A stretch of 60,139 bases of DNA, counting the filler, from Candidatus Woesearchaeota archaeon (lineage in GTDB: Archaea > Nanobdellota > Nanobdellia > Woesearchaeales > GCA-2685855), in NCBI GenBank assembly GCA_002685855.1. It is 5 parts of 5 records of this genome, joined end to end, with 100 filler letters (N's around TTAATTAATTAA, not from the genome) between each part and the next. Parts side by side here need not be neighbours in the genome. Positions count along the whole stretch, not along the records: positions 18,963 to 26,107 come from NYYS01000041.1; 4 more parts are not named here. The stretch is one strand, 5' to 3'. Positions 1 through 60,139 of the stretch are shown here, in pieces (positions within the stretch are counted from its first letter, which is position 1; every line of letters begins with the position of its first letter). A program made the translations under genes and the position numbers. The notes beneath the pieces were generated by a model. The model was given only the letters and a program-made list of their open reading frames with translations. It did not search any database and was not told the DNA's origin.

Positions 1-576
1 CAGACCCCAAAAAGTGTTGAAATTCTTCACAGGCTGGGTAAACATATTGTTTTGATAAGTGGAGATAATAAACGCACAACTAAAGCTATTGCAGAGAAGC
101 TAGACATTCATCAGATCTTTGCAGGCGTTCTTCCCGAAGGAAAAGCAGAGATTGTTCAGAAGCTTCAGAAAGAAGGAAAAACCGTTGCAATGATTGGGGA
201 CGGAATAAATGATGCTCCTGCTCTTGCACAGGCAGATATTGGCATAGTTGTTGGTTCGGGTACAGATGTAGCGATGGAAGCAGGACAGATCGTGTTGATG
301 AAGAACGACCTCAGACATATTATTACTGCAATTGAATTGTCTGCATATACAATGAAGAAGATTAAGCAAAATCTTTTCTGGGCATTTGCATATAATCTTG
401 TTGGAATACCTGTAGCAGCAGGAGTTTTCTATGTATGGACGGGTTGGCTTCTGAATCCTGCGATTGCCGGAGCAGCAATGGCTTTTAGCTCGGTGTCTGT
501 TGTTACAAATGCCTTATTGATGAAACGGTTTAGGCCAAGCATTAGAGAGGAGTATGAACCATTAAAAAAAGCGTAA
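1..576 (+). CDS. copA: Heavy-metal (Cu-type P1B) P-type ATPase, C-terminal part (5' truncated)
   Basis: Frame open from base 1; SGD, GDGINDAPALA, QNLFWAFAYN and AMAFSSVSVV motifs of P1B-1 ATPases. Confidence 0.9.
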   Translation, partial: QTPKSVEILHRLGKHIVLISGDNKRTTKAIAEKLDIHQIFAGVLPEGKAEIVQKLQKEGKTVAMIGDGINDAPALAQADIGIVVGSGTDVAMEAGQIVLMKNDLRHIITAIELSAYTMKKIKQNLFWAFAYNLVGIPVAAGVFYVWTGWLLNPAIAGAAMAFSSVSVVTNALLMKRFRPSIREEYEPLKKA

Positions 577-653
577 AGTGTCCTCCTCAACATCCTCTAA
601 AACAGGAAAAATTGGTGAAAAGCTTTTTATAGGGCGGATCATTCTTATGCCCT

Positions 654-971
654 ATGTTAACTACAACCACAGACTTTATACCAGGATCAAAGATTACAGA
701 AACCCTGGGAATTGTAAAGGGAAATACGATCCGGGCAAAGCACATTGGAAGAGATATTATGGCTGGCCTGAAGCACCTTGTGGGAGGTGAGCTGAAAGGG
801 TATACAGAGATGATTAATGAATCCAGGGAGCAGGCCATACAGAGAATGTGTGATGAAGCGACACAGATGAAGGCTGATGCAGTAATCAATGTGCGCTTTA
901 TCACAGCAGAAGTAATGCAGGGTGCAGCAGAAGTTCTTGCCTATGGAACAGCAGTGAAGCTTTCCAAGTAG
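654..971 (+). CDS. YbjQ/UPF0145 heavy-metal-binding family protein
   Basis: GRDIMAGLKHLVGGELKGY, ADAVINVRF and AYGTAV signature. Confidence 0.9.
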   Translation: MLTTTTDFIPGSKITETLGIVKGNTIRAKHIGRDIMAGLKHLVGGELKGYTEMINESREQAIQRMCDEATQMKADAVINVRFITAEVMQGAAEVLAYGTAVKLSK

Positions 972-973
972 GA

Positions 974-1618
974 CTAGAGCGATCGTACATACTCAGGGGT
1001 AAGCTCTTTGATAGATGAAAGAATTGTTGTTGCCAGAGAGAAGTCGTTATCCGCTGTCAAGGTCGTCGGTATGGCAACACAGTTCATTCCTGCTGCATGG
1101 GCTGCCTGAAAATCCTTTTGTGCATCTCCTACATAGGCTATCTTTGATGGTGCGAGTTTTAGTTTTTCTGCTGCTAACAAAAGAGCTTCAGGATGTGGTT
1201 TTTGATGGGTTACATCGTCTGCTGTCACAACGATTCCATTAAAGTATCTTCTAAATTCTGTCAGTTCTAACACAAGGTCTGCACTACACTGTAAAGAACC
1301 GGTAACAAGACCGAGCGGAAATTGAGCAGATAGAGCTTCCAAACACTCAGGAGCTCCTTCAATGATTGGAATATCTTCTCGCAAGGCCTTAAAATAGAGT
1401 TCGAGTTTTTCATCTCGAACTTCTAGAGGGTCGAGACCATTTGCGTATTCCCGTACATACTCTTTGATGCCTTTTCCCTGGCGCGTCCAGAAGTCGAAGT
1501 AGAACTCCTCTGTAATATGGATTCCATGGTTTGCCAGTGCTTTAATGTAGGTTCTGCAGTGTAGGGGCTCTGTGTCTACTAAAATTCCGTCAAGATCAAA
1601 GAGGACTCCTTCTATCAT
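974..1618 (-). CDS. HAD-superfamily phosphatase (beta-PGM-like)
   Basis: FDLDGILVDTE motif I, KPHPE, VGDAQKD. Confidence 0.9.
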   Translation of the reverse strand: MIEGVLFDLDGILVDTEPLHCRTYIKALANHGIHITEEFYFDFWTRQGKGIKEYVREYANGLDPLEVRDEKLELYFKALREDIPIIEGAPECLEALSAQFPLGLVTGSLQCSADLVLELTEFRRYFNGIVVTADDVTHQKPHPEALLLAAEKLKLAPSKIAYVGDAQKDFQAAHAAGMNCVAIPTTLTADNDFSLATTILSSIKELTPEYVRSL

Positions 1619-1746
1619 GAAACTGGCAATTGTGAGCAGTATAAAAAACTTAGTATAGTAGCTCCTATTGTTAAATAGAATGGAAACCTTTATTAATTAT
1701 AGGAGAAAGACAAGCTTGTGTGCAGGGCTTGACAATGGTATAGAAA

Positions 1747-2700
1747 ATGATATGTTTATTAGCCCTTATTGTGTTTGGAATTCTTGGCATATTTAGTGCA
1801 AGTCATCGTGTTATTGCAAAGGAGGCTTTAGACTGTGTTTTTAGAAGGCTTACCCTGCGAAAGTGCACAACAGGTCTTGATAAGCGGCTAAAAAGCCAGA
1901 TTTCAGGCAGTTTAATGCGGAAGCATCCACGAACAGGAAGGTTTCTTTATGGACATTTTGAGATTATCTCCTGGTTGTTCACCATCTTACTTGTGTGGAG
2001 CCTTATTCAGTCGGGGTTCTCTGTCTACAATTATGCTACCTACGGGAATTGTAATGGTAAAACGAACGGAGAGGATTTCTGCGTCTTTGATCCTGCTGGA
2101 AAGAGCAAATTTTCGGGTGTTGATGCGGTTTATGACGGGCCAGTGATCTATCCAGGAATAGATGATGATCCTACTAAGGGAAGTCCGGATTCACCCATAA
2201 CGATGATTCAGTTTGGCTGTTTCCGGTGCCCATTTACACTAAAGGCGCAGCCTACTGTTGAAAAGGTATTAGCTACCTATGGAGAACATATCTTCTTTGT
2301 GTATAGGGATTTCCCGATCCCAAAGCATGATAACGGCATCCTGTTTTCAGAGGCTGCTGAATGTGCAAAGCTTCAGGGAAGCTATTGGGAGTTTCACAAA
2401 ACCCTCTTTGACAATCAGAAAACACTAGGATTAAACGAATCTGAGGAAACAAATACGCTAGAGCTGATTCGTATTGCACAATTACTAGGTATGGATGCGG
2501 ATGAGTTTGAAGAATGTTTAACAGAGCACCAAACCCATGATGAGGTTGAGAACGACTTCAAAGCAGGTGTGGAAGCAGGAGTCTATGGCACACCCACATT
2601 TTTTATAAATAACCGAACGATTGTGGGTCCGAAAGATTTTGAAACCTTTGAAAAGGTTATTCTTGAAGAACTTGAAAAGAAAGGTGTTTCTGTTGAATAA
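1747..2700 (+). CDS. Membrane-anchored DsbA/thioredoxin-fold protein with atypical CFRCPFT site
   Basis: DDDPTKG, YRDFP, AAECA, GVYGTPTFFIN; two N-terminal hydrophobic segments. Confidence 0.85.
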   Translation: MICLLALIVFGILGIFSASHRVIAKEALDCVFRRLTLRKCTTGLDKRLKSQISGSLMRKHPRTGRFLYGHFEIISWLFTILLVWSLIQSGFSVYNYATYGNCNGKTNGEDFCVFDPAGKSKFSGVDAVYDGPVIYPGIDDDPTKGSPDSPITMIQFGCFRCPFTLKAQPTVEKVLATYGEHIFFVYRDFPIPKHDNGILFSEAAECAKLQGSYWEFHKTLFDNQKTLGLNESEETNTLELIRIAQLLGMDADEFEECLTEHQTHDEVENDFKAGVEAGVYGTPTFFINNRTIVGPKDFETFEKVILEELEKKGVSVE

Positions 2701-2711
2701 AGAGGTGTGGT

Positions 2712-3905
2712 ATGAATAAAAATATTAGAGATGAATTCCCTTTTTTGCAGAAGAAGATCAAAGGTATGGATCCTGTTTATCTTGATAGTGCCTGTATGAG
2801 TCTCCGTCCTCAGCCTGTTATCGATGCTGTTAACAGCTACTATCAGGAGTTTCCAGGCTGCGGCGGCAGGAGTATGCACAAGGTTGGAAGAAGGGTTGAT
2901 GAAGAGGTAATAAAGGCACGTTTATCTATGAAGAAATTCTTAGGAGCCAAATCTGAAAAGGAGATTATCTTTACAAAAAACACTACTGAGGCCATTAATC
3001 TTGTTGCAAATAGTCTTTCTTTGTCGAAGACTGTATTGACTACAGACAAAGAGCACAATTCTAATCTTGTTCCCTGGCAACTGCTTTCAAAGAGGAAAGG
3101 AGTTACCCACAAGATTATTCCTTCTAAAGATGACAATACTTTTGATCTTGAGGCATTTGAGGAGATGATGAGTCCTGATGTTGAGCTTGTCTCTGTTGTG
3201 CACACCTCTAATCTGGACGGTGTAACCTATCCATTAAAGGAGATCTGCAAGATTGCACACGATCATGGTGCATTGGTGATGGCAGATGCTGCACAGAGTG
3301 TTCCCTCAATGGAGTTGGATGTTCGTAAGCTTGATGTTGATCTTTTGGCCTGTTCAGGTCATAAGATGTGCGGTCCTTCTGGGACAGGAATCCTATATGG
3401 AAAGGAGGCAGTACTGGAAAAATTGAGCCCGTTTCTTGTTGGAGGAGATACAGTTCATGAAACAACCTATACTGATCATGAGTTTGATGATCTGCCCGAA
3501 CGGTTTGAAGCAGGCCTTCAGAACTATGCAGGTATTATCGGCCTGGGAGCTGCTGCCTGTTTTTTAGAGGGTGTTGGGAAAAGCAATATTCTTTCGCATG
3601 AACAAAATCTGAATAAACGCATTAGTGCACAGATCGAGGATGATGTGAAGATTATTGGTCCACGTGCAGAGGAACGTTCAGGCATTATCAGTTTTGTTCC
3701 AAAAGGAGATGTTCATCAGGTTGCTCTTTTATTAGATGAAACGAGCAACATCATGGTAAGAAGTGGTGCGCATTGTGTACATAGCTGGTTTAATGCAAGA
3801 AAGATCGATGGAAGTGTTCGTGCAAGCTGTTATCTGTATACTACTGCTGAAGAGGCCGATTTTTTTGCTGAAAAGTTAAAGGAGGTGATACAACTCGTAA
3901 AGTAA
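2712..3905 (+). CDS. sufS: Cysteine desulfurase, SufS/CsdA group II
   Basis: YLDSAC, EHNSN, SGHKMCGP (PLP Lys), RSGAHC; GAGGTG RBS. Confidence 0.85.
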   Translation: MNKNIRDEFPFLQKKIKGMDPVYLDSACMSLRPQPVIDAVNSYYQEFPGCGGRSMHKVGRRVDEEVIKARLSMKKFLGAKSEKEIIFTKNTTEAINLVANSLSLSKTVLTTDKEHNSNLVPWQLLSKRKGVTHKIIPSKDDNTFDLEAFEEMMSPDVELVSVVHTSNLDGVTYPLKEICKIAHDHGALVMADAAQSVPSMELDVRKLDVDLLACSGHKMCGPSGTGILYGKEAVLEKLSPFLVGGDTVHETTYTDHEFDDLPERFEAGLQNYAGIIGLGAAACFLEGVGKSNILSHEQNLNKRISAQIEDDVKIIGPRAEERSGIISFVPKGDVHQVALLLDETSNIMVRSGAHCVHSWFNARKIDGSVRASCYLYTTAEEADFFAEKLKEVIQLVK

Positions 3906-3956
3906 TGACCTATCTGTAAGGGGATGTGTGTGGTACTGAACCTAAGAGGTGGTCAA

Positions 3957-4661
3957 ATGAAGAAAGAAGATATGGTAATTGGAATTGTTGTTTTACAAGC
4001 AGTTTTGCTTTTAGTTCTTTTAGTACAGACGTGGAATATTAAGGGAAATATTGATGAGATTTCTTTGAATGGTGCGGTTGTGAACGAGTTAGCCGGACCA
4101 GGTGAGAGAGTAGCTCAACCCCCTCCTCCAAGCCCAACAGTCGATGTAAGTGTTGATGATGATCCGATGAAAGGGAAGAAGAATGCGCCAGTGACAATTA
4201 TTGAGTTTAGTGATTTTCAGTGCCCGTATTGTAAAAAGGTTTTTTCTGAGACCCTTCCTTTGCTGGAAAAAGAGTATATTGACACAGGAAAGGTGAAGTT
4301 TGTGTATAGGGATTATCCATTGCCCTTTCACCCATTGGCGCAGAAGACTGCTGAGGCTGCTGAATGTGCAGATGAACAGGTAAAGTTCTGGGAATACCAT
4401 GATACGATCTTTGAAAACCAGGATTCATTGAGTGTAGAGAACCTGAAGAGTTGGGCACAGGATCTTGGATTGGATAGTGAAGAGTTTGACCAGTGTCTGG
4501 ATTCAGGAGAGATGGCTTCTGAAGTAAAGAAAGATATGGAAGAAGGCCAGAAATATGGTGTGAGAGGAACTCCAGCATTTTTTATTAATGGAAAGCTGTT
4601 GAGTGGTGCTCAGCCCTATGTTGCATTTCAGAGAGAGATCGAAGCGGCTTTGCAGAACTAG
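3957..4661 (+). CDS. DsbA-family thiol-disulfide oxidoreductase
   Basis: EFSDFQCPYC, GVRGTPAFFING, N-terminal TM; start moved to the ATG after GAGGTG. Confidence 0.9.
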   Translation: MKKEDMVIGIVVLQAVLLLVLLVQTWNIKGNIDEISLNGAVVNELAGPGERVAQPPPPSPTVDVSVDDDPMKGKKNAPVTIIEFSDFQCPYCKKVFSETLPLLEKEYIDTGKVKFVYRDYPLPFHPLAQKTAEAAECADEQVKFWEYHDTIFENQDSLSVENLKSWAQDLGLDSEEFDQCLDSGEMASEVKKDMEEGQKYGVRGTPAFFINGKLLSGAQPYVAFQREIEAALQN

Positions 4662-4662
4662 G

Positions 4663-4701
4663 TTACTCTTCTTTTTTAGAAGGGTTCTTTTTTTTCTTTT
4701 T
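4663..4701. terminator. T-rich stretch between convergent genes (putative archaeal terminator)
   Basis: ctcttcttttttagaagggttctttttttttctttttt. Confidence 0.5.
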
Positions 4702-7401
4702 TTACCAAGTCAGATACCTTTCCACAAAAGAGTTCTTTCTTCTCAGAAGGTAGCGTCTGAGTTCATCACCAAATAAAATGAGTAATGCGAAGGGCACAGA
4801 TAGAGAGAGTTCAAATAAGGATAGAGGTGCAGTTCCGAAAAGCGCTTGAAACGAAGGAAGGTAAAGGATCATGCATAACAGGATAATTTCTACAGCTATT
4901 CCAAGCCAGACCATCTTGTTTTTGAAGAATCCAGTAAATACCGATTGTCTTCGTTTTCTGCAGATGAGTACGTCTGCTATTTGGCAGATGATGATACTTG
5001 CAAAGAATGCGCTGACTGCTTTCAGGTAAAGTGGGTTGTTGAATGCGAGTGGTTGTCCCCAGATCCAGCCGCCTTTGAAAAGGATAAAGAAAAAGGAGAA
5101 GAATCCTGCTGCTGCCTGGATCATGCCCACAAGCCCATAGGATATGCCAAGGAGTTGTTTTGTGAGCAGACGTTCCTTTCTTGATCGCGGTTTTTTCTTC
5201 ATGACATCTGTTTCGGGTTGTTCTGTTCCCAGCCCTATTGCTGGAAGGATGTCTGTTCCGAGATCGATTGAAAGGATAAGAACAACGGTTAAGGGAAGGG
5301 GGATCTGAAGAAGGATGAATGCAAGGAAGGGCAGGATCTCTGGTACGTTGCTAGTGAGGATGTAGGCAATGAACTTTTTGATGTTTTCAAAGATTGTTCT
5401 GCCTTCTTCAACTGCTGAGACAATGGTTGCAAAGTTATCATCCATTAATACCATGTCGCTTGCTTCTCGTGCCACCTCTGTTCCTGAGATGCCCATGGAT
5501 ACTCCCATGTCTGCATTTTTTAATGCAGGGGCATCATTTACTCCGTCCCCTGTTACAGTTACAACTTCGTTCATGGCTTGCAGGGTTTGTACGATTCGAA
5601 GTTTCTGGAGGGGGTTGGTTCGTGCAAAGATTATTTCCTCTTTTTTTAGAATTTCCTGAAGTTCTGCATCTTCCATTTTTTGGAGTTCTTCTCCTTCTAC
5701 GATTGCTGCATGCTTATTCACAAGTCCCACTTTCCGTGCTATAGCCTCTGCTGTGAGACGATGATCTCCTGTTATCATGATAACCTTTATACCTGCTGTT
5801 TTACATTTCTGGAGTGCTTCAGGTATCTCTTTGCGAGGAGGGTCGACCATTCCTGCCAGGCCAATAAAAAGAAATCCTTTTTCGGTAGGCTCGTCTGCTT
5901 TTGTTTCTTTCAGGGCGAATGCAAGAACGCGTTCTCCACGGGATGCCATCTTTGCATAATACTTTTTTATTTGGTTACGATCTTTTTTTGTGAGTTTTTT
6001 CTTCTTTTTTCCTGAGAAATACCCTGTGCACATTTTTAGCACGACTTCAGGTGCACCTTTGAGATAAGAGATCTTTTTTCTGCCGCTTTTGTGGGTAGTA
6101 ATCATTCTTTTTGTCTGTGAGTCAAACGGACATTCGTGGATGCGTTTCTCTTTTTTGATAAGTGTGGAAATTGTTGTGTAGAGTTGGGAAAAGTCAAGAA
6201 GAGCAGTCTCAGTGGGGTCGCCGCTAAATCCCTTTCCTTTAGGATGTTTTCGGGCGTTGTTACAAAGCGTCATTGCCTTTAGAAGAGATTCAAAGCCTTT
6301 TGTTTTTGCAAGATGTTTTTCATAGACATTTTTTTCTTCAAATTCAAGAAAGAGGGTGTTAAGTGCCATTTTGTTCTGTGTCAAGGTTCCTGTCTTGTCT
6401 GTGCATATTACTGTTGTTGATCCTAAGGTTTCTACTGATTCTAGGTTTTTGATAAGTGCCTTTTTTTTAGCCATGCGTTTTGACGCAAGGGAGAGACACA
6501 ATGTTACTGTCGGTAAAAGTCCTTCAGGAACATTTGCAACAATTATTCCTATAGCAAAGATAAGGCTGCCGATCTTGCTGTGGCCTATGATAAGGCTTAT
6601 AACAAAGAAGAGCGCTCCAAGGACAAGAGCGATCGAGGATATTATTTTGATAAAGTGTTTTATCTCTTTTTGCAAGGGGGTTTGTACATCGTGTGTTTCT
6701 TTTGTAAGAGAGACGATCTTTCCCATCTGGGTGTTCATTCCTGTTCCATGCACAAGGGCTGTTCCGTTTCCAGACTGTACAAGTGTTCCTGAAAAGAGCA
6801 TGTTTCTGCTTTCCAGTATATTCTTATGGGTTTGTTCCAGCTTTCGGAGTTGGGGTTCTGATTCTCCTGTGATTACGGAATGGTCTACCTTCATAAGATT
6901 CTGTTCGATGAGACGGGCGTCGGCCGGGATCTTGTCACCTTCTGAGAGAAAGATGATATCTCCAGGAACAAGCTCTTTTGTTGAGATTTCTGTTCGTTTC
7001 TTGTTTCGTAGAACAGATACATTGGCAGGCATCATCTTTTTGAAACTTTCCATGATACGTTCTGATTGGTATTCCTGAATAAATGTAAAGGTTGCATTGA
7101 GGAATACAACGATCACCAAGGCTATTCCGATGTAGATATTTCCTTCGCCCGGTCTGATCGACTCTGCCAGAAAGGCAAGTCCTGCTCCTACTAATAGGAG
7201 AAGTGCAAAGAAGTTTGTGAACTGTTTCAGGTAGCGGAAGATGAGAGGGATATTCTTTTTTGTTTCCAGAATATTAGGTCCATAGTTGGCTATGCGTTTT
7301 TCTGCTTCTTCCTGTCCAAGTCCTTTTTTCGAACTTCCCAGACGTTGATAGAGCTCTGATAGGCTGAGACTATGTTCGTCCCCTTTCCCTACTGCATACA
7401 T
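4702..7401 (-). CDS. Cation-transporting P-type ATPase, P2C (Na+/K+-ATPase-like)
   Basis: TGES, IVANVPEGL, DKTGTLT, KGAPE, GDGVNDAPAL, YILTSNVPEILPF, IDLGTD. Confidence 0.9.
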   Translation of the reverse strand: MYAVGKGDEHSLSLSELYQRLGSSKKGLGQEEAEKRIANYGPNILETKKNIPLIFRYLKQFTNFFALLLLVGAGLAFLAESIRPGEGNIYIGIALVIVVFLNATFTFIQEYQSERIMESFKKMMPANVSVLRNKKRTEISTKELVPGDIIFLSEGDKIPADARLIEQNLMKVDHSVITGESEPQLRKLEQTHKNILESRNMLFSGTLVQSGNGTALVHGTGMNTQMGKIVSLTKETHDVQTPLQKEIKHFIKIISSIALVLGALFFVISLIIGHSKIGSLIFAIGIIVANVPEGLLPTVTLCLSLASKRMAKKKALIKNLESVETLGSTTVICTDKTGTLTQNKMALNTLFLEFEEKNVYEKHLAKTKGFESLLKAMTLCNNARKHPKGKGFSGDPTETALLDFSQLYTTISTLIKKEKRIHECPFDSQTKRMITTHKSGRKKISYLKGAPEVVLKMCTGYFSGKKKKKLTKKDRNQIKKYYAKMASRGERVLAFALKETKADEPTEKGFLFIGLAGMVDPPRKEIPEALQKCKTAGIKVIMITGDHRLTAEAIARKVGLVNKHAAIVEGEELQKMEDAELQEILKKEEIIFARTNPLQKLRIVQTLQAMNEVVTVTGDGVNDAPALKNADMGVSMGISGTEVAREASDMVLMDDNFATIVSAVEEGRTIFENIKKFIAYILTSNVPEILPFLAFILLQIPLPLTVVLILSIDLGTDILPAIGLGTEQPETDVMKKKPRSRKERLLTKQLLGISYGLVGMIQAAAGFFSFFFILFKGGWIWGQPLAFNNPLYLKAVSAFFASIIICQIADVLICRKRRQSVFTGFFKNKMVWLGIAVEIILLCMILYLPSFQALFGTAPLSLFELSLSVPFALLILFGDELRRYLLRRKNSFVERYLTW

Positions 7402-7569
7402 TAGCTATTTTTGATCGTTCTCCTTTTTAAAGTAGATTGTTGGTGGGAGAGAGGAAACAGGTATAAGAGAATTATTTACCATATTGAAAATAACCTGTTT
7501 AAAAATACACTTTTTAATCAAAAAGAAAGATTTAAATAAAAGTAGGACTTGTACTACTTAGGTGAAATC

Positions 7570-7797
7570 ATGCAACTTAGTGTAAAAGATGTGGATGCCT
7601 CTGTATTCAAGGAGTTTAAGGCAGAGTCTGTTAGAGACGGGTTAAAGATAGGAAAGGGTTTAACCCTGGCCATGGAGTTCTGGCTCAGGAATAAGAATCA
7701 AAAAAAGAAGGCAAGCATTCTGGATTTTGAACCAAGCTTGTGGGAGAAGGAAACAGCCAAGGTAAGCGAAAAGCTTGATGATGTGGTGTACGAATAA
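7570..7797 (+). CDS. Putative VapB-type antitoxin (RHH-like)
   Basis: Small protein after GGTGA RBS; stop overlaps PIN gene start (TAATG). Confidence 0.7.
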   Translation: MQLSVKDVDASVFKEFKAESVRDGLKIGKGLTLAMEFWLRNKNQKKKASILDFEPSLWEKETAKVSEKLDDVVYE

Positions 7798-8201
7798 TGG
7801 CTGTTCTGATCGATGCAAGTATCTTCTGTGCATTTGCAAATAGGAGAGATATTCATCATGAAAAGGCAAAAAGGATCCTAGAAGAAATTATCTCAGAGAG
7901 GTACGGAACACCTCTCACAACAGATTATATTGTCGATGAAACACTGACAGTTATTCAAAGAAAAAGCTGTCATGAAGAGGCTGTTCGGTTTGGAAAACAC
8001 CTCTTCAATTCAGAAATTACTGTTCTCCAGTTGTCTCAAGCAATTTTTCAGGAGGCCTGGAAGATCTTTCAGAGGCAGAAAGGATTAAGCTTTACAGATT
8101 GTACCCTTGTAGCGAGTATGGAGAGCTTGGGAATTCAGAAGATCGCTACATTTGATAAAGCATTCAAAAACATCGACAAAATTGAGGCTATAGATTCGTA
8201 G
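7797..8201 (+). CDS. vapC: VapC/PIN-domain ribonuclease toxin
   Basis: VLIDAS, IVDETL, LSFTDC, IATFDKAF acidic PIN motifs. Confidence 0.9.
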   Translation: MAVLIDASIFCAFANRRDIHHEKAKRILEEIISERYGTPLTTDYIVDETLTVIQRKSCHEEAVRFGKHLFNSEITVLQLSQAIFQEAWKIFQRQKGLSFTDCTLVASMESLGIQKIATFDKAFKNIDKIEAIDS

Positions 8202-8250
8202 GCACCCTAAACCCCCAAAAGTTTATATTGCCTTTCACCTTTCGTTTCCT

Positions 8251-8655
8251 ATGAAGAAAGTCATGGTCTTTGGAAGTTTTGATCCGTTGCATAAAGGACA
8301 TAGAAATCTGTTCCAGCAGGCCAAGAAACAGGGAGAATATCTTATTGTTGTAGTTGCCCGTGATGAGACCATCCGTCTTCTCAAAAAGCACGAACCCAGC
8401 CAGCCCGAAGAGGTTCGACGAAAAAGGGTCGAAGAAGTAGCTGAGGTCGATAGCGCTGTTTTGGGAAACCCAGGTGACAAGTATGCCATTATACAGCAGC
8501 ATCGTCCGGACATCATCTGTCTTGGATATGATCAATCATTCTTTGTAGAGAACCTCCAGAAACAGCTAGACAAATTCCAATTGCCTGTAAAAATTGTACG
8601 TCTTCTTCCCCATCACCCGGACAGGTTTAAGAGCAGTAAGTTAAGAAAAGAATAA
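8251..8655 (+). CDS. ribL: Archaeal FAD synthetase / cytidylyltransferase family
   Basis: FGSFDPLHKGH, VVVARD, PDIICLGYDQ, KSSK. Confidence 0.75.
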   Translation: MKKVMVFGSFDPLHKGHRNLFQQAKKQGEYLIVVVARDETIRLLKKHEPSQPEEVRRKRVEEVAEVDSAVLGNPGDKYAIIQQHRPDIICLGYDQSFFVENLQKQLDKFQLPVKIVRLLPHHPDRFKSSKLRKE

Positions 8656-8663
8656 GTATGCAG

Positions 8664-9119
8664 TCATTCTGTTTCATTTGCTAATCTTTCTAACTCTTCT
8701 ATTGTTCGAGAATCGAGTCTCTGGAGTCTCCAAGCATAACGAGCAAGCTTCGCATATCCTTCAATCAGATATTTGATTTTAGTTAGTCCTGTTTCAACTT
8801 CTTTCGTCACAGGAAGACATATTAGCTCACATCGAGCTTCCATTGCCCAGGGCTTTATCTTTTGAAGATACTCTTCTAAGGTTGCCCTATCAGGAGAAGA
8901 AACCGCATCTCCGCAACGCGAAGAGAACTTTTCTAATACATCATCGATAATACCTGAATCTTCATGAAGAGAGGTTAACTCACCTCTTCCCCTAATTTCA
9001 CTTTTCGTTCGTTCATCAAAGCAATAATCAAAAGCATTTTTCTCAATATCTCTCGGAACCTGTTTATAGGGACTTACAGGGGCTTCAACTTTTTGATCGC
9101 GTGCAGCATAAACTTCCAT
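8664..9119 (-). CDS. Hypothetical protein
   Basis: 151-aa ORF filling the gap, co-oriented with the nrd operon. Confidence 0.6.
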   Translation of the reverse strand: MEVYAARDQKVEAPVSPYKQVPRDIEKNAFDYCFDERTKSEIRGRGELTSLHEDSGIIDDVLEKFSSRCGDAVSSPDRATLEEYLQKIKPWAMEARCELICLPVTKEVETGLTKIKYLIEGYAKLARYAWRLQRLDSRTIEELERLANETE

Positions 9120-9138
9120 GAATTCAGGAAAGAGGCTA

Positions 9139-9582
9139 CTACCGTATCTTCTTTATCTCTGCTTTTAACTCCTTCAGATTCTCTATGGTTTTGTAGACAG
9201 AAGCAAAGCGGATGTAGGCCATTTCATCCACTTTTTTCAGGCGTGTGAGAACAACATCTCCTATGAGTTTGGATTTTACAAAGGCAATCTGTTTTTTCTT
9301 GATGCGTTTTTCTATGTCTGTGGCAATCTTGTTCATCTGTTCTTCTGTTACAGGACGTTTTTCACAGGCAATCTGTATTCCTTTGAGTATCTTCTTTTTG
9401 TCAAACGGTTCTTTTCTGCCATCTTTCTTTAATACCGTAATAAAGTCCACTCTTACCTTTTCATAGGTTGTGAAACGCTGTTCGCATTTTTGGCAGGCCC
9501 TTCTTCTTCGATTGATGCCTTCCTGGGTTTCTCGTTTATCGATAACCTTTGATTCAGGGTATTGGCAATAGGGGCACCTCAT
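9139..9582 (-). CDS. nrdR: Transcriptional repressor NrdR
   Basis: CPYC...RRRRACQKC..RFTTYE zinc ribbon, ATP cone, AYIRFASVY. Confidence 0.95.
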   Translation of the reverse strand: MRCPYCQYPESKVIDKRETQEGINRRRRACQKCEQRFTTYEKVRVDFITVLKKDGRKEPFDKKKILKGIQIACEKRPVTEEQMNKIATDIEKRIKKKQIAFVKSKLIGDVVLTRLKKVDEMAYIRFASVYKTIENLKELKAEIKKIR

Positions 9583-9586
9583 TGGT

Positions 9587-9862
9587 TCACCTCAGGACAA
9601 ATGCGACAATGAACTTGTAGAGAAACCAGGCCACAGCTATCCATGTAAGGGTCCAGGCTGCTCCGAATAGCATCATGATTAGGTAGATTCCCAACACCAT
9701 GTCTATCATGCTCATGAAGTCTCCTCTGTAAAACCATCCTTTTCCAAGAAGGTATGCTGCTCCTCCGAGCAATGCACGCCAGCTGTCGAGCAATCCTAGA
9801 TGGGTTCCCACCATTGTTACGAGGACGAAGAGGTCTGCTATGTGAAAGAGCCATACGATCAT
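9587..9862 (-). CDS. Small hypothetical membrane protein
   Basis: Hydrophobic 91-aa ORF within the operon. Confidence 0.65.
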   Translation of the reverse strand: MIVWLFHIADLFVLVTMVGTHLGLLDSWRALLGGAAYLLGKGWFYRGDFMSMIDMVLGIYLIMMLFGAAWTLTWIAVAWFLYKFIVAFVLR

Positions 9863-9899
9863 TTTCTCTGTACCTTTGTGTTAGGAGTGGGTTCATCTT

Positions 9900-10430
9900 T
9901 TAATATTCGATCCCTATTCTGGCCTGAATTCCTTTTATATAAGGATGTCTGATGAGCTGCATTTCCGTGAGATAATCAGCCATCTCTTTGATTGTTTCAG
10001 GAATATCTCTTCCAGTGAGGATGAGTTCTGTTTTTTCGGGTTTGGTCTGGATAAACTTTGAGAGCAGTTCTTCTTCACAGATTTTCCAGGAAAGAGCCGG
10101 ACCGATCTCGTCGAGGACAACAAGATCAAAATCTCCCTTTACAACTGTTTCAACTTCGGTTTCCCAGAAGGTGAGAAACTCTTTTTGGACATCCTGGAAT
10201 TCCAGATCTGTATAGTCTTTAAAGAAGGGATGGAGCGGAACAAACTGTTTGTATGCAATTCCAAGTTGGTCGAATACTTTTTTTTCACCAGTGTTGCGTT
10301 TGAAGAACTGGATGATCTTTACTTTGAGTCCTCTTCCGTGTGCCCTTAGGGCAAGACCCATAGAGCTTGTTGTTTTTCCCTTTCCATCTCCTGTGTAGAC
10401 GTGTACACAGCCAGGTTGGTAGTGTTTCAT
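9900..10430 (-). CDS. cobO: Cob(I)alamin adenosyltransferase (CobA/CobO/BtuR)
   Basis: YTGDGKGKTT, LVVLDE, ELILTGR, HPY..G..AR.GIEY. Confidence 0.92.
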   Translation of the reverse strand: MKHYQPGCVHVYTGDGKGKTTSSMGLALRAHGRGLKVKIIQFFKRNTGEKKVFDQLGIAYKQFVPLHPFFKDYTDLEFQDVQKEFLTFWETEVETVVKGDFDLVVLDEIGPALSWKICEEELLSKFIQTKPEKTELILTGRDIPETIKEMADYLTEMQLIRHPYIKGIQARIGIEY

Positions 10431-10435
10431 ACGGT

Positions 10436-12949
10436 TTAACTACACTTACTGTAGCCACAATCGAAACAGGTGGGTTCACTGCATCCCGAAACCATTTCTA
10501 CATTTGATGAAAAACAGGTTGGACAGTATATTTTGTCATCCTTTTTCTTGATTCCTTCTTTGTGAAGTGTTGTCTGACCATTGGTTTGGGTGAAGTGTCC
10601 TGTTTCTACAAGGTGATCTTTTAGCACTTTGGCAACTGCATGCGGAATACTATCTACGCGTTTTGGACCAAATCCAAACGGTTTGTCTCCTTTGATGCTG
10701 TTAAGGTGTTTGAGTAATGCTTTTGGGTCTCCGTTCTGCTCTAAGTATTTGCTTAGCATGATTCCCAGTGATGTGCAGAGTCCGCTGATCTCTGTTCCTG
10801 CAGGGCTGATGTTCATGAATATCTGTAGAGGGCCTTCGTCATCGTAGTTGATGTGAACATGGAGCGGTCCCTGTCCTGTATTGATTTTGTAGTAGCGGCT
10901 GTTTTTTGCCTCTCTTTCCTGTTGTGGTTGAGATGTTTCTTTTGATTTTTTGTCTGTCAGGTTGAGGATCTGGAACTGTTTGCTTCCATCCCTATATATT
11001 GTCACACCTTTTGCTCCCAGCTCATAGGCTTTGAGGTATACTTTGCGAACATCCTCTATGGTTGCTTCGTTTCTCAGATTTACTGTTTTGCTTACAGCAT
11101 TGTCTATATACTTCTGGAATCCGCATTGCATCTTGACATGATCAAAGGGGTCCAGGTCATGGCTTGTCAGAAAGAGATTCTGGATCTCTTCAGGTATTTC
11201 AGCTATTCCTTTTACTGCTTTGTGGTTTTCATCGATCTTTTTCCAGAGCTCTTCTGGGCTGAGACCAAAGAAGTTGTGTTTTCGTGCAATCTCCTTGAAT
11301 AAGGGATTTACTTCCCAGAACGTGTTTTCCGGATCAGGTGTTTCTCCTCTTTTTAATGCATCTATTCCTGCAGCATTATACCGGACATAGGCGATTGCAA
11401 AAAAGGGTTCAATTCCTGTACCCTGAAGTCCTGCAGTGATCCCTATAGTTCCTGTGGGTGCAATCGTTGTACGTGTGCTATTGCGGGGAACTGCTGATTT
11501 ACCTCTAAAGAATTTTCCATCTTTATCATAGATGCTGTCGTTGTAGTTGGGGAACGCTCCTCGTTCTGTGGCAAGTTCTTCACTTAACTTTAATGCATTT
11601 CCATTTATGAATTTCATGACTTCCTCTGCCTTTTTGAAAGCATCTTCTGTGTTGTAGGGTATTCCTAATTTTACAAGGGTTTCTGCCCAGCCCATCACTC
11701 CCAGACCTATTCTTCTGTTGATTTTTGACATATACTCTATCTTGGGCAGGGGATAGTTGTTTACATCGATAACGTCGTCCAGAAATCGGGTTGATATTTT
11801 TACACATTCCTGCAATTCGTCCCAGAGCATGTCTGATCCGTCTTCTTTGACAAACTTTGAGAGGTTGATGCTTCCCAGATTACAGGGTTCATAGGGCAAA
11901 AGTGGTTGTTCCCCGCATGGGTTAGTGGATTCGATCTGGCCCATGTTGGGTGTGGGGTTGCTTTCTGTGTTGTTGATTCTGTCCAGTACAACAAAGCCCG
12001 GATCTCCTGTTCTCCAGGCGTTCTCTACCATTTTTTCAAAAACATCTCGTGCATTAAGAGCTCCTTCAGGTTCCTTTGTGCGTGGATTAAGGAGATCATA
12101 CTTTTTGTTCTCTTTTACTGCTTTCATAAATACTTCATCAAGTGCTACAGAGATATTGAAGTTTTCTAATATTCCTGGTGTGTTTTTTGCTTCGATGAAT
12201 TCAAGGATGTTTGGATGGGTGCAATGAAGGATTCCCATGTTAGCTCCTCTTCGGGTTCCTCCTTGTTTTACAACATCTGTGGACTTATCAAAGATCCCCA
12301 TAAAACTTACAGGTCCTGAACTAACACCGTGGGTTGTTTTTACAACGTCGTTTGTAGGACGGAGACGGGAAAAAGAGAATCCTGTTCCTCCTCCTGATTT
12401 GTGAATGACTGCCATATTTTTTACAGAATCATAGATCTCTTCTATGCTGTCACCCACAGGCAGGACATAGCATGCAGAGAGTTGCTGGAGGTCACGGCCC
12501 GCATTCATGAGTGTTGGGCTGTTTGGTAGGAATTGCCAGGTTGACAGGATTTTGTAGAACTGTGCTTTTGTTTCCTGGAAGCGTTGCATGATATTAGGGT
12601 TGTGTTTTGCTACCTCTGCAAGGTTTTCAAGGAATTTTTTAAAGTTCTTTCCTCGTTCACCATAGCTTAATCCTTGATGTAGAAGATAATATTTGTGTTT
12701 TTTTCCTTTTACTTCATAGGTGTATATTTGGTAGCTGACACCTTTGAATATCTCGTCTTCCCTTGCTTCAGGATGATGGAGAATTTCGGTTAATGCGACA
12801 TTTTGGGCTACACCCATAAGCCAATGTTGTGCTGTAGGGCTTGCTTTCAAGTACTTGTCTTTGATTACTTTACGTTGGTTCTCTGTAATGTCTAGTTCTC
12901 CGAGGTCACGTTCCTCAAACATGAGCTCGGCCTTATTTGATCCTTTCAT
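10436..12949 (-). CDS. nrdJ: Class II adenosylcobalamin-dependent ribonucleotide reductase
   Basis: PNSPTLMNAG, TNPCGEQ, CNLGSINL, TIAPTG, KGVTIYRDGS, C-terminal CxxC/CGYSKC; ATG at 12949 after GAGGTG. Confidence 0.95.
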   Translation of the reverse strand: MKGSNKAELMFEERDLGELDITENQRKVIKDKYLKASPTAQHWLMGVAQNVALTEILHHPEAREDEIFKGVSYQIYTYEVKGKKHKYYLLHQGLSYGERGKNFKKFLENLAEVAKHNPNIMQRFQETKAQFYKILSTWQFLPNSPTLMNAGRDLQQLSACYVLPVGDSIEEIYDSVKNMAVIHKSGGGTGFSFSRLRPTNDVVKTTHGVSSGPVSFMGIFDKSTDVVKQGGTRRGANMGILHCTHPNILEFIEAKNTPGILENFNISVALDEVFMKAVKENKKYDLLNPRTKEPEGALNARDVFEKMVENAWRTGDPGFVVLDRINNTESNPTPNMGQIESTNPCGEQPLLPYEPCNLGSINLSKFVKEDGSDMLWDELQECVKISTRFLDDVIDVNNYPLPKIEYMSKINRRIGLGVMGWAETLVKLGIPYNTEDAFKKAEEVMKFINGNALKLSEELATERGAFPNYNDSIYDKDGKFFRGKSAVPRNSTRTTIAPTGTIGITAGLQGTGIEPFFAIAYVRYNAAGIDALKRGETPDPENTFWEVNPLFKEIARKHNFFGLSPEELWKKIDENHKAVKGIAEIPEEIQNLFLTSHDLDPFDHVKMQCGFQKYIDNAVSKTVNLRNEATIEDVRKVYLKAYELGAKGVTIYRDGSKQFQILNLTDKKSKETSQPQQEREAKNSRYYKINTGQGPLHVHINYDDEGPLQIFMNISPAGTEISGLCTSLGIMLSKYLEQNGDPKALLKHLNSIKGDKPFGFGPKRVDSIPHAVAKVLKDHLVETGHFTQTNGQTTLHKEGIKKKDDKIYCPTCFSSNVEMVSGCSEPTCFDCGYSKCS

Positions 12950-12984
12950 ACACACACCTCATATATCAACCAAAAAGATAAAAC

Positions 12985-13032
12985 ACACAACATATTGTGT
13001 GTTGATCGATCCACACACAGCATATCTTGATA
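12985..13032. promoter_or_regulatory. Tandem NrdR boxes upstream of nrdJ
   Basis: ACACAACATATTGTGT (12985-13000) closely matches acaCwAtATaTwGtgt; weaker ACAGCATATCTTGATA (13017-13032) starts 32 bp away. Confidence 0.8.
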
Positions 13033-13239
13033 TGCCCATAATATTAAGCAAGAACTTCTTTAAATGTATTGTTGTTCTAAAAAAAGTAAAATGAAACCTA
13101 TAGATAAGAAAACACATCAATTAAAAAGTGATGTTAAAGGGTATGGAAAAAAATTCAATTCGGGAGGATACCTACTTTATTCAGGCACGAATTGAATAAA
13201 AAACACAACTTTTTTAATATGCTCCCACTTTCAGCAAGA

Positions 13240-13488
13240 ATGGCGTATGTTGTTGAACATGATCGACCGAACTGCATTGGCTGTGGTTCCTGCTGTGTTA
13301 TTGCCGAAGGCTTCTGGGAGCTTGACGATGATGGCAAAGCGAATATAACTAAGGCTGAACAGCTGAAGAATGGCCAGCAACGGCTCGAAATAAAGGATAA
13401 AGATCTGGAAATTATGAAAGATGCAGCAGAATCCTGTCCTGTTAATGTGATTCATATTAAGGATAAGACAGGCAAGAGTATTGTCTAA
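13240..13488 (+). CDS. Single-cluster [4Fe-4S] ferredoxin
   Basis: CIGCGSC...CPVNVI. Confidence 0.85.
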   Translation: MAYVVEHDRPNCIGCGSCCVIAEGFWELDDDGKANITKAEQLKNGQQRLEIKDKDLEIMKDAAESCPVNVIHIKDKTGKSIV

Positions 13489-13489
13489 G

Positions 13490-14002
13490 ATGGAGTTTGC
13501 AACACGTTCTAATCTAGAAGAATCACTCGAAGACGAGGAAGCTAAGGAAAAAACTCTTTCTTATTTTGAGGAAACAAAGGCCTGGCAGGAGCATAAGAAA
13601 AAGCATAAGAATGCAAATCTTCATCTGGTTGAAGAAAAAGAGGAGCTCTTTCATAGGGAACAAACAGAATCTGGTCTGAGGAGAGATCAGGAGGAGACAC
13701 CTCGCCCAAAGGAGGAGATAGTGGAAGAAGAGGAGGCTCATGAAAAGGAACACAAGGTGATGAAGGCAGGTTGTGGATGTGGTGAGTTTCAGATGGCAAT
13801 CAACTCAGAGAAAAGAACTGCCTACACAATTGGAGGGGAAGAGGATAGCCCTGAAGAGAAGATCTATGGGATGAGTGGTCCTGAACCAGAAAGGGAGGAC
13901 AGATTATACAAAGGGCCAGATGGTGGAGAGAAGGAAGAGGGCGGTACAGGCGATCTCTACAACCGTGAGGCAGGTGCAGCAGGAAGTAAGCTGTATAAGT
14001 GA
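13490..14002 (+). CDS. Acidic hypothetical protein with GCGCG motif
   Basis: Starts 1 nt after the ferredoxin stop; Glu-rich. Confidence 0.65.
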   Translation: MEFATRSNLEESLEDEEAKEKTLSYFEETKAWQEHKKKHKNANLHLVEEKEELFHREQTESGLRRDQEETPRPKEEIVEEEEAHEKEHKVMKAGCGCGEFQMAINSEKRTAYTIGGEEDSPEEKIYGMSGPEPEREDRLYKGPDGGEKEEGGTGDLYNREAGAAGSKLYK

Positions 14003-15739
14003 TCAGCCTTCCTGGGAGAGCATCACCTTAGGGGCAATTGAAGCATCCTTTGATTTGCCATTTGGCAGGATCATGTTCTTCATATTTGAATAGACCTTTT
14101 TCGCGATAAGTCCAGGACTTACAAGTTTAAACATATAGGGAATGTTTAACGGATCTGTTAGTGCAAGAACACCGTATTCTTTGAGTACAAAGCGGGGAAA
14201 GTTAAAGTCCTCTAGTGCTTCAGGTACATAGACACGCTCTCCGCCAGAATAGTTTTTTGGGAGAAGGCCTTCCTCGATCTTCCCTTCGGCTACAAGTTCG
14301 TCGTAGATAGGGGTTCCAGGGAGAGGTTGAAAGTTGTTGAGGAAAAAGAAGTTAAATTTACATTTTCGTATCAGGTCTACGGTCTTTTGAAGATCTTCAG
14401 GTGTTTCTCCAGGATAACCTATGATAAAGAAGCCATGTACTTTGAGTCCTGCATCTTTTATCTCTTGGACCTTGTCAGGGATGATATCAGGATCAAGATC
14501 CTTCCTCATTCGTTTGAGTGTTTCCTTTGATCCAGACTCAGGCGCCACAATAAGGTTCTCCCATCCTGCAAGTTTCATGAGGCTTAGGAGTTCGGTATCT
14601 GTTCTCTGTAGCCTAATCCCGTTTGGTGTTCCAAATCTGAGATCAGGAAGGTTGAGCTTTATCATTTCATTGCAGAACTCTTTTGCATAGTCCATATGAA
14701 AAGTAAAGTTGTCGTCGATAATATTGATCATGCGAATGCCTTTTTCGTGGTAGAGGTATTTTACCCAATCAACCATGTATTTTATAGAATGTTTTCGTAT
14801 TAACCGTCCATTCTGTAAGGGTGCTGAGCAGAACGAGCAGCGATAGGGACAGCCTCGTGTTATCCAGACAGGGGCATTCATTTTGTAGGGGGTGTTAAAG
14901 CGGTATCCTTGTTGGATATATGCATGAAGATTCATTGCATCATAGTCAGGTATGTTTATTGCGTCGAGTTTTCTTTCTCTCTCCATCTCGTTCTTTACTA
15001 TTTCGGTTGGTGATGTTCGATAGACAAGCCCGAGTACTTTAGTGAAATCAGGAGATTTTTTCTCTAGTTGTTCCAGAAAGAGCGGGAAGGAAAGTTCGGC
15101 TTCACCTCTAAAGACAAAGTCGACTTCAGGGTTTTTCATGATGGGATCAGGATAGGAGGAAGCGTGTGCACCACCCATTACAGTTAGTACCTGTTTATGC
15201 AGGGGAGTTATCTGGATTTGTGTTCCGTCGTAGTCTATAGTTGTTCCCTGAATATGCAGAAGATTGTAGTTACTGATACAGATTTTTATGCCATGCGCAG
15301 TGAAGCAGTGTTCTCCTGAATAGGGTTTTTGTGTAAAACTGAATTGTAGTGTAGATTTCTGTGTGTGAGGAAGTGCGCATTCGATGTGAAGGACTGCGTT
15401 TGAATAGCCTTCTTGTTTCATGAATTCTTTGAACTTCTCTGCAGCTTTTTTTGTAAGGATAATCTCTTTTGTGTTCGTGTGAAGGTTTTTTGCTAATTGA
15501 AGAACGTCACAGGCTTCCTGATAGGTTGGACTCCAGCAGGATACTCCGACAATGTCAGGATCAAACTCCTTGAGGAGCTCTTTAAACTCCTCTGAATCTG
15601 CAGGGAGATCATCAAGAGCATTGTCAAAGATTCTGACTTCATGTTTTTTCAGATCAAGGTTGCTTTTCAGATAGCCCATAGAGAGGGGCATGACATATTC
15701 TGTATCAAACCCTTTTGGCCAAACAAGAGCGATTTTCAT
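14003..15739 (-). CDS. Cobalamin-binding radical SAM protein with inserted HesB-like domain
   Basis: PLSMGYL, GGAHAS, GEAE, RGCPYRCSFC, DDNF, ESGS, FFIIGYPGET. Confidence 0.9.
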   Translation of the reverse strand: MKIALVWPKGFDTEYVMPLSMGYLKSNLDLKKHEVRIFDNALDDLPADSEEFKELLKEFDPDIVGVSCWSPTYQEACDVLQLAKNLHTNTKEIILTKKAAEKFKEFMKQEGYSNAVLHIECALPHTQKSTLQFSFTQKPYSGEHCFTAHGIKICISNYNLLHIQGTTIDYDGTQIQITPLHKQVLTVMGGAHASSYPDPIMKNPEVDFVFRGEAELSFPLFLEQLEKKSPDFTKVLGLVYRTSPTEIVKNEMERERKLDAINIPDYDAMNLHAYIQQGYRFNTPYKMNAPVWITRGCPYRCSFCSAPLQNGRLIRKHSIKYMVDWVKYLYHEKGIRMINIIDDNFTFHMDYAKEFCNEMIKLNLPDLRFGTPNGIRLQRTDTELLSLMKLAGWENLIVAPESGSKETLKRMRKDLDPDIIPDKVQEIKDAGLKVHGFFIIGYPGETPEDLQKTVDLIRKCKFNFFFLNNFQPLPGTPIYDELVAEGKIEEGLLPKNYSGGERVYVPEALEDFNFPRFVLKEYGVLALTDPLNIPYMFKLVSPGLIAKKVYSNMKNMILPNGKSKDASIAPKVMLSQEG

Positions 15740-15760
15740 AAGAGGATGAATCCCAGATCG

Positions 15761-15850
15761 TTTATAAATATTCTGTTGACTGGAAAAAGAGGATTTGTTT
15801 ATAAATAGTTTATAAAGAGTTAGAGGGTACTTAAAGATAATATTTATAAA
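15761..15850. promoter_or_regulatory. Divergent archaeal promoter region with four TTTATAAA boxes
   Basis: TTTATAAA at 15761, 15798, 15809 and 15843 between divergent genes. Confidence 0.6.
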
Positions 15851-15899
15851 AGCAAAACAGCTTCTGAAGAAAGATTCGGAGGATTCTTTTGAAAAAAAA

Positions 15900-17057
15900 A
15901 TGAAAGAGATCTACCTTGATTATGCTGCTGCAACTCCCCTTGATCCGCGTGTCCTGAAGGAGATGGATCCCTTCCTACACAGGAAGTTTGGGAATCCCTC
16001 TAGTTTTCATGCTCCGGGCCTGGAAGCTAAGGATGCGCTTGATCAGGCCAGAATCAGGGTTGCTTCTCTGCTTCATTGTGAACCTACAGAGATCATCTTT
16101 ACAGGAAGTGGAACAGAGTCGATCAATCTTGCTCTGAAAGGATGTGCACGGGTTCGAAAAAAGAAAGGGAATCATATAATTACAACCGCTGTAGAACACG
16201 AGGCGGTTCTGAAAAGTCTGTCCTATCTTGAGGAAAAGGAAGGAGTTCATGTTACCATTCTTCCAGTAGACTGTTATGGTAGAATATCTCTCTCTGCTAT
16301 TGAAAAGGCCATTACTAAAAAAACCATCCTGATCAGCATCATCTTTGCCAATAATGAGATCGGTACACTCAACCCTATTGAAAAGATAGCAAGGATTGCA
16401 AAGAAGAGGAAGATTGCTTTCCATACCGATGCCTGTCAGGCAGCGGCGAGCCAATCACTTGACGTAAAAAAACTTGGGGTTGATCTCCTAAGCATCAATG
16501 CAGCAAAGATCTCTGGTCCGAAAGGCGTCGGGCTCCTCTATAAACGAAAAGATGTGCAAATAGATCCTGTTGTTCATGGCGGGGGGCAGGAGTGGGAACT
16601 GCGTGCAGGAACAGAGAATGTTGCAGGAATTGTTGGATTCGCTAAAGCACTTGAACTTGCACAGGAAGAAAAAGTGAAAGAGACCCCTAGACTCGAAAAG
16701 CTTCGGGATAAACTCAGTACCACTATTTTAACAAAAATTCCCAACTGTAAACTGAATGGAGACCCAAAAAACCGCCTGCCAAATAATGTTAATATTAGTT
16801 TCAGAGATATCGATGCCGAAGAGCTACTGCTTTTATTAAATAAGGAGAAGATCTATGCCAGCAGCGGGAGTGCATGCGCTACCCACACCTCTGAAAAAAG
16901 TCATGTTCTTACAGCGATAGGTATTCCAGAGAGCTATGCAAAAGGAACAATTCGTTTCAGCCTTGGTAAAGAAACAACAGATACAGATATTGATAAGGTA
17001 ATTTCAGTTTTAGAAAAAAGCGTGAATCAACTCCGCCAGAAGAGGTATACCCCATGA
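15900..17057 (+). CDS. iscS: Cysteine desulfurase, IscS/NifS group I
   Basis: YLDYAAATP, NNEIG, FHTDACQ, RAGTEN, SSGSAC. Confidence 0.92.
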   Translation: MKEIYLDYAAATPLDPRVLKEMDPFLHRKFGNPSSFHAPGLEAKDALDQARIRVASLLHCEPTEIIFTGSGTESINLALKGCARVRKKKGNHIITTAVEHEAVLKSLSYLEEKEGVHVTILPVDCYGRISLSAIEKAITKKTILISIIFANNEIGTLNPIEKIARIAKKRKIAFHTDACQAAASQSLDVKKLGVDLLSINAAKISGPKGVGLLYKRKDVQIDPVVHGGGQEWELRAGTENVAGIVGFAKALELAQEEKVKETPRLEKLRDKLSTTILTKIPNCKLNGDPKNRLPNNVNISFRDIDAEELLLLLNKEKIYASSGSACATHTSEKSHVLTAIGIPESYAKGTIRFSLGKETTDTDIDKVISVLEKSVNQLRQKRYTP

Positions 17058-17644
17058 AAAAAAACACTCAAAAAAAGATTGTAAAAATTACAAAAAAGAT
17101 GGCCATCGCAGATATCATCTCACGCCATCCTGAAGCTGCCGAGATTCTGCTCAGCAGAGGACTCCACTGCGTGGGCTGTCAGGCCTCTGCCTTTGAAAAC
17201 CTTGAAGAAGGAGCGATGGCACACGGCATGTCAGACAAGGAAATTGATGAAATCGTAGACCAAATCAATAAAGAGCTGGGGGAGAAGGAAAACAGTTCAA
17301 AAAGCATAACAATCACAAAAAAAGGAGCTGCAAAGTTCCTCGAACTCATGAAAAAAGAAGGTAAATCGCAATCCGCATTACGCATCGAGATAGTACCTGG
17401 AGGATGCGCAGGCATGAACTACAAGTTTAGTTTTGTTAATGGTGAGCCTGCTCCCAAAGAAGAAAGAATTGTGGCTCACGGCCTAACAGTTTTCATTAAC
17501 AACAAAGATCAGAAGCTCCTTGAAGGAGCCACAATAGATTATGTGGAGAGTTTAGACGGATCTGGGTTTTCTGTTAAAAATCCCAATGCAAAAAGTGTGT
17601 GCGGATGTGGTGATTCGTCTAGTCAGTTGGGAAAGAAAGAATAG
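17054..17644 (+). CDS. DUF1858-like domain fused to HesB/IscA A-type Fe-S carrier
   Basis: GLHCVGC in the N-terminal domain; GGCAG...NPNAKSVCGCG in the C-terminal domain. Confidence 0.85.
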   Translation: MKKNTQKKIVKITKKMAIADIISRHPEAAEILLSRGLHCVGCQASAFENLEEGAMAHGMSDKEIDEIVDQINKELGEKENSSKSITITKKGAAKFLELMKKEGKSQSALRIEIVPGGCAGMNYKFSFVNGEPAPKEERIVAHGLTVFINNKDQKLLEGATIDYVESLDGSGFSVKNPNAKSVCGCGDSSSQLGKKE

Positions 17645-17673
17645 AGATCATAAAAGAGTGATAGTAAAGAAAG

Positions 17674-17925
17674 ATGGGAAAGAAATATAGGATAACCTAC
17701 GACCGAAGTGCATGTATTGGTGCAATGGCCTGTGCAGAGATTCTTCCAAAACGGTGGAAAATGACCCAGGATAAGGAGAAGGCAGATCTTGTTAAAGGGA
17801 AACAAATTGATATAGAGGATGATGTTTGGGAACTCGTTATTGATGAAGGCGATTATTCAGAGGACCTTCTTGCTGCAGAGGCCTGTCCGGTCTTTGCAAT
17901 AAAAATTGAGGAGATTACTGATTAA
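17674..17925 (+). CDS. Ferredoxin ([3Fe-4S]-type)
   Basis: CIGAMAC...CPVFAI. Confidence 0.85.
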   Translation: MGKKYRITYDRSACIGAMACAEILPKRWKMTQDKEKADLVKGKQIDIEDDVWELVIDEGDYSEDLLAAEACPVFAIKIEEITD

Positions 17926-17926
17926 G

Positions 17927-18184
17927 ATGGGGAAAAAATTTAAGATAATCTATGATCGAAAGGCGTGCATTGGAGCTGCTGCCTGTGCTGCTGTTGATAA
18001 TGAGCGTTGGGAGATTGCTGAGGATGGTAAGGCCGATCTTATCAAAGGAGAAAAGAGTGGAGATTCTGATGTGTGGGAACGTGTCATTGATGAAGACCTT
18101 GTTGAGATCAGTCGTGAAGCTGCAGACAGCTGTCCTGTTGGATGTATCAGAGTAGAGGAAATCGAAGAAGATTCTTCAGAATAA
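17927..18184 (+). CDS. Ferredoxin ([3Fe-4S]-type), tandem paralog
   Basis: MGKKFKIIYDRKACIGAAAC...CPVGCI. Confidence 0.85.
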   Translation: MGKKFKIIYDRKACIGAAACAAVDNERWEIAEDGKADLIKGEKSGDSDVWERVIDEDLVEISREAADSCPVGCIRVEEIEEDSSE

Positions 18185-18267
18185 TTCCGATTTTTTCTCG
18201 TGACAATTGATTTTTTATTCAAACAAATACCAATTATTATAAATAAACTCTTTATAATCATAAAAGA

Positions 18268-18531
18268 ATGTACTCTTTCACCACACGCAGCAAGAAAGCA
18301 GAGAAACAGTTCTACGAGGTAATCAAACAACGCAAAGGGATCAAAGAAAAGCTCCAAGAACTACAAAAAGATCCTCATAAGAAACTCGATGCCCATAAAC
18401 TCAAAGGAAAACTAGCTGGCAAATGGAGCTGTTATTTAGGAGGAGATATCAGACTCGTTTATGAAATTGATAACGAGAAAAAGGAAATAATTGTTTGCGC
18501 AGCAGGTTCACACAAACAATCTTACACTTGA
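18268..18531 (+). CDS. RelE/YafQ-family mRNA interferase toxin
   Basis: HKLKGKLAGKWSCYLGGDIRLVYEI...GSH. Confidence 0.85.
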   Translation: MYSFTTRSKKAEKQFYEVIKQRKGIKEKLQELQKDPHKKLDAHKLKGKLAGKWSCYLGGDIRLVYEIDNEKKEIIVCAAGSHKQSYT

Positions 18532-18674
18532 AGCTTCCATGTTTTAATATCCTTCTTTTTAGCTTCATCACTTTCTTCAATGGCCCCTATCATGTCCTGA
18601 TTATGCAATATACCAACCTCTTCCAAAAGATGTTCATATTCTTGTTTGGGAATTGTTACCATTTCCTGTGCCAT
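18522..18674 (-). CDS. Putative 50-aa antitoxin (YefM/Phd C-terminal-like), not in the ORF track
   Basis: Manual translation MAQEMVTIPKQEYEHLLEEVGILHNQDMIGAIEESDEAKKKDIKTWKLQV*; TATA-like box about 25 nt upstream. Confidence 0.7.
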   Translation of the reverse strand: MAQEMVTIPKQEYEHLLEEVGILHNQDMIGAIEESDEAKKKDIKTWKLQV

Positions 18675-18800
18675 GTTGATTTGTAGTGATTTCAACTTTA
18701 TAAAAGTTCACTTTATTCTTTATAAAGTAGGATCTACCTCAAGAAAGCAGTTAAACAAATACGATTAGCATTAATTTCCATATGGAAGTTTTACCGCTTC

Positions 18801-18841
18801 GGGCCTCCCTCCGGCCTAAAGGCCGGAGTACCTACCGGCCC
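18801..18841. repeat. GC-rich nested inverted repeat at the contig end
   Basis: GGGCC..CTCCGGCC-TAAA-GGCCGGAG..GGCCC. Confidence 0.7.
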
Positions 18842-18862
18842 TCACGTCCAAACCTGTTTAGC

Positions 18863-18962
18863 NNNNNNNNNNNNNNNNNNNNNNNNNNNNNNNNNNNNNN
18901 NNNNNNTTAATTAATTAANNNNNNNNNNNNNNNNNNNNNNNNNNNNNNNNNNNNNNNNNNNN
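18863..18962. other. Artificial contig spacer
   Basis: N-run, TTAATTAATTAA, N-run. Confidence 0.98.
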
Positions 18963-18963
18963 A

Positions 18964-19281
18964 GAACAAGACGCAATCCAGCAGGAAATAAGACGTACAC
19001 GAATTCCCCAAGGTAACCAAACACTAGGCCTCCTTGAACAAAGACTCGGAGCAAGCCGCTGCAAAGTCCGCTGTCTCGATGGAAAAACACGCATCTGCCG
19101 TATCCCTGGAAGACTCAAACGAAGACTCTGGGTACGCGAAAACGACATCGTCCTCGTAGAACCCTGGGAGTTCGGGGGAGACGACAAAGGAGACATCATC
19201 TTCAAATACCGCCCAAACCAAGTCGGCTGGCTCAAAAAGAACGGCTACCTCGACAAACTCCAGGAATTCGATGAGTTCTAA
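18964..19281 (+). CDS. eif1a: Translation initiation factor aIF-1A (5' truncated; not in the ORF track)
   Basis: Manual translation ...[41 protein letters not shown]...KGDIIFKY...WLKKNGYL. Confidence 0.95.
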
Positions 19282-19430
19282 ACTATTTCAAACACCCTTT
19301 TCACTTCTTTAAATACCCCACCCAAACATACTATTCTCAACATAGGTGAGAGAGGAACAAGGAACACCACAACTCAAATAAAAAAAGGTAGATAAACCTC
19401 TACACAGCCTCACACAACCAATGAAAAAAA

Positions 19431-19904
19431 TCAAACTCTTTTCTTCAACCATCCATCCAACAGAACAAACCTTCCCTCCAACCACACACTCTTTTCCCTA
19501 AACGTATACAACACCAACCCAACCACAGAAACACAGATCACACTATCCGCTAAATTAAACACAGACCACACCTGCGAATCCAGAAAATCAACAACAAACC
19601 CATGAACAACACGATCAATACTATTCCCTGCCGCACCCCCAATCACCAACACAAGGAAAAACCTCTCAACCAAATCAAACTTCTTCCAAAAAAACAAAAT
19701 ACAACCCACTATCAACAAAGAAATAACCAGCAGATAAACATTACTCCCTCGAAAAATCCCAAAACCCGCACCTGTATTCTCAACAAGATGCACAGAAAAC
19801 CAACCCCAATCAAACCCAAAACCCCAAACAACAACCCACTTAGAAAGCTGATCAAAGAAGACAACAAGCCCAATAAGCCACCAAAAAAAGCTTTTTATCA
19901 CCAT
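19431..19904 (-). CDS. lspA: Signal peptidase II (lipoprotein signal peptidase)
   Basis: DQLSK, NTGAGFG, GAAGNSIDR, VVDF, VFNLADS. Confidence 0.9.
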   Translation of the reverse strand: MVIKSFFWWLIGLVVFFDQLSKWVVVWGFGFDWGWFSVHLVENTGAGFGIFRGSNVYLLVISLLIVGCILFFWKKFDLVERFFLVLVIGGAAGNSIDRVVHGFVVDFLDSQVWSVFNLADSVICVSVVGLVLYTFREKSVWLEGRFVLLDGWLKKRV

Positions 19905-20320
19905 TGATATTTATTCTTCTGCATCATCTGAAGCTCACCCTCAGCAATCTTCTCCAACTTCATCAAACGCTGATTAATAACATCCATCTGCGCCTTAATC
20001 GCATCGAGCTTTGCAGAAATAACCTCAAGATCCTTCCCCTGCAACTGCTGACTAGACGAAGCAGAATCAGAAAACGCCTGCGGCTGCCCGCCCAAACCAC
20101 CTGGCTGCCCCAAACCTGTGTGTTCCTGCCCCCCAGGAGAATCACCCAACCCTCCCGGACTACCACCCAAAGGATCAGCAGAGCTTCCAGCTCCACTCAA
20201 AGGATCATTACCTGAACCTCCCAGAGGATCACCTGCTCCTCCACCCAAAGGATCATCACCCATCGGCTCCAAACTCCCAAAATCATCCTTCTTCTTCCAA
20301 AACTTCAACTTGTCTAACAT
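19898..20320 (-). CDS. Hypothetical protein with DPLGG repeats and C-terminal coiled coil
   Basis: Low-complexity middle; KDLEVISAKLDAIKAQMD helix. Confidence 0.75.
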   Translation of the reverse strand: MLDKLKFWKKKDDFGSLEPMGDDPLGGGAGDPLGGSGNDPLSGAGSSADPLGGSPGGLGDSPGGQEHTGLGQPGGLGGQPQAFSDSASSSQQLQGKDLEVISAKLDAIKAQMDVINQRLMKLEKIAEGELQMMQKNKYQW

Positions 20321-20322
20321 AG

Positions 20323-21138
20323 CTATCCTCTTAATTTCTCCTTTACACCAACAACCGCGCTGGTAATGGCCTGTTCACCCTTTGCACGCATACTCTGAAG
20401 AGCTTTTTGCACCAACGAAAAAGGAACCTTCCGAATAAACCTAAACATCGCAGACTCAGGATAAACAGTAACATCTCCACTCTTCAAATTTATCACAAGA
20501 CGCTCTGCACTACCTGTACTAAACAAACCCACAACAAAATAATGAAACATCGTACCCTTCAACTCCTCCTCACTCCCATACGTATGTTCAAACTGCTCCA
20601 AAATAATGGCATTCATCTCCTGCTCAGGATACAAAACCTTTGAAAAAACCACAAACGCCTCATCAGAATCAATAACAGCAAGCGCATCCTCCTTTGTAAT
20701 AATATCACCTGCTGATTTCTCAATCTCCTCTGTAGGAACATCATCAAGAACAACCCTATTCATCACAACAACCTTATAATAATCCCCAACCAAGCCATCC
20801 CAATCCTCTGCCTGCAAATCCTCACTAAACCCAACATTCTTCTCAGCAGTTGTAGCCACAGCTTCTCCCTTAGCATTATGAAACACCACTCCCGCAACCA
20901 CGCTCCCCTGATCCTCCAGCAAAAAAAGAACATCCTCCTTTGCAAACGTACTCTGAAACTCCCTTGCATCAGCCAACACTACACCACCCAGAACAAGCAC
21001 AAAAACCAACAATACAAGCCCTGCAAAAAACAGAGCCTTCACAATACTCTTCACAATCTTCCAAATAACCACCACAATAAGAACAAACACAACAACCGAA
21101 ACAAGAGTCCCTAAAACCATGTACACCTCCTCACACAT
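20323..21138 (-). CDS. Hypothetical membrane protein
   Basis: Two N-terminal TMs; likely start at ATG near 21120 after GAGGAGG. Confidence 0.75.
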   Translation of the reverse strand: MCEEVYMVLGTLVSVVVFVLIVVVIWKIVKSIVKALFFAGLVLLVFVLVLGGVVLADAREFQSTFAKEDVLFLLEDQGSVVAGVVFHNAKGEAVATTAEKNVGFSEDLQAEDWDGLVGDYYKVVVMNRVVLDDVPTEEIEKSAGDIITKEDALAVIDSDEAFVVFSKVLYPEQEMNAIILEQFEHTYGSEEELKGTMFHYFVVGLFSTGSAERLVINLKSGDVTVYPESAMFRFIRKVPFSLVQKALQSMRAKGEQAITSAVVGVKEKLRG

Positions 21139-21285
21139 CCAAAAGGGAACGAACCCTATTTAAATATTGTGCTTTGTCTATTCCATAAATACCTCCTACT
21201 TTTAACCCACGCCCAAAACCACTATTATTTATCTTGAAGTAGTAAAAATCGTAACTTATAAAAGGCTGACGCCATTTCCCGATCC

Positions 21286-22488
21286 ATGGCAGACGCCCTA
21301 CCTCTAGAAGAATCCCTTTTCGATACCCCTATAGAGCTCCCAAAAAACCCCTACTGGGAAGTATTCAAGTGCTTCGGAAGAGATGAATCCATCGCACTCC
21401 TCATCAATACAGGAGGAACAGCAGCTATGGATCTATTCATTGATAGCGATCTCGTAAACGCCCTCGGAGGACCCGTCAGCAGAAGAAGCAGAGACCTCAT
21501 CCTCTCAACAACAGGCCCCGTCGTCGAAAAAGCAGGCTTTTTTCCCGCCCACATCAAAGATGCATGGGCAGAATACAAAGCAGCCCCAAAAGAAGAACAA
21601 GACGGCTTCACAACCTATCTAAAAGGAGGACTAAAAAGAGGAGGTAAAAGTCTTCTTGAAGACATTCTCATCCACGATCCCCTCTACGTGGCCATGATGA
21701 TGGGCGGACTCCATCTCTGGCCCGGAACCCCCCCTGTAATACTCTCCGTCAGCAGCTTTATCGCAGCGGTTGGGATCGTAGCCGTAGCAGAGGTAACAGC
21801 CACAGAAGCACTCTACCATCGTTTCAAAAGAAACCTGAAAAAACGAAACTTTGGAACAGAAAAGTATCTAGAATCACGATTCCTCATCAGCAAAGAAAAA
21901 GATCCACAAGCTATCATAGACACCTTCATGGAAGTCGACGAGTTCGGACTTAGCGAACAGAGAACAGCCCACTACCACGATCGCTACCTCGATACAAGCC
22001 TTCCCATCTATAACGGAAGAACACCCCGCCTCAGAATCCGAAGAAGAGACAGAGAAGAAGGAGGCCATATCCAGACAGCACAGATCATCTACAAAAAAGC
22101 AACTGAACTCGCCCAAAAAAACCCTGAACAGTTCAGATACTTTCCCCAAGAAAAACAAAAACTCTACTTCATGCTAGACCAGGAGATGCCAGAATCTTTA
22201 GAAGAGATCGAAGACCCCCAAGCAAGAAGAATCCTCCAACGAGCACAAGCTTCGGAGAGAACAGCAGACATTGAATTCGAACGAACAGTTGCAAACAACC
22301 CAGAAACCCTCCTCATCTCTACCGATAAAGTCCATCAAGGGAACTCTCGCCTCTTCTATGTGGCAGAAGTCAAAGTATACAAAGACACTGGCCTTCTCAG
22401 AAAAGCAATGCGACTCATCATGAACAAATTTCCCGTAGTCCAAACAACCTATGGAAAACAGGAAATCGCATTAGCAAATACAATCTAG
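21286..22488 (+). CDS. Membrane protein with C-terminal CYTH/VTC-like domain
   Basis: ExRF, DxYxD, RLRIRRR, FxR, TD, ExK pattern of triphosphate-tunnel enzymes. Confidence 0.6.
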   Translation: MADALPLEESLFDTPIELPKNPYWEVFKCFGRDESIALLINTGGTAAMDLFIDSDLVNALGGPVSRRSRDLILSTTGPVVEKAGFFPAHIKDAWAEYKAAPKEEQDGFTTYLKGGLKRGGKSLLEDILIHDPLYVAMMMGGLHLWPGTPPVILSVSSFIAAVGIVAVAEVTATEALYHRFKRNLKKRNFGTEKYLESRFLISKEKDPQAIIDTFMEVDEFGLSEQRTAHYHDRYLDTSLPIYNGRTPRLRIRRRDREEGGHIQTAQIIYKKATELAQKNPEQFRYFPQEKQKLYFMLDQEMPESLEEIEDPQARRILQRAQASERTADIEFERTVANNPETLLISTDKVHQGNSRLFYVAEVKVYKDTGLLRKAMRLIMNKFPVVQTTYGKQEIALANTI

Positions 22489-22490
22489 AA

Positions 22491-22898
22491 CTATCTCTTC
22501 TTTCCTGTCTTTTCAGGAGCTGCAACTGCAACAGCATTCATCATATCGCCCTGTCCAGGACGAGAAGTAATCCGCGCATACCCTTTCTCGGTCTCAACAA
22601 CCGCACCCTTAGTCAGAATATTACGCCGCACAAAATGACGATTAGCAGGATTCTCCACAATCGTCTTAATCTTCGTCTTAACTGCCTTCTTTGCCTTTGG
22701 ATCAAAAAGATTCACCTGATCAGAATTAAGCAATAAACTCTTTACTTTCCCGCCAACAGTTCGTCGAGAACGAACAACCTGCTTCCCAACCTTTGTATTC
22801 GCAGGAATATTCCCCATAGTTGCAATCCTCTTCGTCGGCTGCGAAGTATACCTTCCTCCGCTTGGCTTTCTCTTTGAACGCTTCTGAATAACAACCAT
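22491..22898 (-). CDS. rps8e: 30S ribosomal protein S8e
   Basis: RSKRKPSGG, RTVGG, ENPANRHFVRRNILTKGAVVET, SRPGQ. Confidence 0.95.
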   Translation of the reverse strand: MVVIQKRSKRKPSGGRYTSQPTKRIATMGNIPANTKVGKQVVRSRRTVGGKVKSLLLNSDQVNLFDPKAKKAVKTKIKTIVENPANRHFVRRNILTKGAVVETEKGYARITSRPGQGDMMNAVAVAAPEKTGKKR

Positions 22899-22986
22899 AC
22901 AGCCGTGGAACTCCAGATGCTTTAAAAAGTTTGTGCCTTAATCTCCTTTTAAACAAGCTAGAAAGGGCTTATCACCACCTCAAAAC

Positions 22987-23520
22987 CTATTTCAACAACT
23001 TGTCAGCCTTTTTCATATGTTTCTCTGCATTCCTATGAACACTTTCAACCTCTTCAACGCTCTTTCTAAAAAAAGTATCTAACCTGACAATACCTTCATA
23101 AATCCTTCCGATCTTATCTTCATCAGGGTGTGTTTGTGCTTCATGAGCAAGGGCTCGTATGATCTTTAGCTGATCCAGAATGGCGTGTTCCGTCTTCTCC
23201 GCCTCGCTAAGCCCTTCAGCCTCTGCCTTAAATGCTCGTTCAAACGTTTTCATATGTAAAAATATTGACCCATTTGCTTTCAGTAGGCAATTTGCCAAGC
23301 TATCACTCGTTTCAATAACATCCTCCATCCTATGATAAAAGCCCATAAGAGGTCTTGAATCCACTTTTGCCTTATTAAGAGCATCAGACACATCCCTGAT
23401 TAAAGGGACATATTGTTTTGCCTGAAACGCACCAATTTCTTGACTAAGTAAACTATTCAGCTTTACACATAATCCCATAAGCTTTGATTTTTCATCAAAA
23501 TTACTATGCCATCCTAACAT
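22987..23520 (-). CDS. Hypothetical helical protein
   Basis: 177-aa ORF with GGAGGA RBS. Confidence 0.65.
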   Translation of the reverse strand: MLGWHSNFDEKSKLMGLCVKLNSLLSQEIGAFQAKQYVPLIRDVSDALNKAKVDSRPLMGFYHRMEDVIETSDSLANCLLKANGSIFLHMKTFERAFKAEAEGLSEAEKTEHAILDQLKIIRALAHEAQTHPDEDKIGRIYEGIVRLDTFFRKSVEEVESVHRNAEKHMKKADKLLK

Positions 23521-23675
23521 TTTTCAATTCCTCCAGTATTATATACTTTTGAAAAAACTGTGTACAATCTAATATAATTGTTTCGTTCCTTTCTTCCCCC
23601 TCTCCTGTATCCAACAATAAATAACTTTATAAAGCATCCGCTGTTTCTTCAAAGAAATCCAAACAGGTGACAATC

Positions 23676-23900
23676 ATGGAACAATCACGACCCTTAGACG
23701 CCCTCAACCGGGCAAGAAACAAACGCGTTCTCGTAGAACTCAAAAACAACAAACAATACTTTGGAACCCTTCTCGCGTTCGACATACACATAAATACTGT
23801 GCTAGCAGACGCTGAAGAACACGTCAACGGCGAACTAAAAAGAAAACTGGGAACCCTCTTCATCAGAGGAGACACCATCACGATTCTCTCTCCACAATAA
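23676..23900 (+). CDS. Sm/LSm RNA-binding protein (SmAP1)
   Basis: RPLDAL, G.L.AFD.H.N.VL.DAEE, IRGDT; upstream of L37e. Confidence 0.92.
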   Translation: MEQSRPLDALNRARNKRVLVELKNNKQYFGTLLAFDIHINTVLADAEEHVNGELKRKLGTLFIRGDTITILSPQ

Positions 23901-23911
23901 GGTGAAATACA

Positions 23912-24076
23912 ATGAGTAAAGGAACTGCCGCAAGAGGAAGAAACTCATCCAAAAAGTCCCATATTATATGCAGACGCTGCAGTGGCCACAGCTACCACAT
24001 CCACAAAAAACGATGCAGCAGCTGCGGATACGGCAAAACATCCAAAGTCAGAAGCTACAGCTGGCAGAAAAAGTAG
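23912..24076 (+). CDS. rpl37e: 50S ribosomal protein L37e (not in the ORF track)
   Basis: MSKGTAARGRNSSKKSHIICRRCSGHSYHIHKKRCSSCGYGKTSKVRSYSWQKK*. Confidence 0.95.
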   Translation: MSKGTAARGRNSSKKSHIICRRCSGHSYHIHKKRCSSCGYGKTSKVRSYSWQKK

Positions 24077-24285
24077 ATTTCTAAAGAATATCTTTGCTAT
24101 ATATTAATAGGCTCCCTGTTTTCCTAATAATCTGGCCTCTAATCCCTGAATTTCTATCCTCTTCACCCCTTTGCTTCATTTATCTGTCACAATGTATTCT
24201 CACCAGAAGAAAGATTTTATAAATAACCTCGTTCCTGCCTTCATCAGCAGGAAGAGAACTATTTTCTCTACCTTGCTTCCCTTTT

Positions 24286-24454
24286 GCGGGGATGCCGGAG
24301 TGGCCAAAACCGTTCAGGAGGTAAAGCCTGAACGTTGGCTTTACGGGACAGGCTTAGGTCACCCAGGTGGAAGACACCTGTTGGCTTAGACAAGCAACAA
24401 ATTTTTTTTGTGTTTGGAGCAGTGCCTACGCAGGTTCGAATCCTGCTCCCCGCA
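24286..24454 (+). tRNA. tRNA-Leu(TAG) with three introns (24308-24342, 24359-24375, 24390-24422)
   Basis: Acceptor GCGGGGA/TCCCCGC-A, T arm GCAGG-TTCGAAT-CCTGC, anticodon arm ACAGG-CTTAGGA-CCTGT; removing three hairpin inserts gives an 84-nt cloverleaf. Confidence 0.9.
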
Positions 24455-24652
24455 TCTTACCTTTCTTCCAATTTTCTTTTTAAAAGGCGCTAAAAAAAAT
24501 CCTTCTTCGTATATAAAGGGTATATAAATGAGTCCTGTTTTTCCTTTTTTGTAGTAAAGGCTTCAATCTATGATATTTTTGGGCTGGAAGGCCTTTTGGC
24601 AAAGTGGGTACTTTTCTTGCATAGGGAGCTACGAAAACTTTATAAATAAGTA

Positions 24653-24824
24653 TCAACATTTCAAGGGTCAATCAGTGTGTTTATCGTGCATATTCGTATA
24701 TGAAGGCATACATGAAACTGTCGTCATGGCGGTTCCAAGCGCAAACTTTATATACGATTCTGCAAATAAGCATACAGTGGTTCACAGAAACTTGATGTTG
24801 AGTGAAACACGTGGAGGTGTTTAG
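24653..24824 (+). promoter_or_regulatory. Structured leader of the S-layer gene
   Basis: Nested inverted repeats 24675-24705/24746-24775; GGAGGTG RBS before ATG. Confidence 0.55.
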
Positions 24825-26107
24825 ATGAAAGTAAAAAATGCGATTAAGAAAATAGCCGCACTAGGAACAGGCGTTGTCATGGTTGGTGCAACAATGACAG
24901 GAGCTTTAGCGGCACTGGAAGACTATCCGGCCCCTTTTGTAACAGAAGGAGTCTATGATGCATTAATTGTAGTAGGAGAAGCAGCAGCAACATCAGACGT
25001 TTTAGGCGCAATTGATATATCCGCAAGCCTGCAAGCAGCAGCAGTAACAGCAGTTGATGTTGATACAGGCGGGTCCACAAGTATCTCAGGAGACAGCCTT
25101 GAATGGAGCAAAGGAAGCAACATTCTTGAAATTGGTGAAAACCTGAGCGTAGTGCGACAGACATTGACAGATGAGGATCTTGATGTGCTTGCGCAGGGAA
25201 GTGTTTCCAACTCAAAAGGAACCACAACCTACGACCAATATATTAGATTGTCAAACAAGACACCTTCAAGAGTAGAATATGCACAGCCTTCAACAGGTCC
25301 ACACGAAGACGTTGTTGGTGACTACCTTTTAATACCTTATAGTGGTTCACAGTGGAGTTTTGAATACTCAGTTGAGTTCGCAGACGGATTTGATTCAGAT
25401 ATTCTCTCAACACTAGTCTTAGATGATATCGAAGATGAAGGTCTAAGTATGCTTGGCGGAGATTATAGCGTCCTGACAGCAGTCATGTCTGGTGGATCCA
25501 GCACAACCGACTGTACAGACGATATAACAGCATCCATAACATTTGTTGGTGGAGCAATCTCAGACATCCTGGATGCAGGCCAAACAAAGACCTATACATT
25601 AGATGGTGTTGACTACGAAGTCACCGCAGTCTTTATCAGTAACCAGAACCCTGAAACCGTTGTTTTAAGCATTAACGGAGAAACAACAGAAGAGATGCAG
25701 GAAGGAGAGACAGAAGTCTTGAACGATGGAACATCTATCGCCATCGACAGCATCCTGACAAACTCAGAAACAGGAGTCGTTGAATTCAAATTGGGCGCAG
25801 ATAAGATCTACTTCTCTGATACAAACGTAACAGACACGATCTTCTCTGGAACAGCACCCGAGTTCAACAACGAAAAGGTAACAGAAGGCCGAGTCAGAAT
25901 AGACGGTTCAATTACCGGAAGCGGTAACGATGGAAACTGCGATCTAAGTATGACTGCAATCTACTACCAATTAGCCCTGGAATCAGATGACGACGCAGTA
26001 TATGTTGCACCTGGAGAATCTGTCCGAGATGTAACAGATGCAGACATCCTACCAGGAATGTTTGGACTCTGGGATGTCCGATACGAAGGACTTGTTGATG
26101 CAGGAAC
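24825..26107 (+). CDS. S-layer protein (3' truncated)
   Basis: IKKIAALGTG..M.GAT..GALAA.L.DYPAPFV..IVVGE.AA.SDV.GA.DI N-terminus; acidic. Confidence 0.88.
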
Positions 26108-26207
26108 NNNNNNNNNNNNNNNNNNNNNNNNNNNNNNNNNNNNNNNNNNNNTTAATTAATTAANNNNNNNNNNNNNNNNNNNNNNNNNNNNNNNNNNNNN
26201 NNNNNNN
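26108..26207. other. Artificial contig spacer
   Basis: N-run, TTAATTAATTAA, N-run. Confidence 0.98.
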
Positions 26208-26209
26208 AT

Positions 26210-28372
26210 CCAAATGATAATAGATATGATTTATCAAAACCAGATCTCATTCATTGCGATGGTCATCCTAACTGTGATGAAGATGTTGAAGACAGAACCT
26301 ACATGCAGTTTACTGCAGATTTTAATTTTAACGACGTCATAATTGATTCTGCCGAACTAAAATTTACCATAGAACATGACGAAATATGGGATCATGATGG
26401 AGATACTGCACTTCTTGCTATTCAAGACAGCCAATATGACCCCCGTACCTTAAATTGGAATAATGCACCCGGGGGAACATTTATTCATGAGTTTGAGCTT
26501 CAGGAAGAAAATGTAGGAGAAGATATTATCTTCACCTATTCAGGAGACAGGATCAGAGCTGCTTTTATAGACAACAATATTGCTCAATACTATTTTGAGC
26601 CAGACGGAACTGATTATGTTAAAGGAGATGTACAATGCATGACTGATGACACATCCCTAACCGTCTATTACAGACTCTGCAATCCTGAAGATCCCTGCTG
26701 TGACGAATCAGGCGAATACCGTCCCTCTGGCTACGTCTGCAAAACAGCCCATAACGCTTGGTGTGAATCAAAAAACGAAAACGGTTGTGATGGTGCTGCC
26801 TACGAAGACAGATGCGATGGAAGAAACAGCTACTGCCCCAACAACAACTATAAAATCGACTATGACAGCGCCTGCACAAACCAGGTCTGTGTAGAACAAA
26901 GCTGCTACACCTACATCTACCAGCCTGAAAGAAGATGCGATGCCTCAACCTGTCTCCCCGGAAACCCCTATGAATGCCCAAACTACTTGATGTGCAATGA
27001 TAACAACGACTGCCTCCAGGAATGCGTACAGGATGATGACTGCATCGAAGGATACATCTGCGACCTTGAACTCAACACCTGCATAAACGGATCAGTTGCA
27101 GGCGAACCCATAGACATACAATTCGACCAAAACGGCAACATCATCAACGATGAAGAATTCATCTATCACTACAACGATTTCAACCAGCTCACCCTTGTCA
27201 AGGATGCAGAAACAGAAGAAGTTCTCCTCGAAATAACCTACAATCACGAAGGAACAAAAGTAAAACAAGTAGACCACACAACAAATGAAACAACCTACTA
27301 CCAGGGAGACTTTGTACGAGTAAAAAAAGACCAAACCATAACAGACACAACCTATACAAGATTCAGAGGAGGAGTCATAGCAGAAGAAACAGAAGGAGAA
27401 ACACTCTTCTATATCAATAACCATCTCGGAAGCCCTGCACTAAGCCTCAACAGCCAAGGAGAAGTAATCCAGGAATTCTTCTTCAAACCCTTTGGAGCAT
27501 CATTAAGAAACTACAAAAACCGCTACCAATTCTCAGGAAAAGAGGCAAACCCTATAACAAACCTAATCGATTTTGGACCACGTTCCCTTCATCCAAGATT
27601 TGCCATCTTCTTGCAACCAGATTCAGTTATCCCAGACACATTTGATCCTCAAACCCTTAACACCTTCTCCTACGTCAGAAACAACCCCTACAGATTTGTA
27701 GATCCCTCAGGAAACTATCTCAGCCCCCTCGACATAATAGACTATGTAAGTGTTGTACATTCAACCTACGCCCTCATCAAAGACCCGTCCTGGGCAAACG
27801 CAGGCTGGCTCGCAGCAGACATCGCAGGAGCTGCCCTCCCAGGAATAGGAGGATTTAGTGCAGGAGGAAAGGCATTAAAGGCTGCAAAAAACGCAGGTGA
27901 TGTTGCAGGTGCAGGCAAAGGAACAGGAAAAATCTTAACAGGTCAAAAAAATTATGACCGATTTATGAATATGTTAAGCGGAGAAAGAATTGCTGGTGAA
28001 CCTGTTATTCATGTAGATCCGAACACACTTTTTGCGACTCACCGCCCTCTTCATAAGGAGGGGTTGAAGAAAATGTCAAAAGAGTATGCTACGAGTAAAC
28101 AAACTTTTACAAAAATCCACAAGGAGGGTTGGAATCCTAAATATGTATTATTTGTTAGACAATATGGTGATAAACGTTATTTGGTAGAAGGTCACCACCG
28201 GAATGTGTTTGCAATGGTACGAGGAGATAAAGTTCCTATACAAGTATATGGGTATTTAGACGAACCGTTGGCTTATGCTGAGCATGTACCTATGGGTGAG
28301 TCTGTGTGGTGGGATGATTTTTATGATTGGACAGACAGGTTTTGGAGAAATAAATTGAATAAAGCAGGGTGA
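26210..28372 (+). CDS. RHS-core protein: DNRLRE-like, Cys-rich region, last YD repeats, RHS core, ParB-like C-terminal domain (5' truncated)
   Basis: Frame open to the contig edge; NHLGS, YQFSGKE, QPDSVIPD...NPYRFVDPSG, LVEGHHR. Confidence 0.88.
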   Translation, partial: PNDNRYDLSKPDLIHCDGHPNCDEDVEDRTYMQFTADFNFNDVIIDSAELKFTIEHDEIWDHDGDTALLAIQDSQYDPRTLNWNNAPGGTFIHEFELQEENVGEDIIFTYSGDRIRAAFIDNNIAQYYFEPDGTDYVKGDVQCMTDDTSLTVYYRLCNPEDPCCDESGEYRPSGYVCKTAHNAWCESKNENGCDGAAYEDRCDGRNSYCPNNNYKIDYDSACTNQVCVEQSCYTYIYQPERRCDASTCLPGNPYECPNYLMCNDNNDCLQECVQDDDCIEGYICDLELNTCINGSVAGEPIDIQFDQNGNIINDEEFIYHYNDFNQLTLVKDAETEEVLLEITYNHEGTKVKQVDHTTNETTYYQGDFVRVKKDQTITDTTYTRFRGGVIAEETEGETLFYINNHLGSPALSLNSQGEVIQEFFFKPFGASLRNYKNRYQFSGKEANPITNLIDFGPRSLHPRFAIFLQPDSVIPDTFDPQTLNTFSYVRNNPYRFVDPSGNYLSPLDIIDYVSVVHSTYALIKDPSWANAGWLAADIAGAALPGIGGFSAGGKALKAAKNAGDVAGAGKGTGKILTGQKNYDRFMNMLSGERIAGEPVIHVDPNTLFATHRPLHKEGLKKMSKEYATSKQTFTKIHKEGWNPKYVLFVRQYGDKRYLVEGHHRNVFAMVRGDKVPIQVYGYLDEPLAYAEHVPMGESVWWDDFYDWTDRFWRNKLNKAG

Positions 28373-28378
28373 AAGTGA

Positions 28379-31300
28379 ATGAAGAATAACTTAAATTATC
28401 AATTACAAAAACTCTTCCTGATTATCTTAGTACTACTAGTAACTCCCTCCATCTCAGCAGAAGAATCCTTCAAACCCTACCTCTACAACCCCGAAGTCCC
28501 AAAAGCACCCGCCCTTGAACTCGAAGGAAGCTATAAAACAGAACTCTTTCCAGGAGCAGCAACCTATACCTATCAAATTAAACTTCCCCCTGCAACCAAC
28601 GGCCTTCAACCACATCTTACCCTATCCTACAACAGTCAGGCATCAAACTCCCGCCCCGGCATACTTGGAACAGGCTGGTCGCTCTCACAAAACGTTATCC
28701 AAAGAAACACTAACAACACCCCGTCAGACACCTCAGATGATTTTTTCACCCTTGTCCTGCAAGGAAGCTCTGAAAAACTCATAAACAGCCAGGGAGTCTA
28801 CCACACGCAGATCGATAACTATATGCGCATAGAATTTGAAGAAGACAGCTGGATCCTCACAGCAAAAGATGGAACAACCTATACCTTTGGATCAACACCT
28901 GACTCAAAACTCGATTCTAACCTCCACGCCTACACAGTAAAATGGAGCCTTAAAGAGATAAGAGACACACACAACAATACAATAACCTTCACCTATGCAA
29001 AAGATCCCGATCCAGAAGACCTTGGAACAAGCTACCTCACAACAATAGAATACAATCAGGACAAAACCCGGCTTGTCGAACTCAGCTATGAAGACACAGT
29101 CCGCCCAGACATCTGGACATCCTACGAACAGGGACATAAATCATCCTATTCAAGAAGACTTCAAAACATTAGAGTCACTGCACAGGATGAACTCGTTCGC
29201 ATCTACCAGTTCAACTACACAACAAATCCTGAACAGACACGATCCTTTTTACAAACCCTTACCCATACAGGAAACGACGGTATTACTAGCCTGCCCCCAT
29301 TACAAATTACCTACACCTATCCAGAACCTGTTTGGGTAGAAAATCCCTCTTTTATGATGCCGGAAGACATGCCCCTCGATGATGAAGATGATGATCAAGG
29401 AGTCAGATTCACAGATCTAAACTCGGACGGCCTTCTCGACATCATTCGCTGCAAAGAAGACTCTGGGGACGTCCACTCAAATGCCTATCTGAACACAGGA
29501 TCAGGATGGCAGGAAGCTCCACAATGGAAATATCCTGCATGCAGTGAATCAGACGCATTCGTTGACACTGATGGAAAGGAATACGGTATTCGATTTGCAG
29601 ACATAAATGGTGATTCCCGTGATGACATTCTCCAATGCTACATCACAACATCAGCTTTAGATATCTCTGCAGTTGACAAAGTGTTCATTAACAAAGGAAA
29701 CCGCTGGGAGTCTGATGACTCCTACACCATACCCTTCAGCTACTGTTTTGTTGACATCATTCCCGGCAACGACCCCGATAAAGGAGTAAGACTTGCAGAC
29801 GTCAACAACGACGGCTATGTAGACCTTGTAGGAAACTGGAACGTCGCACTCAACAACAGGGATAAGAGCTGGCAGGAAGGAGCCTGGTCAACTCCACGTA
29901 GATTTATTAACGGTGGAGATGATACCGGTGCCCGTCTTATAGAGGTAAACGGCGATGGAAAGGTTGACTTTGTCATCTCAAACAACGAAGAAAGAACAGT
30001 ATATCTTAACACTGGCTCTGGCTGGACAGAAGATAGCTCCTGGGGACATATTGATGCTCAGTTTGTTACCCAGAACGGTGAAGACCTTGGTATTCGCTTT
30101 GCAGATCTCAACAATGATGGCCTAACAGACCTCTTCTACCGTGAAATAAACATAGGATATGACACCTGGTTAAATACAGGAAAAGGCTGGACACATAACA
30201 ACAACTGGCTTGTCCCAGCTGAAATAGATTTTGTCTATGATGGCGTCCGCATCTCTGATGTCAACGGAGACGGGATTCCCGATTTCCTAAAAGGTCTGGA
30301 TAACTCAAATTTCATCACCTGGACAAGCACCTCAAAAAACCCGCACCACGCAACACAATTTACAAACCAGTTCGGGGGAGAAACCTCGATAGTCTACGAT
30401 CAAAGTACAAACCTTGACAACACAAACCAGACCGGATTAGAACAACTCCCTTTCAACATGTGGGTAGTTGATGAAGTCTTCCAGGACAACAACGCCCCCC
30501 AGCCAATCATAAAGCAGTTCGTCTACACCTATGCAAAAGGCTTCTTTGACAGAGTAAATAAAGAATTCACAGGATTTGCAGAAGTTACAGAAACAATATC
30601 TGACACAAAAAAGATAAAACACCTCTTCCACCAGGATCTCCCACGAAAAGGAAAAGAATACAGGACAGAGATCCAGGACATCAACGAAAATCCCTATGCA
30701 GTATCAGAAAACACCTGGACAGCAAACGACCAGGGAGGATATTATACAGTGCTCCTGGAAAACGAAAAAAGCCACACCCATGACGGACAGCGTGAAAACC
30801 CTAAGACAACCCAGACAAACTATGAATACGACACCTATGGAAACAGAAAAAAAATCATCCAACTCGGCGACACAAGCTTTTCAGGAGATGAAAAATATGA
30901 AGAACACACCTACACCTACAACCTTGATGCCTACATTGTAGATGCAGTAATTCAATCAAAGACCTATGGGCAGAACCAATCAGACTACAGAGAAACCTTA
31001 TCCTCCTATGATGGCCTCGACTGGGGAACCCCACCCACAAAAGGCGACCTCACAAAACAAGAGGCATGGACAGGCACAACATTCATAACAAATACCTTTC
31101 AACACGACCAATTTGGAAACATCGTAAACAGAACAGATGGAAAAAACCACTCAACAACCTATCAGTATGGAATAAGAGATCCAACCCACACCTTCCCCGA
31201 AAGTGAAACAAACTTTCTTGGCCAAACAACCACAACAGAGTATGATCCCGGAACAGGTAATGTCCTGAGTGTGGTTGATCCTAACGAATATGAAACACAT

Positions 31301-34300
31301 TTTGTCTATGACTTCTTCGGACGAAAACAAAAAGAAATCCTTCCCTATGACAATGCATTTTTTCCAACCACCGAATACCTCTACGAAATCGGAGAACTCC
31401 CTCAAAAAATTAAAGTATCTGAACGAATCACACCCTTATCCTCTGAAACCTTTGACACCTACTACTACTATGACGGATTCTCAAACCTGATACAGGTTAA
31501 AGAAGAGGCAGACCAGGGACAACTCATAAAAAACATTAACTACGACACCCTTTTCCGTGTCCAAAAGATAGAATACCCCTTCTTCCAGGAGTTCAACACA
31601 GAATACACTCCAATACACAACCAATATGACATCGAATATCTCTATGATCCTGTCAACAGAGTCCTTGAAAACAGAAATCCTGACAACACAAAAAAATCCG
31701 TCTCCTATGATCATTGGACAATAACAAGCACTGCAGAAAACAACATCAAAACAGAATACCGAGAAGATGCCCATGGCAACATCCAGGAAGTAAAAGAATT
31801 TAACAATGCAGATACCTATACAACACTGTACGACTATAATTCCTTTAGTGAATTAACAGTAATAACCGATGCAGAAGGAAATAATGTAAGATTTTTCTAC
31901 GATGCACTCGGAAGAAAAACAAGAGATGAAAGCCCTGACAGAGGAACCTGGCACTACACCTATGACTCAAACAGCAATATCGAAACAATTACAGACAGTA
32001 GAAACATACGCACAACAATAGAGCATGATGAACTCAACAGACCCACAAGAAAGTATAGCCCCAGCCAGGAAATCAGTTACACCTATGATGACCCTGTTAT
32101 AGGAACCCTCTCCTCTGCAACATCAAACAACATCACCACAACCTATACCTATGACAAACGCTTACGCACACTATCAGAAACCCTTGAAGTCGATGAGGAA
32201 ATCCTCACAACAGAATATTCCTACGACTCCCAGGACAAGATAAAAAACATCACCTATCCAAACACAGAAAGCAGAACCTACAGATATGATACAGGAGGAA
32301 ACCTTAACTTTTTGGAAGGAATTCTAACAACCATTACCTACGACTCTTTCAGTTTACCCACAACAATAACCTATACAAACAACGCATTTATCACGAACCA
32401 GTACAACGAAGAAACACACCGCCTGAACAAAAGCAACCTCTCTGATGAAAAGGTCCTGCTCTACACCTTTGATGAAGTCGGAAACGTAGTTGAAATAAAG
32501 GACGAAAAGAACAACGACCAGCTTTCCCTCTTGTATGATGATCTCTCACGCCTCATCCATGCAAAATATGAAAGCTATGGATCAACCCTTTTTAACATAA
32601 GCTATAATTATTCAGCAATCGGAAACATCAAAGAGATTAAAGACAGCGGAAACGTCATGCAGTACATCTACAGCGCACTTGTTCATGCACCCTCCAGAAT
32701 ACTGGTGCTCTTTGATGAAAACCTTCCTCCACACATAGAAAACCTCACTCCCGACAACCAAACAAATATTGGAATCCATCCATTGCTCGAATGGGATGCA
32801 TACGATCCCAACAACGACCCATTGGAGTTTACTGTTCTGCTCGCAGAAAATGAAAACTTCACACCTCTTATCCTCAATCAAACAGTATATGCCCCCCAAC
32901 TCTCAGTAGACGCCCCCTTAGCCTACCTCACAACCTACTATTGGAAAGTTATCGCCTCAGACGGAATAAACATCACAGAAAGCGAAACTGCCTCATTCAC
33001 GACGAGAAAGAATGAAAGTTGGAGTGATGATATTCGTATCACAGAGGATGAAAGCGATTCCTATAATCCATCAATAGCAGTAGATAAATATGGAAATTCA
33101 CACATAGTCTGGGTTGACTGGATGGATGGCAACGCGGAGATATATTATTCAAAACGAGATAGCTATGGAAACCCCTTGCTTGAAACAAAAAGAATAACCA
33201 ATAATGATGCAAATTCAGGATTGCCAGAGATTGCTGTTGATAGCAACAACAATGTCCATATCGTCTGGAACGATGCAAGAACAGGAAATGACGAGATTTT
33301 TTACTCAAAACTGGATGAAGAGGGTAATTTCCTAGTCGAAAATACTCAATTAACACACATGGTAGAAGAATCCAGTACTGCTGATTTGGCGATTGATAGT
33401 ACTAACAACATCCATGTCGTGTGGGAAGACAGGAGAACAGGCGGTGTACAAATTTATTACATGAAGTTAAATAATGATGGTGTCAAATTGGTTAACGACA
33501 CGCAAATAACATATGCTGGTGCCTCCGATTACTCTTCAATTATTACAGATCCACAGGATGATCTTCATGTGACCTGGCATGACCACCGACACGAAATCCA
33601 TCTATACTATTTGAAACTTGATAATAATGGAGTGCCAATAGGAGAAGAAAAGAAATTGACGCCAGATAACCACTTAGTACATGCCCACGATACCACAGTT
33701 GATGACTCAGGGAATATCCATCTTATTTGGCAATTCAATCAAGGTTCGGTAAGTGAATTATACTATAAAAAATTAAACAACTCAGGTGACACCCTTATTA
33801 CTACAAATAATATCACAACTAATGCTAAAGTAAGGGGATATCCCTCGATAAGCCATATGGATGGAGAATTACACGTAGCTTGGTTTTCCGATAAGGATGT
33901 AAATTATGAAGTCTATTATGCACTTCTAGACCTTTTTGGAACTAAACGTGTCGACGACACAAGATTAACCTTTAACCAAGAAAGATCCGACACAACCCAC
34001 ATTTCAGCTCAGGACGGTGTTGTAGCTATTGTCTGGAGAGATCAGAAAGATGGAAATCCAGAAATCTACTTCAAAACAAAATCAAATAAAACAAACTCAC
34101 CGCCCATCATATCCGATTTGCAACCCAACAACACTACAAATGCATCTATTTTCCCTCTATTGTCCTGGAATGCCTATGACCCGGACAACGACACCTTAGA
34201 ATACACACTTACTCTGGCATTAGATTCTAATTTTACAACACTGTTGATAAACGAAACAGTACAAATAGAACAATTTCAAGCAGAAAACCTCAATTACTCC

Positions 34301-35104
34301 ACAACATACTATTGGAAAATAATTGCCACTGACGATATCCACATCACTGAAAGCCAAACAGCCTGGTTCAAAACAAAAAACAGGTTCAATATCCCTGCAC
34401 CCATCGAGGTATTCATCAATGAAACAGAATGCGGTCGAAATATTACTAAAGATATTACCTTAGAAGAGGACATTGAATGTGATAATAATGGTTTTATTTT
34501 TGGGGAAGATAATATCCGACTTGACTGTGCTGGTCATTCTATAAAAGGAAATAAAGGATATACAGGAATAAATATTAATAATAAAGTAAGAGGGTATATA
34601 ACAAATTGTTCTATTGAAGGTTTTAAAACAGGTCTATTAATTAATAATTCAATGTTTATTCATTTATATGATAATTCATTTCAGTCAAAGGATCAAGGCA
34701 TCATGATCGAAAACAGTAATTTTACATTAATATTTAATTCATCATTTATTAACAATGAAAAAGGCGTTGATAATATCAGAAGTCCTTGGACAGAAATTAT
34801 TAGGAGTAGATTTCATAATAATTCTCTTGGACTTTCGGTTTCAAACTCAGACTTTATTGACATAAGATTTAATAATCTTTTTCAGGACAACGAGATAGGA
34901 ATAGGAATAAATAAATCAATTTTTTCAAATATTATAAATAACGACTTCATCAACAACAGACAACAAGCCATCGAATTAAACAACAAGAACTCGTGGAATA
35001 AGAACTACTGGGACGACTTCGAACAAAACCCCGGTTACCCTGACTACTACCAAATACAGTACACAAGAAACAAAGATGAAAACCCGAGAGATTCTCCCCA
35101 CTAA
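28379..35104 (+). CDS. Secreted SpvB/TcB-like YD-repeat protein with FG-GAP repeats, two FN3-like domains, beta-propeller and NosD-like beta-helix
   Basis: Sec signal; GAATY..I.LPP..NGLQP.L.LSYNS..G.GW SpvB start; D.N.DG..D repeats; EFTGFA; many YD/YTYD repeats; no RHS core. Confidence 0.88.
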   Translation: MKNNLNYQLQKLFLIILVLLVTPSISAEESFKPYLYNPEVPKAPALELEGSYKTELFPGAATYTYQIKLPPATNGLQPHLTLSYNSQASNSRPGILGTGWSLSQNVIQRNTNNTPSDTSDDFFTLVLQGSSEKLINSQGVYHTQIDNYMRIEFEEDSWILTAKDGTTYTFGSTPDSKLDSNLHAYTVKWSLKEIRDTHNNTITFTYAKDPDPEDLGTSYLTTIEYNQDKTRLVELSYEDTVRPDIWTSYEQGHKSSYSRRLQNIRVTAQDELVRIYQFNYTTNPEQTRSFLQTLTHTGNDGITSLPPLQITYTYPEPVWVENPSFMMPEDMPLDDEDDDQGVRFTDLNSDGLLDIIRCKEDSGDVHSNAYLNTGSGWQEAPQWKYPACSESDAFVDTDGKEYGIRFADINGDSRDDILQCYITTSALDISAVDKVFINKGNRWESDDSYTIPFSYCFVDIIPGNDPDKGVRLADVNNDGYVDLVGNWNVALNNRDKSWQEGAWSTPRRFINGGDDTGARLIEVNGDGKVDFVISNNEERTVYLNTGSGWTEDSSWGHIDAQFVTQNGEDLGIRFADLNNDGLTDLFYREINIGYDTWLNTGKGWTHNNNWLVPAEIDFVYDGVRISDVNGDGIPDFLKGLDNSNFITWTSTSKNPHHATQFTNQFGGETSIVYDQSTNLDNTNQTGLEQLPFNMWVVDEVFQDNNAPQPIIKQFVYTYAKGFFDRVNKEFTGFAEVTETISDTKKIKHLFHQDLPRKGKEYRTEIQDINENPYAVSENTWTANDQGGYYTVLLENEKSHTHDGQRENPKTTQTNYEYDTYGNRKKIIQLGDTSFSGDEKYEEHTYTYNLDAYIVDAVIQSKTYGQNQSDYRETLSSYDGLDWGTPPTKGDLTKQEAWTGTTFITNTFQHDQFGNIVNRTDGKNHSTTYQYGIRDPTHTFPESETNFLGQTTTTEYDPGTGNVLSVVDPNEYETHFVYDFFGRKQKEILPYDNAFFPTTEYLYEIGELPQKIKVSERITPLSSETFDTYYYYDGFSNLIQVKEEADQGQLIKNINYDTLFRVQKIEYPFFQEFNTEYTPIHNQYDIEYLYDPVNRVLENRNPDNTKKSVSYDHWTITSTAENNIKTEYREDAHGNIQEVKEFNNADTYTTLYDYNSFSELTVITDAEGNNVRFFYDALGRKTRDESPDRGTWHYTYDSNSNIETITDSRNIRTTIEHDELNRPTRKYSPSQEISYTYDDPVIGTLSSATSNNITTTYTYDKRLRTLSETLEVDEEILTTEYSYDSQDKIKNITYPNTESRTYRYDTGGNLNFLEGILTTITYDSFSLPTTITYTNNAFITNQYNEETHRLNKSNLSDEKVLLYTFDEVGNVVEIKDEKNNDQLSLLYDDLSRLIHAKYESYGSTLFNISYNYSAIGNIKEIKDSGNVMQYIYSALVHAPSRILVLFDENLPPHIENLTPDNQTNIGIHPLLEWDAYDPNNDPLEFTVLLAENENFTPLILNQTVYAPQLSVDAPLAYLTTYYWKVIASDGINITESETASFTTRKNESWSDDIRITEDESDSYNPSIAVDKYGNSHIVWVDWMDGNAEIYYSKRDSYGNPLLETKRITNNDANSGLPEIAVDSNNNVHIVWNDARTGNDEIFYSKLDEEGNFLVENTQLTHMVEESSTADLAIDSTNNIHVVWEDRRTGGVQIYYMKLNNDGVKLVNDTQITYAGASDYSSIITDPQDDLHVTWHDHRHEIHLYYLKLDNNGVPIGEEKKLTPDNHLVHAHDTTVDDSGNIHLIWQFNQGSVSELYYKKLNNSGDTLITTNNITTNAKVRGYPSISHMDGELHVAWFSDKDVNYEVYYALLDLFGTKRVDDTRLTFNQERSDTTHISAQDGVVAIVWRDQKDGNPEIYFKTKSNKTNSPPIISDLQPNNTTNASIFPLLSWNAYDPDNDTLEYTLTLALDSNFTTLLINETVQIEQFQAENLNYSTTYYWKIIATDDIHITESQTAWFKTKNRFNIPAPIEVFINETECGRNITKDITLEEDIECDNNGFIFGEDNIRLDCAGHSIKGNKGYTGININNKVRGYITNCSIEGFKTGLLINNSMFIHLYDNSFQSKDQGIMIENSNFTLIFNSSFINNEKGVDNIRSPWTEIIRSRFHNNSLGLSVSNSDFIDIRFNNLFQDNEIGIGINKSIFSNIINNDFINNRQQAIELNNKNSWNKNYWDDFEQNPGYPDYYQIQYTRNKDENPRDSPH

Positions 35105-35547
35105 TTCCTCTCCCTTCTCAGAAAACTCCCTCTATCAAACGTATTCAGAACTATCTTTTTCCCCTTCTTTCGGGTAATTTGTCCAACCCCCAACACCTCA
35201 TCCTTCTCACTCATAACAAGAACCGTACTATCATCTGCCTTCTTTCTAATAACAGAATCCCAGAACACATCCTTTCCGCACACAAACAACCACCCAACCT
35301 TTTCATCAACCCACACCTTCTGTGTAGTGTGGGGAGCAATCCAATCCAGCAATACAACTGATGGAGTAAAAAACTTCCCTTCTTCCCCTAGAAAAAGACC
35401 TGAAGAATACGATCCTTTATCAATACTTTTCTCAACCTCTAAAAGTTCAGGAGAAACAGAATAATACCGTCTTCCTCGCTTCTCAACAGGATAGGAAATC
35501 TTCTCATATGAACAAAACTTTGCAACAAACTCTTGTAATCTATTCAT
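35101..35547 (-). CDS. NIP7-like PUA-domain ribosome biogenesis protein
   Basis: GLFLGE, WLFVCGKDVF, EVLGVG, DRGSFLRRE. Confidence 0.7.
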   Translation of the reverse strand: MNRLQEFVAKFCSYEKISYPVEKRGRRYYSVSPELLEVEKSIDKGSYSSGLFLGEEGKFFTPSVVLLDWIAPHTTQKVWVDEKVGWLFVCGKDVFWDSVIRKKADDSTVLVMSEKDEVLGVGQITRKKGKKIVLNTFDRGSFLRRERN

Positions 35548-36775
35548 TCTCTAACTCTACCTGGGGGATCTCTGCCAGGGTTCTCTTTATGTCTTCCAGG
35601 ATAGCATAACTATCAAACTTATCCAGCTTACTCTGAATTACTGCACTCTCGGCCTCCTTTTGTTCGATCTTCTTTTTTGTGTTTTCAAGCCAGCTCTCCT
35701 GTTCAGAAATATTCAGCTGGACAATATTCTGGCTTTTCAATTTTGAAATCTTGTCAAGTTCTAATTCCCGAAGTTCAACCTGTTGAAGAATGCCCACCAA
35801 CATCTCCTTAGAGAATTGGTTGATTGCTTTCTTTGTAGCTTCTGCCTTCTTGTCCTTCAAACCAAGTTCGGTGAGCAAGCCTTTCATTTTCTCGAGTTCA
35901 GAAAATATCTTAAAAGAACTATCTTCCTGGGAAGCAATGAGCGGATCATCAAGATATCCTTGAAAAAAATCCTCCTGGGATGTTTTATGTGCATACTTTT
36001 TAATGGCTTTCTCCATTGCTGCAAATACATCAACTAAGGGTTGGCAGATCTCCTGGCATTCCTCTTCGATTTCGTCCTCTTTCTTCTTAAAACTATGCAG
36101 TTGTTGATATCCCTGGCTTTTCAATAAGCCATCCACCTTTTCCTGAATGCGTTCCTCCTTTTTCTGCAGCTCGGTAATCTCATCCCGAATCTCCTGATGC
36201 TTAAATTTAAACTGTTCCTGAACCTGCTGTGCCTCGCGATACCTTCGTAGATGAAGTTGCAAAGCATTTAAACTATCAAGTTGTCTCTCCTGTAGATTTG
36301 TATGAAGTTGGTCAGTAACTTGTTCGATCTTCTTGATCTTTTCCCCAACTGCCTGCACTTCATCAGCAAGAAACTGCTGCAAGATATAGAAGTTCTTGTG
36401 TGTATCCTTACTCAGCCTATCCAGCATCTCACCAAGCTCAGCAGACACATTGAATGCCTCTTCAAGATTGGTGGGCTTTGGAAGATGTTCTAAAAATAAG
36501 GTAATCTTATGAATATAGTGTTGCCGGTTCCCCTCCATGATCTGCTTCTCCTTTGCAGGGATCTTCTCATTCATCAGCACAGCCATTGAAAGCTTTTGTA
36601 AATTAACCTTAATATCCTCTCCAATGTCCTTTATCTTCAGAATATACGTATCAAGCAAATCTTCAACCTTCTGGCTTGCTAACTGTTCTGCAATCCAGGC
36701 TTCCACCTGATCCAGCTTTAGCTTTACTGGAACAAGCTCCTGTTTTGGCTTTTTAAAAAAGGAAAAGATACCCAT
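35540..36775 (-). CDS. Hypothetical coiled-coil protein
   Basis: 411-aa E/K/Q/L-rich ORF. Confidence 0.8.
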   Translation of the reverse strand: MGIFSFFKKPKQELVPVKLKLDQVEAWIAEQLASQKVEDLLDTYILKIKDIGEDIKVNLQKLSMAVLMNEKIPAKEKQIMEGNRQHYIHKITLFLEHLPKPTNLEEAFNVSAELGEMLDRLSKDTHKNFYILQQFLADEVQAVGEKIKKIEQVTDQLHTNLQERQLDSLNALQLHLRRYREAQQVQEQFKFKHQEIRDEITELQKKEERIQEKVDGLLKSQGYQQLHSFKKKEDEIEEECQEICQPLVDVFAAMEKAIKKYAHKTSQEDFFQGYLDDPLIASQEDSSFKIFSELEKMKGLLTELGLKDKKAEATKKAINQFSKEMLVGILQQVELRELELDKISKLKSQNIVQLNISEQESWLENTKKKIEQKEAESAVIQSKLDKFDSYAILEDIKRTLAEIPQVELENE

Positions 36776-36833
36776 ACAGGCGTAAAAAGCTTATTCTATA
36801 TAATCTTTTTCAAAAAAAGAAGAAAAATAGGCC

Positions 36834-38552
36834 TTAAAGAAGGCCTCCCCCGTTCCGAATAAGCATAAACAGAGGTATAAATACCAGCGCCACAACACTC
36901 ATCAGCTTCAAGAGGATATTAATTGAAGGCCCACTTGTATCCTTATATGGGTCCCCAACAGTATCTCCTACAACCGCTGCTTTATGGGCTTCTGAGCCCT
37001 TTCCGCCATGGTGACCCGACTCAATATACTTCTTTGCATTATCCCATGCTCCGCCTGCATTAGCCATATAGATCGCCATTAAGACACCTGTCACTAATGA
37101 GCCTGCAAGAAGTCCTCCAAGAGCTTCCACTCCTAAAACCACGCCTACAAGGATAGGAATGAGGATTGCGAGCAATCCAGGCACAACCATCTCCTTCAAC
37201 GCACCAACCGTACTGATATCCACACAGCGGGCATAATCTGCCTTTCCCTTCCCCTCTAACAAGCCTTTTATCTCTTTAAACTGCCTTCGAACCTCTTCAA
37301 TCATCTTAAAAGCAGCCTTTCCAACAGCTTTCATAGTAAGGGCTGAGAACAGGAACACCGTTATTCCGCCGATCAGCAAGCCGATTAATACATTTGGAGT
37401 TGTCAAAGATATCACTGAAACCTTTGCTTCCAGGGCATACACATTAAAAAATGCCAATGCAGTCAAAGCAGCACTTCCAATAGCAAACCCTTTGCCCATC
37501 GCAGCAGTCGTATTCCCAACACTGTCAAGCGCATCAGTTCTCTTTCTAACATCCTTTCCAAGCTCAGACATCTCTGCAATCCCCCCTGCATTATCTGCCA
37601 CAGGTCCATATGCGTCAACAGCCAGACTAATCCCCAGAGTTGAAAGCATACCGACAGCAGCAATACTAATTCCATACAAGCCAGCAAAATGATAGGAGAC
37701 AAAGATGGCAATAGCAATAATCAGGATAGGAAGAGCCGTAGACTCCATCCCCACCGCCAGTCCATGAATAATGTTCGTTGCAGAACCGGTCTCAGACGCC
37801 TTTGCAATCCTCTTAACAGGAGAAAAATCTGCACTCGTAAAATACTCTGTTATTAATCCTATCAACACACCACCAACAAGCCCTGAAAGGATAGCCCAGA
37901 ACACATCTGAGCTCTGGAGAAGTCCTTTTACCAGGAACCAGGCAGCAATCAAGACAATACCGCTCGCAGCAAACAATCCATTCCGCAAGGCAGTATGAAT
38001 TTTTTTCTCATTCTTTGCTTGGACAAAGAATCCGCCAAGAATACTTGCAACAATCCCTACCGAAGCAATCATAAGAGGAAGAACAACGCCATTTGTTCCA
38101 TAGGCCGCAAAGCCTAGCGCCATCGTAGCAATAATACTTCCAACATAGCTCTCAAAAAGATCAGCACCCATGCCCGCAACATCACCCACATTATCACCTA
38201 CATTATCGGCAATCGTGGCAGGATTTCGGGGGTCATCTTCAGGAATACCTGCCTCAACCTTCCCTACAAGATCGGCCCCGACATCAGCAGCCTTGGTATA
38301 GATACCTCCCCCAACCCTTGCAAAAAGTGCAATGCTTGATGCTCCCAAACTAAATCCATAGATCAATCCAGCATCCTTAAACATCCAGAACAATATACCA
38401 ATTCCGATAAGACCAAGTCCAACAACAGACAAGCCCATCACACTCCCACTTCTAAACGCAACAGTCAAAGCACTCCCAATACTCTTTCGTGCAGCATCTG
38501 TGGTCCGAACATTTGCCCGTGTCGCGATATGCATCCCTATGATCCCTGCAAC
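36834..38552 (-). CDS. hppA: Membrane ion-translocating pyrophosphatase, K+-dependent type (5' truncated)
   Basis: [46 protein letters not shown]. Confidence 0.95.
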
Positions 38553-38553
38553 A

Positions 38554-38653
38554 NNNNNNNNNNNNNNNNNNNNNNNNNNNNNNNNNNNNNNNNNNNNTTA
38601 ATTAATTAANNNNNNNNNNNNNNNNNNNNNNNNNNNNNNNNNNNNNNNNNNNN
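38554..38653. other. Artificial contig spacer
   Basis: N-run, TTAATTAATTAA, N-run. Confidence 0.98.
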
Positions 38654-39451
38654 AAATAAATCGGCAATCCCAGCTGCCTGCTCTAAATATCCCCCGCTGT
38701 TATTTCTTAGGTCAAGCAAAAGCCTTTTCATTCCTTTTGTTTTTAGTCGTTTAATTGCCTTTTCTACTTCCTGTTTGGTTGTTGCTGAAAATCTTGTGAG
38801 GCGGATATATCCAGTAGAGTCGTCTACCATTATTTCTGCTCTGACGCTATAAATTGGAATATTGTCCCTTACAATGGTAACATTAAATGGTTTTTTGGTT
38901 CCTATTCGTTTTATGGTTATATCGACCGGTGTCCCCTTTTTTCCTCTGAGTTTTTCAAACACCTGCTCTTTTTTTATTTCATATGCGTCCTCTCCATTGA
39001 TTTTGATAATTTTGTCTCCCGGCTGTAGGCCAGCTCGCTCCGAGGGGCTGTCCGCCACCGGTGTAATGACAGTGATGTATCCATTTAAAATATCAAACTC
39101 TATTCCAATGCCTTGAAACTTTCCCTTAAATTTTTCATCGCTATCTTCCAGCTCTTTTGGGGGAATGTAAACCGAGTGTGGATCTAGTTTTTTCATAATA
39201 CCCTCAAAGGCTCCGTCCATCAACTTTGCTAGGTCTACCTTTTCAAAATGATATTCATTTATATACGTTATGATTTGAATGAGAACCTGCATTTTTCCGT
39301 TTAGGGTTTCATTGGTTCCTTTTCCTTGGCCATAAATAAGTTGATAAAATGAGGAAAAGAACATGAAAAGAAGCCCCGCACACATAATCAGTGTTGTTTT
39401 TTTTATATTTAAAAAATATTTCACAGTTCCTTTGTTCATGTTTAGCCGCAA
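38654..39451 (-). CDS. ctpA: S41 carboxy-terminal processing protease with PDZ domain (3' truncated)
   Basis: LDPHSVY, GIGIEF PDZ, GYIRLTRFS, LDLRNNSGG. Confidence 0.9.
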
Positions 39452-39644
39452 ATCTATCTCGGAATTGCCAAAACATACCAGAACTCATTTGCTAACAATA
39501 TCTCCCGGGGGTTGGGTGTTTTGATTACCATATTTGTCTAGAATAACACCAATTAGGATTTTATCTATTTAAGGCGGCCTATAAAAACCTATCGAAAACA
39601 GTGTGCGCAAAAGGGTTTTTCGTAAAAAATGTTTTTATAATATG

Positions 39645-41000
39645 TCAAAAATTTGCAACAGAGAGATCCCTGCTTATTTGATCAATAAACTTTGTAACAG
39701 CTATCTTTTTTTTATAAACTTTTTCTACCTGGGAACACGCATGTATAACGGTAGTATGGTCCCTTCCTCCAAAAAAAAGTCCAATCGATGTCAGGGTGTT
39801 GTTTGTTAGTTCCCTACAAAGATACATTGCCAAGTGTCTTGTTTTTACAATTTCCTTTCTTCTTGATGGGCCCACAATTATTTTAACTGGAAAGTTCCTG
39901 ATGTCTGAGACTTTTTTTACAACATCTTCCAGGTTCAGCTCTAAAATCATTTCCTTCCCTAGTTTTTCTCTTATAACTTCCTCAACCAGATCTCTGTTTA
40001 TTTCTTTTCCATGTAGCGATGAGTTTGCAAGTAAGCGGATGATAATGCTCTCTAAAACGCGTATGTTGGTTTTTATGTGGGTAGCAATTAATTCGACAAG
40101 GTCATATTGAAGTTCTAGCCCGCTCTGTTGTGCTTTTTCCAACAATATAGCAACCCTTGTTTCGAAGTCAGGGGGTTGAATGTCCACAGAGAGCCCAGAT
40201 TGAAATCTTGAGACCAGTCTTTCCTGAAGACCCCTCATGTCTCCTGGATAGGTATCTGCAGAAAGAACTATTTGCTTATTGAGCTGTTGTAATTCATTAA
40301 AGGTATGAAAAAATTGTTCTTGTGTTTGTTCTTTTCCTTTAAAAAACTGAATATCATCGATAAGCAGCAAATCTGTGTTCCTATATTTTTTAGTGAATTC
40401 TCCGTTGGTGTTTTTTTGTATACTATTAATGAACTCCTGTGTAAAGCGTTCGCTTGTCTCAAGTACAACCTTTTTACTGATTCCTTTTGCCAGTGCGTGG
40501 TTACCTATTGCGTGAAGCAAATGTGTTTTTCCTAGTCCAACACCTCCATAGATGACGAGAGGATTATAATGAGATTCGCCCGGGTTTTGAGCAACGGACA
40601 TTGCAGCGGCTTTTGCAAATTGATTGTTAACACCTTCGATAAAAGAACTAAATCTGTGGTTTTTGTTTATAAAGTTGGGGACGGGTCTTTTATATTTTTG
40701 TTTTTCTGTTTCTCTATCGTTGTGGTTTATGATAGTATTTTTTCTGGTAGACACGGTATACTTAATATTTAGAGGGTGCCCGTAGTTGTCAACAGCCCTT
40801 CTCTTTATTGTATCTTTGTAGTGAGTATCCAGCCACTCATAAAAAAATTGATTTGGAACTTCGAGAATGAGCTCTTGTTCGTTTAGGGCTACCGGCCTGA
40901 TTGGCGCAATCCACGTATTAAAGGCCTGATTCGGCATTTCTATTTTAATAGATGTTTTTATTGTTTGCCATGCTGACTTGTATTTTTGTTTTTTATCCAC
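39645..41000 (-). CDS. dnaA: Chromosomal replication initiator DnaA
   Basis: YNPLVIYGGVGLGKTHLL, LLIDDIQF, RLVSRF, GGRDHTTVIHAC. Confidence 0.97.
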   Translation of the reverse strand: MDKKQKYKSAWQTIKTSIKIEMPNQAFNTWIAPIRPVALNEQELILEVPNQFFYEWLDTHYKDTIKRRAVDNYGHPLNIKYTVSTRKNTIINHNDRETEKQKYKRPVPNFINKNHRFSSFIEGVNNQFAKAAAMSVAQNPGESHYNPLVIYGGVGLGKTHLLHAIGNHALAKGISKKVVLETSERFTQEFINSIQKNTNGEFTKKYRNTDLLLIDDIQFFKGKEQTQEQFFHTFNELQQLNKQIVLSADTYPGDMRGLQERLVSRFQSGLSVDIQPPDFETRVAILLEKAQQSGLELQYDLVELIATHIKTNIRVLESIIIRLLANSSLHGKEINRDLVEEVIREKLGKEMILELNLEDVVKKVSDIRNFPVKIIVGPSRRKEIVKTRHLAMYLCRELTNNTLTSIGLFFGGRDHTTVIHACSQVEKVYKKKIAVTKFIDQISRDLSVANF

Positions 41001-41012
41001 AGGTTATCCACA
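40993..41012. promoter_or_regulatory. Two perfect DnaA boxes (TTATCCACA)
   Basis: 40993-41001 and 41004-41012, followed by an AT-rich spacer up to rpmH (candidate oriC). Confidence 0.85.
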
Positions 41013-41199
41013 TTTTGTTTTTTGCGGTCTTCGTTGTAAAATTAAACACTATTTTCTGTTTTTTCCTAGTGTAAATATGTTAAATCCATTGTTTTTTTGT
41101 TTCCATATATAATTAAGTGTAATTAAGAACCCATCTAATAATTTTGTTTTTTTATATAAAGATGGCGTATCTTTCCCGGCTAAATAATAAGGCTTTTTT

Positions 41200-41334
41200 A
41201 TGAAAAGAACATATCAACCTCATAATAAAAAAAGGAGGCGCACTCACGGCTTTAGAAAAAGAATGTCTACCAAGGCCGGAAGAAGGGTTTTGTCCCGCCG
41301 TCGCCAGCGAGGCCGACGGTCCATTAGCGTATAG
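41200..41334 (+). CDS. rpmH: 50S ribosomal protein L34 (not in the ORF track)
   Basis: [44 protein letters not shown]. Confidence 0.97.
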
Positions 41335-41340
41335 GGCCGG

Positions 41341-41586
41341 GTGTTTTTTTCAACAGCCGCAAGGGCGGTCGACAGGGCTGTTCTTTTATTTTTTTGGGCG
41401 ACCATTAAGTTTTATAAAGTTTTTCTTTCTCCGCTTTTAGGTTCACGGTGTCGGTTTTCTCCGACTTGCTCACATTATGCTTTGCTGTCAGTAAAAAAAC
41501 ACTCCTCTTTTGTTGCTTTAGTTAAAATTATAAAAAGACTAATTAAGTGTCACCCGCTTCACCCTGGAGGTTATGATCCACTATAA
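41341..41586 (+). CDS. yidD: Membrane protein insertion efficiency factor YidD
   Basis: LSPLLG..CRFSPTCSHYA...KCHPLHPGGYDP. Confidence 0.92.
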   Translation: MFFSTAARAVDRAVLLFFWATIKFYKVFLSPLLGSRCRFSPTCSHYALLSVKKHSSFVALVKIIKRLIKCHPLHPGGYDPL

Positions 41587-41588
41587 AA

Positions 41589-43316
41589 ATGGATAGACGA
41601 TCTTTGTTAGCCATGTTTCTTATTGCCTTGGTGATAATTTTAATGCCCTATTATTTTCAGGCAATCTCACCTGTTTCTGGGTCCCCATTTCCTGTTTCTG
41701 GATGCACAGACCCGGATGCAAACAACTACGACATAAATGCAACCGACGACGACGGAAGTTGTATGTACGTGGCGCCCAAAGCAGAAGCGACCCCTGACTT
41801 AAAACAAAGTGCTCTTTCAATAACTAAACACGAGGAAAAACTCATTACAGTTGACACCCCTCTTTATACTGCCATTATCTCTTCCGCTGGCGGTGGCTCT
41901 ATTAAAAGTTTTGATCTTAAAAAATACCTACTGGCTGACTCTTCCCAGGTAAATCTAATTTCTGATATTAACTCAAACAATCTATTAATATCTTTCCAAA
42001 ATATTTATGGTGAGTATGTTTCAATGCAAGACCCATGGCTAACAGATGAGTCCAGACAACATGTTGAGGTTTTTGGGAGCCCCTTTCTCTTAAGGTTTTC
42101 TACTGTATATGAAGAAACTTCAATAGAAAAAACGCTCACATTTGAACCAAGGTCTTATGTGATTAAGGTCTCTGCGGATATGACCGACGCCTCTGAGCGG
42201 GTTTTGGGCGACTTTTGTTCAATAACCTGGGAGGGGGGGCTCCCCCCAACAGAGCCAAACATTAAGGACGATATTACATATTTCAATGGCTATGTATATC
42301 AGGCAGGAGACAGTTATCAATTTAAAAAAGTGGCTCCCGGTATTGAAAAAAACCAAGGCGGCGCTATGGAGGTCGTTCGGGGTAAAACAGATTGGGTGGC
42401 AATACGCTCTAAATATTTCACCTCTGTTTTTTTGCCTAACGAAGAAAGTGATATTTGTTGGGTGGGGCTAAAGGAGGAAAAAGCGGGTTCATTACCTGTT
42501 CCTGTTTATAACATGGGAATGGGTTTTAACAAAAACCAGTCCTCTATCGTTTCTTTGTATCTTGGGCCGCTCGAGTATGATGCGGTAAGGGAGGTAAGCG
42601 AGGGCCTTCCTAGTATAATGAACTTTGGATTTTCCCTTATTCGGCCGATATCCTTAGGTGTTTTATGGCTTTTAAAGTTTTTTCATCGCTGGTTTCCTAA
42701 CTATGGAGTGGTTTTAATATTGTTTTCTGTGGTCGTTAAAATAATGGTCTTTCCTTTAACAAAAAAGAGCCACCAGTCCTCCAAAGAGATGCAAGCTCTT
42801 CAGCCAGAAATTGCCCGGCTAAAAGAAAAACACAAAAACAACCCGCAAAAATTAAACCAGGCCACAATGAACCTATACAAAGAACATGGCGTAAACCCGC
42901 TTGGTGGCTGTTTGCCTCTTCTAATTCAAATGCCTTTGCTTATTTCTCTTTTTCAGGTTTTTCGTTCTACTATTGAACTACGCGGGGCATACTTTTTTGG
43001 GTGGATAACTGACCTTTCCGCTCCGGATGTTATTTTTAGGCTTCCATTCTCTATCCCTTTATATGGAGACGGTTTCGCGGTTCTGCCCATAATAATGGGA
43101 GTAACTATGTTTGTCCAACAAAAAATGATGCCAACACAGGCAACAGGACAGCAAAAATTTATGTCTTACTTTATGACGGGATTTTTTGTTCTCTTGTTTA
43201 ATGGTTTTCCCTCTGGGCTTAACCTATATTACACTCTTTTTAATGTTCTTACTATCCTACAACAAAAATACCTTACCCCCTCTGTTAATAAAAAAATCTT
43301 AACAAAAAAACAATGA
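41589..43316 (+). CDS. yidC: Membrane protein insertase YidC
   Basis: NYGVVLILFS, MQALQPEI, GVNPLGGCLPLLIQMP, WITDLSAPD, PSGLNLY. Confidence 0.96.
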   Translation: MDRRSLLAMFLIALVIILMPYYFQAISPVSGSPFPVSGCTDPDANNYDINATDDDGSCMYVAPKAEATPDLKQSALSITKHEEKLITVDTPLYTAIISSAGGGSIKSFDLKKYLLADSSQVNLISDINSNNLLISFQNIYGEYVSMQDPWLTDESRQHVEVFGSPFLLRFSTVYEETSIEKTLTFEPRSYVIKVSADMTDASERVLGDFCSITWEGGLPPTEPNIKDDITYFNGYVYQAGDSYQFKKVAPGIEKNQGGAMEVVRGKTDWVAIRSKYFTSVFLPNEESDICWVGLKEEKAGSLPVPVYNMGMGFNKNQSSIVSLYLGPLEYDAVREVSEGLPSIMNFGFSLIRPISLGVLWLLKFFHRWFPNYGVVLILFSVVVKIMVFPLTKKSHQSSKEMQALQPEIARLKEKHKNNPQKLNQATMNLYKEHGVNPLGGCLPLLIQMPLLISLFQVFRSTIELRGAYFFGWITDLSAPDVIFRLPFSIPLYGDGFAVLPIIMGVTMFVQQKMMPTQATGQQKFMSYFMTGFFVLLFNGFPSGLNLYYTLFNVLTILQQKYLTPSVNKKILTKKQ

Positions 43317-44674
43317 TCCTTTCGGATACTATTGTTGCTGTCGCAACCCCACACGGTTTCGGCGGGATATCTGTGATTAGAATAAGCGGTCCAGACTCCA
43401 AAAATATCATAAAAAAGATATCCTTAACCAATAGGAAAAACAAACAATTCAAACATCAGGCCGTTACTCTTGTTAATATTATTGACAATGACGGCCTGCC
43501 CTTTGAAGAGAGTGTTGTTACTTTTTTTAAAAAACCCCACTCCTATACCGGTGAAGACACCATAGAGGTTTCTTGCCACGGAAACCCCTCAATTGTTAAT
43601 CGAATTGTTTCTTTATGTTGTACCTCTGGGGCGCGGCCAGCCGACCCTGGAGAGTTCACCAAAAGAGCCTTTCTAAATGGCAAAATGGACCTGGTTCAGG
43701 CAGAGGCCGTTGCCTCTTTAATTCACTCTAAAACCGCGGAAGGCGCATCTTTAAATTTTAAAATACTTTGTGGTGATTTATCAAAAGAAATGAATACCAT
43801 AAAAAAAGAACTGAAAGACCTTTTGGTGAAGATTGAGTTTGAGCTAGATATTAGCGAGGACTGCCTGCAACCCAACCTTGTCTCTCGTTCCCTGTTGTCC
43901 CTTAAAACCATCCAAGCAACCATAAAGACTGCCCTGGAAAGTCACAACTCAGTTCGAATGCTAAACGATGGGGCAAACGTCGTGATTTGCGGTGCGCCAA
44001 ACGCAGGAAAATCAACACTCCTTAATTGTCTTTCTGGCATTGATAGGGCAATTACCGGCCCTGAAGCAGGAACAACTAGAGATACCATTAGGGCCTCTAT
44101 TTCAATTGGGGGAACCCCCGTTACCCTTATAGACACAGCGGGCCTTCGTGTTTCAAAAAACAAAATTGAAAAAGAAGGGGTAGTTCGGACCAAAAAAGAG
44201 ATAACCCGATCAGACTGTGTGCTTGCGCTTACACCGGCAGACATCCCTATTAAGAAAAAACATCTCAAAATCTCTAGCGGGCCAACTATACATGTAATAA
44301 CCAAAGCCGATTTGTGTACCAAGAAAAAAATTTTTTATTTCAAAAATAAGTTTCCTAGCGCATGTATTATCTCGGCTAAAACCTCTTTTGGTGTTCCAAA
44401 ACTATTAGATGCTCTTCAAAAACACATGGGGCTCTTTTCTTCCCTTAGCCCTATTGTCCCCGTCACCACAGGCAGGCAAAACTTAATTCTAAAAAAAATA
44501 AGTTGTTGTATTCAAAAATCAACAAACCTACTTTCTTCCAAGGGAAACCCACAACTCGAACTAGTTTCTTTTGAACTTCGCGATGCCCTGGAACAAATAG
44601 ACGCTGTGCTTGGAAAAACCTCTACTGATGAAATCCTTAATAGTGTTTTTGGTTCTTTTTGTGTTGGAAAATAG
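43313..44674 (+). CDS. mnmE: tRNA modification GTPase MnmE
   Basis: DTIVAVATP, GEFTKRAFLNGK, GAPNAGKS, GTTRD, DTAG, FCVGK. Confidence 0.96.
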   Translation: MILSDTIVAVATPHGFGGISVIRISGPDSKNIIKKISLTNRKNKQFKHQAVTLVNIIDNDGLPFEESVVTFFKKPHSYTGEDTIEVSCHGNPSIVNRIVSLCCTSGARPADPGEFTKRAFLNGKMDLVQAEAVASLIHSKTAEGASLNFKILCGDLSKEMNTIKKELKDLLVKIEFELDISEDCLQPNLVSRSLLSLKTIQATIKTALESHNSVRMLNDGANVVICGAPNAGKSTLLNCLSGIDRAITGPEAGTTRDTIRASISIGGTPVTLIDTAGLRVSKNKIEKEGVVRTKKEITRSDCVLALTPADIPIKKKHLKISSGPTIHVITKADLCTKKKIFYFKNKFPSACIISAKTSFGVPKLLDALQKHMGLFSSLSPIVPVTTGRQNLILKKISCCIQKSTNLLSSKGNPQLELVSFELRDALEQIDAVLGKTSTDEILNSVFGSFCVGK

Positions 44675-44688
44675 TTTCACGTGAAACG
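44673..44688. promoter_or_regulatory. parS site
   Basis: AGTTTCACGTGAAACG vs consensus TGTTTCACGTGAAACA. Confidence 0.85.
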
Positions 44689-46561
44689 CCCGTCTCCATT
44701 TTTTGATGTTATTGTTGTAGGCGGTGGGCATGCCGGGGCCGAGGCCTCCCTAATCTGCGTGAAGCTCGGCCTTTCTGTTTCCCTTGTAACCATCAACCCG
44801 GGGGCTGTTGGTAGAATGTCTTGCAATCCATCGATTGGTGGCCTTGCAAAGGGCCAGCTTGTTAGAGAAATAGATGTTCTTGGTGGAATAATGGGAAAAA
44901 TTACTGACCTTTCTGCTCTTCAATATAAAATGCTAAACAAGTCCAAAGGAAGGGCGGTGTGGTCACCAAGGGCACAGGTTGACAAAAGGATATACGAGCA
45001 AGAGGTGTTGCGCAGGGTTTCTTCTCCTAAAAACCTGTCTATTTTGCGGGGAGAGGTTGTAAAAATAAACACCTCCGGAGGGGGTGTGTCTGGGGTTGTT
45101 TTATTGTCGGGAAAAGTGCTGTTTTGCCGTGCACTTATTATAACCTGTGGCACCTTCTTAAATGGGCTTATTCATATTGGAGAACAAAAAACAAGAGCCG
45201 GAAGAATGGGGGAAAGGCATAGTCATGGGATTACAGAATCTCTGCGTTCTCTTGGTTTTTGCTCCTCAAGGTTAAAAACAGGAACCCCCCCAAGAATAAA
45301 AACATCTTCTATAGATTTTTCTAAATGTTCGGTTTCGCCTGGAGACAGGGAACCTTCTCCTTTTTCACACTTTACCTCTGTTTTTTCCTCCCCAAACTTG
45401 CCGTGCTATATAACCAAAACAAACACGGTCACTCATAAAATAATAAACCAAAACATGCACCTTTCCCCTATGTTCACCGGGGACGTTGTTGGGCGTGGCC
45501 CCAGATATTGCCCCTCAATTGAGGATAAAATATATCGTTTTCCAAAGAGAAATGAGCACGCTCTCTACCTTGAGCCGGAGTGGCGCAATTCAGGTCAGGT
45601 TTATTTAAATGGCTTTTCTACAAGCCTTCCAATGTCCACGCAAATAAAGGCCCTAAGAGCGGTTCCTGCCCTCAAAAACCTTGAACTTTTGCGACCCGGA
45701 TATGCAATTGAGTATGATTTTTTTCCTCCGTCTCAGCTCAAAACGACCCTTGAAACCAAGACCGTCTCTGGTCTGTTTTTAGCAGGACAGATAAACGGAA
45801 CCTCTGGATATGAAGAGGCCGCTGGCCAGGGACTTGTTGCTGGTATAAATGCCGCTATGTTTGTTTTGAATAAAAAGCCTCTTCTTCTTTCTAGGGAAGA
45901 CTCTTATCTTGGGGTAATGCTTGACGATCTTACAACAAAGGACACGCTTGAGCCTTATCGAATGTTTACCTCCAGGGCAGAATATCGGTTGCTTCTTCGA
46001 TATTCCAATGCGGAAAGCCGGCTCATTAAGCATTCAGACAAACATTGCCTTTTAACAAAAAGAGAGCTTTCTGTTCTTCAAAAAAAAATAAACCTTACTA
46101 ATGCCATGGTCAGCGCCACCCAGGTCTCTCTGAGTAAAAGGGCTCTAAATCATATTTTACAAAAAATCGGAGAACCTCTGGTTAAACAAAAAAAACCAAT
46201 AATAGATATTTTAAAAAGGCCCCGTGTTTCTATAAAAGACTTTAAGGAGCACATTTTAGATGAACACCTTAAGGCCACAACCCTTTTTTTTTCACTGGCT
46301 GAAGAGGCTGCCCTTGAGGCGGAGACCATTATTAAATATGATGGATATATAAAGCGCCAAAAAGACCAAATAAAAAAACTGTCATCAATAAACAAAAAAA
46401 AGATTCCTTATGACTTCAACTATAAGGGGGTTGTTAGCCTTTCTCGGGAAGCAAAAGAAAAGCTATCAATAATCAAACCAGAAACTCTTGGCCAGGCCAT
46501 GAGAGTTTCTGGTGTTAACCCCTCTGACATTGCGGTATTGTCTGTTTTTCTTTATAGGTAG
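44681..46561 (+). CDS. mnmG: tRNA uridine-34 modification enzyme MnmG
   Basis: VVGGGHAG, MSCNPSIGG, GPRYCPSIEDK, AGQINGTSGYEEAA, PYRMFTSRAEYRL. Confidence 0.97.
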   Translation: MKRPSPFFDVIVVGGGHAGAEASLICVKLGLSVSLVTINPGAVGRMSCNPSIGGLAKGQLVREIDVLGGIMGKITDLSALQYKMLNKSKGRAVWSPRAQVDKRIYEQEVLRRVSSPKNLSILRGEVVKINTSGGGVSGVVLLSGKVLFCRALIITCGTFLNGLIHIGEQKTRAGRMGERHSHGITESLRSLGFCSSRLKTGTPPRIKTSSIDFSKCSVSPGDREPSPFSHFTSVFSSPNLPCYITKTNTVTHKIINQNMHLSPMFTGDVVGRGPRYCPSIEDKIYRFPKRNEHALYLEPEWRNSGQVYLNGFSTSLPMSTQIKALRAVPALKNLELLRPGYAIEYDFFPPSQLKTTLETKTVSGLFLAGQINGTSGYEEAAGQGLVAGINAAMFVLNKKPLLLSREDSYLGVMLDDLTTKDTLEPYRMFTSRAEYRLLLRYSNAESRLIKHSDKHCLLTKRELSVLQKKINLTNAMVSATQVSLSKRALNHILQKIGEPLVKQKKPIIDILKRPRVSIKDFKEHILDEHLKATTLFFSLAEEAALEAETIIKYDGYIKRQKDQIKKLSSINKKKIPYDFNYKGVVSLSREAKEKLSIIKPETLGQAMRVSGVNPSDIAVLSVFLYR

Positions 46562-46564
46562 CTT

Positions 46565-48460
46565 GTGGTTTCACGTGAAACAGGTTTTTGTTCAATAGGT
46601 GACTTTTTAAGTTTCTATAAAAAAACAATTTTAAAAACAAAAGGAGAGGTTGAGGGTTCTCTTTCTTTGGAGGCCGCCACAATGGCAGTTCTTTCCTCTT
46701 CGTCTTCTGTTGGTCTTTTTGTTATAATTTCTGCGGACGAAAAAACCGCAACCCGTCTCTATACTGCGGCTTATGGGTTGTGTCCCGACTCTTCGTTTCT
46801 TTTGCCGTGCCTGGAGCCAAAAAAGGACCGCGTTCCTGGGTTTGTTTCAGAGAACCAGCGATATACAGAAGAGGCTCTGTCTGTTTTGTTTTCTGGGAAT
46901 CGAGGTGGAAGAGTTTTTACAACAGTTTCTGCCCTTGAGCGGGCACGCTCTCCCCGCATCCGCTCGTGCGATGAAGAACTTGCTGTTCGCTTGAAACAGA
47001 CACTAAAAATGAGTGCTCTTCTTCGTTTTTTAGACCGTTGGGGGTACCAGAAAACTGATCGAGTGGAAAGCCCGTTAAGTTATGCAGTTAGGGGTGGGAT
47101 TTTAGATTTTTACCTTGTTTATTCAAGAAACCCAATTCGAATAGAGTTTTTTGGCGACGTAATAGACTCTATTCGGCTGTTTAACCCTCAATCACAAAGA
47201 ACGGTTAGGCACCTGAAGGGGGTTGTGTTACTTCCTCGTCTTATTAAAAACAAAAAGAAAGAGGAAACCCTGTTATCTTTTGTTTCTTTTAATGACTCTA
47301 TTAATATATACGGTGTTGAGCATGGTCCCGGTGGAGGGTATCGGGTCTGCCTTGACGGCCCGGGCTCTTTTGCTCTACCTTTAGAGTCTGAGGAAATATC
47401 CCAACAGGCTATAAAAAGGGTCGTTAAAGAAAAATCTTCTGTTTGTTTTTTTTCGTTTTATGAGCGCAGCTCCTATGTCGAGCCTTCCTCTTTTTTGCCT
47501 GCAGGTTACACCGCGAAAAAAATTAGAGCACCCCTAGAAAGTGGGTTTGTCTTGGTAGGTTTTGGTGTTGTTGTTTTTGGGGCCGAAAGCCTCTCGGGCC
47601 CTTCTAAGGCCCCCCCGTCCCGCTGGGCTGTGTTTGGAGATCCTGAAGAACAACATATGGAAATTATTGATATTTCAGACCTCGTGTGGGGTGAAAATAT
47701 TGTACATGAGGAGTTTGGAATTGGTATTTATCGTGGAATAGAAAAAACTGGCGGCAGTGATTGCATTAAGATTAAATATGCAGGTGGCGGCTCTGTTTTC
47801 GTTCCCGCTCACAGTTTTAACAGACTACATCGGCTTGTTGGAGTCAAGGAGGGCTCTGCAAGGCTTTCGTCGCTGGGGGCCGGGTTGTGGAAAAGAAAAA
47901 AGGATAAAATAAAAAAACATGCTCGCTCTATTGCCAAGGACCTTCTTAAAACTCACGCATTAAGACAGGGTTCTCGTGGTTTTGTGTACCAAAAGAAGGG
48001 TGGTTTTTATCGGGCCGTCTGTGAGTCTTTTCCTTTTCAAGAAACTGCCGGGCAAGAGTCGGCCTTGTATGATGTTGACTCTGACATGGAAAAAGACCTC
48101 CCAATGGATAGAATGGTTTGTGGAGATGTTGGGTACGGAAAAACAGAAATAGCCCTCCGTGCGGCAATAAGGGCAGTTGAAAGTGATCGTGTTGTTTTTG
48201 TTATGGCCCCAACAACTGTCTTGGCAAACCAACACTATATCAGCTTTGGGCGACGCCTTTCTCCCCTTGGGGTTAATGTAGAGCTTTTGTCTCGCTTTAG
48301 AACAAAACGAGAACAAATAAAAATTATTGAGGCCCTTGCCCGAGGCATTGTTGATGTTCTTGTTGGCACCCACAGGCTAATGTCGGAGGACGTTTACACA
48401 GAAAACCTTGGACTCATTATTCTTGACGAAGAACATCGTTTTGGTGTAAAACATAAAGAA
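46565..48460 (+). CDS. mfd: Transcription-repair coupling factor Mfd (3' truncated)
   Basis: VRGGILDF..RIEFFGD UvrB-like region, VHEEFGIG.Y RID, CGDVGYGKTE, DEEHRFGV. Confidence 0.9.
46567..46582. promoter_or_regulatory. parS site
   Basis: GGTTTCACGTGAAACA. Confidence 0.85.
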
Positions 48461-48560
48461 NNNNNNNNNNNNNNNNNNNNNNNNNNNNNNNNNNNNNNNN
48501 NNNNTTAATTAATTAANNNNNNNNNNNNNNNNNNNNNNNNNNNNNNNNNNNNNNNNNNNN
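48461..48560. other. Artificial contig spacer
   Basis: N-run, TTAATTAATTAA, N-run. Confidence 0.98.
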
Positions 48561-48561
48561 A

Positions 48562-48816
48562 ACGCCCCCTACAGAGCCAGAGCCTGACTTCCAGACACAA
48601 CAAACACCTTCTATAGAGCCAGAACCCGCATATCAGCAACCAGAACCAAACTCCCCCACTGAAACCGCTGAAAAAACAGGTGACTTTCTCAGCCTCAAAA
48701 CAACCCCTGAACCTCTTGAACAGCCCTCACAACCCGTCCAAGAGCCAGAACCAGAAAAAAAGCCAGCTGAACCAGAGATAGATCTTTCAGACATCTTTAA
48801 CTTTTCCAAACGCTGA
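48562..48816 (+). CDS. 3' end of a Pro/Glu-rich hypothetical protein
   Basis: Open frame TPPTEPEPDF...EPEIDLSDIFNFSKR*. Confidence 0.7.
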   Translation, partial: TPPTEPEPDFQTQQTPSIEPEPAYQQPEPNSPTETAEKTGDFLSLKTTPEPLEQPSQPVQEPEPEKKPAEPEIDLSDIFNFSKR

Positions 48817-48856
48817 AACAAAAAACTTTTTTAAGGAATTCCTTATTCTCAAATAG

Positions 48857-49243
48857 ATGGCAAAAGAAGAAACCCCTGCACAACACTATGTCAGAAATCG
48901 CTCTATAGTTTCAATCCAACACTTTGCCAAACTTAATGGAACCTCATTTCCAGAAGAAGAACCCGCCCCATCTCAGAAAAATCCTCTTGAACTCGTTATA
49001 GAACAAACACAAACCCATCCCATAGATCCCGTAGCTCAGCCAAAAAGAAGCCCATTCAGAACCTATCTCACTGAAAAAATTAGTCGATGCAAACAGATAT
49101 TCCGGGCAGTCTTTATTGATACACCCGCCCGCAACCTTGATACCCATACCTCTTATTTAAGGCCCCTAGAAGAAAACATATATGTCCAATCAGAACCCCA
49201 CAGATCACTTTCTCATGGCCCAAGACGATTTAGACGCTACTAA
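48857..49243 (+). CDS. Hypothetical protein
   Basis: 128-aa ORF preceded by a TATA-like tract. Confidence 0.5.
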   Translation: MAKEETPAQHYVRNRSIVSIQHFAKLNGTSFPEEEPAPSQKNPLELVIEQTQTHPIDPVAQPKRSPFRTYLTEKISRCKQIFRAVFIDTPARNLDTHTSYLRPLEENIYVQSEPHRSLSHGPRRFRRY

Positions 49244-49864
49244 CTAACAAGAAAGTTCAAATTCTCCAACAGAACTGCAGACAACATTCATATCCACAAC
49301 AGAATAAGAATCAATATCCGGATCATCCACCTTCATCTTACAGCAAATATTGGCTGCAGAATTCTGGGCTAAGGTATCAAACTCGTTCTGTTTCTCCCTA
49401 AAATCATCAAGAGCCTCATCGATCTCACGATCCTTCTCCACTAAAGCATCCTGAAGATTGTCAATAACTCCTTCATAATAGTCTGCTTCATCCTCATAAT
49501 GCTTTGTAAGATCCCTAGCATCCAATTCAGAGTTCTTCTCAAGCTCCCCATAACTCTGGGACAGCTCCTGTAACTCCTGATTACAATCATTATTCAACAC
49601 CGCCATCCCATCAATCCTCTCCAGAAGCTTATGATTGAAATCATAACAGCTAGAAAGATTCGCCCCCTGAATATCTAAATTATGCTCTAAATCCTCAAAA
49701 TCAATAGTGTATGTACTAATATCCTTTCCAGAATCCTTAATCTGGTCATACACAAGATAACCTTGAATAGCAGGCCGAATCAGGAAAAAGAGAAGCATAA
49801 CACCTCCTATAAGCCCTACAATAAGCCACACCTTCTTGTTCGGAACCTCCATTTCCCTCTCCAT
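49244..49864 (-). CDS. Membrane-anchored coiled-coil protein with C-terminal Cys motif
   Basis: TM ending in GY, acidic coiled coil, ANICCK...C...C. Confidence 0.8.
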   Translation of the reverse strand: MEREMEVPNKKVWLIVGLIGGVMLLFFLIRPAIQGYLVYDQIKDSGKDISTYTIDFEDLEHNLDIQGANLSSCYDFNHKLLERIDGMAVLNNDCNQELQELSQSYGELEKNSELDARDLTKHYEDEADYYEGVIDNLQDALVEKDREIDEALDDFREKQNEFDTLAQNSAANICCKMKVDDPDIDSYSVVDMNVVCSSVGEFELSC

Positions 49865-50106
49865 GCCTTTTTTTTTGATTACATACTTATATATCTTTCT
49901 AATCCTGCAACTCTTATCCTGGCTATAGAGAGAGAAAGTAGCAAGATTTATATACTACTTCAACATCATGAATATTCATTGTTACTCACGAATGGAAACT
50001 ATGTTTTGCAGTATAGCATATTTGAAGACAACAAACTTTAAAAGCTGATCTAACTTCGGAGTAACAACACATTACACATCTTGATAAACCAAGGGGGTTT
50101 TACAGA

Positions 50107-52119
50107 ATGAAAGCACAAAAAACAATCGTTTCAGGACTCATCTTTTTCTGCTTAGTACTCTTGACAGTACAAAGCGCACTTGCAACCACATTAACACTTG
50201 GTACTGCATCTGTCGATGTCAATGAAAATGAAACTGCGACAATCGATCTTACTGCACTTACAACCTATGATGGGAACGAAACACTCCAATACACAGACAA
50301 TGTAAGTTTTGGCCAAATACTAGAGGGCTACCCAGTTCTCTTTGAGTGGAATACTTCCTTTACAGATGCAGGCGTTTACGATATTCTATTTACAGTAGAA
50401 GAACTGGGAGGAAACCTAACAAAGGATTCAAACACATCCACAATCACTGTAACGGATGTCAATCGCCCCCCAACATTCACAAGCACCCCTATAACAACCG
50501 GCCTCGAAGGAGTAGCATACACCTACGCTGCAGTTGCCACAGATCCTGACAACGATCCCCTTACATACGCTCTTGTAACAGGACCGAGCGGAATGAACGT
50601 CAACGCAACATCAGGAGTAGTATCCTGGGCAAGCCCTACCATCGGAACCCACACAGTAAAACTATCAGTAGATGATGGAAATCTGGGAACAGACGAACAG
50701 GAATACACACTTACAATATCGGAGGTAAGCGGAGCTAACCTCACACTCGATATGTCAACAGTCCTCTTAGGCGGAGAAAACCAGGAACGTGCACAATCGA
50801 TCGAAAAAACAATCACCATCAAGAACGAAGGAGATGAAACAGCAACAAACATCGTTCTATCATCTGAAATCCTATCAGGATATGCAGGAAAAACAGAGAT
50901 CAACATCAGCCCTTCAACAATCACCAGCCTTGCACCAGGCGCAACAACTACATTCAAGATAACAGGACTCATTCCTCTAAACCTTGACGCAGTTGATGAA
51001 AATCTGGATCCTGCATCATTCAACGTCGCAACCCTATCTGTTGCAGCAGATGCACTCGTTGCAACAACAACAGACATTAAAATGCAGGCAGAAAACAACC
51101 TTGACTTTGATAACGTCTACCTTTACATTAACACAAAAAGAGAAAAGGTCGAAGACGGAGACAACGTCGATGATGTTGAACCCGGAGACGAACTCGAACT
51201 CGAAATCAAAGTAGAAAACACCTTCAGCGACAACGGAAATTGCGATAAAGATGGTGGTGACTGCACAATAGAAGACATCGAAGTAGAACTTGTTTCCAGC
51301 GATGATGACGAATTCGACTTTGAAGACGACGACAACATCGGAGACATAAAAGCAAAAAAAGATGACACTATCAGCTTCTTCTACGATGTCGACAAAGACG
51401 TTGATGAAGATGACTACACACTAACCCTATCTGCATTCGGAGATGATGAAAACGGCGCAAAACACGGATTATACATCGAATTCGATGTAGAGATCGAGAA
51501 AGAAAATGATGTTGTAGATATCGACGCCGTGGATGTAACACCATCAACAATCGCATGCGGAGCAAGCCGACTCGTAACCTTTGAAATAAGAGTTGAAAAC
51601 CTTGGAACACAGGATCAGGACGAAGCAGTCATTGGAATATCAAACCTCGACCTCGTCATCGACGAAGAAACAGAACCTTTCGTACTCGATGAAGATGATT
51701 CCGAAACAAAAAACTTGCAAGCAATCATCCCAACAACCGCAGCAGCAGGAAGCTACATCTTCTCAATAAAAACGTTTTACGACTTTGACGAACCAAGCGA
51801 CTTCACAACAAGAACAGTAACAGTCGAAGAGTGTACAACCACACCTCCCCCACAAGAACCTGAAGAGCCTGAAGAAGAGCCTGAAGAAGAACCAGAAGAA
51901 ACCACAACCACTCCAGATAATGGTATCTCTGTAAACGTCGGCTCTCAACCAGAAGACACACAAGAGGGATTCACAGGCGCAGTTACCTACGGAGAACCTG
52001 TAGACGGTGGAGACATGTTCTTTGACGCAGCAAACCCTGCCTACCTCGGTGGAATGGTCGTGATTATTGTATTACTGCTCTTAGTAATCGTAGTCCTTGC
52101 AGCAAAGCTCATGAAATAA
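50107..52119 (+). CDS. Cell-surface protein with Ig/cadherin-like and CARDB-like domains and C-terminal TM
   Basis: Signal peptide, NRPPTFTS..ATDPDND.LTY Ig motif, PEE linker, terminal TM. Confidence 0.85.
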   Translation: MKAQKTIVSGLIFFCLVLLTVQSALATTLTLGTASVDVNENETATIDLTALTTYDGNETLQYTDNVSFGQILEGYPVLFEWNTSFTDAGVYDILFTVEELGGNLTKDSNTSTITVTDVNRPPTFTSTPITTGLEGVAYTYAAVATDPDNDPLTYALVTGPSGMNVNATSGVVSWASPTIGTHTVKLSVDDGNLGTDEQEYTLTISEVSGANLTLDMSTVLLGGENQERAQSIEKTITIKNEGDETATNIVLSSEILSGYAGKTEINISPSTITSLAPGATTTFKITGLIPLNLDAVDENLDPASFNVATLSVAADALVATTTDIKMQAENNLDFDNVYLYINTKREKVEDGDNVDDVEPGDELELEIKVENTFSDNGNCDKDGGDCTIEDIEVELVSSDDDEFDFEDDDNIGDIKAKKDDTISFFYDVDKDVDEDDYTLTLSAFGDDENGAKHGLYIEFDVEIEKENDVVDIDAVDVTPSTIACGASRLVTFEIRVENLGTQDQDEAVIGISNLDLVIDEETEPFVLDEDDSETKNLQAIIPTTAAAGSYIFSIKTFYDFDEPSDFTTRTVTVEECTTTPPPQEPEEPEEEPEEEPEETTTTPDNGISVNVGSQPEDTQEGFTGAVTYGEPVDGGDMFFDAANPAYLGGMVVIIVLLLLVIVVLAAKLMK

Positions 52120-52228
52120 AGAGCTTTTCTTTTTTCTTTTTTCATTAATAATTCTACCCGGCCTCTTTTATAAACAAAACACGCGCTTTCTGCGAAAACT
52201 TTTTAATTAAGACCATTCAATACCCCCT

Positions 52229-53131
52229 ATGGTACTCGAACACCTCTTTCCAGAAAACTGGCTCGAAAAAAAAAGCACCTATGCCTTTCTACTCGGAGGA
52301 GGCTACTCCATCATAGGTATTATCCTCTCATCACTCCTCTTCCCTTCAGACCCTGCACTCGTAGCAGTAGCATTCACAGCAATTCTCATGCTCCCAGAAC
52401 TCTACAAACTCTTCTCAATAGAAGAACACATGGAAGAAAAAGAAAAACGCTTCTCAATCAAACATCTCTGGAAAGATGAAAACAACTTCATCCGCATCTA
52501 CCTCTTCCTCTTCCTCGGCATCTTCATCATCTACTCCCTGGCAGCCATCGTCCTCCCTTCATTCCAGGTAAACAGCCTCTTCAGAGAACAGCTCGAAATG
52601 AGAGCCATCTCAGGAGATGCAACCCTCTCAGGAGAACCTCTCTCAACAGCTGCAGTAGGAGGTGCAACCTTTACAAAAGGCCTTTTCTGGGCAATACTCA
52701 TCAATAACTTCTGGGTCATGCTCGCCTGCTTTGTCATATCGCTCCTCACAGGAGATGGTGCTGTATTCCTTATAACCTGGAATGCTAGCGTGTGGGGCAC
52801 GATATTCGGTGTCACAGCAAGAAATGCAGCAGCAATCTCAGGATCCGAACCCTTCATCATGCTCGGACTCATCTTCCTCATCGTCTTCCCCCACATGATT
52901 CTGGAATCCCTCTGCTACATCCTTGCAGCAATCTCAGGAGGTCTCATCTCCAAAAGCTTCCTAACTGAAAAATTCGGCTCAAAAATATTTGACACAGTCA
53001 TGGAATATAATGTCTCGCTTTTTGTCCTAGCAATAATCTTCCTCCTCCTCGGTGCCCTTGTAGAAACCTTTGTACTTGACAACGCCACCTTCTACTTGCG
53101 CATTATCCAGATGAGCCTTCTCGCAGGATAA
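52229..53131 (+). CDS. SpoIIM-family membrane protein
   Basis: ILINN..V, WNASVWG, PHMILE, GALVET. Confidence 0.8.
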   Translation: MVLEHLFPENWLEKKSTYAFLLGGGYSIIGIILSSLLFPSDPALVAVAFTAILMLPELYKLFSIEEHMEEKEKRFSIKHLWKDENNFIRIYLFLFLGIFIIYSLAAIVLPSFQVNSLFREQLEMRAISGDATLSGEPLSTAAVGGATFTKGLFWAILINNFWVMLACFVISLLTGDGAVFLITWNASVWGTIFGVTARNAAAISGSEPFIMLGLIFLIVFPHMILESLCYILAAISGGLISKSFLTEKFGSKIFDTVMEYNVSLFVLAIIFLLLGALVETFVLDNATFYLRIIQMSLLAG

Positions 53132-53211
53132 ACCCTCAAACTACGCAACCACAACCTTTTTAAATAAAAGACTCTGAAATAAGGCATAATACTGTGTTGA
53201 GGTGAACCTAA

Positions 53212-53850
53212 ATGGCAAAAAATGAAACAGGACAAAAACTTGTCTATGTAAGTTTAGTGGCGATCGTGGCGATCGTAGCAATAGTTGTACTTCTAACAAG
53301 AGGCGGAACTTCCTCTGCTGCACAAACAGCAACAAGTCCCATCGTTCTTCTCTCTGACTCATCAACTGATGACAACCTGGGAGGACAAGCAATGTCAATT
53401 CCTAAACAAGGTTCAACATTCAGAGGAAATGGAAGACTTGAAGCAACAGGAAGCGGAATAATGTCCTTCAAAGGTGCAACATATGATGCGGGCTTGGATC
53501 TAACTCTTTCTGCATCAACAATCAAAATCTATGACTACGCAGGAGATTCAGTGGTTGAAGCAACCGGCTTTGGACTTCCAGAGCTTGAACAACCCGAAAA
53601 AGGCACACTAACAGCAAACGCAATCAGACAACCTGACAAAATTTATACCTATGAAGGAGATGGAAGCCTCTCAGCAACCGGCTCAAACATCGTCTTCATC
53701 ATCGAAGGAACGAATGCAGATGTAAGTCTCTACGGAGATGGAATCTACGCATTAAAAGGACATGGGTCAATGACATTTACCTGGTGGGATGGACGCATTG
53801 TAGGACCTCTTGTCTGGGGCGATGGTGATCAAATCCAACCAACAGAGTAA
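53212..53850 (+). CDS. Membrane-anchored hypothetical protein (paralog A)
   Basis: GAGGTGA RBS, TM, Gly/Thr-rich beta domain. Confidence 0.8.
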   Translation: MAKNETGQKLVYVSLVAIVAIVAIVVLLTRGGTSSAAQTATSPIVLLSDSSTDDNLGGQAMSIPKQGSTFRGNGRLEATGSGIMSFKGATYDAGLDLTLSASTIKIYDYAGDSVVEATGFGLPELEQPEKGTLTANAIRQPDKIYTYEGDGSLSATGSNIVFIIEGTNADVSLYGDGIYALKGHGSMTFTWWDGRIVGPLVWGDGDQIQPTE

Positions 53851-53889
53851 TTTTTTTCTTTTTTTTCATATTTTAAAGAGGTGAGTGAG

Positions 53890-54615
53890 ATGGCAAAAAA
53901 ACGAGCAAAGGCCAAAAAAAAGACCGTTGCAAAAAAGAAAACAACAAAAAAAGTTCCAGCAAAGAGAGCAGGAGCAAAGAAAGCAGCACCAAAGAAAAAA
54001 GCTAAACAATCAAGATCTAGAAAAACCGCAGCGCCCACAACAAAAACAACATCTGATAAAAATCTCTTTTACATCAGCGTTGCATCCATTGTTGCCATAC
54101 TCGTCATCGTACTACTCGTACTCAGAGGAGGAACAGGAGCAACCTCTGATGAAATAGATACAAACATCGGCGGACTTGCAGGCCTCATGGGTGACGGAGA
54201 AGGAAAATCCTTCCATGGCGGAGGAACGCTCGAAGTTCACGGATCAGGCAGTCTCCTCTTTGATGGTAGAACCATTGACACAGGAATAGATATCGAAGAC
54301 ATAACCGATGGAGTCGTCTACATCTACGACTATGCACACAATGCAAGAATATCTGCACAAGGCTTTGGAGAAAGAGAAGAAAAACTATCAGAACTCCCAG
54401 AACCAAACATCTACACATACACAGGAAATGGAACGCTTTCGCTACAAGGATCAAACCTTGTCTTTGATGCCCGTGGAGACAATGCAACAGTCTTCATAAC
54501 AGGACTGGGAAACTTTAAACTCCAGGGAGAAGGCTGGTTCACCTTTGAAAACTTTGCAGGCAAGAAAGTAGGACCCATCGCAATCAGCAGCGAACCAGGA
54601 CAATTTTCAGAATAA
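53890..54615 (+). CDS. Membrane-anchored hypothetical protein (paralog B) with Lys/Ala-rich N-terminal tail
   Basis: Aligns by eye with paralog A (IYDYA, IYTY.G.G.LS..GSN.VF). Confidence 0.8.
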   Translation: MAKKRAKAKKKTVAKKKTTKKVPAKRAGAKKAAPKKKAKQSRSRKTAAPTTKTTSDKNLFYISVASIVAILVIVLLVLRGGTGATSDEIDTNIGGLAGLMGDGEGKSFHGGGTLEVHGSGSLLFDGRTIDTGIDIEDITDGVVYIYDYAHNARISAQGFGEREEKLSELPEPNIYTYTGNGTLSLQGSNLVFDARGDNATVFITGLGNFKLQGEGWFTFENFAGKKVGPIAISSEPGQFSE

Positions 54616-54701
54616 CTTTTTTTTCTTTTTTATACTTTTTTTTAACTTCTCATCTATCTATTCTTTAACTATTGATTCAACTTTCAACTCTACCTTTCAG
54701 A

Positions 54702-55529
54702 CTACTTCTGCTCTAAGAACTTCTTCATAGTTTCAATAAAATCAATCGCTTCCTTACGATAGGAATCATACTGCTCACCACTAACCGTTCCAATCTCGTG
54801 ATGCGTAATCTGCTTATTCAGCGCATAAAACCGTCGCATGATTTGCGGATACTTACTAGACATATACCCTGTTTTCACCAACCGTTCATCAAGCAGATCA
54901 GCAACATGCTCAGGAGTAGGAGGAATCTCACCCACCTTCATCAACACAGAATGCGCAGCATCAATCACAGCCCAATAAAGATCAAGAGAAGCCTGAAGAA
55001 CATGCCACTTACTATTACTTAACGTCATTGGCGCCCGTGCAAAATAGGTATACATTGCCTCCTTGCTCGGACGAATCCTGCCCTGATACAACAAACGTTG
55101 CATCGGATCAAAAAAACCCGTATCAAGAATCGCCACACCATCCCGCAAAATATTAACTGCTACAGGATCACCATTCCTGACATACTCCCAAAAAGAAGAA
55201 AACTTCATCGATGTAATATGAATACGTGTTGAGATATGGGCAACAAGCTTCTCCACAATGACACGATAAATCTGAACCAACTCCTTGCTAAACTGAATAC
55301 TCACATCATCCAGAATCAACAAAAGATCAATATCGCCAATAGGCCCTTTCTTCCCACTCTGCTTCTTCCGAGCAGCACTCCCAAACAGAATAACGGCCTT
55401 AAGAAAATCACCAAACTCCTTCTGAGCCGCCTTAGTAAAACTAAACGCAACATCTGTAACAGCTTTATCATGCTTTTTCAGCTCTAATGCCTTCTTACGA
55501 AAGATCTCAAAGTCCATACACTCCTCCAA
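54702..55529 (-). CDS. Nucleotidyltransferase (MNT) fused to a HEPN-like helical domain
   Basis: LFGSAAR...GDIDLLLILDD; DLYWAVIDAAHSVL HEPN-like helix. Confidence 0.8.
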   Translation of the reverse strand: MEECMDFEIFRKKALELKKHDKAVTDVAFSFTKAAQKEFGDFLKAVILFGSAARKKQSGKKGPIGDIDLLLILDDVSIQFSKELVQIYRVIVEKLVAHISTRIHITSMKFSSFWEYVRNGDPVAVNILRDGVAILDTGFFDPMQRLLYQGRIRPSKEAMYTYFARAPMTLSNSKWHVLQASLDLYWAVIDAAHSVLMKVGEIPPTPEHVADLLDERLVKTGYMSSKYPQIMRRFYALNKQITHHEIGTVSGEQYDSYRKEAIDFIETMKKFLEQK

Positions 55530-55557
55530 ACATACTACACCATGCCCAACCCACTTC

Positions 55558-56136
55558 TTAAAGTTTTAGCACCACTTCAGAAGAGATACTCCTCAGATCA
55601 AATGAAAACACAGGAAGATCCTCCGCCCCAACCGAAACTCCTTTCCCCAACAAGGAAGGAAGATGCAGCCGCTCATACACCAACACAACACCCTTCACCT
55701 CCCTTGCCAGTTTCCTCTGAAAACTCAACAAAAAAGAACGATCAGGAAAAATACCCACACAATCAAACCCCGAAAGATCACTCTTCAAATAATCCCCCTG
55801 CTCAAACACAATACGATTCCGAGGAATCAAACCCTTCTCCTCCAACTCACCCTTAAACAACCTACTCCTCTCAACCAATTCATCATCCATCTCAATCCCC
55901 ACCGCCTCTGTAAACAAAGAAGCAAGAAAAACAACCCTGCCATCCCCACTCCCCAAATCAACAAAACGATCAAACCTCTCCAGACCAATACGCTCAAACG
56001 CAGAAAACCAACTCTCTAAGCTACTCACCCCCCAAATCCTTCCCTCCTTCTGCGCATACGGAACCCTCCCTTTAACACGCTCAGAACGATCAACTTCACA
56101 AAAAAAATCACGCAACCCCTCAAAGCCAGAAACCAT
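55558..56136 (-). CDS. Class I SAM-dependent methyltransferase
   Basis: FVDLGSGDGR, GIE.D, QGDY. Confidence 0.85.
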   Translation of the reverse strand: MVSGFEGLRDFFCEVDRSERVKGRVPYAQKEGRIWGVSSLESWFSAFERIGLERFDRFVDLGSGDGRVVFLASLFTEAVGIEMDDELVERSRLFKGELEEKGLIPRNRIVFEQGDYLKSDLSGFDCVGIFPDRSFLLSFQRKLAREVKGVVLVYERLHLPSLLGKGVSVGAEDLPVFSFDLRSISSEVVLKL

Positions 56137-58119
56137 CTACTCCAACGGTACCTCACTCCAGAAACTCCACTCATTACTCGGAGAATACGCCCCCACAACA
56201 TAAAATGGAGGTGCAGTTCCCCCATAATGACGCTGAAACATCCCACTAAAATTACCTCCTGCAGACGGAGGACCAATCGTACGAATAGGCGTACCCAAAT
56301 AACTCCACGTATCCGGAACAGTAGTCAACGGATTAAAACTTCCCGGCTCAATCACAAAATCAGAGATCCCTGCCTTTTCAAACTCCTTCAACAACTCCTT
56401 TATCGGAACATTCCCCTTTCCCGGTGTAAGATGCTCATCATCAAACCCAAAATTATCAGAAATATGAATATGACCCAAAACCCCCCTATCCCTCATCTTC
56501 CTTACCTTTTTTATCAGCCAACCCTTAAAACGTTCATCCCGCTGACTCTCACTTTCACCCTCCTTCCGAATAAGATGCTGCTTCCACTGATTAAGATGAC
56601 CAATATCCAACGTACTCTTAATATGATTTTTGGCCTTCTGCTCAGCCTCACTCTTGCTCATATGATAAAAATCCTGCAACTGCTTCGACATCTCAGCCCT
56701 GCTCGCCTCAACAAGCTTAATCAACTCATCAGGATGACCTCCAAACTGCTCAGTTTGCCAGTTCTCAGGAGCAATATACAGATCCTCCTTCAAATGCTTC
56801 CCCTTTGACTCCTGCTTCTGCATTGCAAAGATCCCCAAACGCGCAAGACTATCCGCAGTCTTTGCCAACCCAACCTTCTCAATAGGCTGAAGATTCTTCA
56901 ACAGCTCCTCACTCTCCTTCGCCTTTGCATCTGCCGCCGAAGATGCCTCATGAATATGCCGCATCCGATCAGTTGTTTCCTTTAAATTATCTCTAAGAAA
57001 CTGAGAAGGCATCTTTGTATCAGGAGGTATGAGATTTCCTGCTCCAAACTGCTGCAACATCTTCCAACGTTCCTTTTCGGGAATACTTTCCTCTAAACTC
57101 TCATAAAACTTAAGAGCCTTTAAAATTTTATCTCGCTGTTCCTTTGAGCTATCATAGTTCCCTGCGTAGAACAAACTGCTTCCCTTTGCCTGAAGAATAT
57201 TGTTCTCTATCTGTGTTCTGGAAAACATCTCTGCCGGAGTCCTTTTATTATTAGGATGCTTCACATTCCACTCTTCCGCCTCATCTACAAAATCCTTCCA
57301 GGTCTTTCTTCGAACCTCGAACCGGGTATGTTCCTTATTCCATTCAGGAACCCGTTCAAATAACTTATCTGAATCAGCCGGATCGATCCAGTTATTATCA
57401 ATATCGACCCAGTCGTTCTCCTCAAACAGATGACCATTCGCATCCCTCTTCCCTGCCATTCCCACATCCTTTGCAGTCTTGTACACCGGCTCAAACAGCT
57501 CCTGATCCTTGCTAATAGCCCCAACAAACTGACCCGTTCGCTTGTCCACCATATACATCGTCGCCCGCTTCTCCTCATCAGGATAGGCCTCAAACCCCTC
57601 GGACTTCTTATAATCCTCAGAGATAGGACGATTCCACTCACCCGTATGAATAACAATCGCTCCACCCGTCGTCGCCTCAGCAGCAAAATCGATCGCCTTC
57701 CGCACCTCCTTCAGATTTTGCTCACGTGCAGCATCATTAAAACCCCTATCACTCAACCCCGAAAACCCCTGAACAGAAAACGTAGCGTGCGTACTTGTCT
57801 TTACCTCGTTCAACTCCGCAAGCCGACGCATCTGCTCCCTTGTCTCAGCATCATAACTCTCCGGAGTAGGAGCCTGAGAACTTCCCTTACCCTTCCCAGG
57901 GAAATTAAACTCAATCTTCCCAATACCCTCCCGAATCCGAGCCTGCATCGCCTGCAACTGATTCTGAAACGGATTCGCTGACGTACCCAAATGTTCAGGC
58001 CCAAAATTAACAGCAGTCTCTGTAGGCGGAACAACATCCTCAGCAGGCTCATTAATCAGATCACTGCCAAGATAATAGCCACGATCCATGCTATGAAAAT
58101 ACTCATTATTAAAAATCAT
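56137..58119 (-). CDS. Xylose isomerase/endonuclease IV-like TIM-barrel protein with large insertion
   Basis: STHA, VIHTGE, IAPEN, TLDIGH, HIHISDN..DEHL.PG.G..P, VIE. Confidence 0.82.
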   Translation of the reverse strand: MIFNNEYFHSMDRGYYLGSDLINEPAEDVVPPTETAVNFGPEHLGTSANPFQNQLQAMQARIREGIGKIEFNFPGKGKGSSQAPTPESYDAETREQMRRLAELNEVKTSTHATFSVQGFSGLSDRGFNDAAREQNLKEVRKAIDFAAEATTGGAIVIHTGEWNRPISEDYKKSEGFEAYPDEEKRATMYMVDKRTGQFVGAISKDQELFEPVYKTAKDVGMAGKRDANGHLFEENDWVDIDNNWIDPADSDKLFERVPEWNKEHTRFEVRRKTWKDFVDEAEEWNVKHPNNKRTPAEMFSRTQIENNILQAKGSSLFYAGNYDSSKEQRDKILKALKFYESLEESIPEKERWKMLQQFGAGNLIPPDTKMPSQFLRDNLKETTDRMRHIHEASSAADAKAKESEELLKNLQPIEKVGLAKTADSLARLGIFAMQKQESKGKHLKEDLYIAPENWQTEQFGGHPDELIKLVEASRAEMSKQLQDFYHMSKSEAEQKAKNHIKSTLDIGHLNQWKQHLIRKEGESESQRDERFKGWLIKKVRKMRDRGVLGHIHISDNFGFDDEHLTPGKGNVPIKELLKEFEKAGISDFVIEPGSFNPLTTVPDTWSYLGTPIRTIGPPSAGGNFSGMFQRHYGGTAPPFYVVGAYSPSNEWSFWSEVPLE

Positions 58120-58128
58120 ACAGACACC

Positions 58129-58812
58129 TTAAGGAGTATAATCAACCTCACTTATATACCCCGCAAGCCTATTTAAAACCGTTTCGGTCCGTTGGCCTAG
58201 ATTATACAACTCAATCCCTTGTGCATGAGCACTCAAACTAATAACCTGCTCCTGAATAGCAGAAACAACCTCGCTAAGATCTTTTTGTTCCCCCTCACTA
58301 AAATTATCAGTAATATCCTTAAGAGAATCATAGGCAGTGTTCAATGCCTGAACAGCAGCACTCTCATCAATACCCTTTCCACCCCCTCCATCTGAAATAT
58401 GCTTCAAACCCTGATAGACCTTCCCCAACTCATACAAATCAGCAGGATTTTCAGATCTTTCCTCAGGAGCACCATACTCTCTAAATTCAGCACGGACAAC
58501 AGCATCCTCCTCTTCACTAACAGATTCCGGCTCTTCTTCTTCCTCTCCTCCCACAACTTCCGGCTCTTCTTCCTCCTTATCTGCCTTTTTTTTGGCTTCC
58601 TCCTTTGCCTTTTCCTCCTCGAAATGACGCTGCTCCTCAAAGTGCATATCACTAATAGAATCCATAATCGCCTGCTCAGTAGACTTCAATGTAGTCTCTT
58701 TCTCTTTTGCAAGCTCCTCAAGCTCCCTCCTCTTCTCCTCCTGAAGTTCACGCAACCGTTTCAGTCGCTCAGAAGGAGACAAATCCTTTAACTCAGTATC
58801 ATATTTGGCCAT
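58129..58812 (-). CDS. Acidic coiled-coil hypothetical protein
   Basis: Likely start MAKYD at 58812, 1 nt after the upstream stop. Confidence 0.75.
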   Translation of the reverse strand: MAKYDTELKDLSPSERLKRLRELQEEKRRELEELAKEKETTLKSTEQAIMDSISDMHFEEQRHFEEEKAKEEAKKKADKEEEEPEVVGGEEEEEPESVSEEEDAVVRAEFREYGAPEERSENPADLYELGKVYQGLKHISDGGGGKGIDESAAVQALNTAYDSLKDITDNFSEGEQKDLSEVVSAIQEQVISLSAHAQGIELYNLGQRTETVLNRLAGYISEVDYTP

Positions 58813-58813
58813 C

Positions 58814-60139
58814 TTACCAGGTAATAAGTTTGTGCGCCTTCTTATAGTTTTTGAACACAGCCCAGGCAGCACCCTCTGCAGACGCAGCAGCTTTCTTCAT
58901 AGCCCCTTTACTCGGTGGAGGTTTAACGCCACTCGAAAAATTCAGGTTCAAAGGCAGTAACGCACCAAACATCTCCCTCACCCCAGAAAAAACTCCTATA
59001 AACGGTTCCATACTTTTAGAAAATTCGGCTTTCGCACTCCTCGGAGCATTCTTCTCAGCCTCTGCCTTCTCCCGTTCAGCCTTCTTCTCCTTTGCCCAAG
59101 GCTCCTCTGCCTCCAACAGATACTCCTCTAATTCTGAACCCAACGCTTCCATCGCCGCATTAACAGACTCATCAACCAACCCCAACAACTCAAGATCCTC
59201 ATCCATCCGATACTTCTTATACGCCTCAATCATAGCATCGGTCCACCCATACACACGAAACGTAACCTCAGTCTTCCCAACATGAATCGGACCCTGCTGA
59301 TACTCCTGACGATAACTCATACTCGGTCGTGTACGATAATTAAACGTAGCCAAAATAACCGGCCACACACCCTTTGTTTTTTCCTTCTTAAACAAAACCT
59401 CTATCTCGATCATACTCGTCTCAAACGCAGAAATCATCTCAGGATGATCCTGATGCCTCTCCCGCATATTCAACCGCTTCACATTCCGCAAATACGGCTT
59501 CACCCAACTCATATACATCTTAATAGTATTCCAATGCTGCCGCAAATAGCGGGTTGTAAACTTCATCCTGCTTTCCAACTCGACCTCAGTATTCTTCACC
59601 CACGTAAGATATGAAAACAACTTCCTCTTCAGCACATTCTTAATAGACTTATTAAACTTAAGATTCTCCACAGTCCGATCAATAACCTTGTCGACATCCT
59701 CTCTTGCATACACATGCGTATTAAAAAAAAGATCCGGCAAGATCGTAAACCCCACCTGCTGAGACATCCCATACACCGAACCAGGATTCTTTGTTCCCCC
59801 TTCAACCAGATCAATATAGATCCCCTTCAACGTAACATCAGCAGTCTTACTCTTCCCCCACGCCTTGTACGGCTCCAGCCTCTCCTTAATAATCCTAATC
59901 TCACGCACAATCTGAAACATATCCTTAACCATCTTCCCAATACTCGCAAGATACTGAGACGCCTTTTCCTGCTGCAAACTCAACCGTTGCGCGCTCTGCC
60001 CCCAAAACGCAGAATTCTCAGAAGCAGAAAACACATCAACGATCTTATCAGCATATGGACAGGCCATATCCTGACGAAAATGCGTATAACACCAATAATA
60101 CACCTCCTCAACACTCTGATTAAAAAACTCTAAAACAAG
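58814..60139 (-). CDS. Hypothetical protein (5' truncated by the window end)
   Basis: Frame open to 60139 (LVLEFFNQSVEEVYYW...); first visible gene of a tightly packed operon. Confidence 0.85.
   Translation of the reverse strand, partial: LVLEFFNQSVEEVYYWCYTHFRQDMACPYADKIVDVFSASENSAFWGQSAQRLSLQQEKASQYLASIGKMVKDMFQIVREIRIIKERLEPYKAWGKSKTADVTLKGIYIDLVEGGTKNPGSVYGMSQQVGFTILPDLFFNTHVYAREDVDKVIDRTVENLKFNKSIKNVLKRKLFSYLTWVKNTEVELESRMKFTTRYLRQHWNTIKMYMSWVKPYLRNVKRLNMRERHQDHPEMISAFETSMIEIEVLFKKEKTKGVWPVILATFNYRTRPSMSYRQEYQQGPIHVGKTEVTFRVYGWTDAMIEAYKKYRMDEDLELLGLVDESVNAAMEALGSELEEYLLEAEEPWAKEKKAEREKAEAEKNAPRSAKAEFSKSMEPFIGVFSGVREMFGALLPLNLNFSSGVKPPPSKGAMKKAAASAEGAAWAVFKNYKKAHKLITW

Follow-up and report, generated by a model that had tools for sequence, protein, structure and literature searches.

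The gene at positions 14003..15739 (minus strand) of the window, by which we mean the whole 60,139-nucleotide stretch of DNA analysed, encodes a 578-residue B12-binding/radical SAM enzyme (P0001; PF04055, E = 4e-21; PF02310, E = 9.3e-14) whose B12-binding domain is interrupted by a degenerate A-type Fe-S carrier domain. The insert comprises 94 residues (86–179; 15203..15484, minus strand) and was delineated by BLASTP, hhalign, HMM searches and an Atlas model; it lacks the GGC loop motif, the hairpin tip and the CGCG tail. This architecture is real, rare and new, and is assembled from known parts. The reading that accounts for it best, which we hold with a confidence slightly short of even, is that the enzyme tolerates the insert as a passenger, which selection on the host keeps folded and which is neither a working carrier nor a dock.

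Window positions 1–18862 are one contig (G000:C40) of an assembly of 953,131 bases in 66 contigs, with a completeness of 94.15%. The closest named ortholog of the enzyme comes from Candidatus Woesearchaeota, and the sequencing runs containing DNA of this locus are marine, so that the organism is presumably a DPANN archaeon of the Woesearchaeota type. From left to right, the locus consists of a class II ribonucleotide reductase/corrinoid adenosyltransferase/NrdR cluster, a ferredoxin gene, an ORF, the radical SAM gene, iscS, a DUF1858-carrier gene and two ferredoxin genes. The IscS/NifS-type cysteine desulfurase (15900..17057, plus strand; PF00266, E = 7.9e-85; TIGR03402, 487 bits, below the cut-off of 531) is divergent from the radical SAM gene across a gap of 160 bp, in which a scan with a model that excludes archaeal promoters found no sigma-70-type promoter. 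Its gene overlaps by 4 bases that of P0002 (17054..17644, plus strand), a fusion of DUF1858 with an intact A-type carrier that has the three cysteines (C118, C183 and C185), scores above cut-off for PF08984 and PF01521, and reaches 99 bits for TIGR00049 (cut-off 58.8). The locus is flanked by single-cluster ferredoxins, one at 13192..13488 (plus strand; PF13459, E = 1.1e-14) and two in tandem 3′ of the carrier gene (17674..18184, plus strand; PF13459, E = 7.1e-8 and 2.5e-14). The radical SAM gene faces the iscS-carrier operon, and the carrier gene is not its direct neighbour; where the first-pass annotation had described the two as divergently transcribed neighbours, the divergence stands, but the desulfurase gene lies between them.

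Other genes of the contig were also noted. The class II (B12-type) ribonucleotide reductase, corrinoid adenosyltransferase and NrdR genes adjoin the locus at 9139–12955, a cluster consistent with the use of cobalamin by the organism. An acidic 173-residue ORF with a GCGCG motif (13481–14002), located between the ferredoxin and the radical SAM stop codon, gave no Pfam match above cut-off. Near the contig end, a RelE/YafQ-like ORF of the toxin-antitoxin type (18268–18700) scores 36.3 for YafQ against a cut-off of 30, most other families falling below theirs.

Judged by its sequence, P0001 is an intact class-B-type B12/radical SAM enzyme. The radical SAM domain (PF04055, 76.3 bits; cut-off 29.5) contains the CxxxCxxC motif for the [4Fe-4S] cluster (C297/C301/C304; 14828..14851, minus strand), which is intact in the sequence and the alignment. 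The B12 Rossmann domain is recognized by PF02310 (51.7 bits; cut-off 32.1) in two separate stretches. The N-terminal part, residues 1–85 (15485..15739, minus strand), was assigned from PF02310 and the ortholog alignment and contains the G-x-S-x-W motif at 65–69; in the C-terminal part (15083..15202, minus strand) the PF02310 match resumes at profile positions 77–118, and GG (189–190) and GE (212–213) are invariant in the alignment. The cobalamin motifs described in the accessible parts of PMC9204698 are G-x-S-x on β3, GG on β4 and GE at α5, and all of them, like CxxxCxxC, are intact in P0001. At 100 columns conserved in at least 90% of 124 full-length orthologs P0001 shows no deviation, the median of the other orthologs being three. 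P0001 is a putative cobalamin-binding enzyme that may methylate a substrate. The nearest solved relatives are 9CCB, 6FD2, TokK and CysS; none of the named NCBIfam equivalogs (BchE, HpnJ, MgmA, Sden_1168, MiaB) was reached, the best score being 137.7 of 575 bits and all 25 shown of 35 matches lying below cut-off. Orthologs in two other genomes (G197 and G104) are found among glycan genes (a PMT-type transferase, a DegT aminotransferase, polysaccharide synthesis, a cytidylyltransferase and UDP-galactopyranose mutase), whereas that of G329 is not; a role of the enzyme family in surface-glycan tailoring may be taken as a lead.

The insert lies in frame between helix α3 and strand β4 of the B12 domain, at the start of β4, with borders uncertain by ±2 residues. 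Compared with eight orthologs that are 51–73% identical, P0001 differs by a single clean gap of 94 residues at 86–179. The spacing from W69 to G189 is 25 residues in 140 of 142 aligned rows, 119 in P0001 and 120 in a second sequence, P0012. These rows comprise P0001, P0012, P0022, P0003–P0010, P0041–P0167 and four locus ORFs, with near-duplicates included; eight weak fragments (P0168–P0175), the fragment P0011 from the same genome and other cluster members were left out. The site, as judged from the topology of a parallel sheet, is presumably on the Rossmann face that points away from the corrin and the cluster.

Several comparisons identify the fold of the insert. It aligns by BLASTP with P0002 over 36/96 identical positions (38%; E = 2e-13) and by hhalign with a 37-row carrier alignment at a probability of 98.9% (E = 2.9e-17), and its best PDB sequence match is 1NWB (E = 2.5e-4). 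An HMM of 37 working carriers matches only P0001 and P0012 among the 142 radical SAM rows (E about 5e-13), the next best row having E = 0.15. The excised insert stays below family cut-offs, with 20.6 bits for Pfam Fe-S_biosyn (PF01521; E = 5.5e-4; cut-off 26.3) and 32.3 bits for TIGR00049 (E = 8.9e-8; cut-off 58.8). The ESM Atlas holds a predicted model of the exact P0001 sequence (pTM 0.79, mean pLDDT 0.82), in which residues 89–181 align to a PF01521 cluster with a TM-score of 0.84 over 93 residues, and the remainder to ordinary B12/radical SAM clusters that are 460–470 residues long. The predicted fold of the insert is thus of the PF01521 type (IscA/ErpA/HesB). Compared with IscA, SufA, ErpA and HesB (PF01521, TIGR00049), it is alike in sequence and predicted fold, but it has no C-Xn-C-G-C, a shortened C-terminus and a four-residue deletion in the β6–β7 hairpin, scores below the cut-offs and is not a free protein.

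The first-pass annotation had placed a Cys-less HesB/IscA domain at 15205–15475, between parts of a B12-binding domain that are normally adjacent. Its position, its fold and the absence of GGC and CGCG are all borne out here, and the profile check that it had proposed is strongly positive by hhalign, although the Pfam score is below cut-off. The term Cys-less applies to the ligands: the three ligand cysteines (GGC ... CGC) are absent from the inserts of both P0001 and P0012, but the P0001 insert has cysteines of its own (C121, C145 and C154), unconserved and with none in P0012.

The second enzyme, P0012, carries an insert at the same site. It is a 217-residue fragment from one 2265-nt contig and forms a singleton cluster. 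P0001 and P0012 are identical at 87/122 positions outside the insert and at 31/91 inside it (34%), so that their host domains differ by 29%, and the inserts, 94 and 95 residues long, have the identical four-residue hairpin deletion and the identical C-terminal end. When the insert columns were removed, P0001 and P0012 were sisters among 45 rows (SH-aLRT 88, with P0012 filling 25% of the columns). The remaining 140 rows are free of the insert, including those of G197 and G329, which encode a carrier, and only one of the nine radical SAM matches found by a profile search of G000 contains it. The search for a third insert-bearing enzyme gave none in the 120 full-length matches listed (out of 281), in 25 fragments or in 11 matches from a 50%-cluster library (three of which, P0014, P0016 and P0019, are repeat artefacts), and none in three overlapping samples of 401 genomes each, two of the order and one of the class. 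Searches of contigs yielded one locus without insert in genome contigs, one with a plain carrier in metagenome contigs, and one in viral contigs with a match confined to residues 1–90.

An assembly chimera or a recent sequence accident could be suspected, as a similar carrier gene lies 1.6 kb away and shares with the insert a 47-nt stretch of 79% identity, but a chimera is refuted by P0012, which comes from another organism and has the same insert at 34% identity, and we give such an origin next to no probability. The read check proposed beforehand also came out in favour of the insert: a 1277-nt contig from run X1, possibly the source run, crosses both borders without a single difference. A 151-nt record from run X2, which belongs to another study, matches just as exactly across the N-terminal border; at the C-terminal border an X2 record extends only 9 nt beyond the insert, which was not counted. 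Independent bridging thus concerns the N-terminal border only, runs X3 and X4 lying outside the insert; none of the reads aligned to the locus joins its two flanks directly. The GC content of the insert (0.39) is like that of the rest of the gene (0.43).

The insert has kept its core and lost its cluster ligands and the residues around them. Of 25 columns that are hydrophobic in at least 85% of 36 carriers, 23 and 22 are still hydrophobic in the two inserts, whereas the near-invariant G-G-C-x-G, Y, S, L, G-F-K, N-P and C-G-C-G are lost or changed in both, and the segments replacing the Cys loop are unlike each other. The available text of PMC5471300 and PMC6006206 describes a cluster pocket between protomers, built by the first-Cys loop and the C-terminal segment, and a β1–β6–β7 sheet. 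Given this sheet, the ends of the shortened domain would lie together. With the Cys loop and the C-terminal segment lost, the insert can hardly serve as a carrier, and it no longer has the stretches associated with the cluster-bridged interface. The β6–β7 hairpin, which contributes to carrier dimer contacts too, is shortened. The best-kept element between the two inserts is helix α1, with 9/13 identical residues, surface K/E included, against 22/78 elsewhere; it is also well conserved in ordinary carriers. The Kimura distance between P0001 and P0012 is 1.37 for the insert and 0.36 for the host (ratio 3.8), whereas for the one available pair, G000–G197, it is 1.07 for the working carrier and 0.58 for the host (ratio 1.8), so that the insert would evolve about twice as fast as the working carrier. 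In a neutral simulation the mean identity was 0.20 at a nucleotide distance of 1 (maximum 0.36 of 200 draws) and 0.10 at a distance of 2; the observed value of 0.34 suggests constraint if the synonymous distance exceeds 1.

The insert probably derives from the lineage's own carrier gene by local duplication, which is the best reading of its origin and is not statistically proven. In a comparison with 48 carrier domains, which contains no member of G000's own family, the best match of both inserts is P0002 (44.6 versus 40.9 bits and 41.1 versus 36.9 bits for the runners-up), although P0012 belongs to another organism. The carrier tree places the inserts as sisters (100/90) in a group that also contains P0002 and the long-branch P0018 (98/90, the bootstrap not having settled); after removal of four long rows, both inserts and P0002 form a clade with an SH-aLRT of 95. 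On the 81 shared columns, with the Cys loop and the lost parts dropped, this clade has an SH-aLRT of 65, and an alternative grouping with the Cys-less carriers of G226 and G322 is not rejected (p-AU 0.377). P0002 and both inserts have five residues in common that few or none of 38 other carriers possess (F 3%, S 0%, E 3%, A 8%, D 0%). The locally duplicated carrier domain proposed by the first-pass annotation, with a phylogeny as its check, is therefore favoured by the best matches and the full clade and left short of proof by the shared columns. A target-site duplication was rejected: although each border has a Leu-His pair, the two are encoded by different codons, and the repeat is absent from P0012. 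Foreign origin was likewise discarded, as GC (0.39 versus 0.43) gave no signal.

We consider a tolerated passenger the best explanation. The process began with one in-frame insertion into the α3–β4 loop, common to the two sister enzymes. An ancestral form of the DUF1858-carrier gene nearby was probably the source, by way of a local rearrangement beside the iscS operon. The piece would stop just past the last core strand, which is paired in one sheet with the first, and its ends, being close together, would suit a loop on the Rossmann face opposite cobalamin. Cluster ligands and surrounding residues were lost while the hydrophobic core was retained. Partial deletion would unfold the insert and harm the host, so that the insert would be locked in, and the enzyme would be matured by the ordinary route, as its insert-free orthologs are. 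This fits a core kept at 23/25 and 22/25 positions beside near-invariant ligand-region residues lost differently in each copy, a retained predicted fold, an insert/host ratio of 3.8 against 1.8 for the single working carrier pair, dispensability in kin, including carrier-encoding G197 and G329, an untouched host (0/100 conserved columns) and the restriction to one of nine radical SAM matches. Several observations fit it less well. The inserts have near-equal lengths in two lineages with hosts 29% different, in a genome of 0.95 Mb; their 31/91 identity exceeds a neutral mean of 20% or less at nucleotide distances of at least 1 (maximum 0.36 in 200 draws at a distance of 1); helix α1 is kept best, down to surface K/E; the gene still faces the iscS-carrier operon, whereas the orthologs of G197 and G104 sit among glycan genes; and NfuA, in the available text of PMC8593673, shows that a Cys-less A-type domain can be required for binding.

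The gap between this explanation and the next is small. The insert may instead act as a built-in dock: by binding P0002 (or IscS) it would keep the donor at the enzyme, whose [4Fe-4S] cluster could then be loaded or repaired preferentially; by analogy with NfuA we regard this as possible though doubtful. Such a docking site is what the first-pass annotation had proposed, with delivery by a carrier that oligomerises, and docking by oligomerisation of the carrier kind has so far found no support in the sequences. In vivo, NfuA requires its degenerate A-type domain, which targets apo-proteins (PMC8593673, as far as its text was available), and an ErpA–NfuA heteromer exists (accessible parts of PMC8593673 and PMC9585516). 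The residues rare in 38 other carriers that both inserts share with P0002 would suit such a dock, but are equally explicable by ancestry; the divergent linkage to the iscS-carrier operon also speaks for it. On the other hand, both inserts have lost the Cys loop, hairpin tip and C-terminal tail that make up the cluster-bridged interface and differ from each other in these parts, the insertion site would point away from the cofactors, and the host has one cluster motif, with no auxiliary cluster known to be consumed. Moreover, the eight other radical SAM matches of G000 have no insert, and 140/142 orthologs work without it.

The Fe-S assembly context of the organism bears on the dock. In G000 (94% complete) no match to NifU_N/IscU, SufB/D, Nfu, Mrp/ApbC or SufT was found, with positive controls; a lack of these proteins would place a greater demand on the carrier. 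Among the carrier-bearing relatives at least 90% complete, 78 of 95 being surveyed for scaffolds, NifU_N is present in 66/78 and SufBD in 71/78, and only G317 (90% complete) is without both. Three genomes of the order (G226, G322 and G367) have the order iscS–iscU–DUF1858/carrier, whereas G000 has no iscU between iscS and the carrier gene, the two genes overlapping. These data offer a lead to a scaffold-less Fe-S system in G000, or to a sufCB on a missing contig. It is unlikely, in our estimate, that the insert is the client enzyme's own docking hook, copied from the carrier in a reduced archaeon with IscS and an A-type protein only and no IscU/SufB scaffold.

Other features of Fe-S assembly were noted in the window and in relatives. 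A second, SufS-type cysteine desulfurase lies at window positions 2712–3905, between two thioredoxin/DsbA-like genes and with no suf genes nearby. PF01521 was found in 96/401 genomes of the order, in a scan that overlooked the G000 insert itself and is no test for inserts. DUF1858–A-type fusions, of which P0002 is one, occur elsewhere in the order; in G226 and G322 (L052:2006-2281 and L053:1994-2272) the A-type domain of a DUF1858-carrier has neither GGC nor CGC. These domains are independently Cys-less, yet they belong to separate proteins in iscS–iscU operons, unlike the P0001 insert, and their genomes are without SufB. Their layout is NfuA-like, with the C-x-x-C-type motif of DUF1858 as the candidate ligand; a similar 183-residue DUF1858 cluster comes from Peregrinibacteriota. 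A metagenome contig of 12234 nt (L021) has a plain carrier gene beside ORFs that by eye are PCNA-like, primase-like and integrase-like, which suggests that a virus or mobile element has an A-type carrier among its genes. In seven contigs (G093:C11, G015:C10, G272:C14, G357:C32, G068:C40, G311:C12 and G115:C5) the match to SufB is split inside an open frame of 667–1609 residues, which suggests inteins in SufB.

The insert could also be a repurposed binding module unrelated to carrier docking, its α1 face binding a flanking ferredoxin, a protein substrate or another molecule of the same enzyme; we consider this reading improbable. In its favour, proteins are bound by A-type folds in general, the locus has three ferredoxin genes on its flanks, and α1 is conserved at 9/13 against 22/78 positions elsewhere; since α1 is well conserved in ordinary carriers too, its conservation may be structural, and the 140/142 rows without insert have no need of such a module. 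A new metal site formed by C121, C145, C154, H125, H144, H149 and H162 would make use of the three Cys and several His of the P0001 insert, but none of the Cys is kept in P0012, only H149 is common to both, and the Cys sit in strand columns hydrophobic across the family, so we consider it very improbable.

The architecture has parallels in parts only. OxsB, TsrM, TokK (PDB 7KDX), CysS (9N1B) and PDB 9CCB likewise begin with a B12 Rossmann domain, which bears G-x-S-x, GG and GE and precedes a CxxxCxxC barrel. Described cobalamin-dependent radical SAM enzymes vary by extra N- or C-terminal domains (accessible parts of PMC9204698), and none of those seen has a domain inserted within the B12 domain. 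NfuA resembles the insert in keeping the A-type fold without cluster ligands, fused to another domain, and serves a radical SAM enzyme, LipA (available text of PMC8593673 and PMC9585516). In NfuA, the degenerate domain is on the donor and finds targets, whereas in P0001 it is inside the client enzyme, where it splits a domain; the C-terminal Nfu (CxxC) fusion typical of NfuA has no counterpart, as PF01106 matches neither P0001 nor G000. Vinella 2009 counts 192 truncated or fused PF01521 proteins and, in the sections available, names NfuA alone, its table giving accessions with architectures not shown (PMC2682760); fusions go unmentioned in the available sections of PMC7144353. Listings from full-text searches of the open-access literature yielded no account of a radical SAM enzyme that contains a PF01521 domain, in agreement with the annotator's remark that this architecture was not known from described proteins.

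The insert architecture is represented by two known sequences only, which makes it a curiosity with a clear experiment rather than the discovery of a system. P0001, with insert, and P0022, without, are about 72% identical outside the insert and form a natural pair for measuring the effect of a client-borne degenerate A-type domain on cluster loading. How Fe-S carriers find their many clients is an open question (PMC8593673, in the text available). If docking is true, the insert would represent a new targeting principle, in which cofactor delivery is addressed by the client and not the donor, and could guide the design of ways to mature B12/radical SAM enzymes in foreign hosts. If the insert is a passenger, it would be a domain insertion caught near its source gene, and would reveal a B12-domain loop that tolerates a 94-residue domain.

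Follow-up and report, generated by a model that had tools for sequence, protein, structure and literature searches.

Can a 169-nt stretch, half of which would have to be removed as intron, be a working tRNA gene of a Woesearchaeota archaeon, and does its host encode the machinery to splice it? The window, i.e., the whole stretch of 60,139 nt that was analysed, consists of five contigs joined by spacers, and the tRNA locus lies on one of them (G000:C41:5324-5492). The source bin (G000) comprises 953 kb in 66 contigs and is rated 94% complete. The original prediction was that removal of 35, 17 and 33 nt would reduce the 169-nt locus at 24286-24454 to an 84-nt tRNA-Leu(UAG), half of the gene being intron. 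These coordinates were reproduced, with introns taking up 85 of the 169 nt, and splicing gives a clean cloverleaf, named Leu(TAG) by ARAGORN, in which all stems pair (acceptor stem 7/7). The parts of the gene are as follows, with intron positions in Sprinzl numbering.

24286..24307, + strand: exon 1, tRNA positions 1-21 (ARAGORN on the spliced form, orthologue alignment)
24308..24342, + strand: intron 1, 35 nt, at 21/22; central helix with 4/4 pairs, without exon-side helix (HBh')
24343..24358, + strand: exon 2, positions 22-37, with the anticodon UAG at 24355-24357 (ARAGORN on the spliced form, orthologue alignment)
24359..24375, + strand: intron 2, 17 nt, at the canonical 37/38; central helix 3/4 with an A.G apposition
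24376..24389, + strand: exon 3, position 38 to base 4 of the 5-nt variable-arm loop (ARAGORN on the spliced form, orthologue alignment)
24390..24422, + strand: intron 3, of 33 nt, splitting the variable-arm loop between its bases 4 and 5
24423..24454, + strand: exon 4, remainder of the variable arm, T arm, acceptor 3' strand and discriminator A73

The four exons follow one another in order along the 169 nt, so the gene is neither split nor permuted, and CCA is not encoded after A73.

The junctions were recovered from homology, with BHB rules unused. The gene matched 53 of 61 genomes of the order by BLAST and its 3' part matched 166 of 401; 122 matches (returned loci plus 60 fetched regions; 119 unique, 116 resolved) were aligned to an intron-free profile. 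Spliced alignment to intron-free genes by homology only yielded the same three inserts, small slides between equivalent registers aside, and intron removal restores a cloverleaf matching the intron-free orthologues, the nearest of which are identical to the spliced product at 81/84 (L078) and 80/84 (L026) positions. One Logan contig of run X1 covers 23852-24698 with 0 differences and 0 gaps; X1 is perhaps the source sample, and the contig therefore argues solely against an assembly error. The RNA run X8 covers 25533-25689 only, with the tRNA outside, and is uninformative on expression, while seven sequencing runs with a small share of the locus were not counted as evidence. A joint 24308-24435 seen in sequencing runs was rejected, as its source is a tRNA gene of the same length in another organism. 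An intact intron-free Leu(TAG) gene elsewhere, which would have made the locus a pseudogene, was looked for, and no second Leu(UAG) gene was found in the 94%-complete bin. A Leu(CAG) gene was not found in the bin either; CTA occurs 1,657 times and CTG 2,218 times in its long ORFs. Copies of the three introns elsewhere in the bin were restricted to short or T-run matches. Judged by its sequence, the locus is a real tRNA-Leu(UAG) gene interrupted by three short BHB-type introns.

The central helices and bulges proposed for the three introns were all found as described. At the homology-defined junctions, the central helices have 4/4, 3/4 (A.G) and 4/4 pairs, each between two 3-nt bulges, and equally good helices arose in 0.27%, 0.10% and 0.09% of 100,000 shuffles of introns 1, 2 and 3, respectively. 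The intron helix of intron 3 also pairs 4/4. The exon-side helix is absent from introns 1 and 3, which are thus relaxed HBh' motifs, not full hBHBh'. Among Leu genes of the order, the first h pair is mismatched in 19/19 introns at 21/22 and 8/8 in the variable arm, and present in 73/73 at 37/38. The central helix is fully paired (4/4) in 17 of the 19 introns at 21/22 and in all eight of the variable arm, and at 21/22 it shows exon-intron covariation (C-G 13, T-A 5, mismatch 1). The last central-helix pair is unpaired in 24/42 canonical Leu(UAG) introns, so the A.G of intron 2 is common. The BHB fold costs 3.2 and 3.6 kcal/mol over the free fold in introns 1 and 3, and 11.0 kcal/mol in intron 2 (rank 67 of 73 canonical introns; median 6.4), whose weak hairpin has to compete with a strong alternative fold. 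A 29-nt register for intron 3, given by a BHB-only finder, was rejected because the resulting variable loop is unlike that of all orthologues and two relatives permit the 33-nt-type register only.

The flanks of the gene carry candidate transcription signals.

24205..24224, + strand: purine-rich BRE-like stretch and TATA box, 70 nt ahead of the tRNA (from sequence; function putative)
24246..24277, + strand: hairpin in the putative 5' leader, -12.5 kcal/mol, the only copy in the bin
24455..24487, + strand: pyrimidine/T-rich stretch, a likely terminator (from sequence)

In 15 of 28 other tRNA genes inspected in the bin, a TATA match lies 29-34 nt ahead of +1. The TATA-to-tRNA distance is longer than usual here because the hairpin fills the gap, making the putative leader about 38 nt longer than in many of the bin's other tRNA genes. 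The hairpin was also considered as a fourth intron, located in the acceptor stem, and this was rejected since that stem is already complete. LSM and L37e genes are the 5' neighbours and an S-layer-like gene is the 3' neighbour; no integrase or repeat is adjacent to the gene. The next contig (window 26303-35104) contains two long ORFs of 689 and 2,241 aa with YD/RHS-like repeats by eye, unrelated to the tRNA.

The splicing enzyme departs from expectation. Multi-intron tRNAs had been predicted to need a broad-specificity endonuclease, and the enzyme is not of a type known to be broad: the sole EndA found is one alpha subunit (single gene, 211 aa, one N and one C domain, intact Tyr-His-Lys triad) without a beta subunit, a three-unit chain, or an inserted L1 (CSL) or L2 (ASL) loop. 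Together with RtcB, it provides what is expected of a host of BHB introns. Genes for an RNase Z-like protein, Rpp29, fibrillarin, Nop5 and L7Ae are also present, with endA and the RNase Z-like gene head to head about 110 nt apart (L001:1474-3120, G000:C25); searches of the incomplete (94%) bin gave neither RNase P RNA (RF00373) nor HARP. The closest solved relative of this EndA is the N. equitans alpha subunit (E 1.2e-37). The protein aligns to the M. jannaschii alpha4 enzyme without a gap in the active-site loop, its N-terminal insert site is one residue longer, and it has the acidic L10 loop and C-terminal strand required for a homotetramer. It is taken to be an alpha4-type enzyme, a predicted homotetramer, to which papers attribute a narrow range. 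Nine residues separate the catalytic Tyr and His, as in M. jannaschii, versus 15 in N. equitans and 14 in ARMAN-2. This spacing is kept in 110/110 EndA loci, drawn from two sets of closest relatives that possibly overlap, leaving no insert of L3 length and an invariant K/R-P-G at the place of the L3 lysines; the N-terminal insert site (L1/L2) has 8-10 residues in the 102 loci that were parsed (8 unparsed). Among the best 80 titled relatives, 52 are Woesearchaeota, Nanoarchaeota/Nanoarchaeia or Nanobdellota, 24 'Methanosarcinales' and 4 'archaeon', and the 'Methanosarcinales' titles are presumably automatic mislabels; the host very probably belongs to Woesearchaeales. The likeness to ARMAN lineages drawn in the original prediction stands for the introns, which fit ARMAN-2 with its epsilon2 enzyme, and fails for the enzyme, which is of the ARMAN-4/5 alpha4 kind.

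According to the accessible text of the relevant studies, relaxed motifs are cut efficiently only by (alpha-beta)2 and epsilon2 enzymes (PMC6379350, PMC5829648) and are tied to such enzymes with inserted loops (PMC6379350, PMC12397907). Kaneta 2018 described L3-bearing alpha4 EndAs in DPANN with more disrupted tRNAs, plus unidentified disrupted genes there, in a survey that included one Woesearchaeota genome; under the definition of that paper, as far as its available parts give it, the short K-P-G loop may count as L3 (PMC5829648). The conflict between relaxed motifs and an insert-less EndA is therefore real by length, not proven, and implies either that the enzyme is broad by another route or that a helper is missing from view. 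The latter would mean that the gene is spliced as described, with alpha alone too strict, and that the relaxed introns need the folded tRNA body or an unrecognised partner, i.e., a very divergent beta subunit, which could escape searches, or an RNA chaperone. Such dependence, compatible with a functional gene, is consistent with the lack of L1/L2/L3-length inserts in the 110 loci, with the strong competing fold of intron 2, and with the loop-less M. kandleri EndA, reported in the accessible part of PMC5829648 to be slow on HBh' in vitro despite removal in vivo. Against it, no second paralogue with either Pfam domain was found in the bin, and a protein search of 61 genomes gave one EndA match in 55, two in 3 (two being fragments) and none in 3, i.e., a single match in 55 of 58 matched genomes, single-contig genomes among them, with a query that reaches even the N. 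equitans beta subunit (E 2.5e-15). Moreover, the bin EndA has the parts for a homotetramer and the invariant K/R-P-G where L3 lysines lie, and a hidden partner is considered doubtful.

The reading preferred here, and held with high confidence, is that of an essential tRNA-Leu(UAG) gene matured from a TATA-driven precursor by the bin's own EndA and RtcB, with intron 2 leaving last. While structure, junctions, motif geometry and the inventory and sequence type of the enzymes are observed, we infer transcription, cleavage by this EndA, the order of removal and the relic status of intron 2. Transcription from the TATA box at 24215 would yield a precursor carrying some 40 nt of leader; in it, each intron and its 5' exon flank would form a 4-bp helix between two 3-nt bulges. 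The single-subunit (alpha4-type) EndA would cut after the second bulge base and RtcB would join the ends, with the termini trimmed by RNase P and RNase Z and CCA added. The relaxed introns 1 and 3 are expected to fold readily, whereas intron 2 would first have to give up the competing hairpin that hides its 3' splice site, and is thus probably removed last.

Multi-intron genes are not exceptional in this bin. A census by a BHB/tRNA finder, ARAGORN and inspection gave 34 tRNA genes with about 50 introns (~1.5 per gene), ~36 of them non-canonical; a reversed-sequence control of the first finder version gave no match scoring at least 40, versus 54-62 for 20 real matches, and covers that version only, two relaxed versions also having contributed. 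Only 4 of the 34 genes are intron-free, so the cell must splice such motifs routinely, and six carry three introns (Asp, Gly(UCC), Trp, and Leu UAG, CAA and UAA). The census is partial, lacking genes for Val, for Tyr and for several isoacceptors. Two of the genes, Leu(GAG) on C1 and Gln(UUG) on C63, are likely to be chimeras or of foreign origin; excluding both leaves 48 introns in 32 genes. The intron density of the bin is near the published record, held by P. calidifontis with 71 introns in 46 genes (Thermoproteales 0.84 per gene, overall 0.21), as given in the accessible text of PMC8450103.

Several further observations concern these genes and their contigs. A 134-nt intron occurs in Ile(GAU), and introns of 86-107 nt, alike by eye, occur at 59/60 in many tRNAs (C14, C18, C23, C51, C54, C61, C65), with one at 19/20 instead (Arg CCU); this set looks like an intron spread between genes. 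Tandem short partial copies of the tRNA-Ser(UGA) 5' end lie just upstream of that gene (G000:C22:10910-11000). A 283-aa LAGLIDADG-domain ORF (L288:849-1700, G000:C48:21548-22399) lies between rpoD and a two-intron tRNA-Leu(GAG), overlapping the 5' part of the latter, and is possibly a homing nuclease tied to the tRNA intron site. At G000:C1:13102-14083, a second rpoD (48% identical) accompanies a tRNA whose 3' half is the same but whose 5' half differs; an att-site pair was considered for the two Leu(GAG) genes, but the rpoD genes before them are only 48% identical, and a chimeric contig or foreign DNA is likelier. Further signs of foreign DNA are that C63 repeats C51 genes at 51-62%, and that three ORFs at 80-85% are common to C27 and C43 (window 38654-48460), the contigs that deviate most in composition. 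Given some foreign DNA in the bin, the tRNA and enzyme contigs are tied only by binning and composition.

A separate possibility concerns why the introns persist. Randau and Soll hypothesised that archaeal tRNA introns protect attachment sites, as summarised in the available text of PMC4090602, and the original prediction likewise raised a block to virus integration. The introns would then be kept because they break virus attachment sites in tRNA sequences, and the proposal, in print for archaea, sits well with the 30/34 interrupted tRNA genes of the bin. It is nevertheless improbable: 20 of 65 sampled Leu(UAG) genes of the order are intron-free, the 32-nt 3' exon is whole, 3'-end repeats occur behind a two-intron gene in G092, and many canonical introns apparently serve otherwise, as guides. 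The G092 element (G092:C20:1319-1483) is a hairpin cassette ending in a tRNA-Leu 3'-end copy, and similar cassettes lie behind an intron-free Leu gene (L008:823-921 and 1535-1637).

The distribution of introns among related Leu genes bears on the third insert in particular. In the 116 resolved genes, introns occur at 37/38 (73), 30/31 (24), 21/22 (19), the variable-arm loop (8), 15/16 (2) and 59/60 (1), after 13 introns aligned at 38/39 or 39/40 were moved to 37/38, where the helix forms, with L025, L027 and L150 left out as unresolved and L147 probably mis-parsed. The 65 Leu(UAG) genes have no intron in 20 cases, one in 24, two in 15, three in 5 and four in 1; the sampling favours query-like genes with an intact 3' exon, so these counts are not frequencies for the order. 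A variable-arm intron is found in 8/65 Leu(UAG) genes, the query included, and in 0/51 other Leu genes, i.e., intron 3 has homologues in seven other genomes, with an identical insertion point, common ends and a variable interior. One of the eight, L082 (genome G244, unpublished), belongs as well to the pair of genes by which the register is fixed, and the claim rests on the others. Two other genomes share the combination of 21/22, 37/38 and variable arm, and another adds a fourth intron at 59/60 (L013:883-1100, G001:C165). Four introns are also present in a Leu(UAG) gene whose variable-arm insert of 89 nt reads by eye as two introns placed head to tail (L093, G298:C24), and in a 218-nt tRNA-Trp gene with introns at 22/23, 37/38, 53/54 and 59/60 (L243, G327:C2). 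The printed maximum per archaeal gene, in the accessible text of two papers, is up to three (PMC8450103, PMC4033280). The introns are probably passengers specific to lineages, which come and go at few tolerated sites. Two intron-free Leu genes (L090 and L096) have the anticodon AAG, rare in archaea and reported for ARMAN-4/5 in the available part of PMC3239211.

Two weaker readings are addressed by the same comparison. The 33-nt insert might be kept as an enlarged variable arm, with introns 1 and 2 alone removed, in view of its stable hairpin at the arm tip, where class II tRNAs vary in length; this is very improbable, given that 8/8 inserts keep a 4/4 helix and two 3-nt bulges despite interiors of 31 to 89 nt, that removal restores the conserved 5-nt loop exactly, and that two inserts fit only one register. 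Equally improbable is a pseudogene wrecked by insertions, with the working Leu(UAG) on an unassembled contig: the bin is only 94% complete and lacks Val and Tyr in the census, and intron 2 folds poorly into a BHB, but all spliced stems pair, a TATA box and T-rich tail are present, and the same three-site pattern recurs in the genomes named above.

Kink-turn geometry and the -5 rule of box C/D guides are well established. Kink-turns were detected in 38/60 of the relatives' 37/38 introns of at least 28 nt and in 1/41 introns at other sites, under a rule tightened once after the data had been seen (36/60 and 0/41 with the earlier rule), compared with a mean of 3.4 and a maximum of 8 in 300 shuffles. 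In a fixed register, and in related, non-independent genes, guide base -5 pairs with C39 in 21/22 Leu(UAG) and with C34 in 13/16 Leu(CAA) introns, base -1 is mostly unpaired (Watson-Crick in 0/22 and 2/16, respectively), and in Leu(UAG) there is covariation between base -3 and the end of the intron (G-C 14, A-T 6, mismatch 2). With the target left free, the best duplex fell on C39 in 17/22 and on C34 in only 6/16. These introns thus combine a kink-turn with a -5 base paired to its target, and are putative one-kink guides aimed at C39 or C34, with methylation predicted. In intron 2, six nucleotides (24364-24369) are complementary to the intron's own 3' splice junction and cover C39, and a kink-turn (D'/C' boxes) is absent from its 17 nt, which leaves it short of a guide; a 5-7-nt complement is kept in 4/19 other kink-less Leu(UAG) introns. 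Intron 2 is probably a relic of such a guide, and its competing hairpin would most likely be a remnant of the C39 kink-turn guide that is intact in many relatives. Similar features were noted elsewhere in the bin. Its Trp gene (G000:C36:12263-12450, L237:164-351) has three introns (22/23, 37/38, 59/60), the canonical 64-nt one resembling by eye a kink-turn guide to C34, like most parsed Trp introns of the order. Leu(CAA) and elongator Met (G000:C61:386-655, C65:3820-3941) have canonical introns of 48 and 47 nt with a kink-turn, in which the -5 base faces C34 and base -2 changes along with position 31 of the tRNA (T-A in Leu, C-G in Met).

Standard scanners had been predicted to miss such a gene, and they do: the unspliced locus is missed by ARAGORN at default settings and by Rfam at the gathering score, and ARAGORN with introns mislabels it as Gln(TTG), low-threshold ARAGORN being unusable with thousands of noise calls. 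ARAGORN with introns names 10 of the 34 tRNA genes of the bin correctly, and 11 pass the RF00005 cut-off. A 2026 preprint reported tRNA-Trp undetected by tRNAscan-SE in 30/123 complete Woesearchaeales genomes, with loss, detection failure and split genes as the explanations offered in its accessible text (10.64898/2026.05.13.725050). BLAST of the bin's Trp gene matched 118/201 genomes, and 50 loci were examined (the top 30 plus 20 more, 12 of the latter picked from few-contig genomes). A Trp gene was present in 48 of them, the bin's own included: 5 intron-free, 31 with one intron and 12 with two to four. ARAGORN with introns found 33/36 of the simple Trp genes and 0/12 of the multi-intron ones, and Rfam cmscan found 5/5 simple genes and 0/13 multi-intron Trp/Leu loci given. 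The idea that multi-intron genes explain missing tRNAs is thus supported as a testable lead. The match between 25% multi-intron and 24% missing Trp is suggestive only, the sample being biased and the missing share coming from tRNAscan-SE, which searches non-canonical introns.

An intron in the variable region was reportedly described by Kjems in 1989 in Thermofilum pendens, the site in Crenarchaeota being 45/46. C. merolae has one variable-arm tRNA intron (PMC3728597, accessible part); like these, intron 3 lies in the variable region, and unlike them it is placed in the terminal loop of a long class II arm. Publications already cover tRNAs with three introns, relaxed motifs and introns in the variable region, as the accessible parts of several papers attest (PMC4033280, PMC4090602, PMC3978253, PMC3218864, PMC3728597), e.g., Pyrobaculum islandicum tRNA-Pro(UGG) with introns at 25/26, 37/38 and 56/57 (PMC4090602). 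The gene resembles those of Thermoproteales in its three BHB introns, canonical and non-canonical, with relaxed motifs, and the bin (~1.5 introns per gene) resembles P. calidifontis (1.54) in density. In contrast, the Thermoproteales enzyme is (alpha-beta)2 with a CSL loop, whereas the bin has one alpha subunit without CSL; the lineage is another one, the third intron of the gene interrupts the loop of a long variable arm of class II, and Leu/Trp relatives of the bin's genes reach four introns, versus the 'up to three' of the available text (PMC8450103, PMC4033280). Methanopyrus kandleri pre-tRNA-Glu(UUC) similarly combines a D-loop HBh' intron and a canonical intron with an EndA lacking a specific loop, but that enzyme is (alpha-beta)2 (PMC5829648, accessible part), while the bin's single subunit faces ~36 non-canonical introns in 34 genes. 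A single alpha subunit is shared with the L3-bearing alpha4 enzymes of DPANN and the alpha4 enzyme of ARMAN-4/5, as described in the parts available (PMC5829648, PMC3239211). In the euryarchaeal pre-tRNA-Trp intron, a box C/D guide directs Cm34 and Um39 (PMC4090602, PMC7994747), which the 2014 review, in its accessible text, called the unique archaeal example (PMC4090602). The relatives' 37/38 introns likewise pair with their own precursor, the -5 base facing 34 or 39, but their guides are short, have one kink-turn and occur in Leu and Met besides Trp, and intron 2 of the present gene has lost the kink-turn. In the literature covered, which included few subscription papers, neither a comparable intron load in Woesearchaeales nor a four-intron archaeal tRNA was found described, nor was an intron at the class II arm tip, for which the original compilations of positions by Marck and Grosjean (2003) and Sugahara (2008) lay outside the coverage.

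By itself, the studied gene adds one to the known tRNAs with three introns, its third site being a rare one. In the accepted model, relaxed motifs go with EndAs that have inserted loops, and the bin pairs many relaxed motifs with a one-subunit, insert-less enzyme. Taken together, with an even chance of holding as a whole, Woesearchaeales would be an unreported major reservoir of multi-intron tRNAs (~1.5 introns per gene here, up to four per gene in relatives), in which a minimal EndA handles HBh' motifs, perhaps via its K-P-G loop, canonical introns serve as one-kink C34/C39 guides, reduced to a relic in the present gene, and the Trp genes missing from about a quarter of complete genomes are multi-intron, not split or lost. 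Since tRNA counts serve as a gauge of completeness and genome reduction in DPANN, hidden multi-intron genes would bear on the Trp genes reported, in the accessible text of the preprint, as missing from 30/123 genomes (10.64898/2026.05.13.725050).
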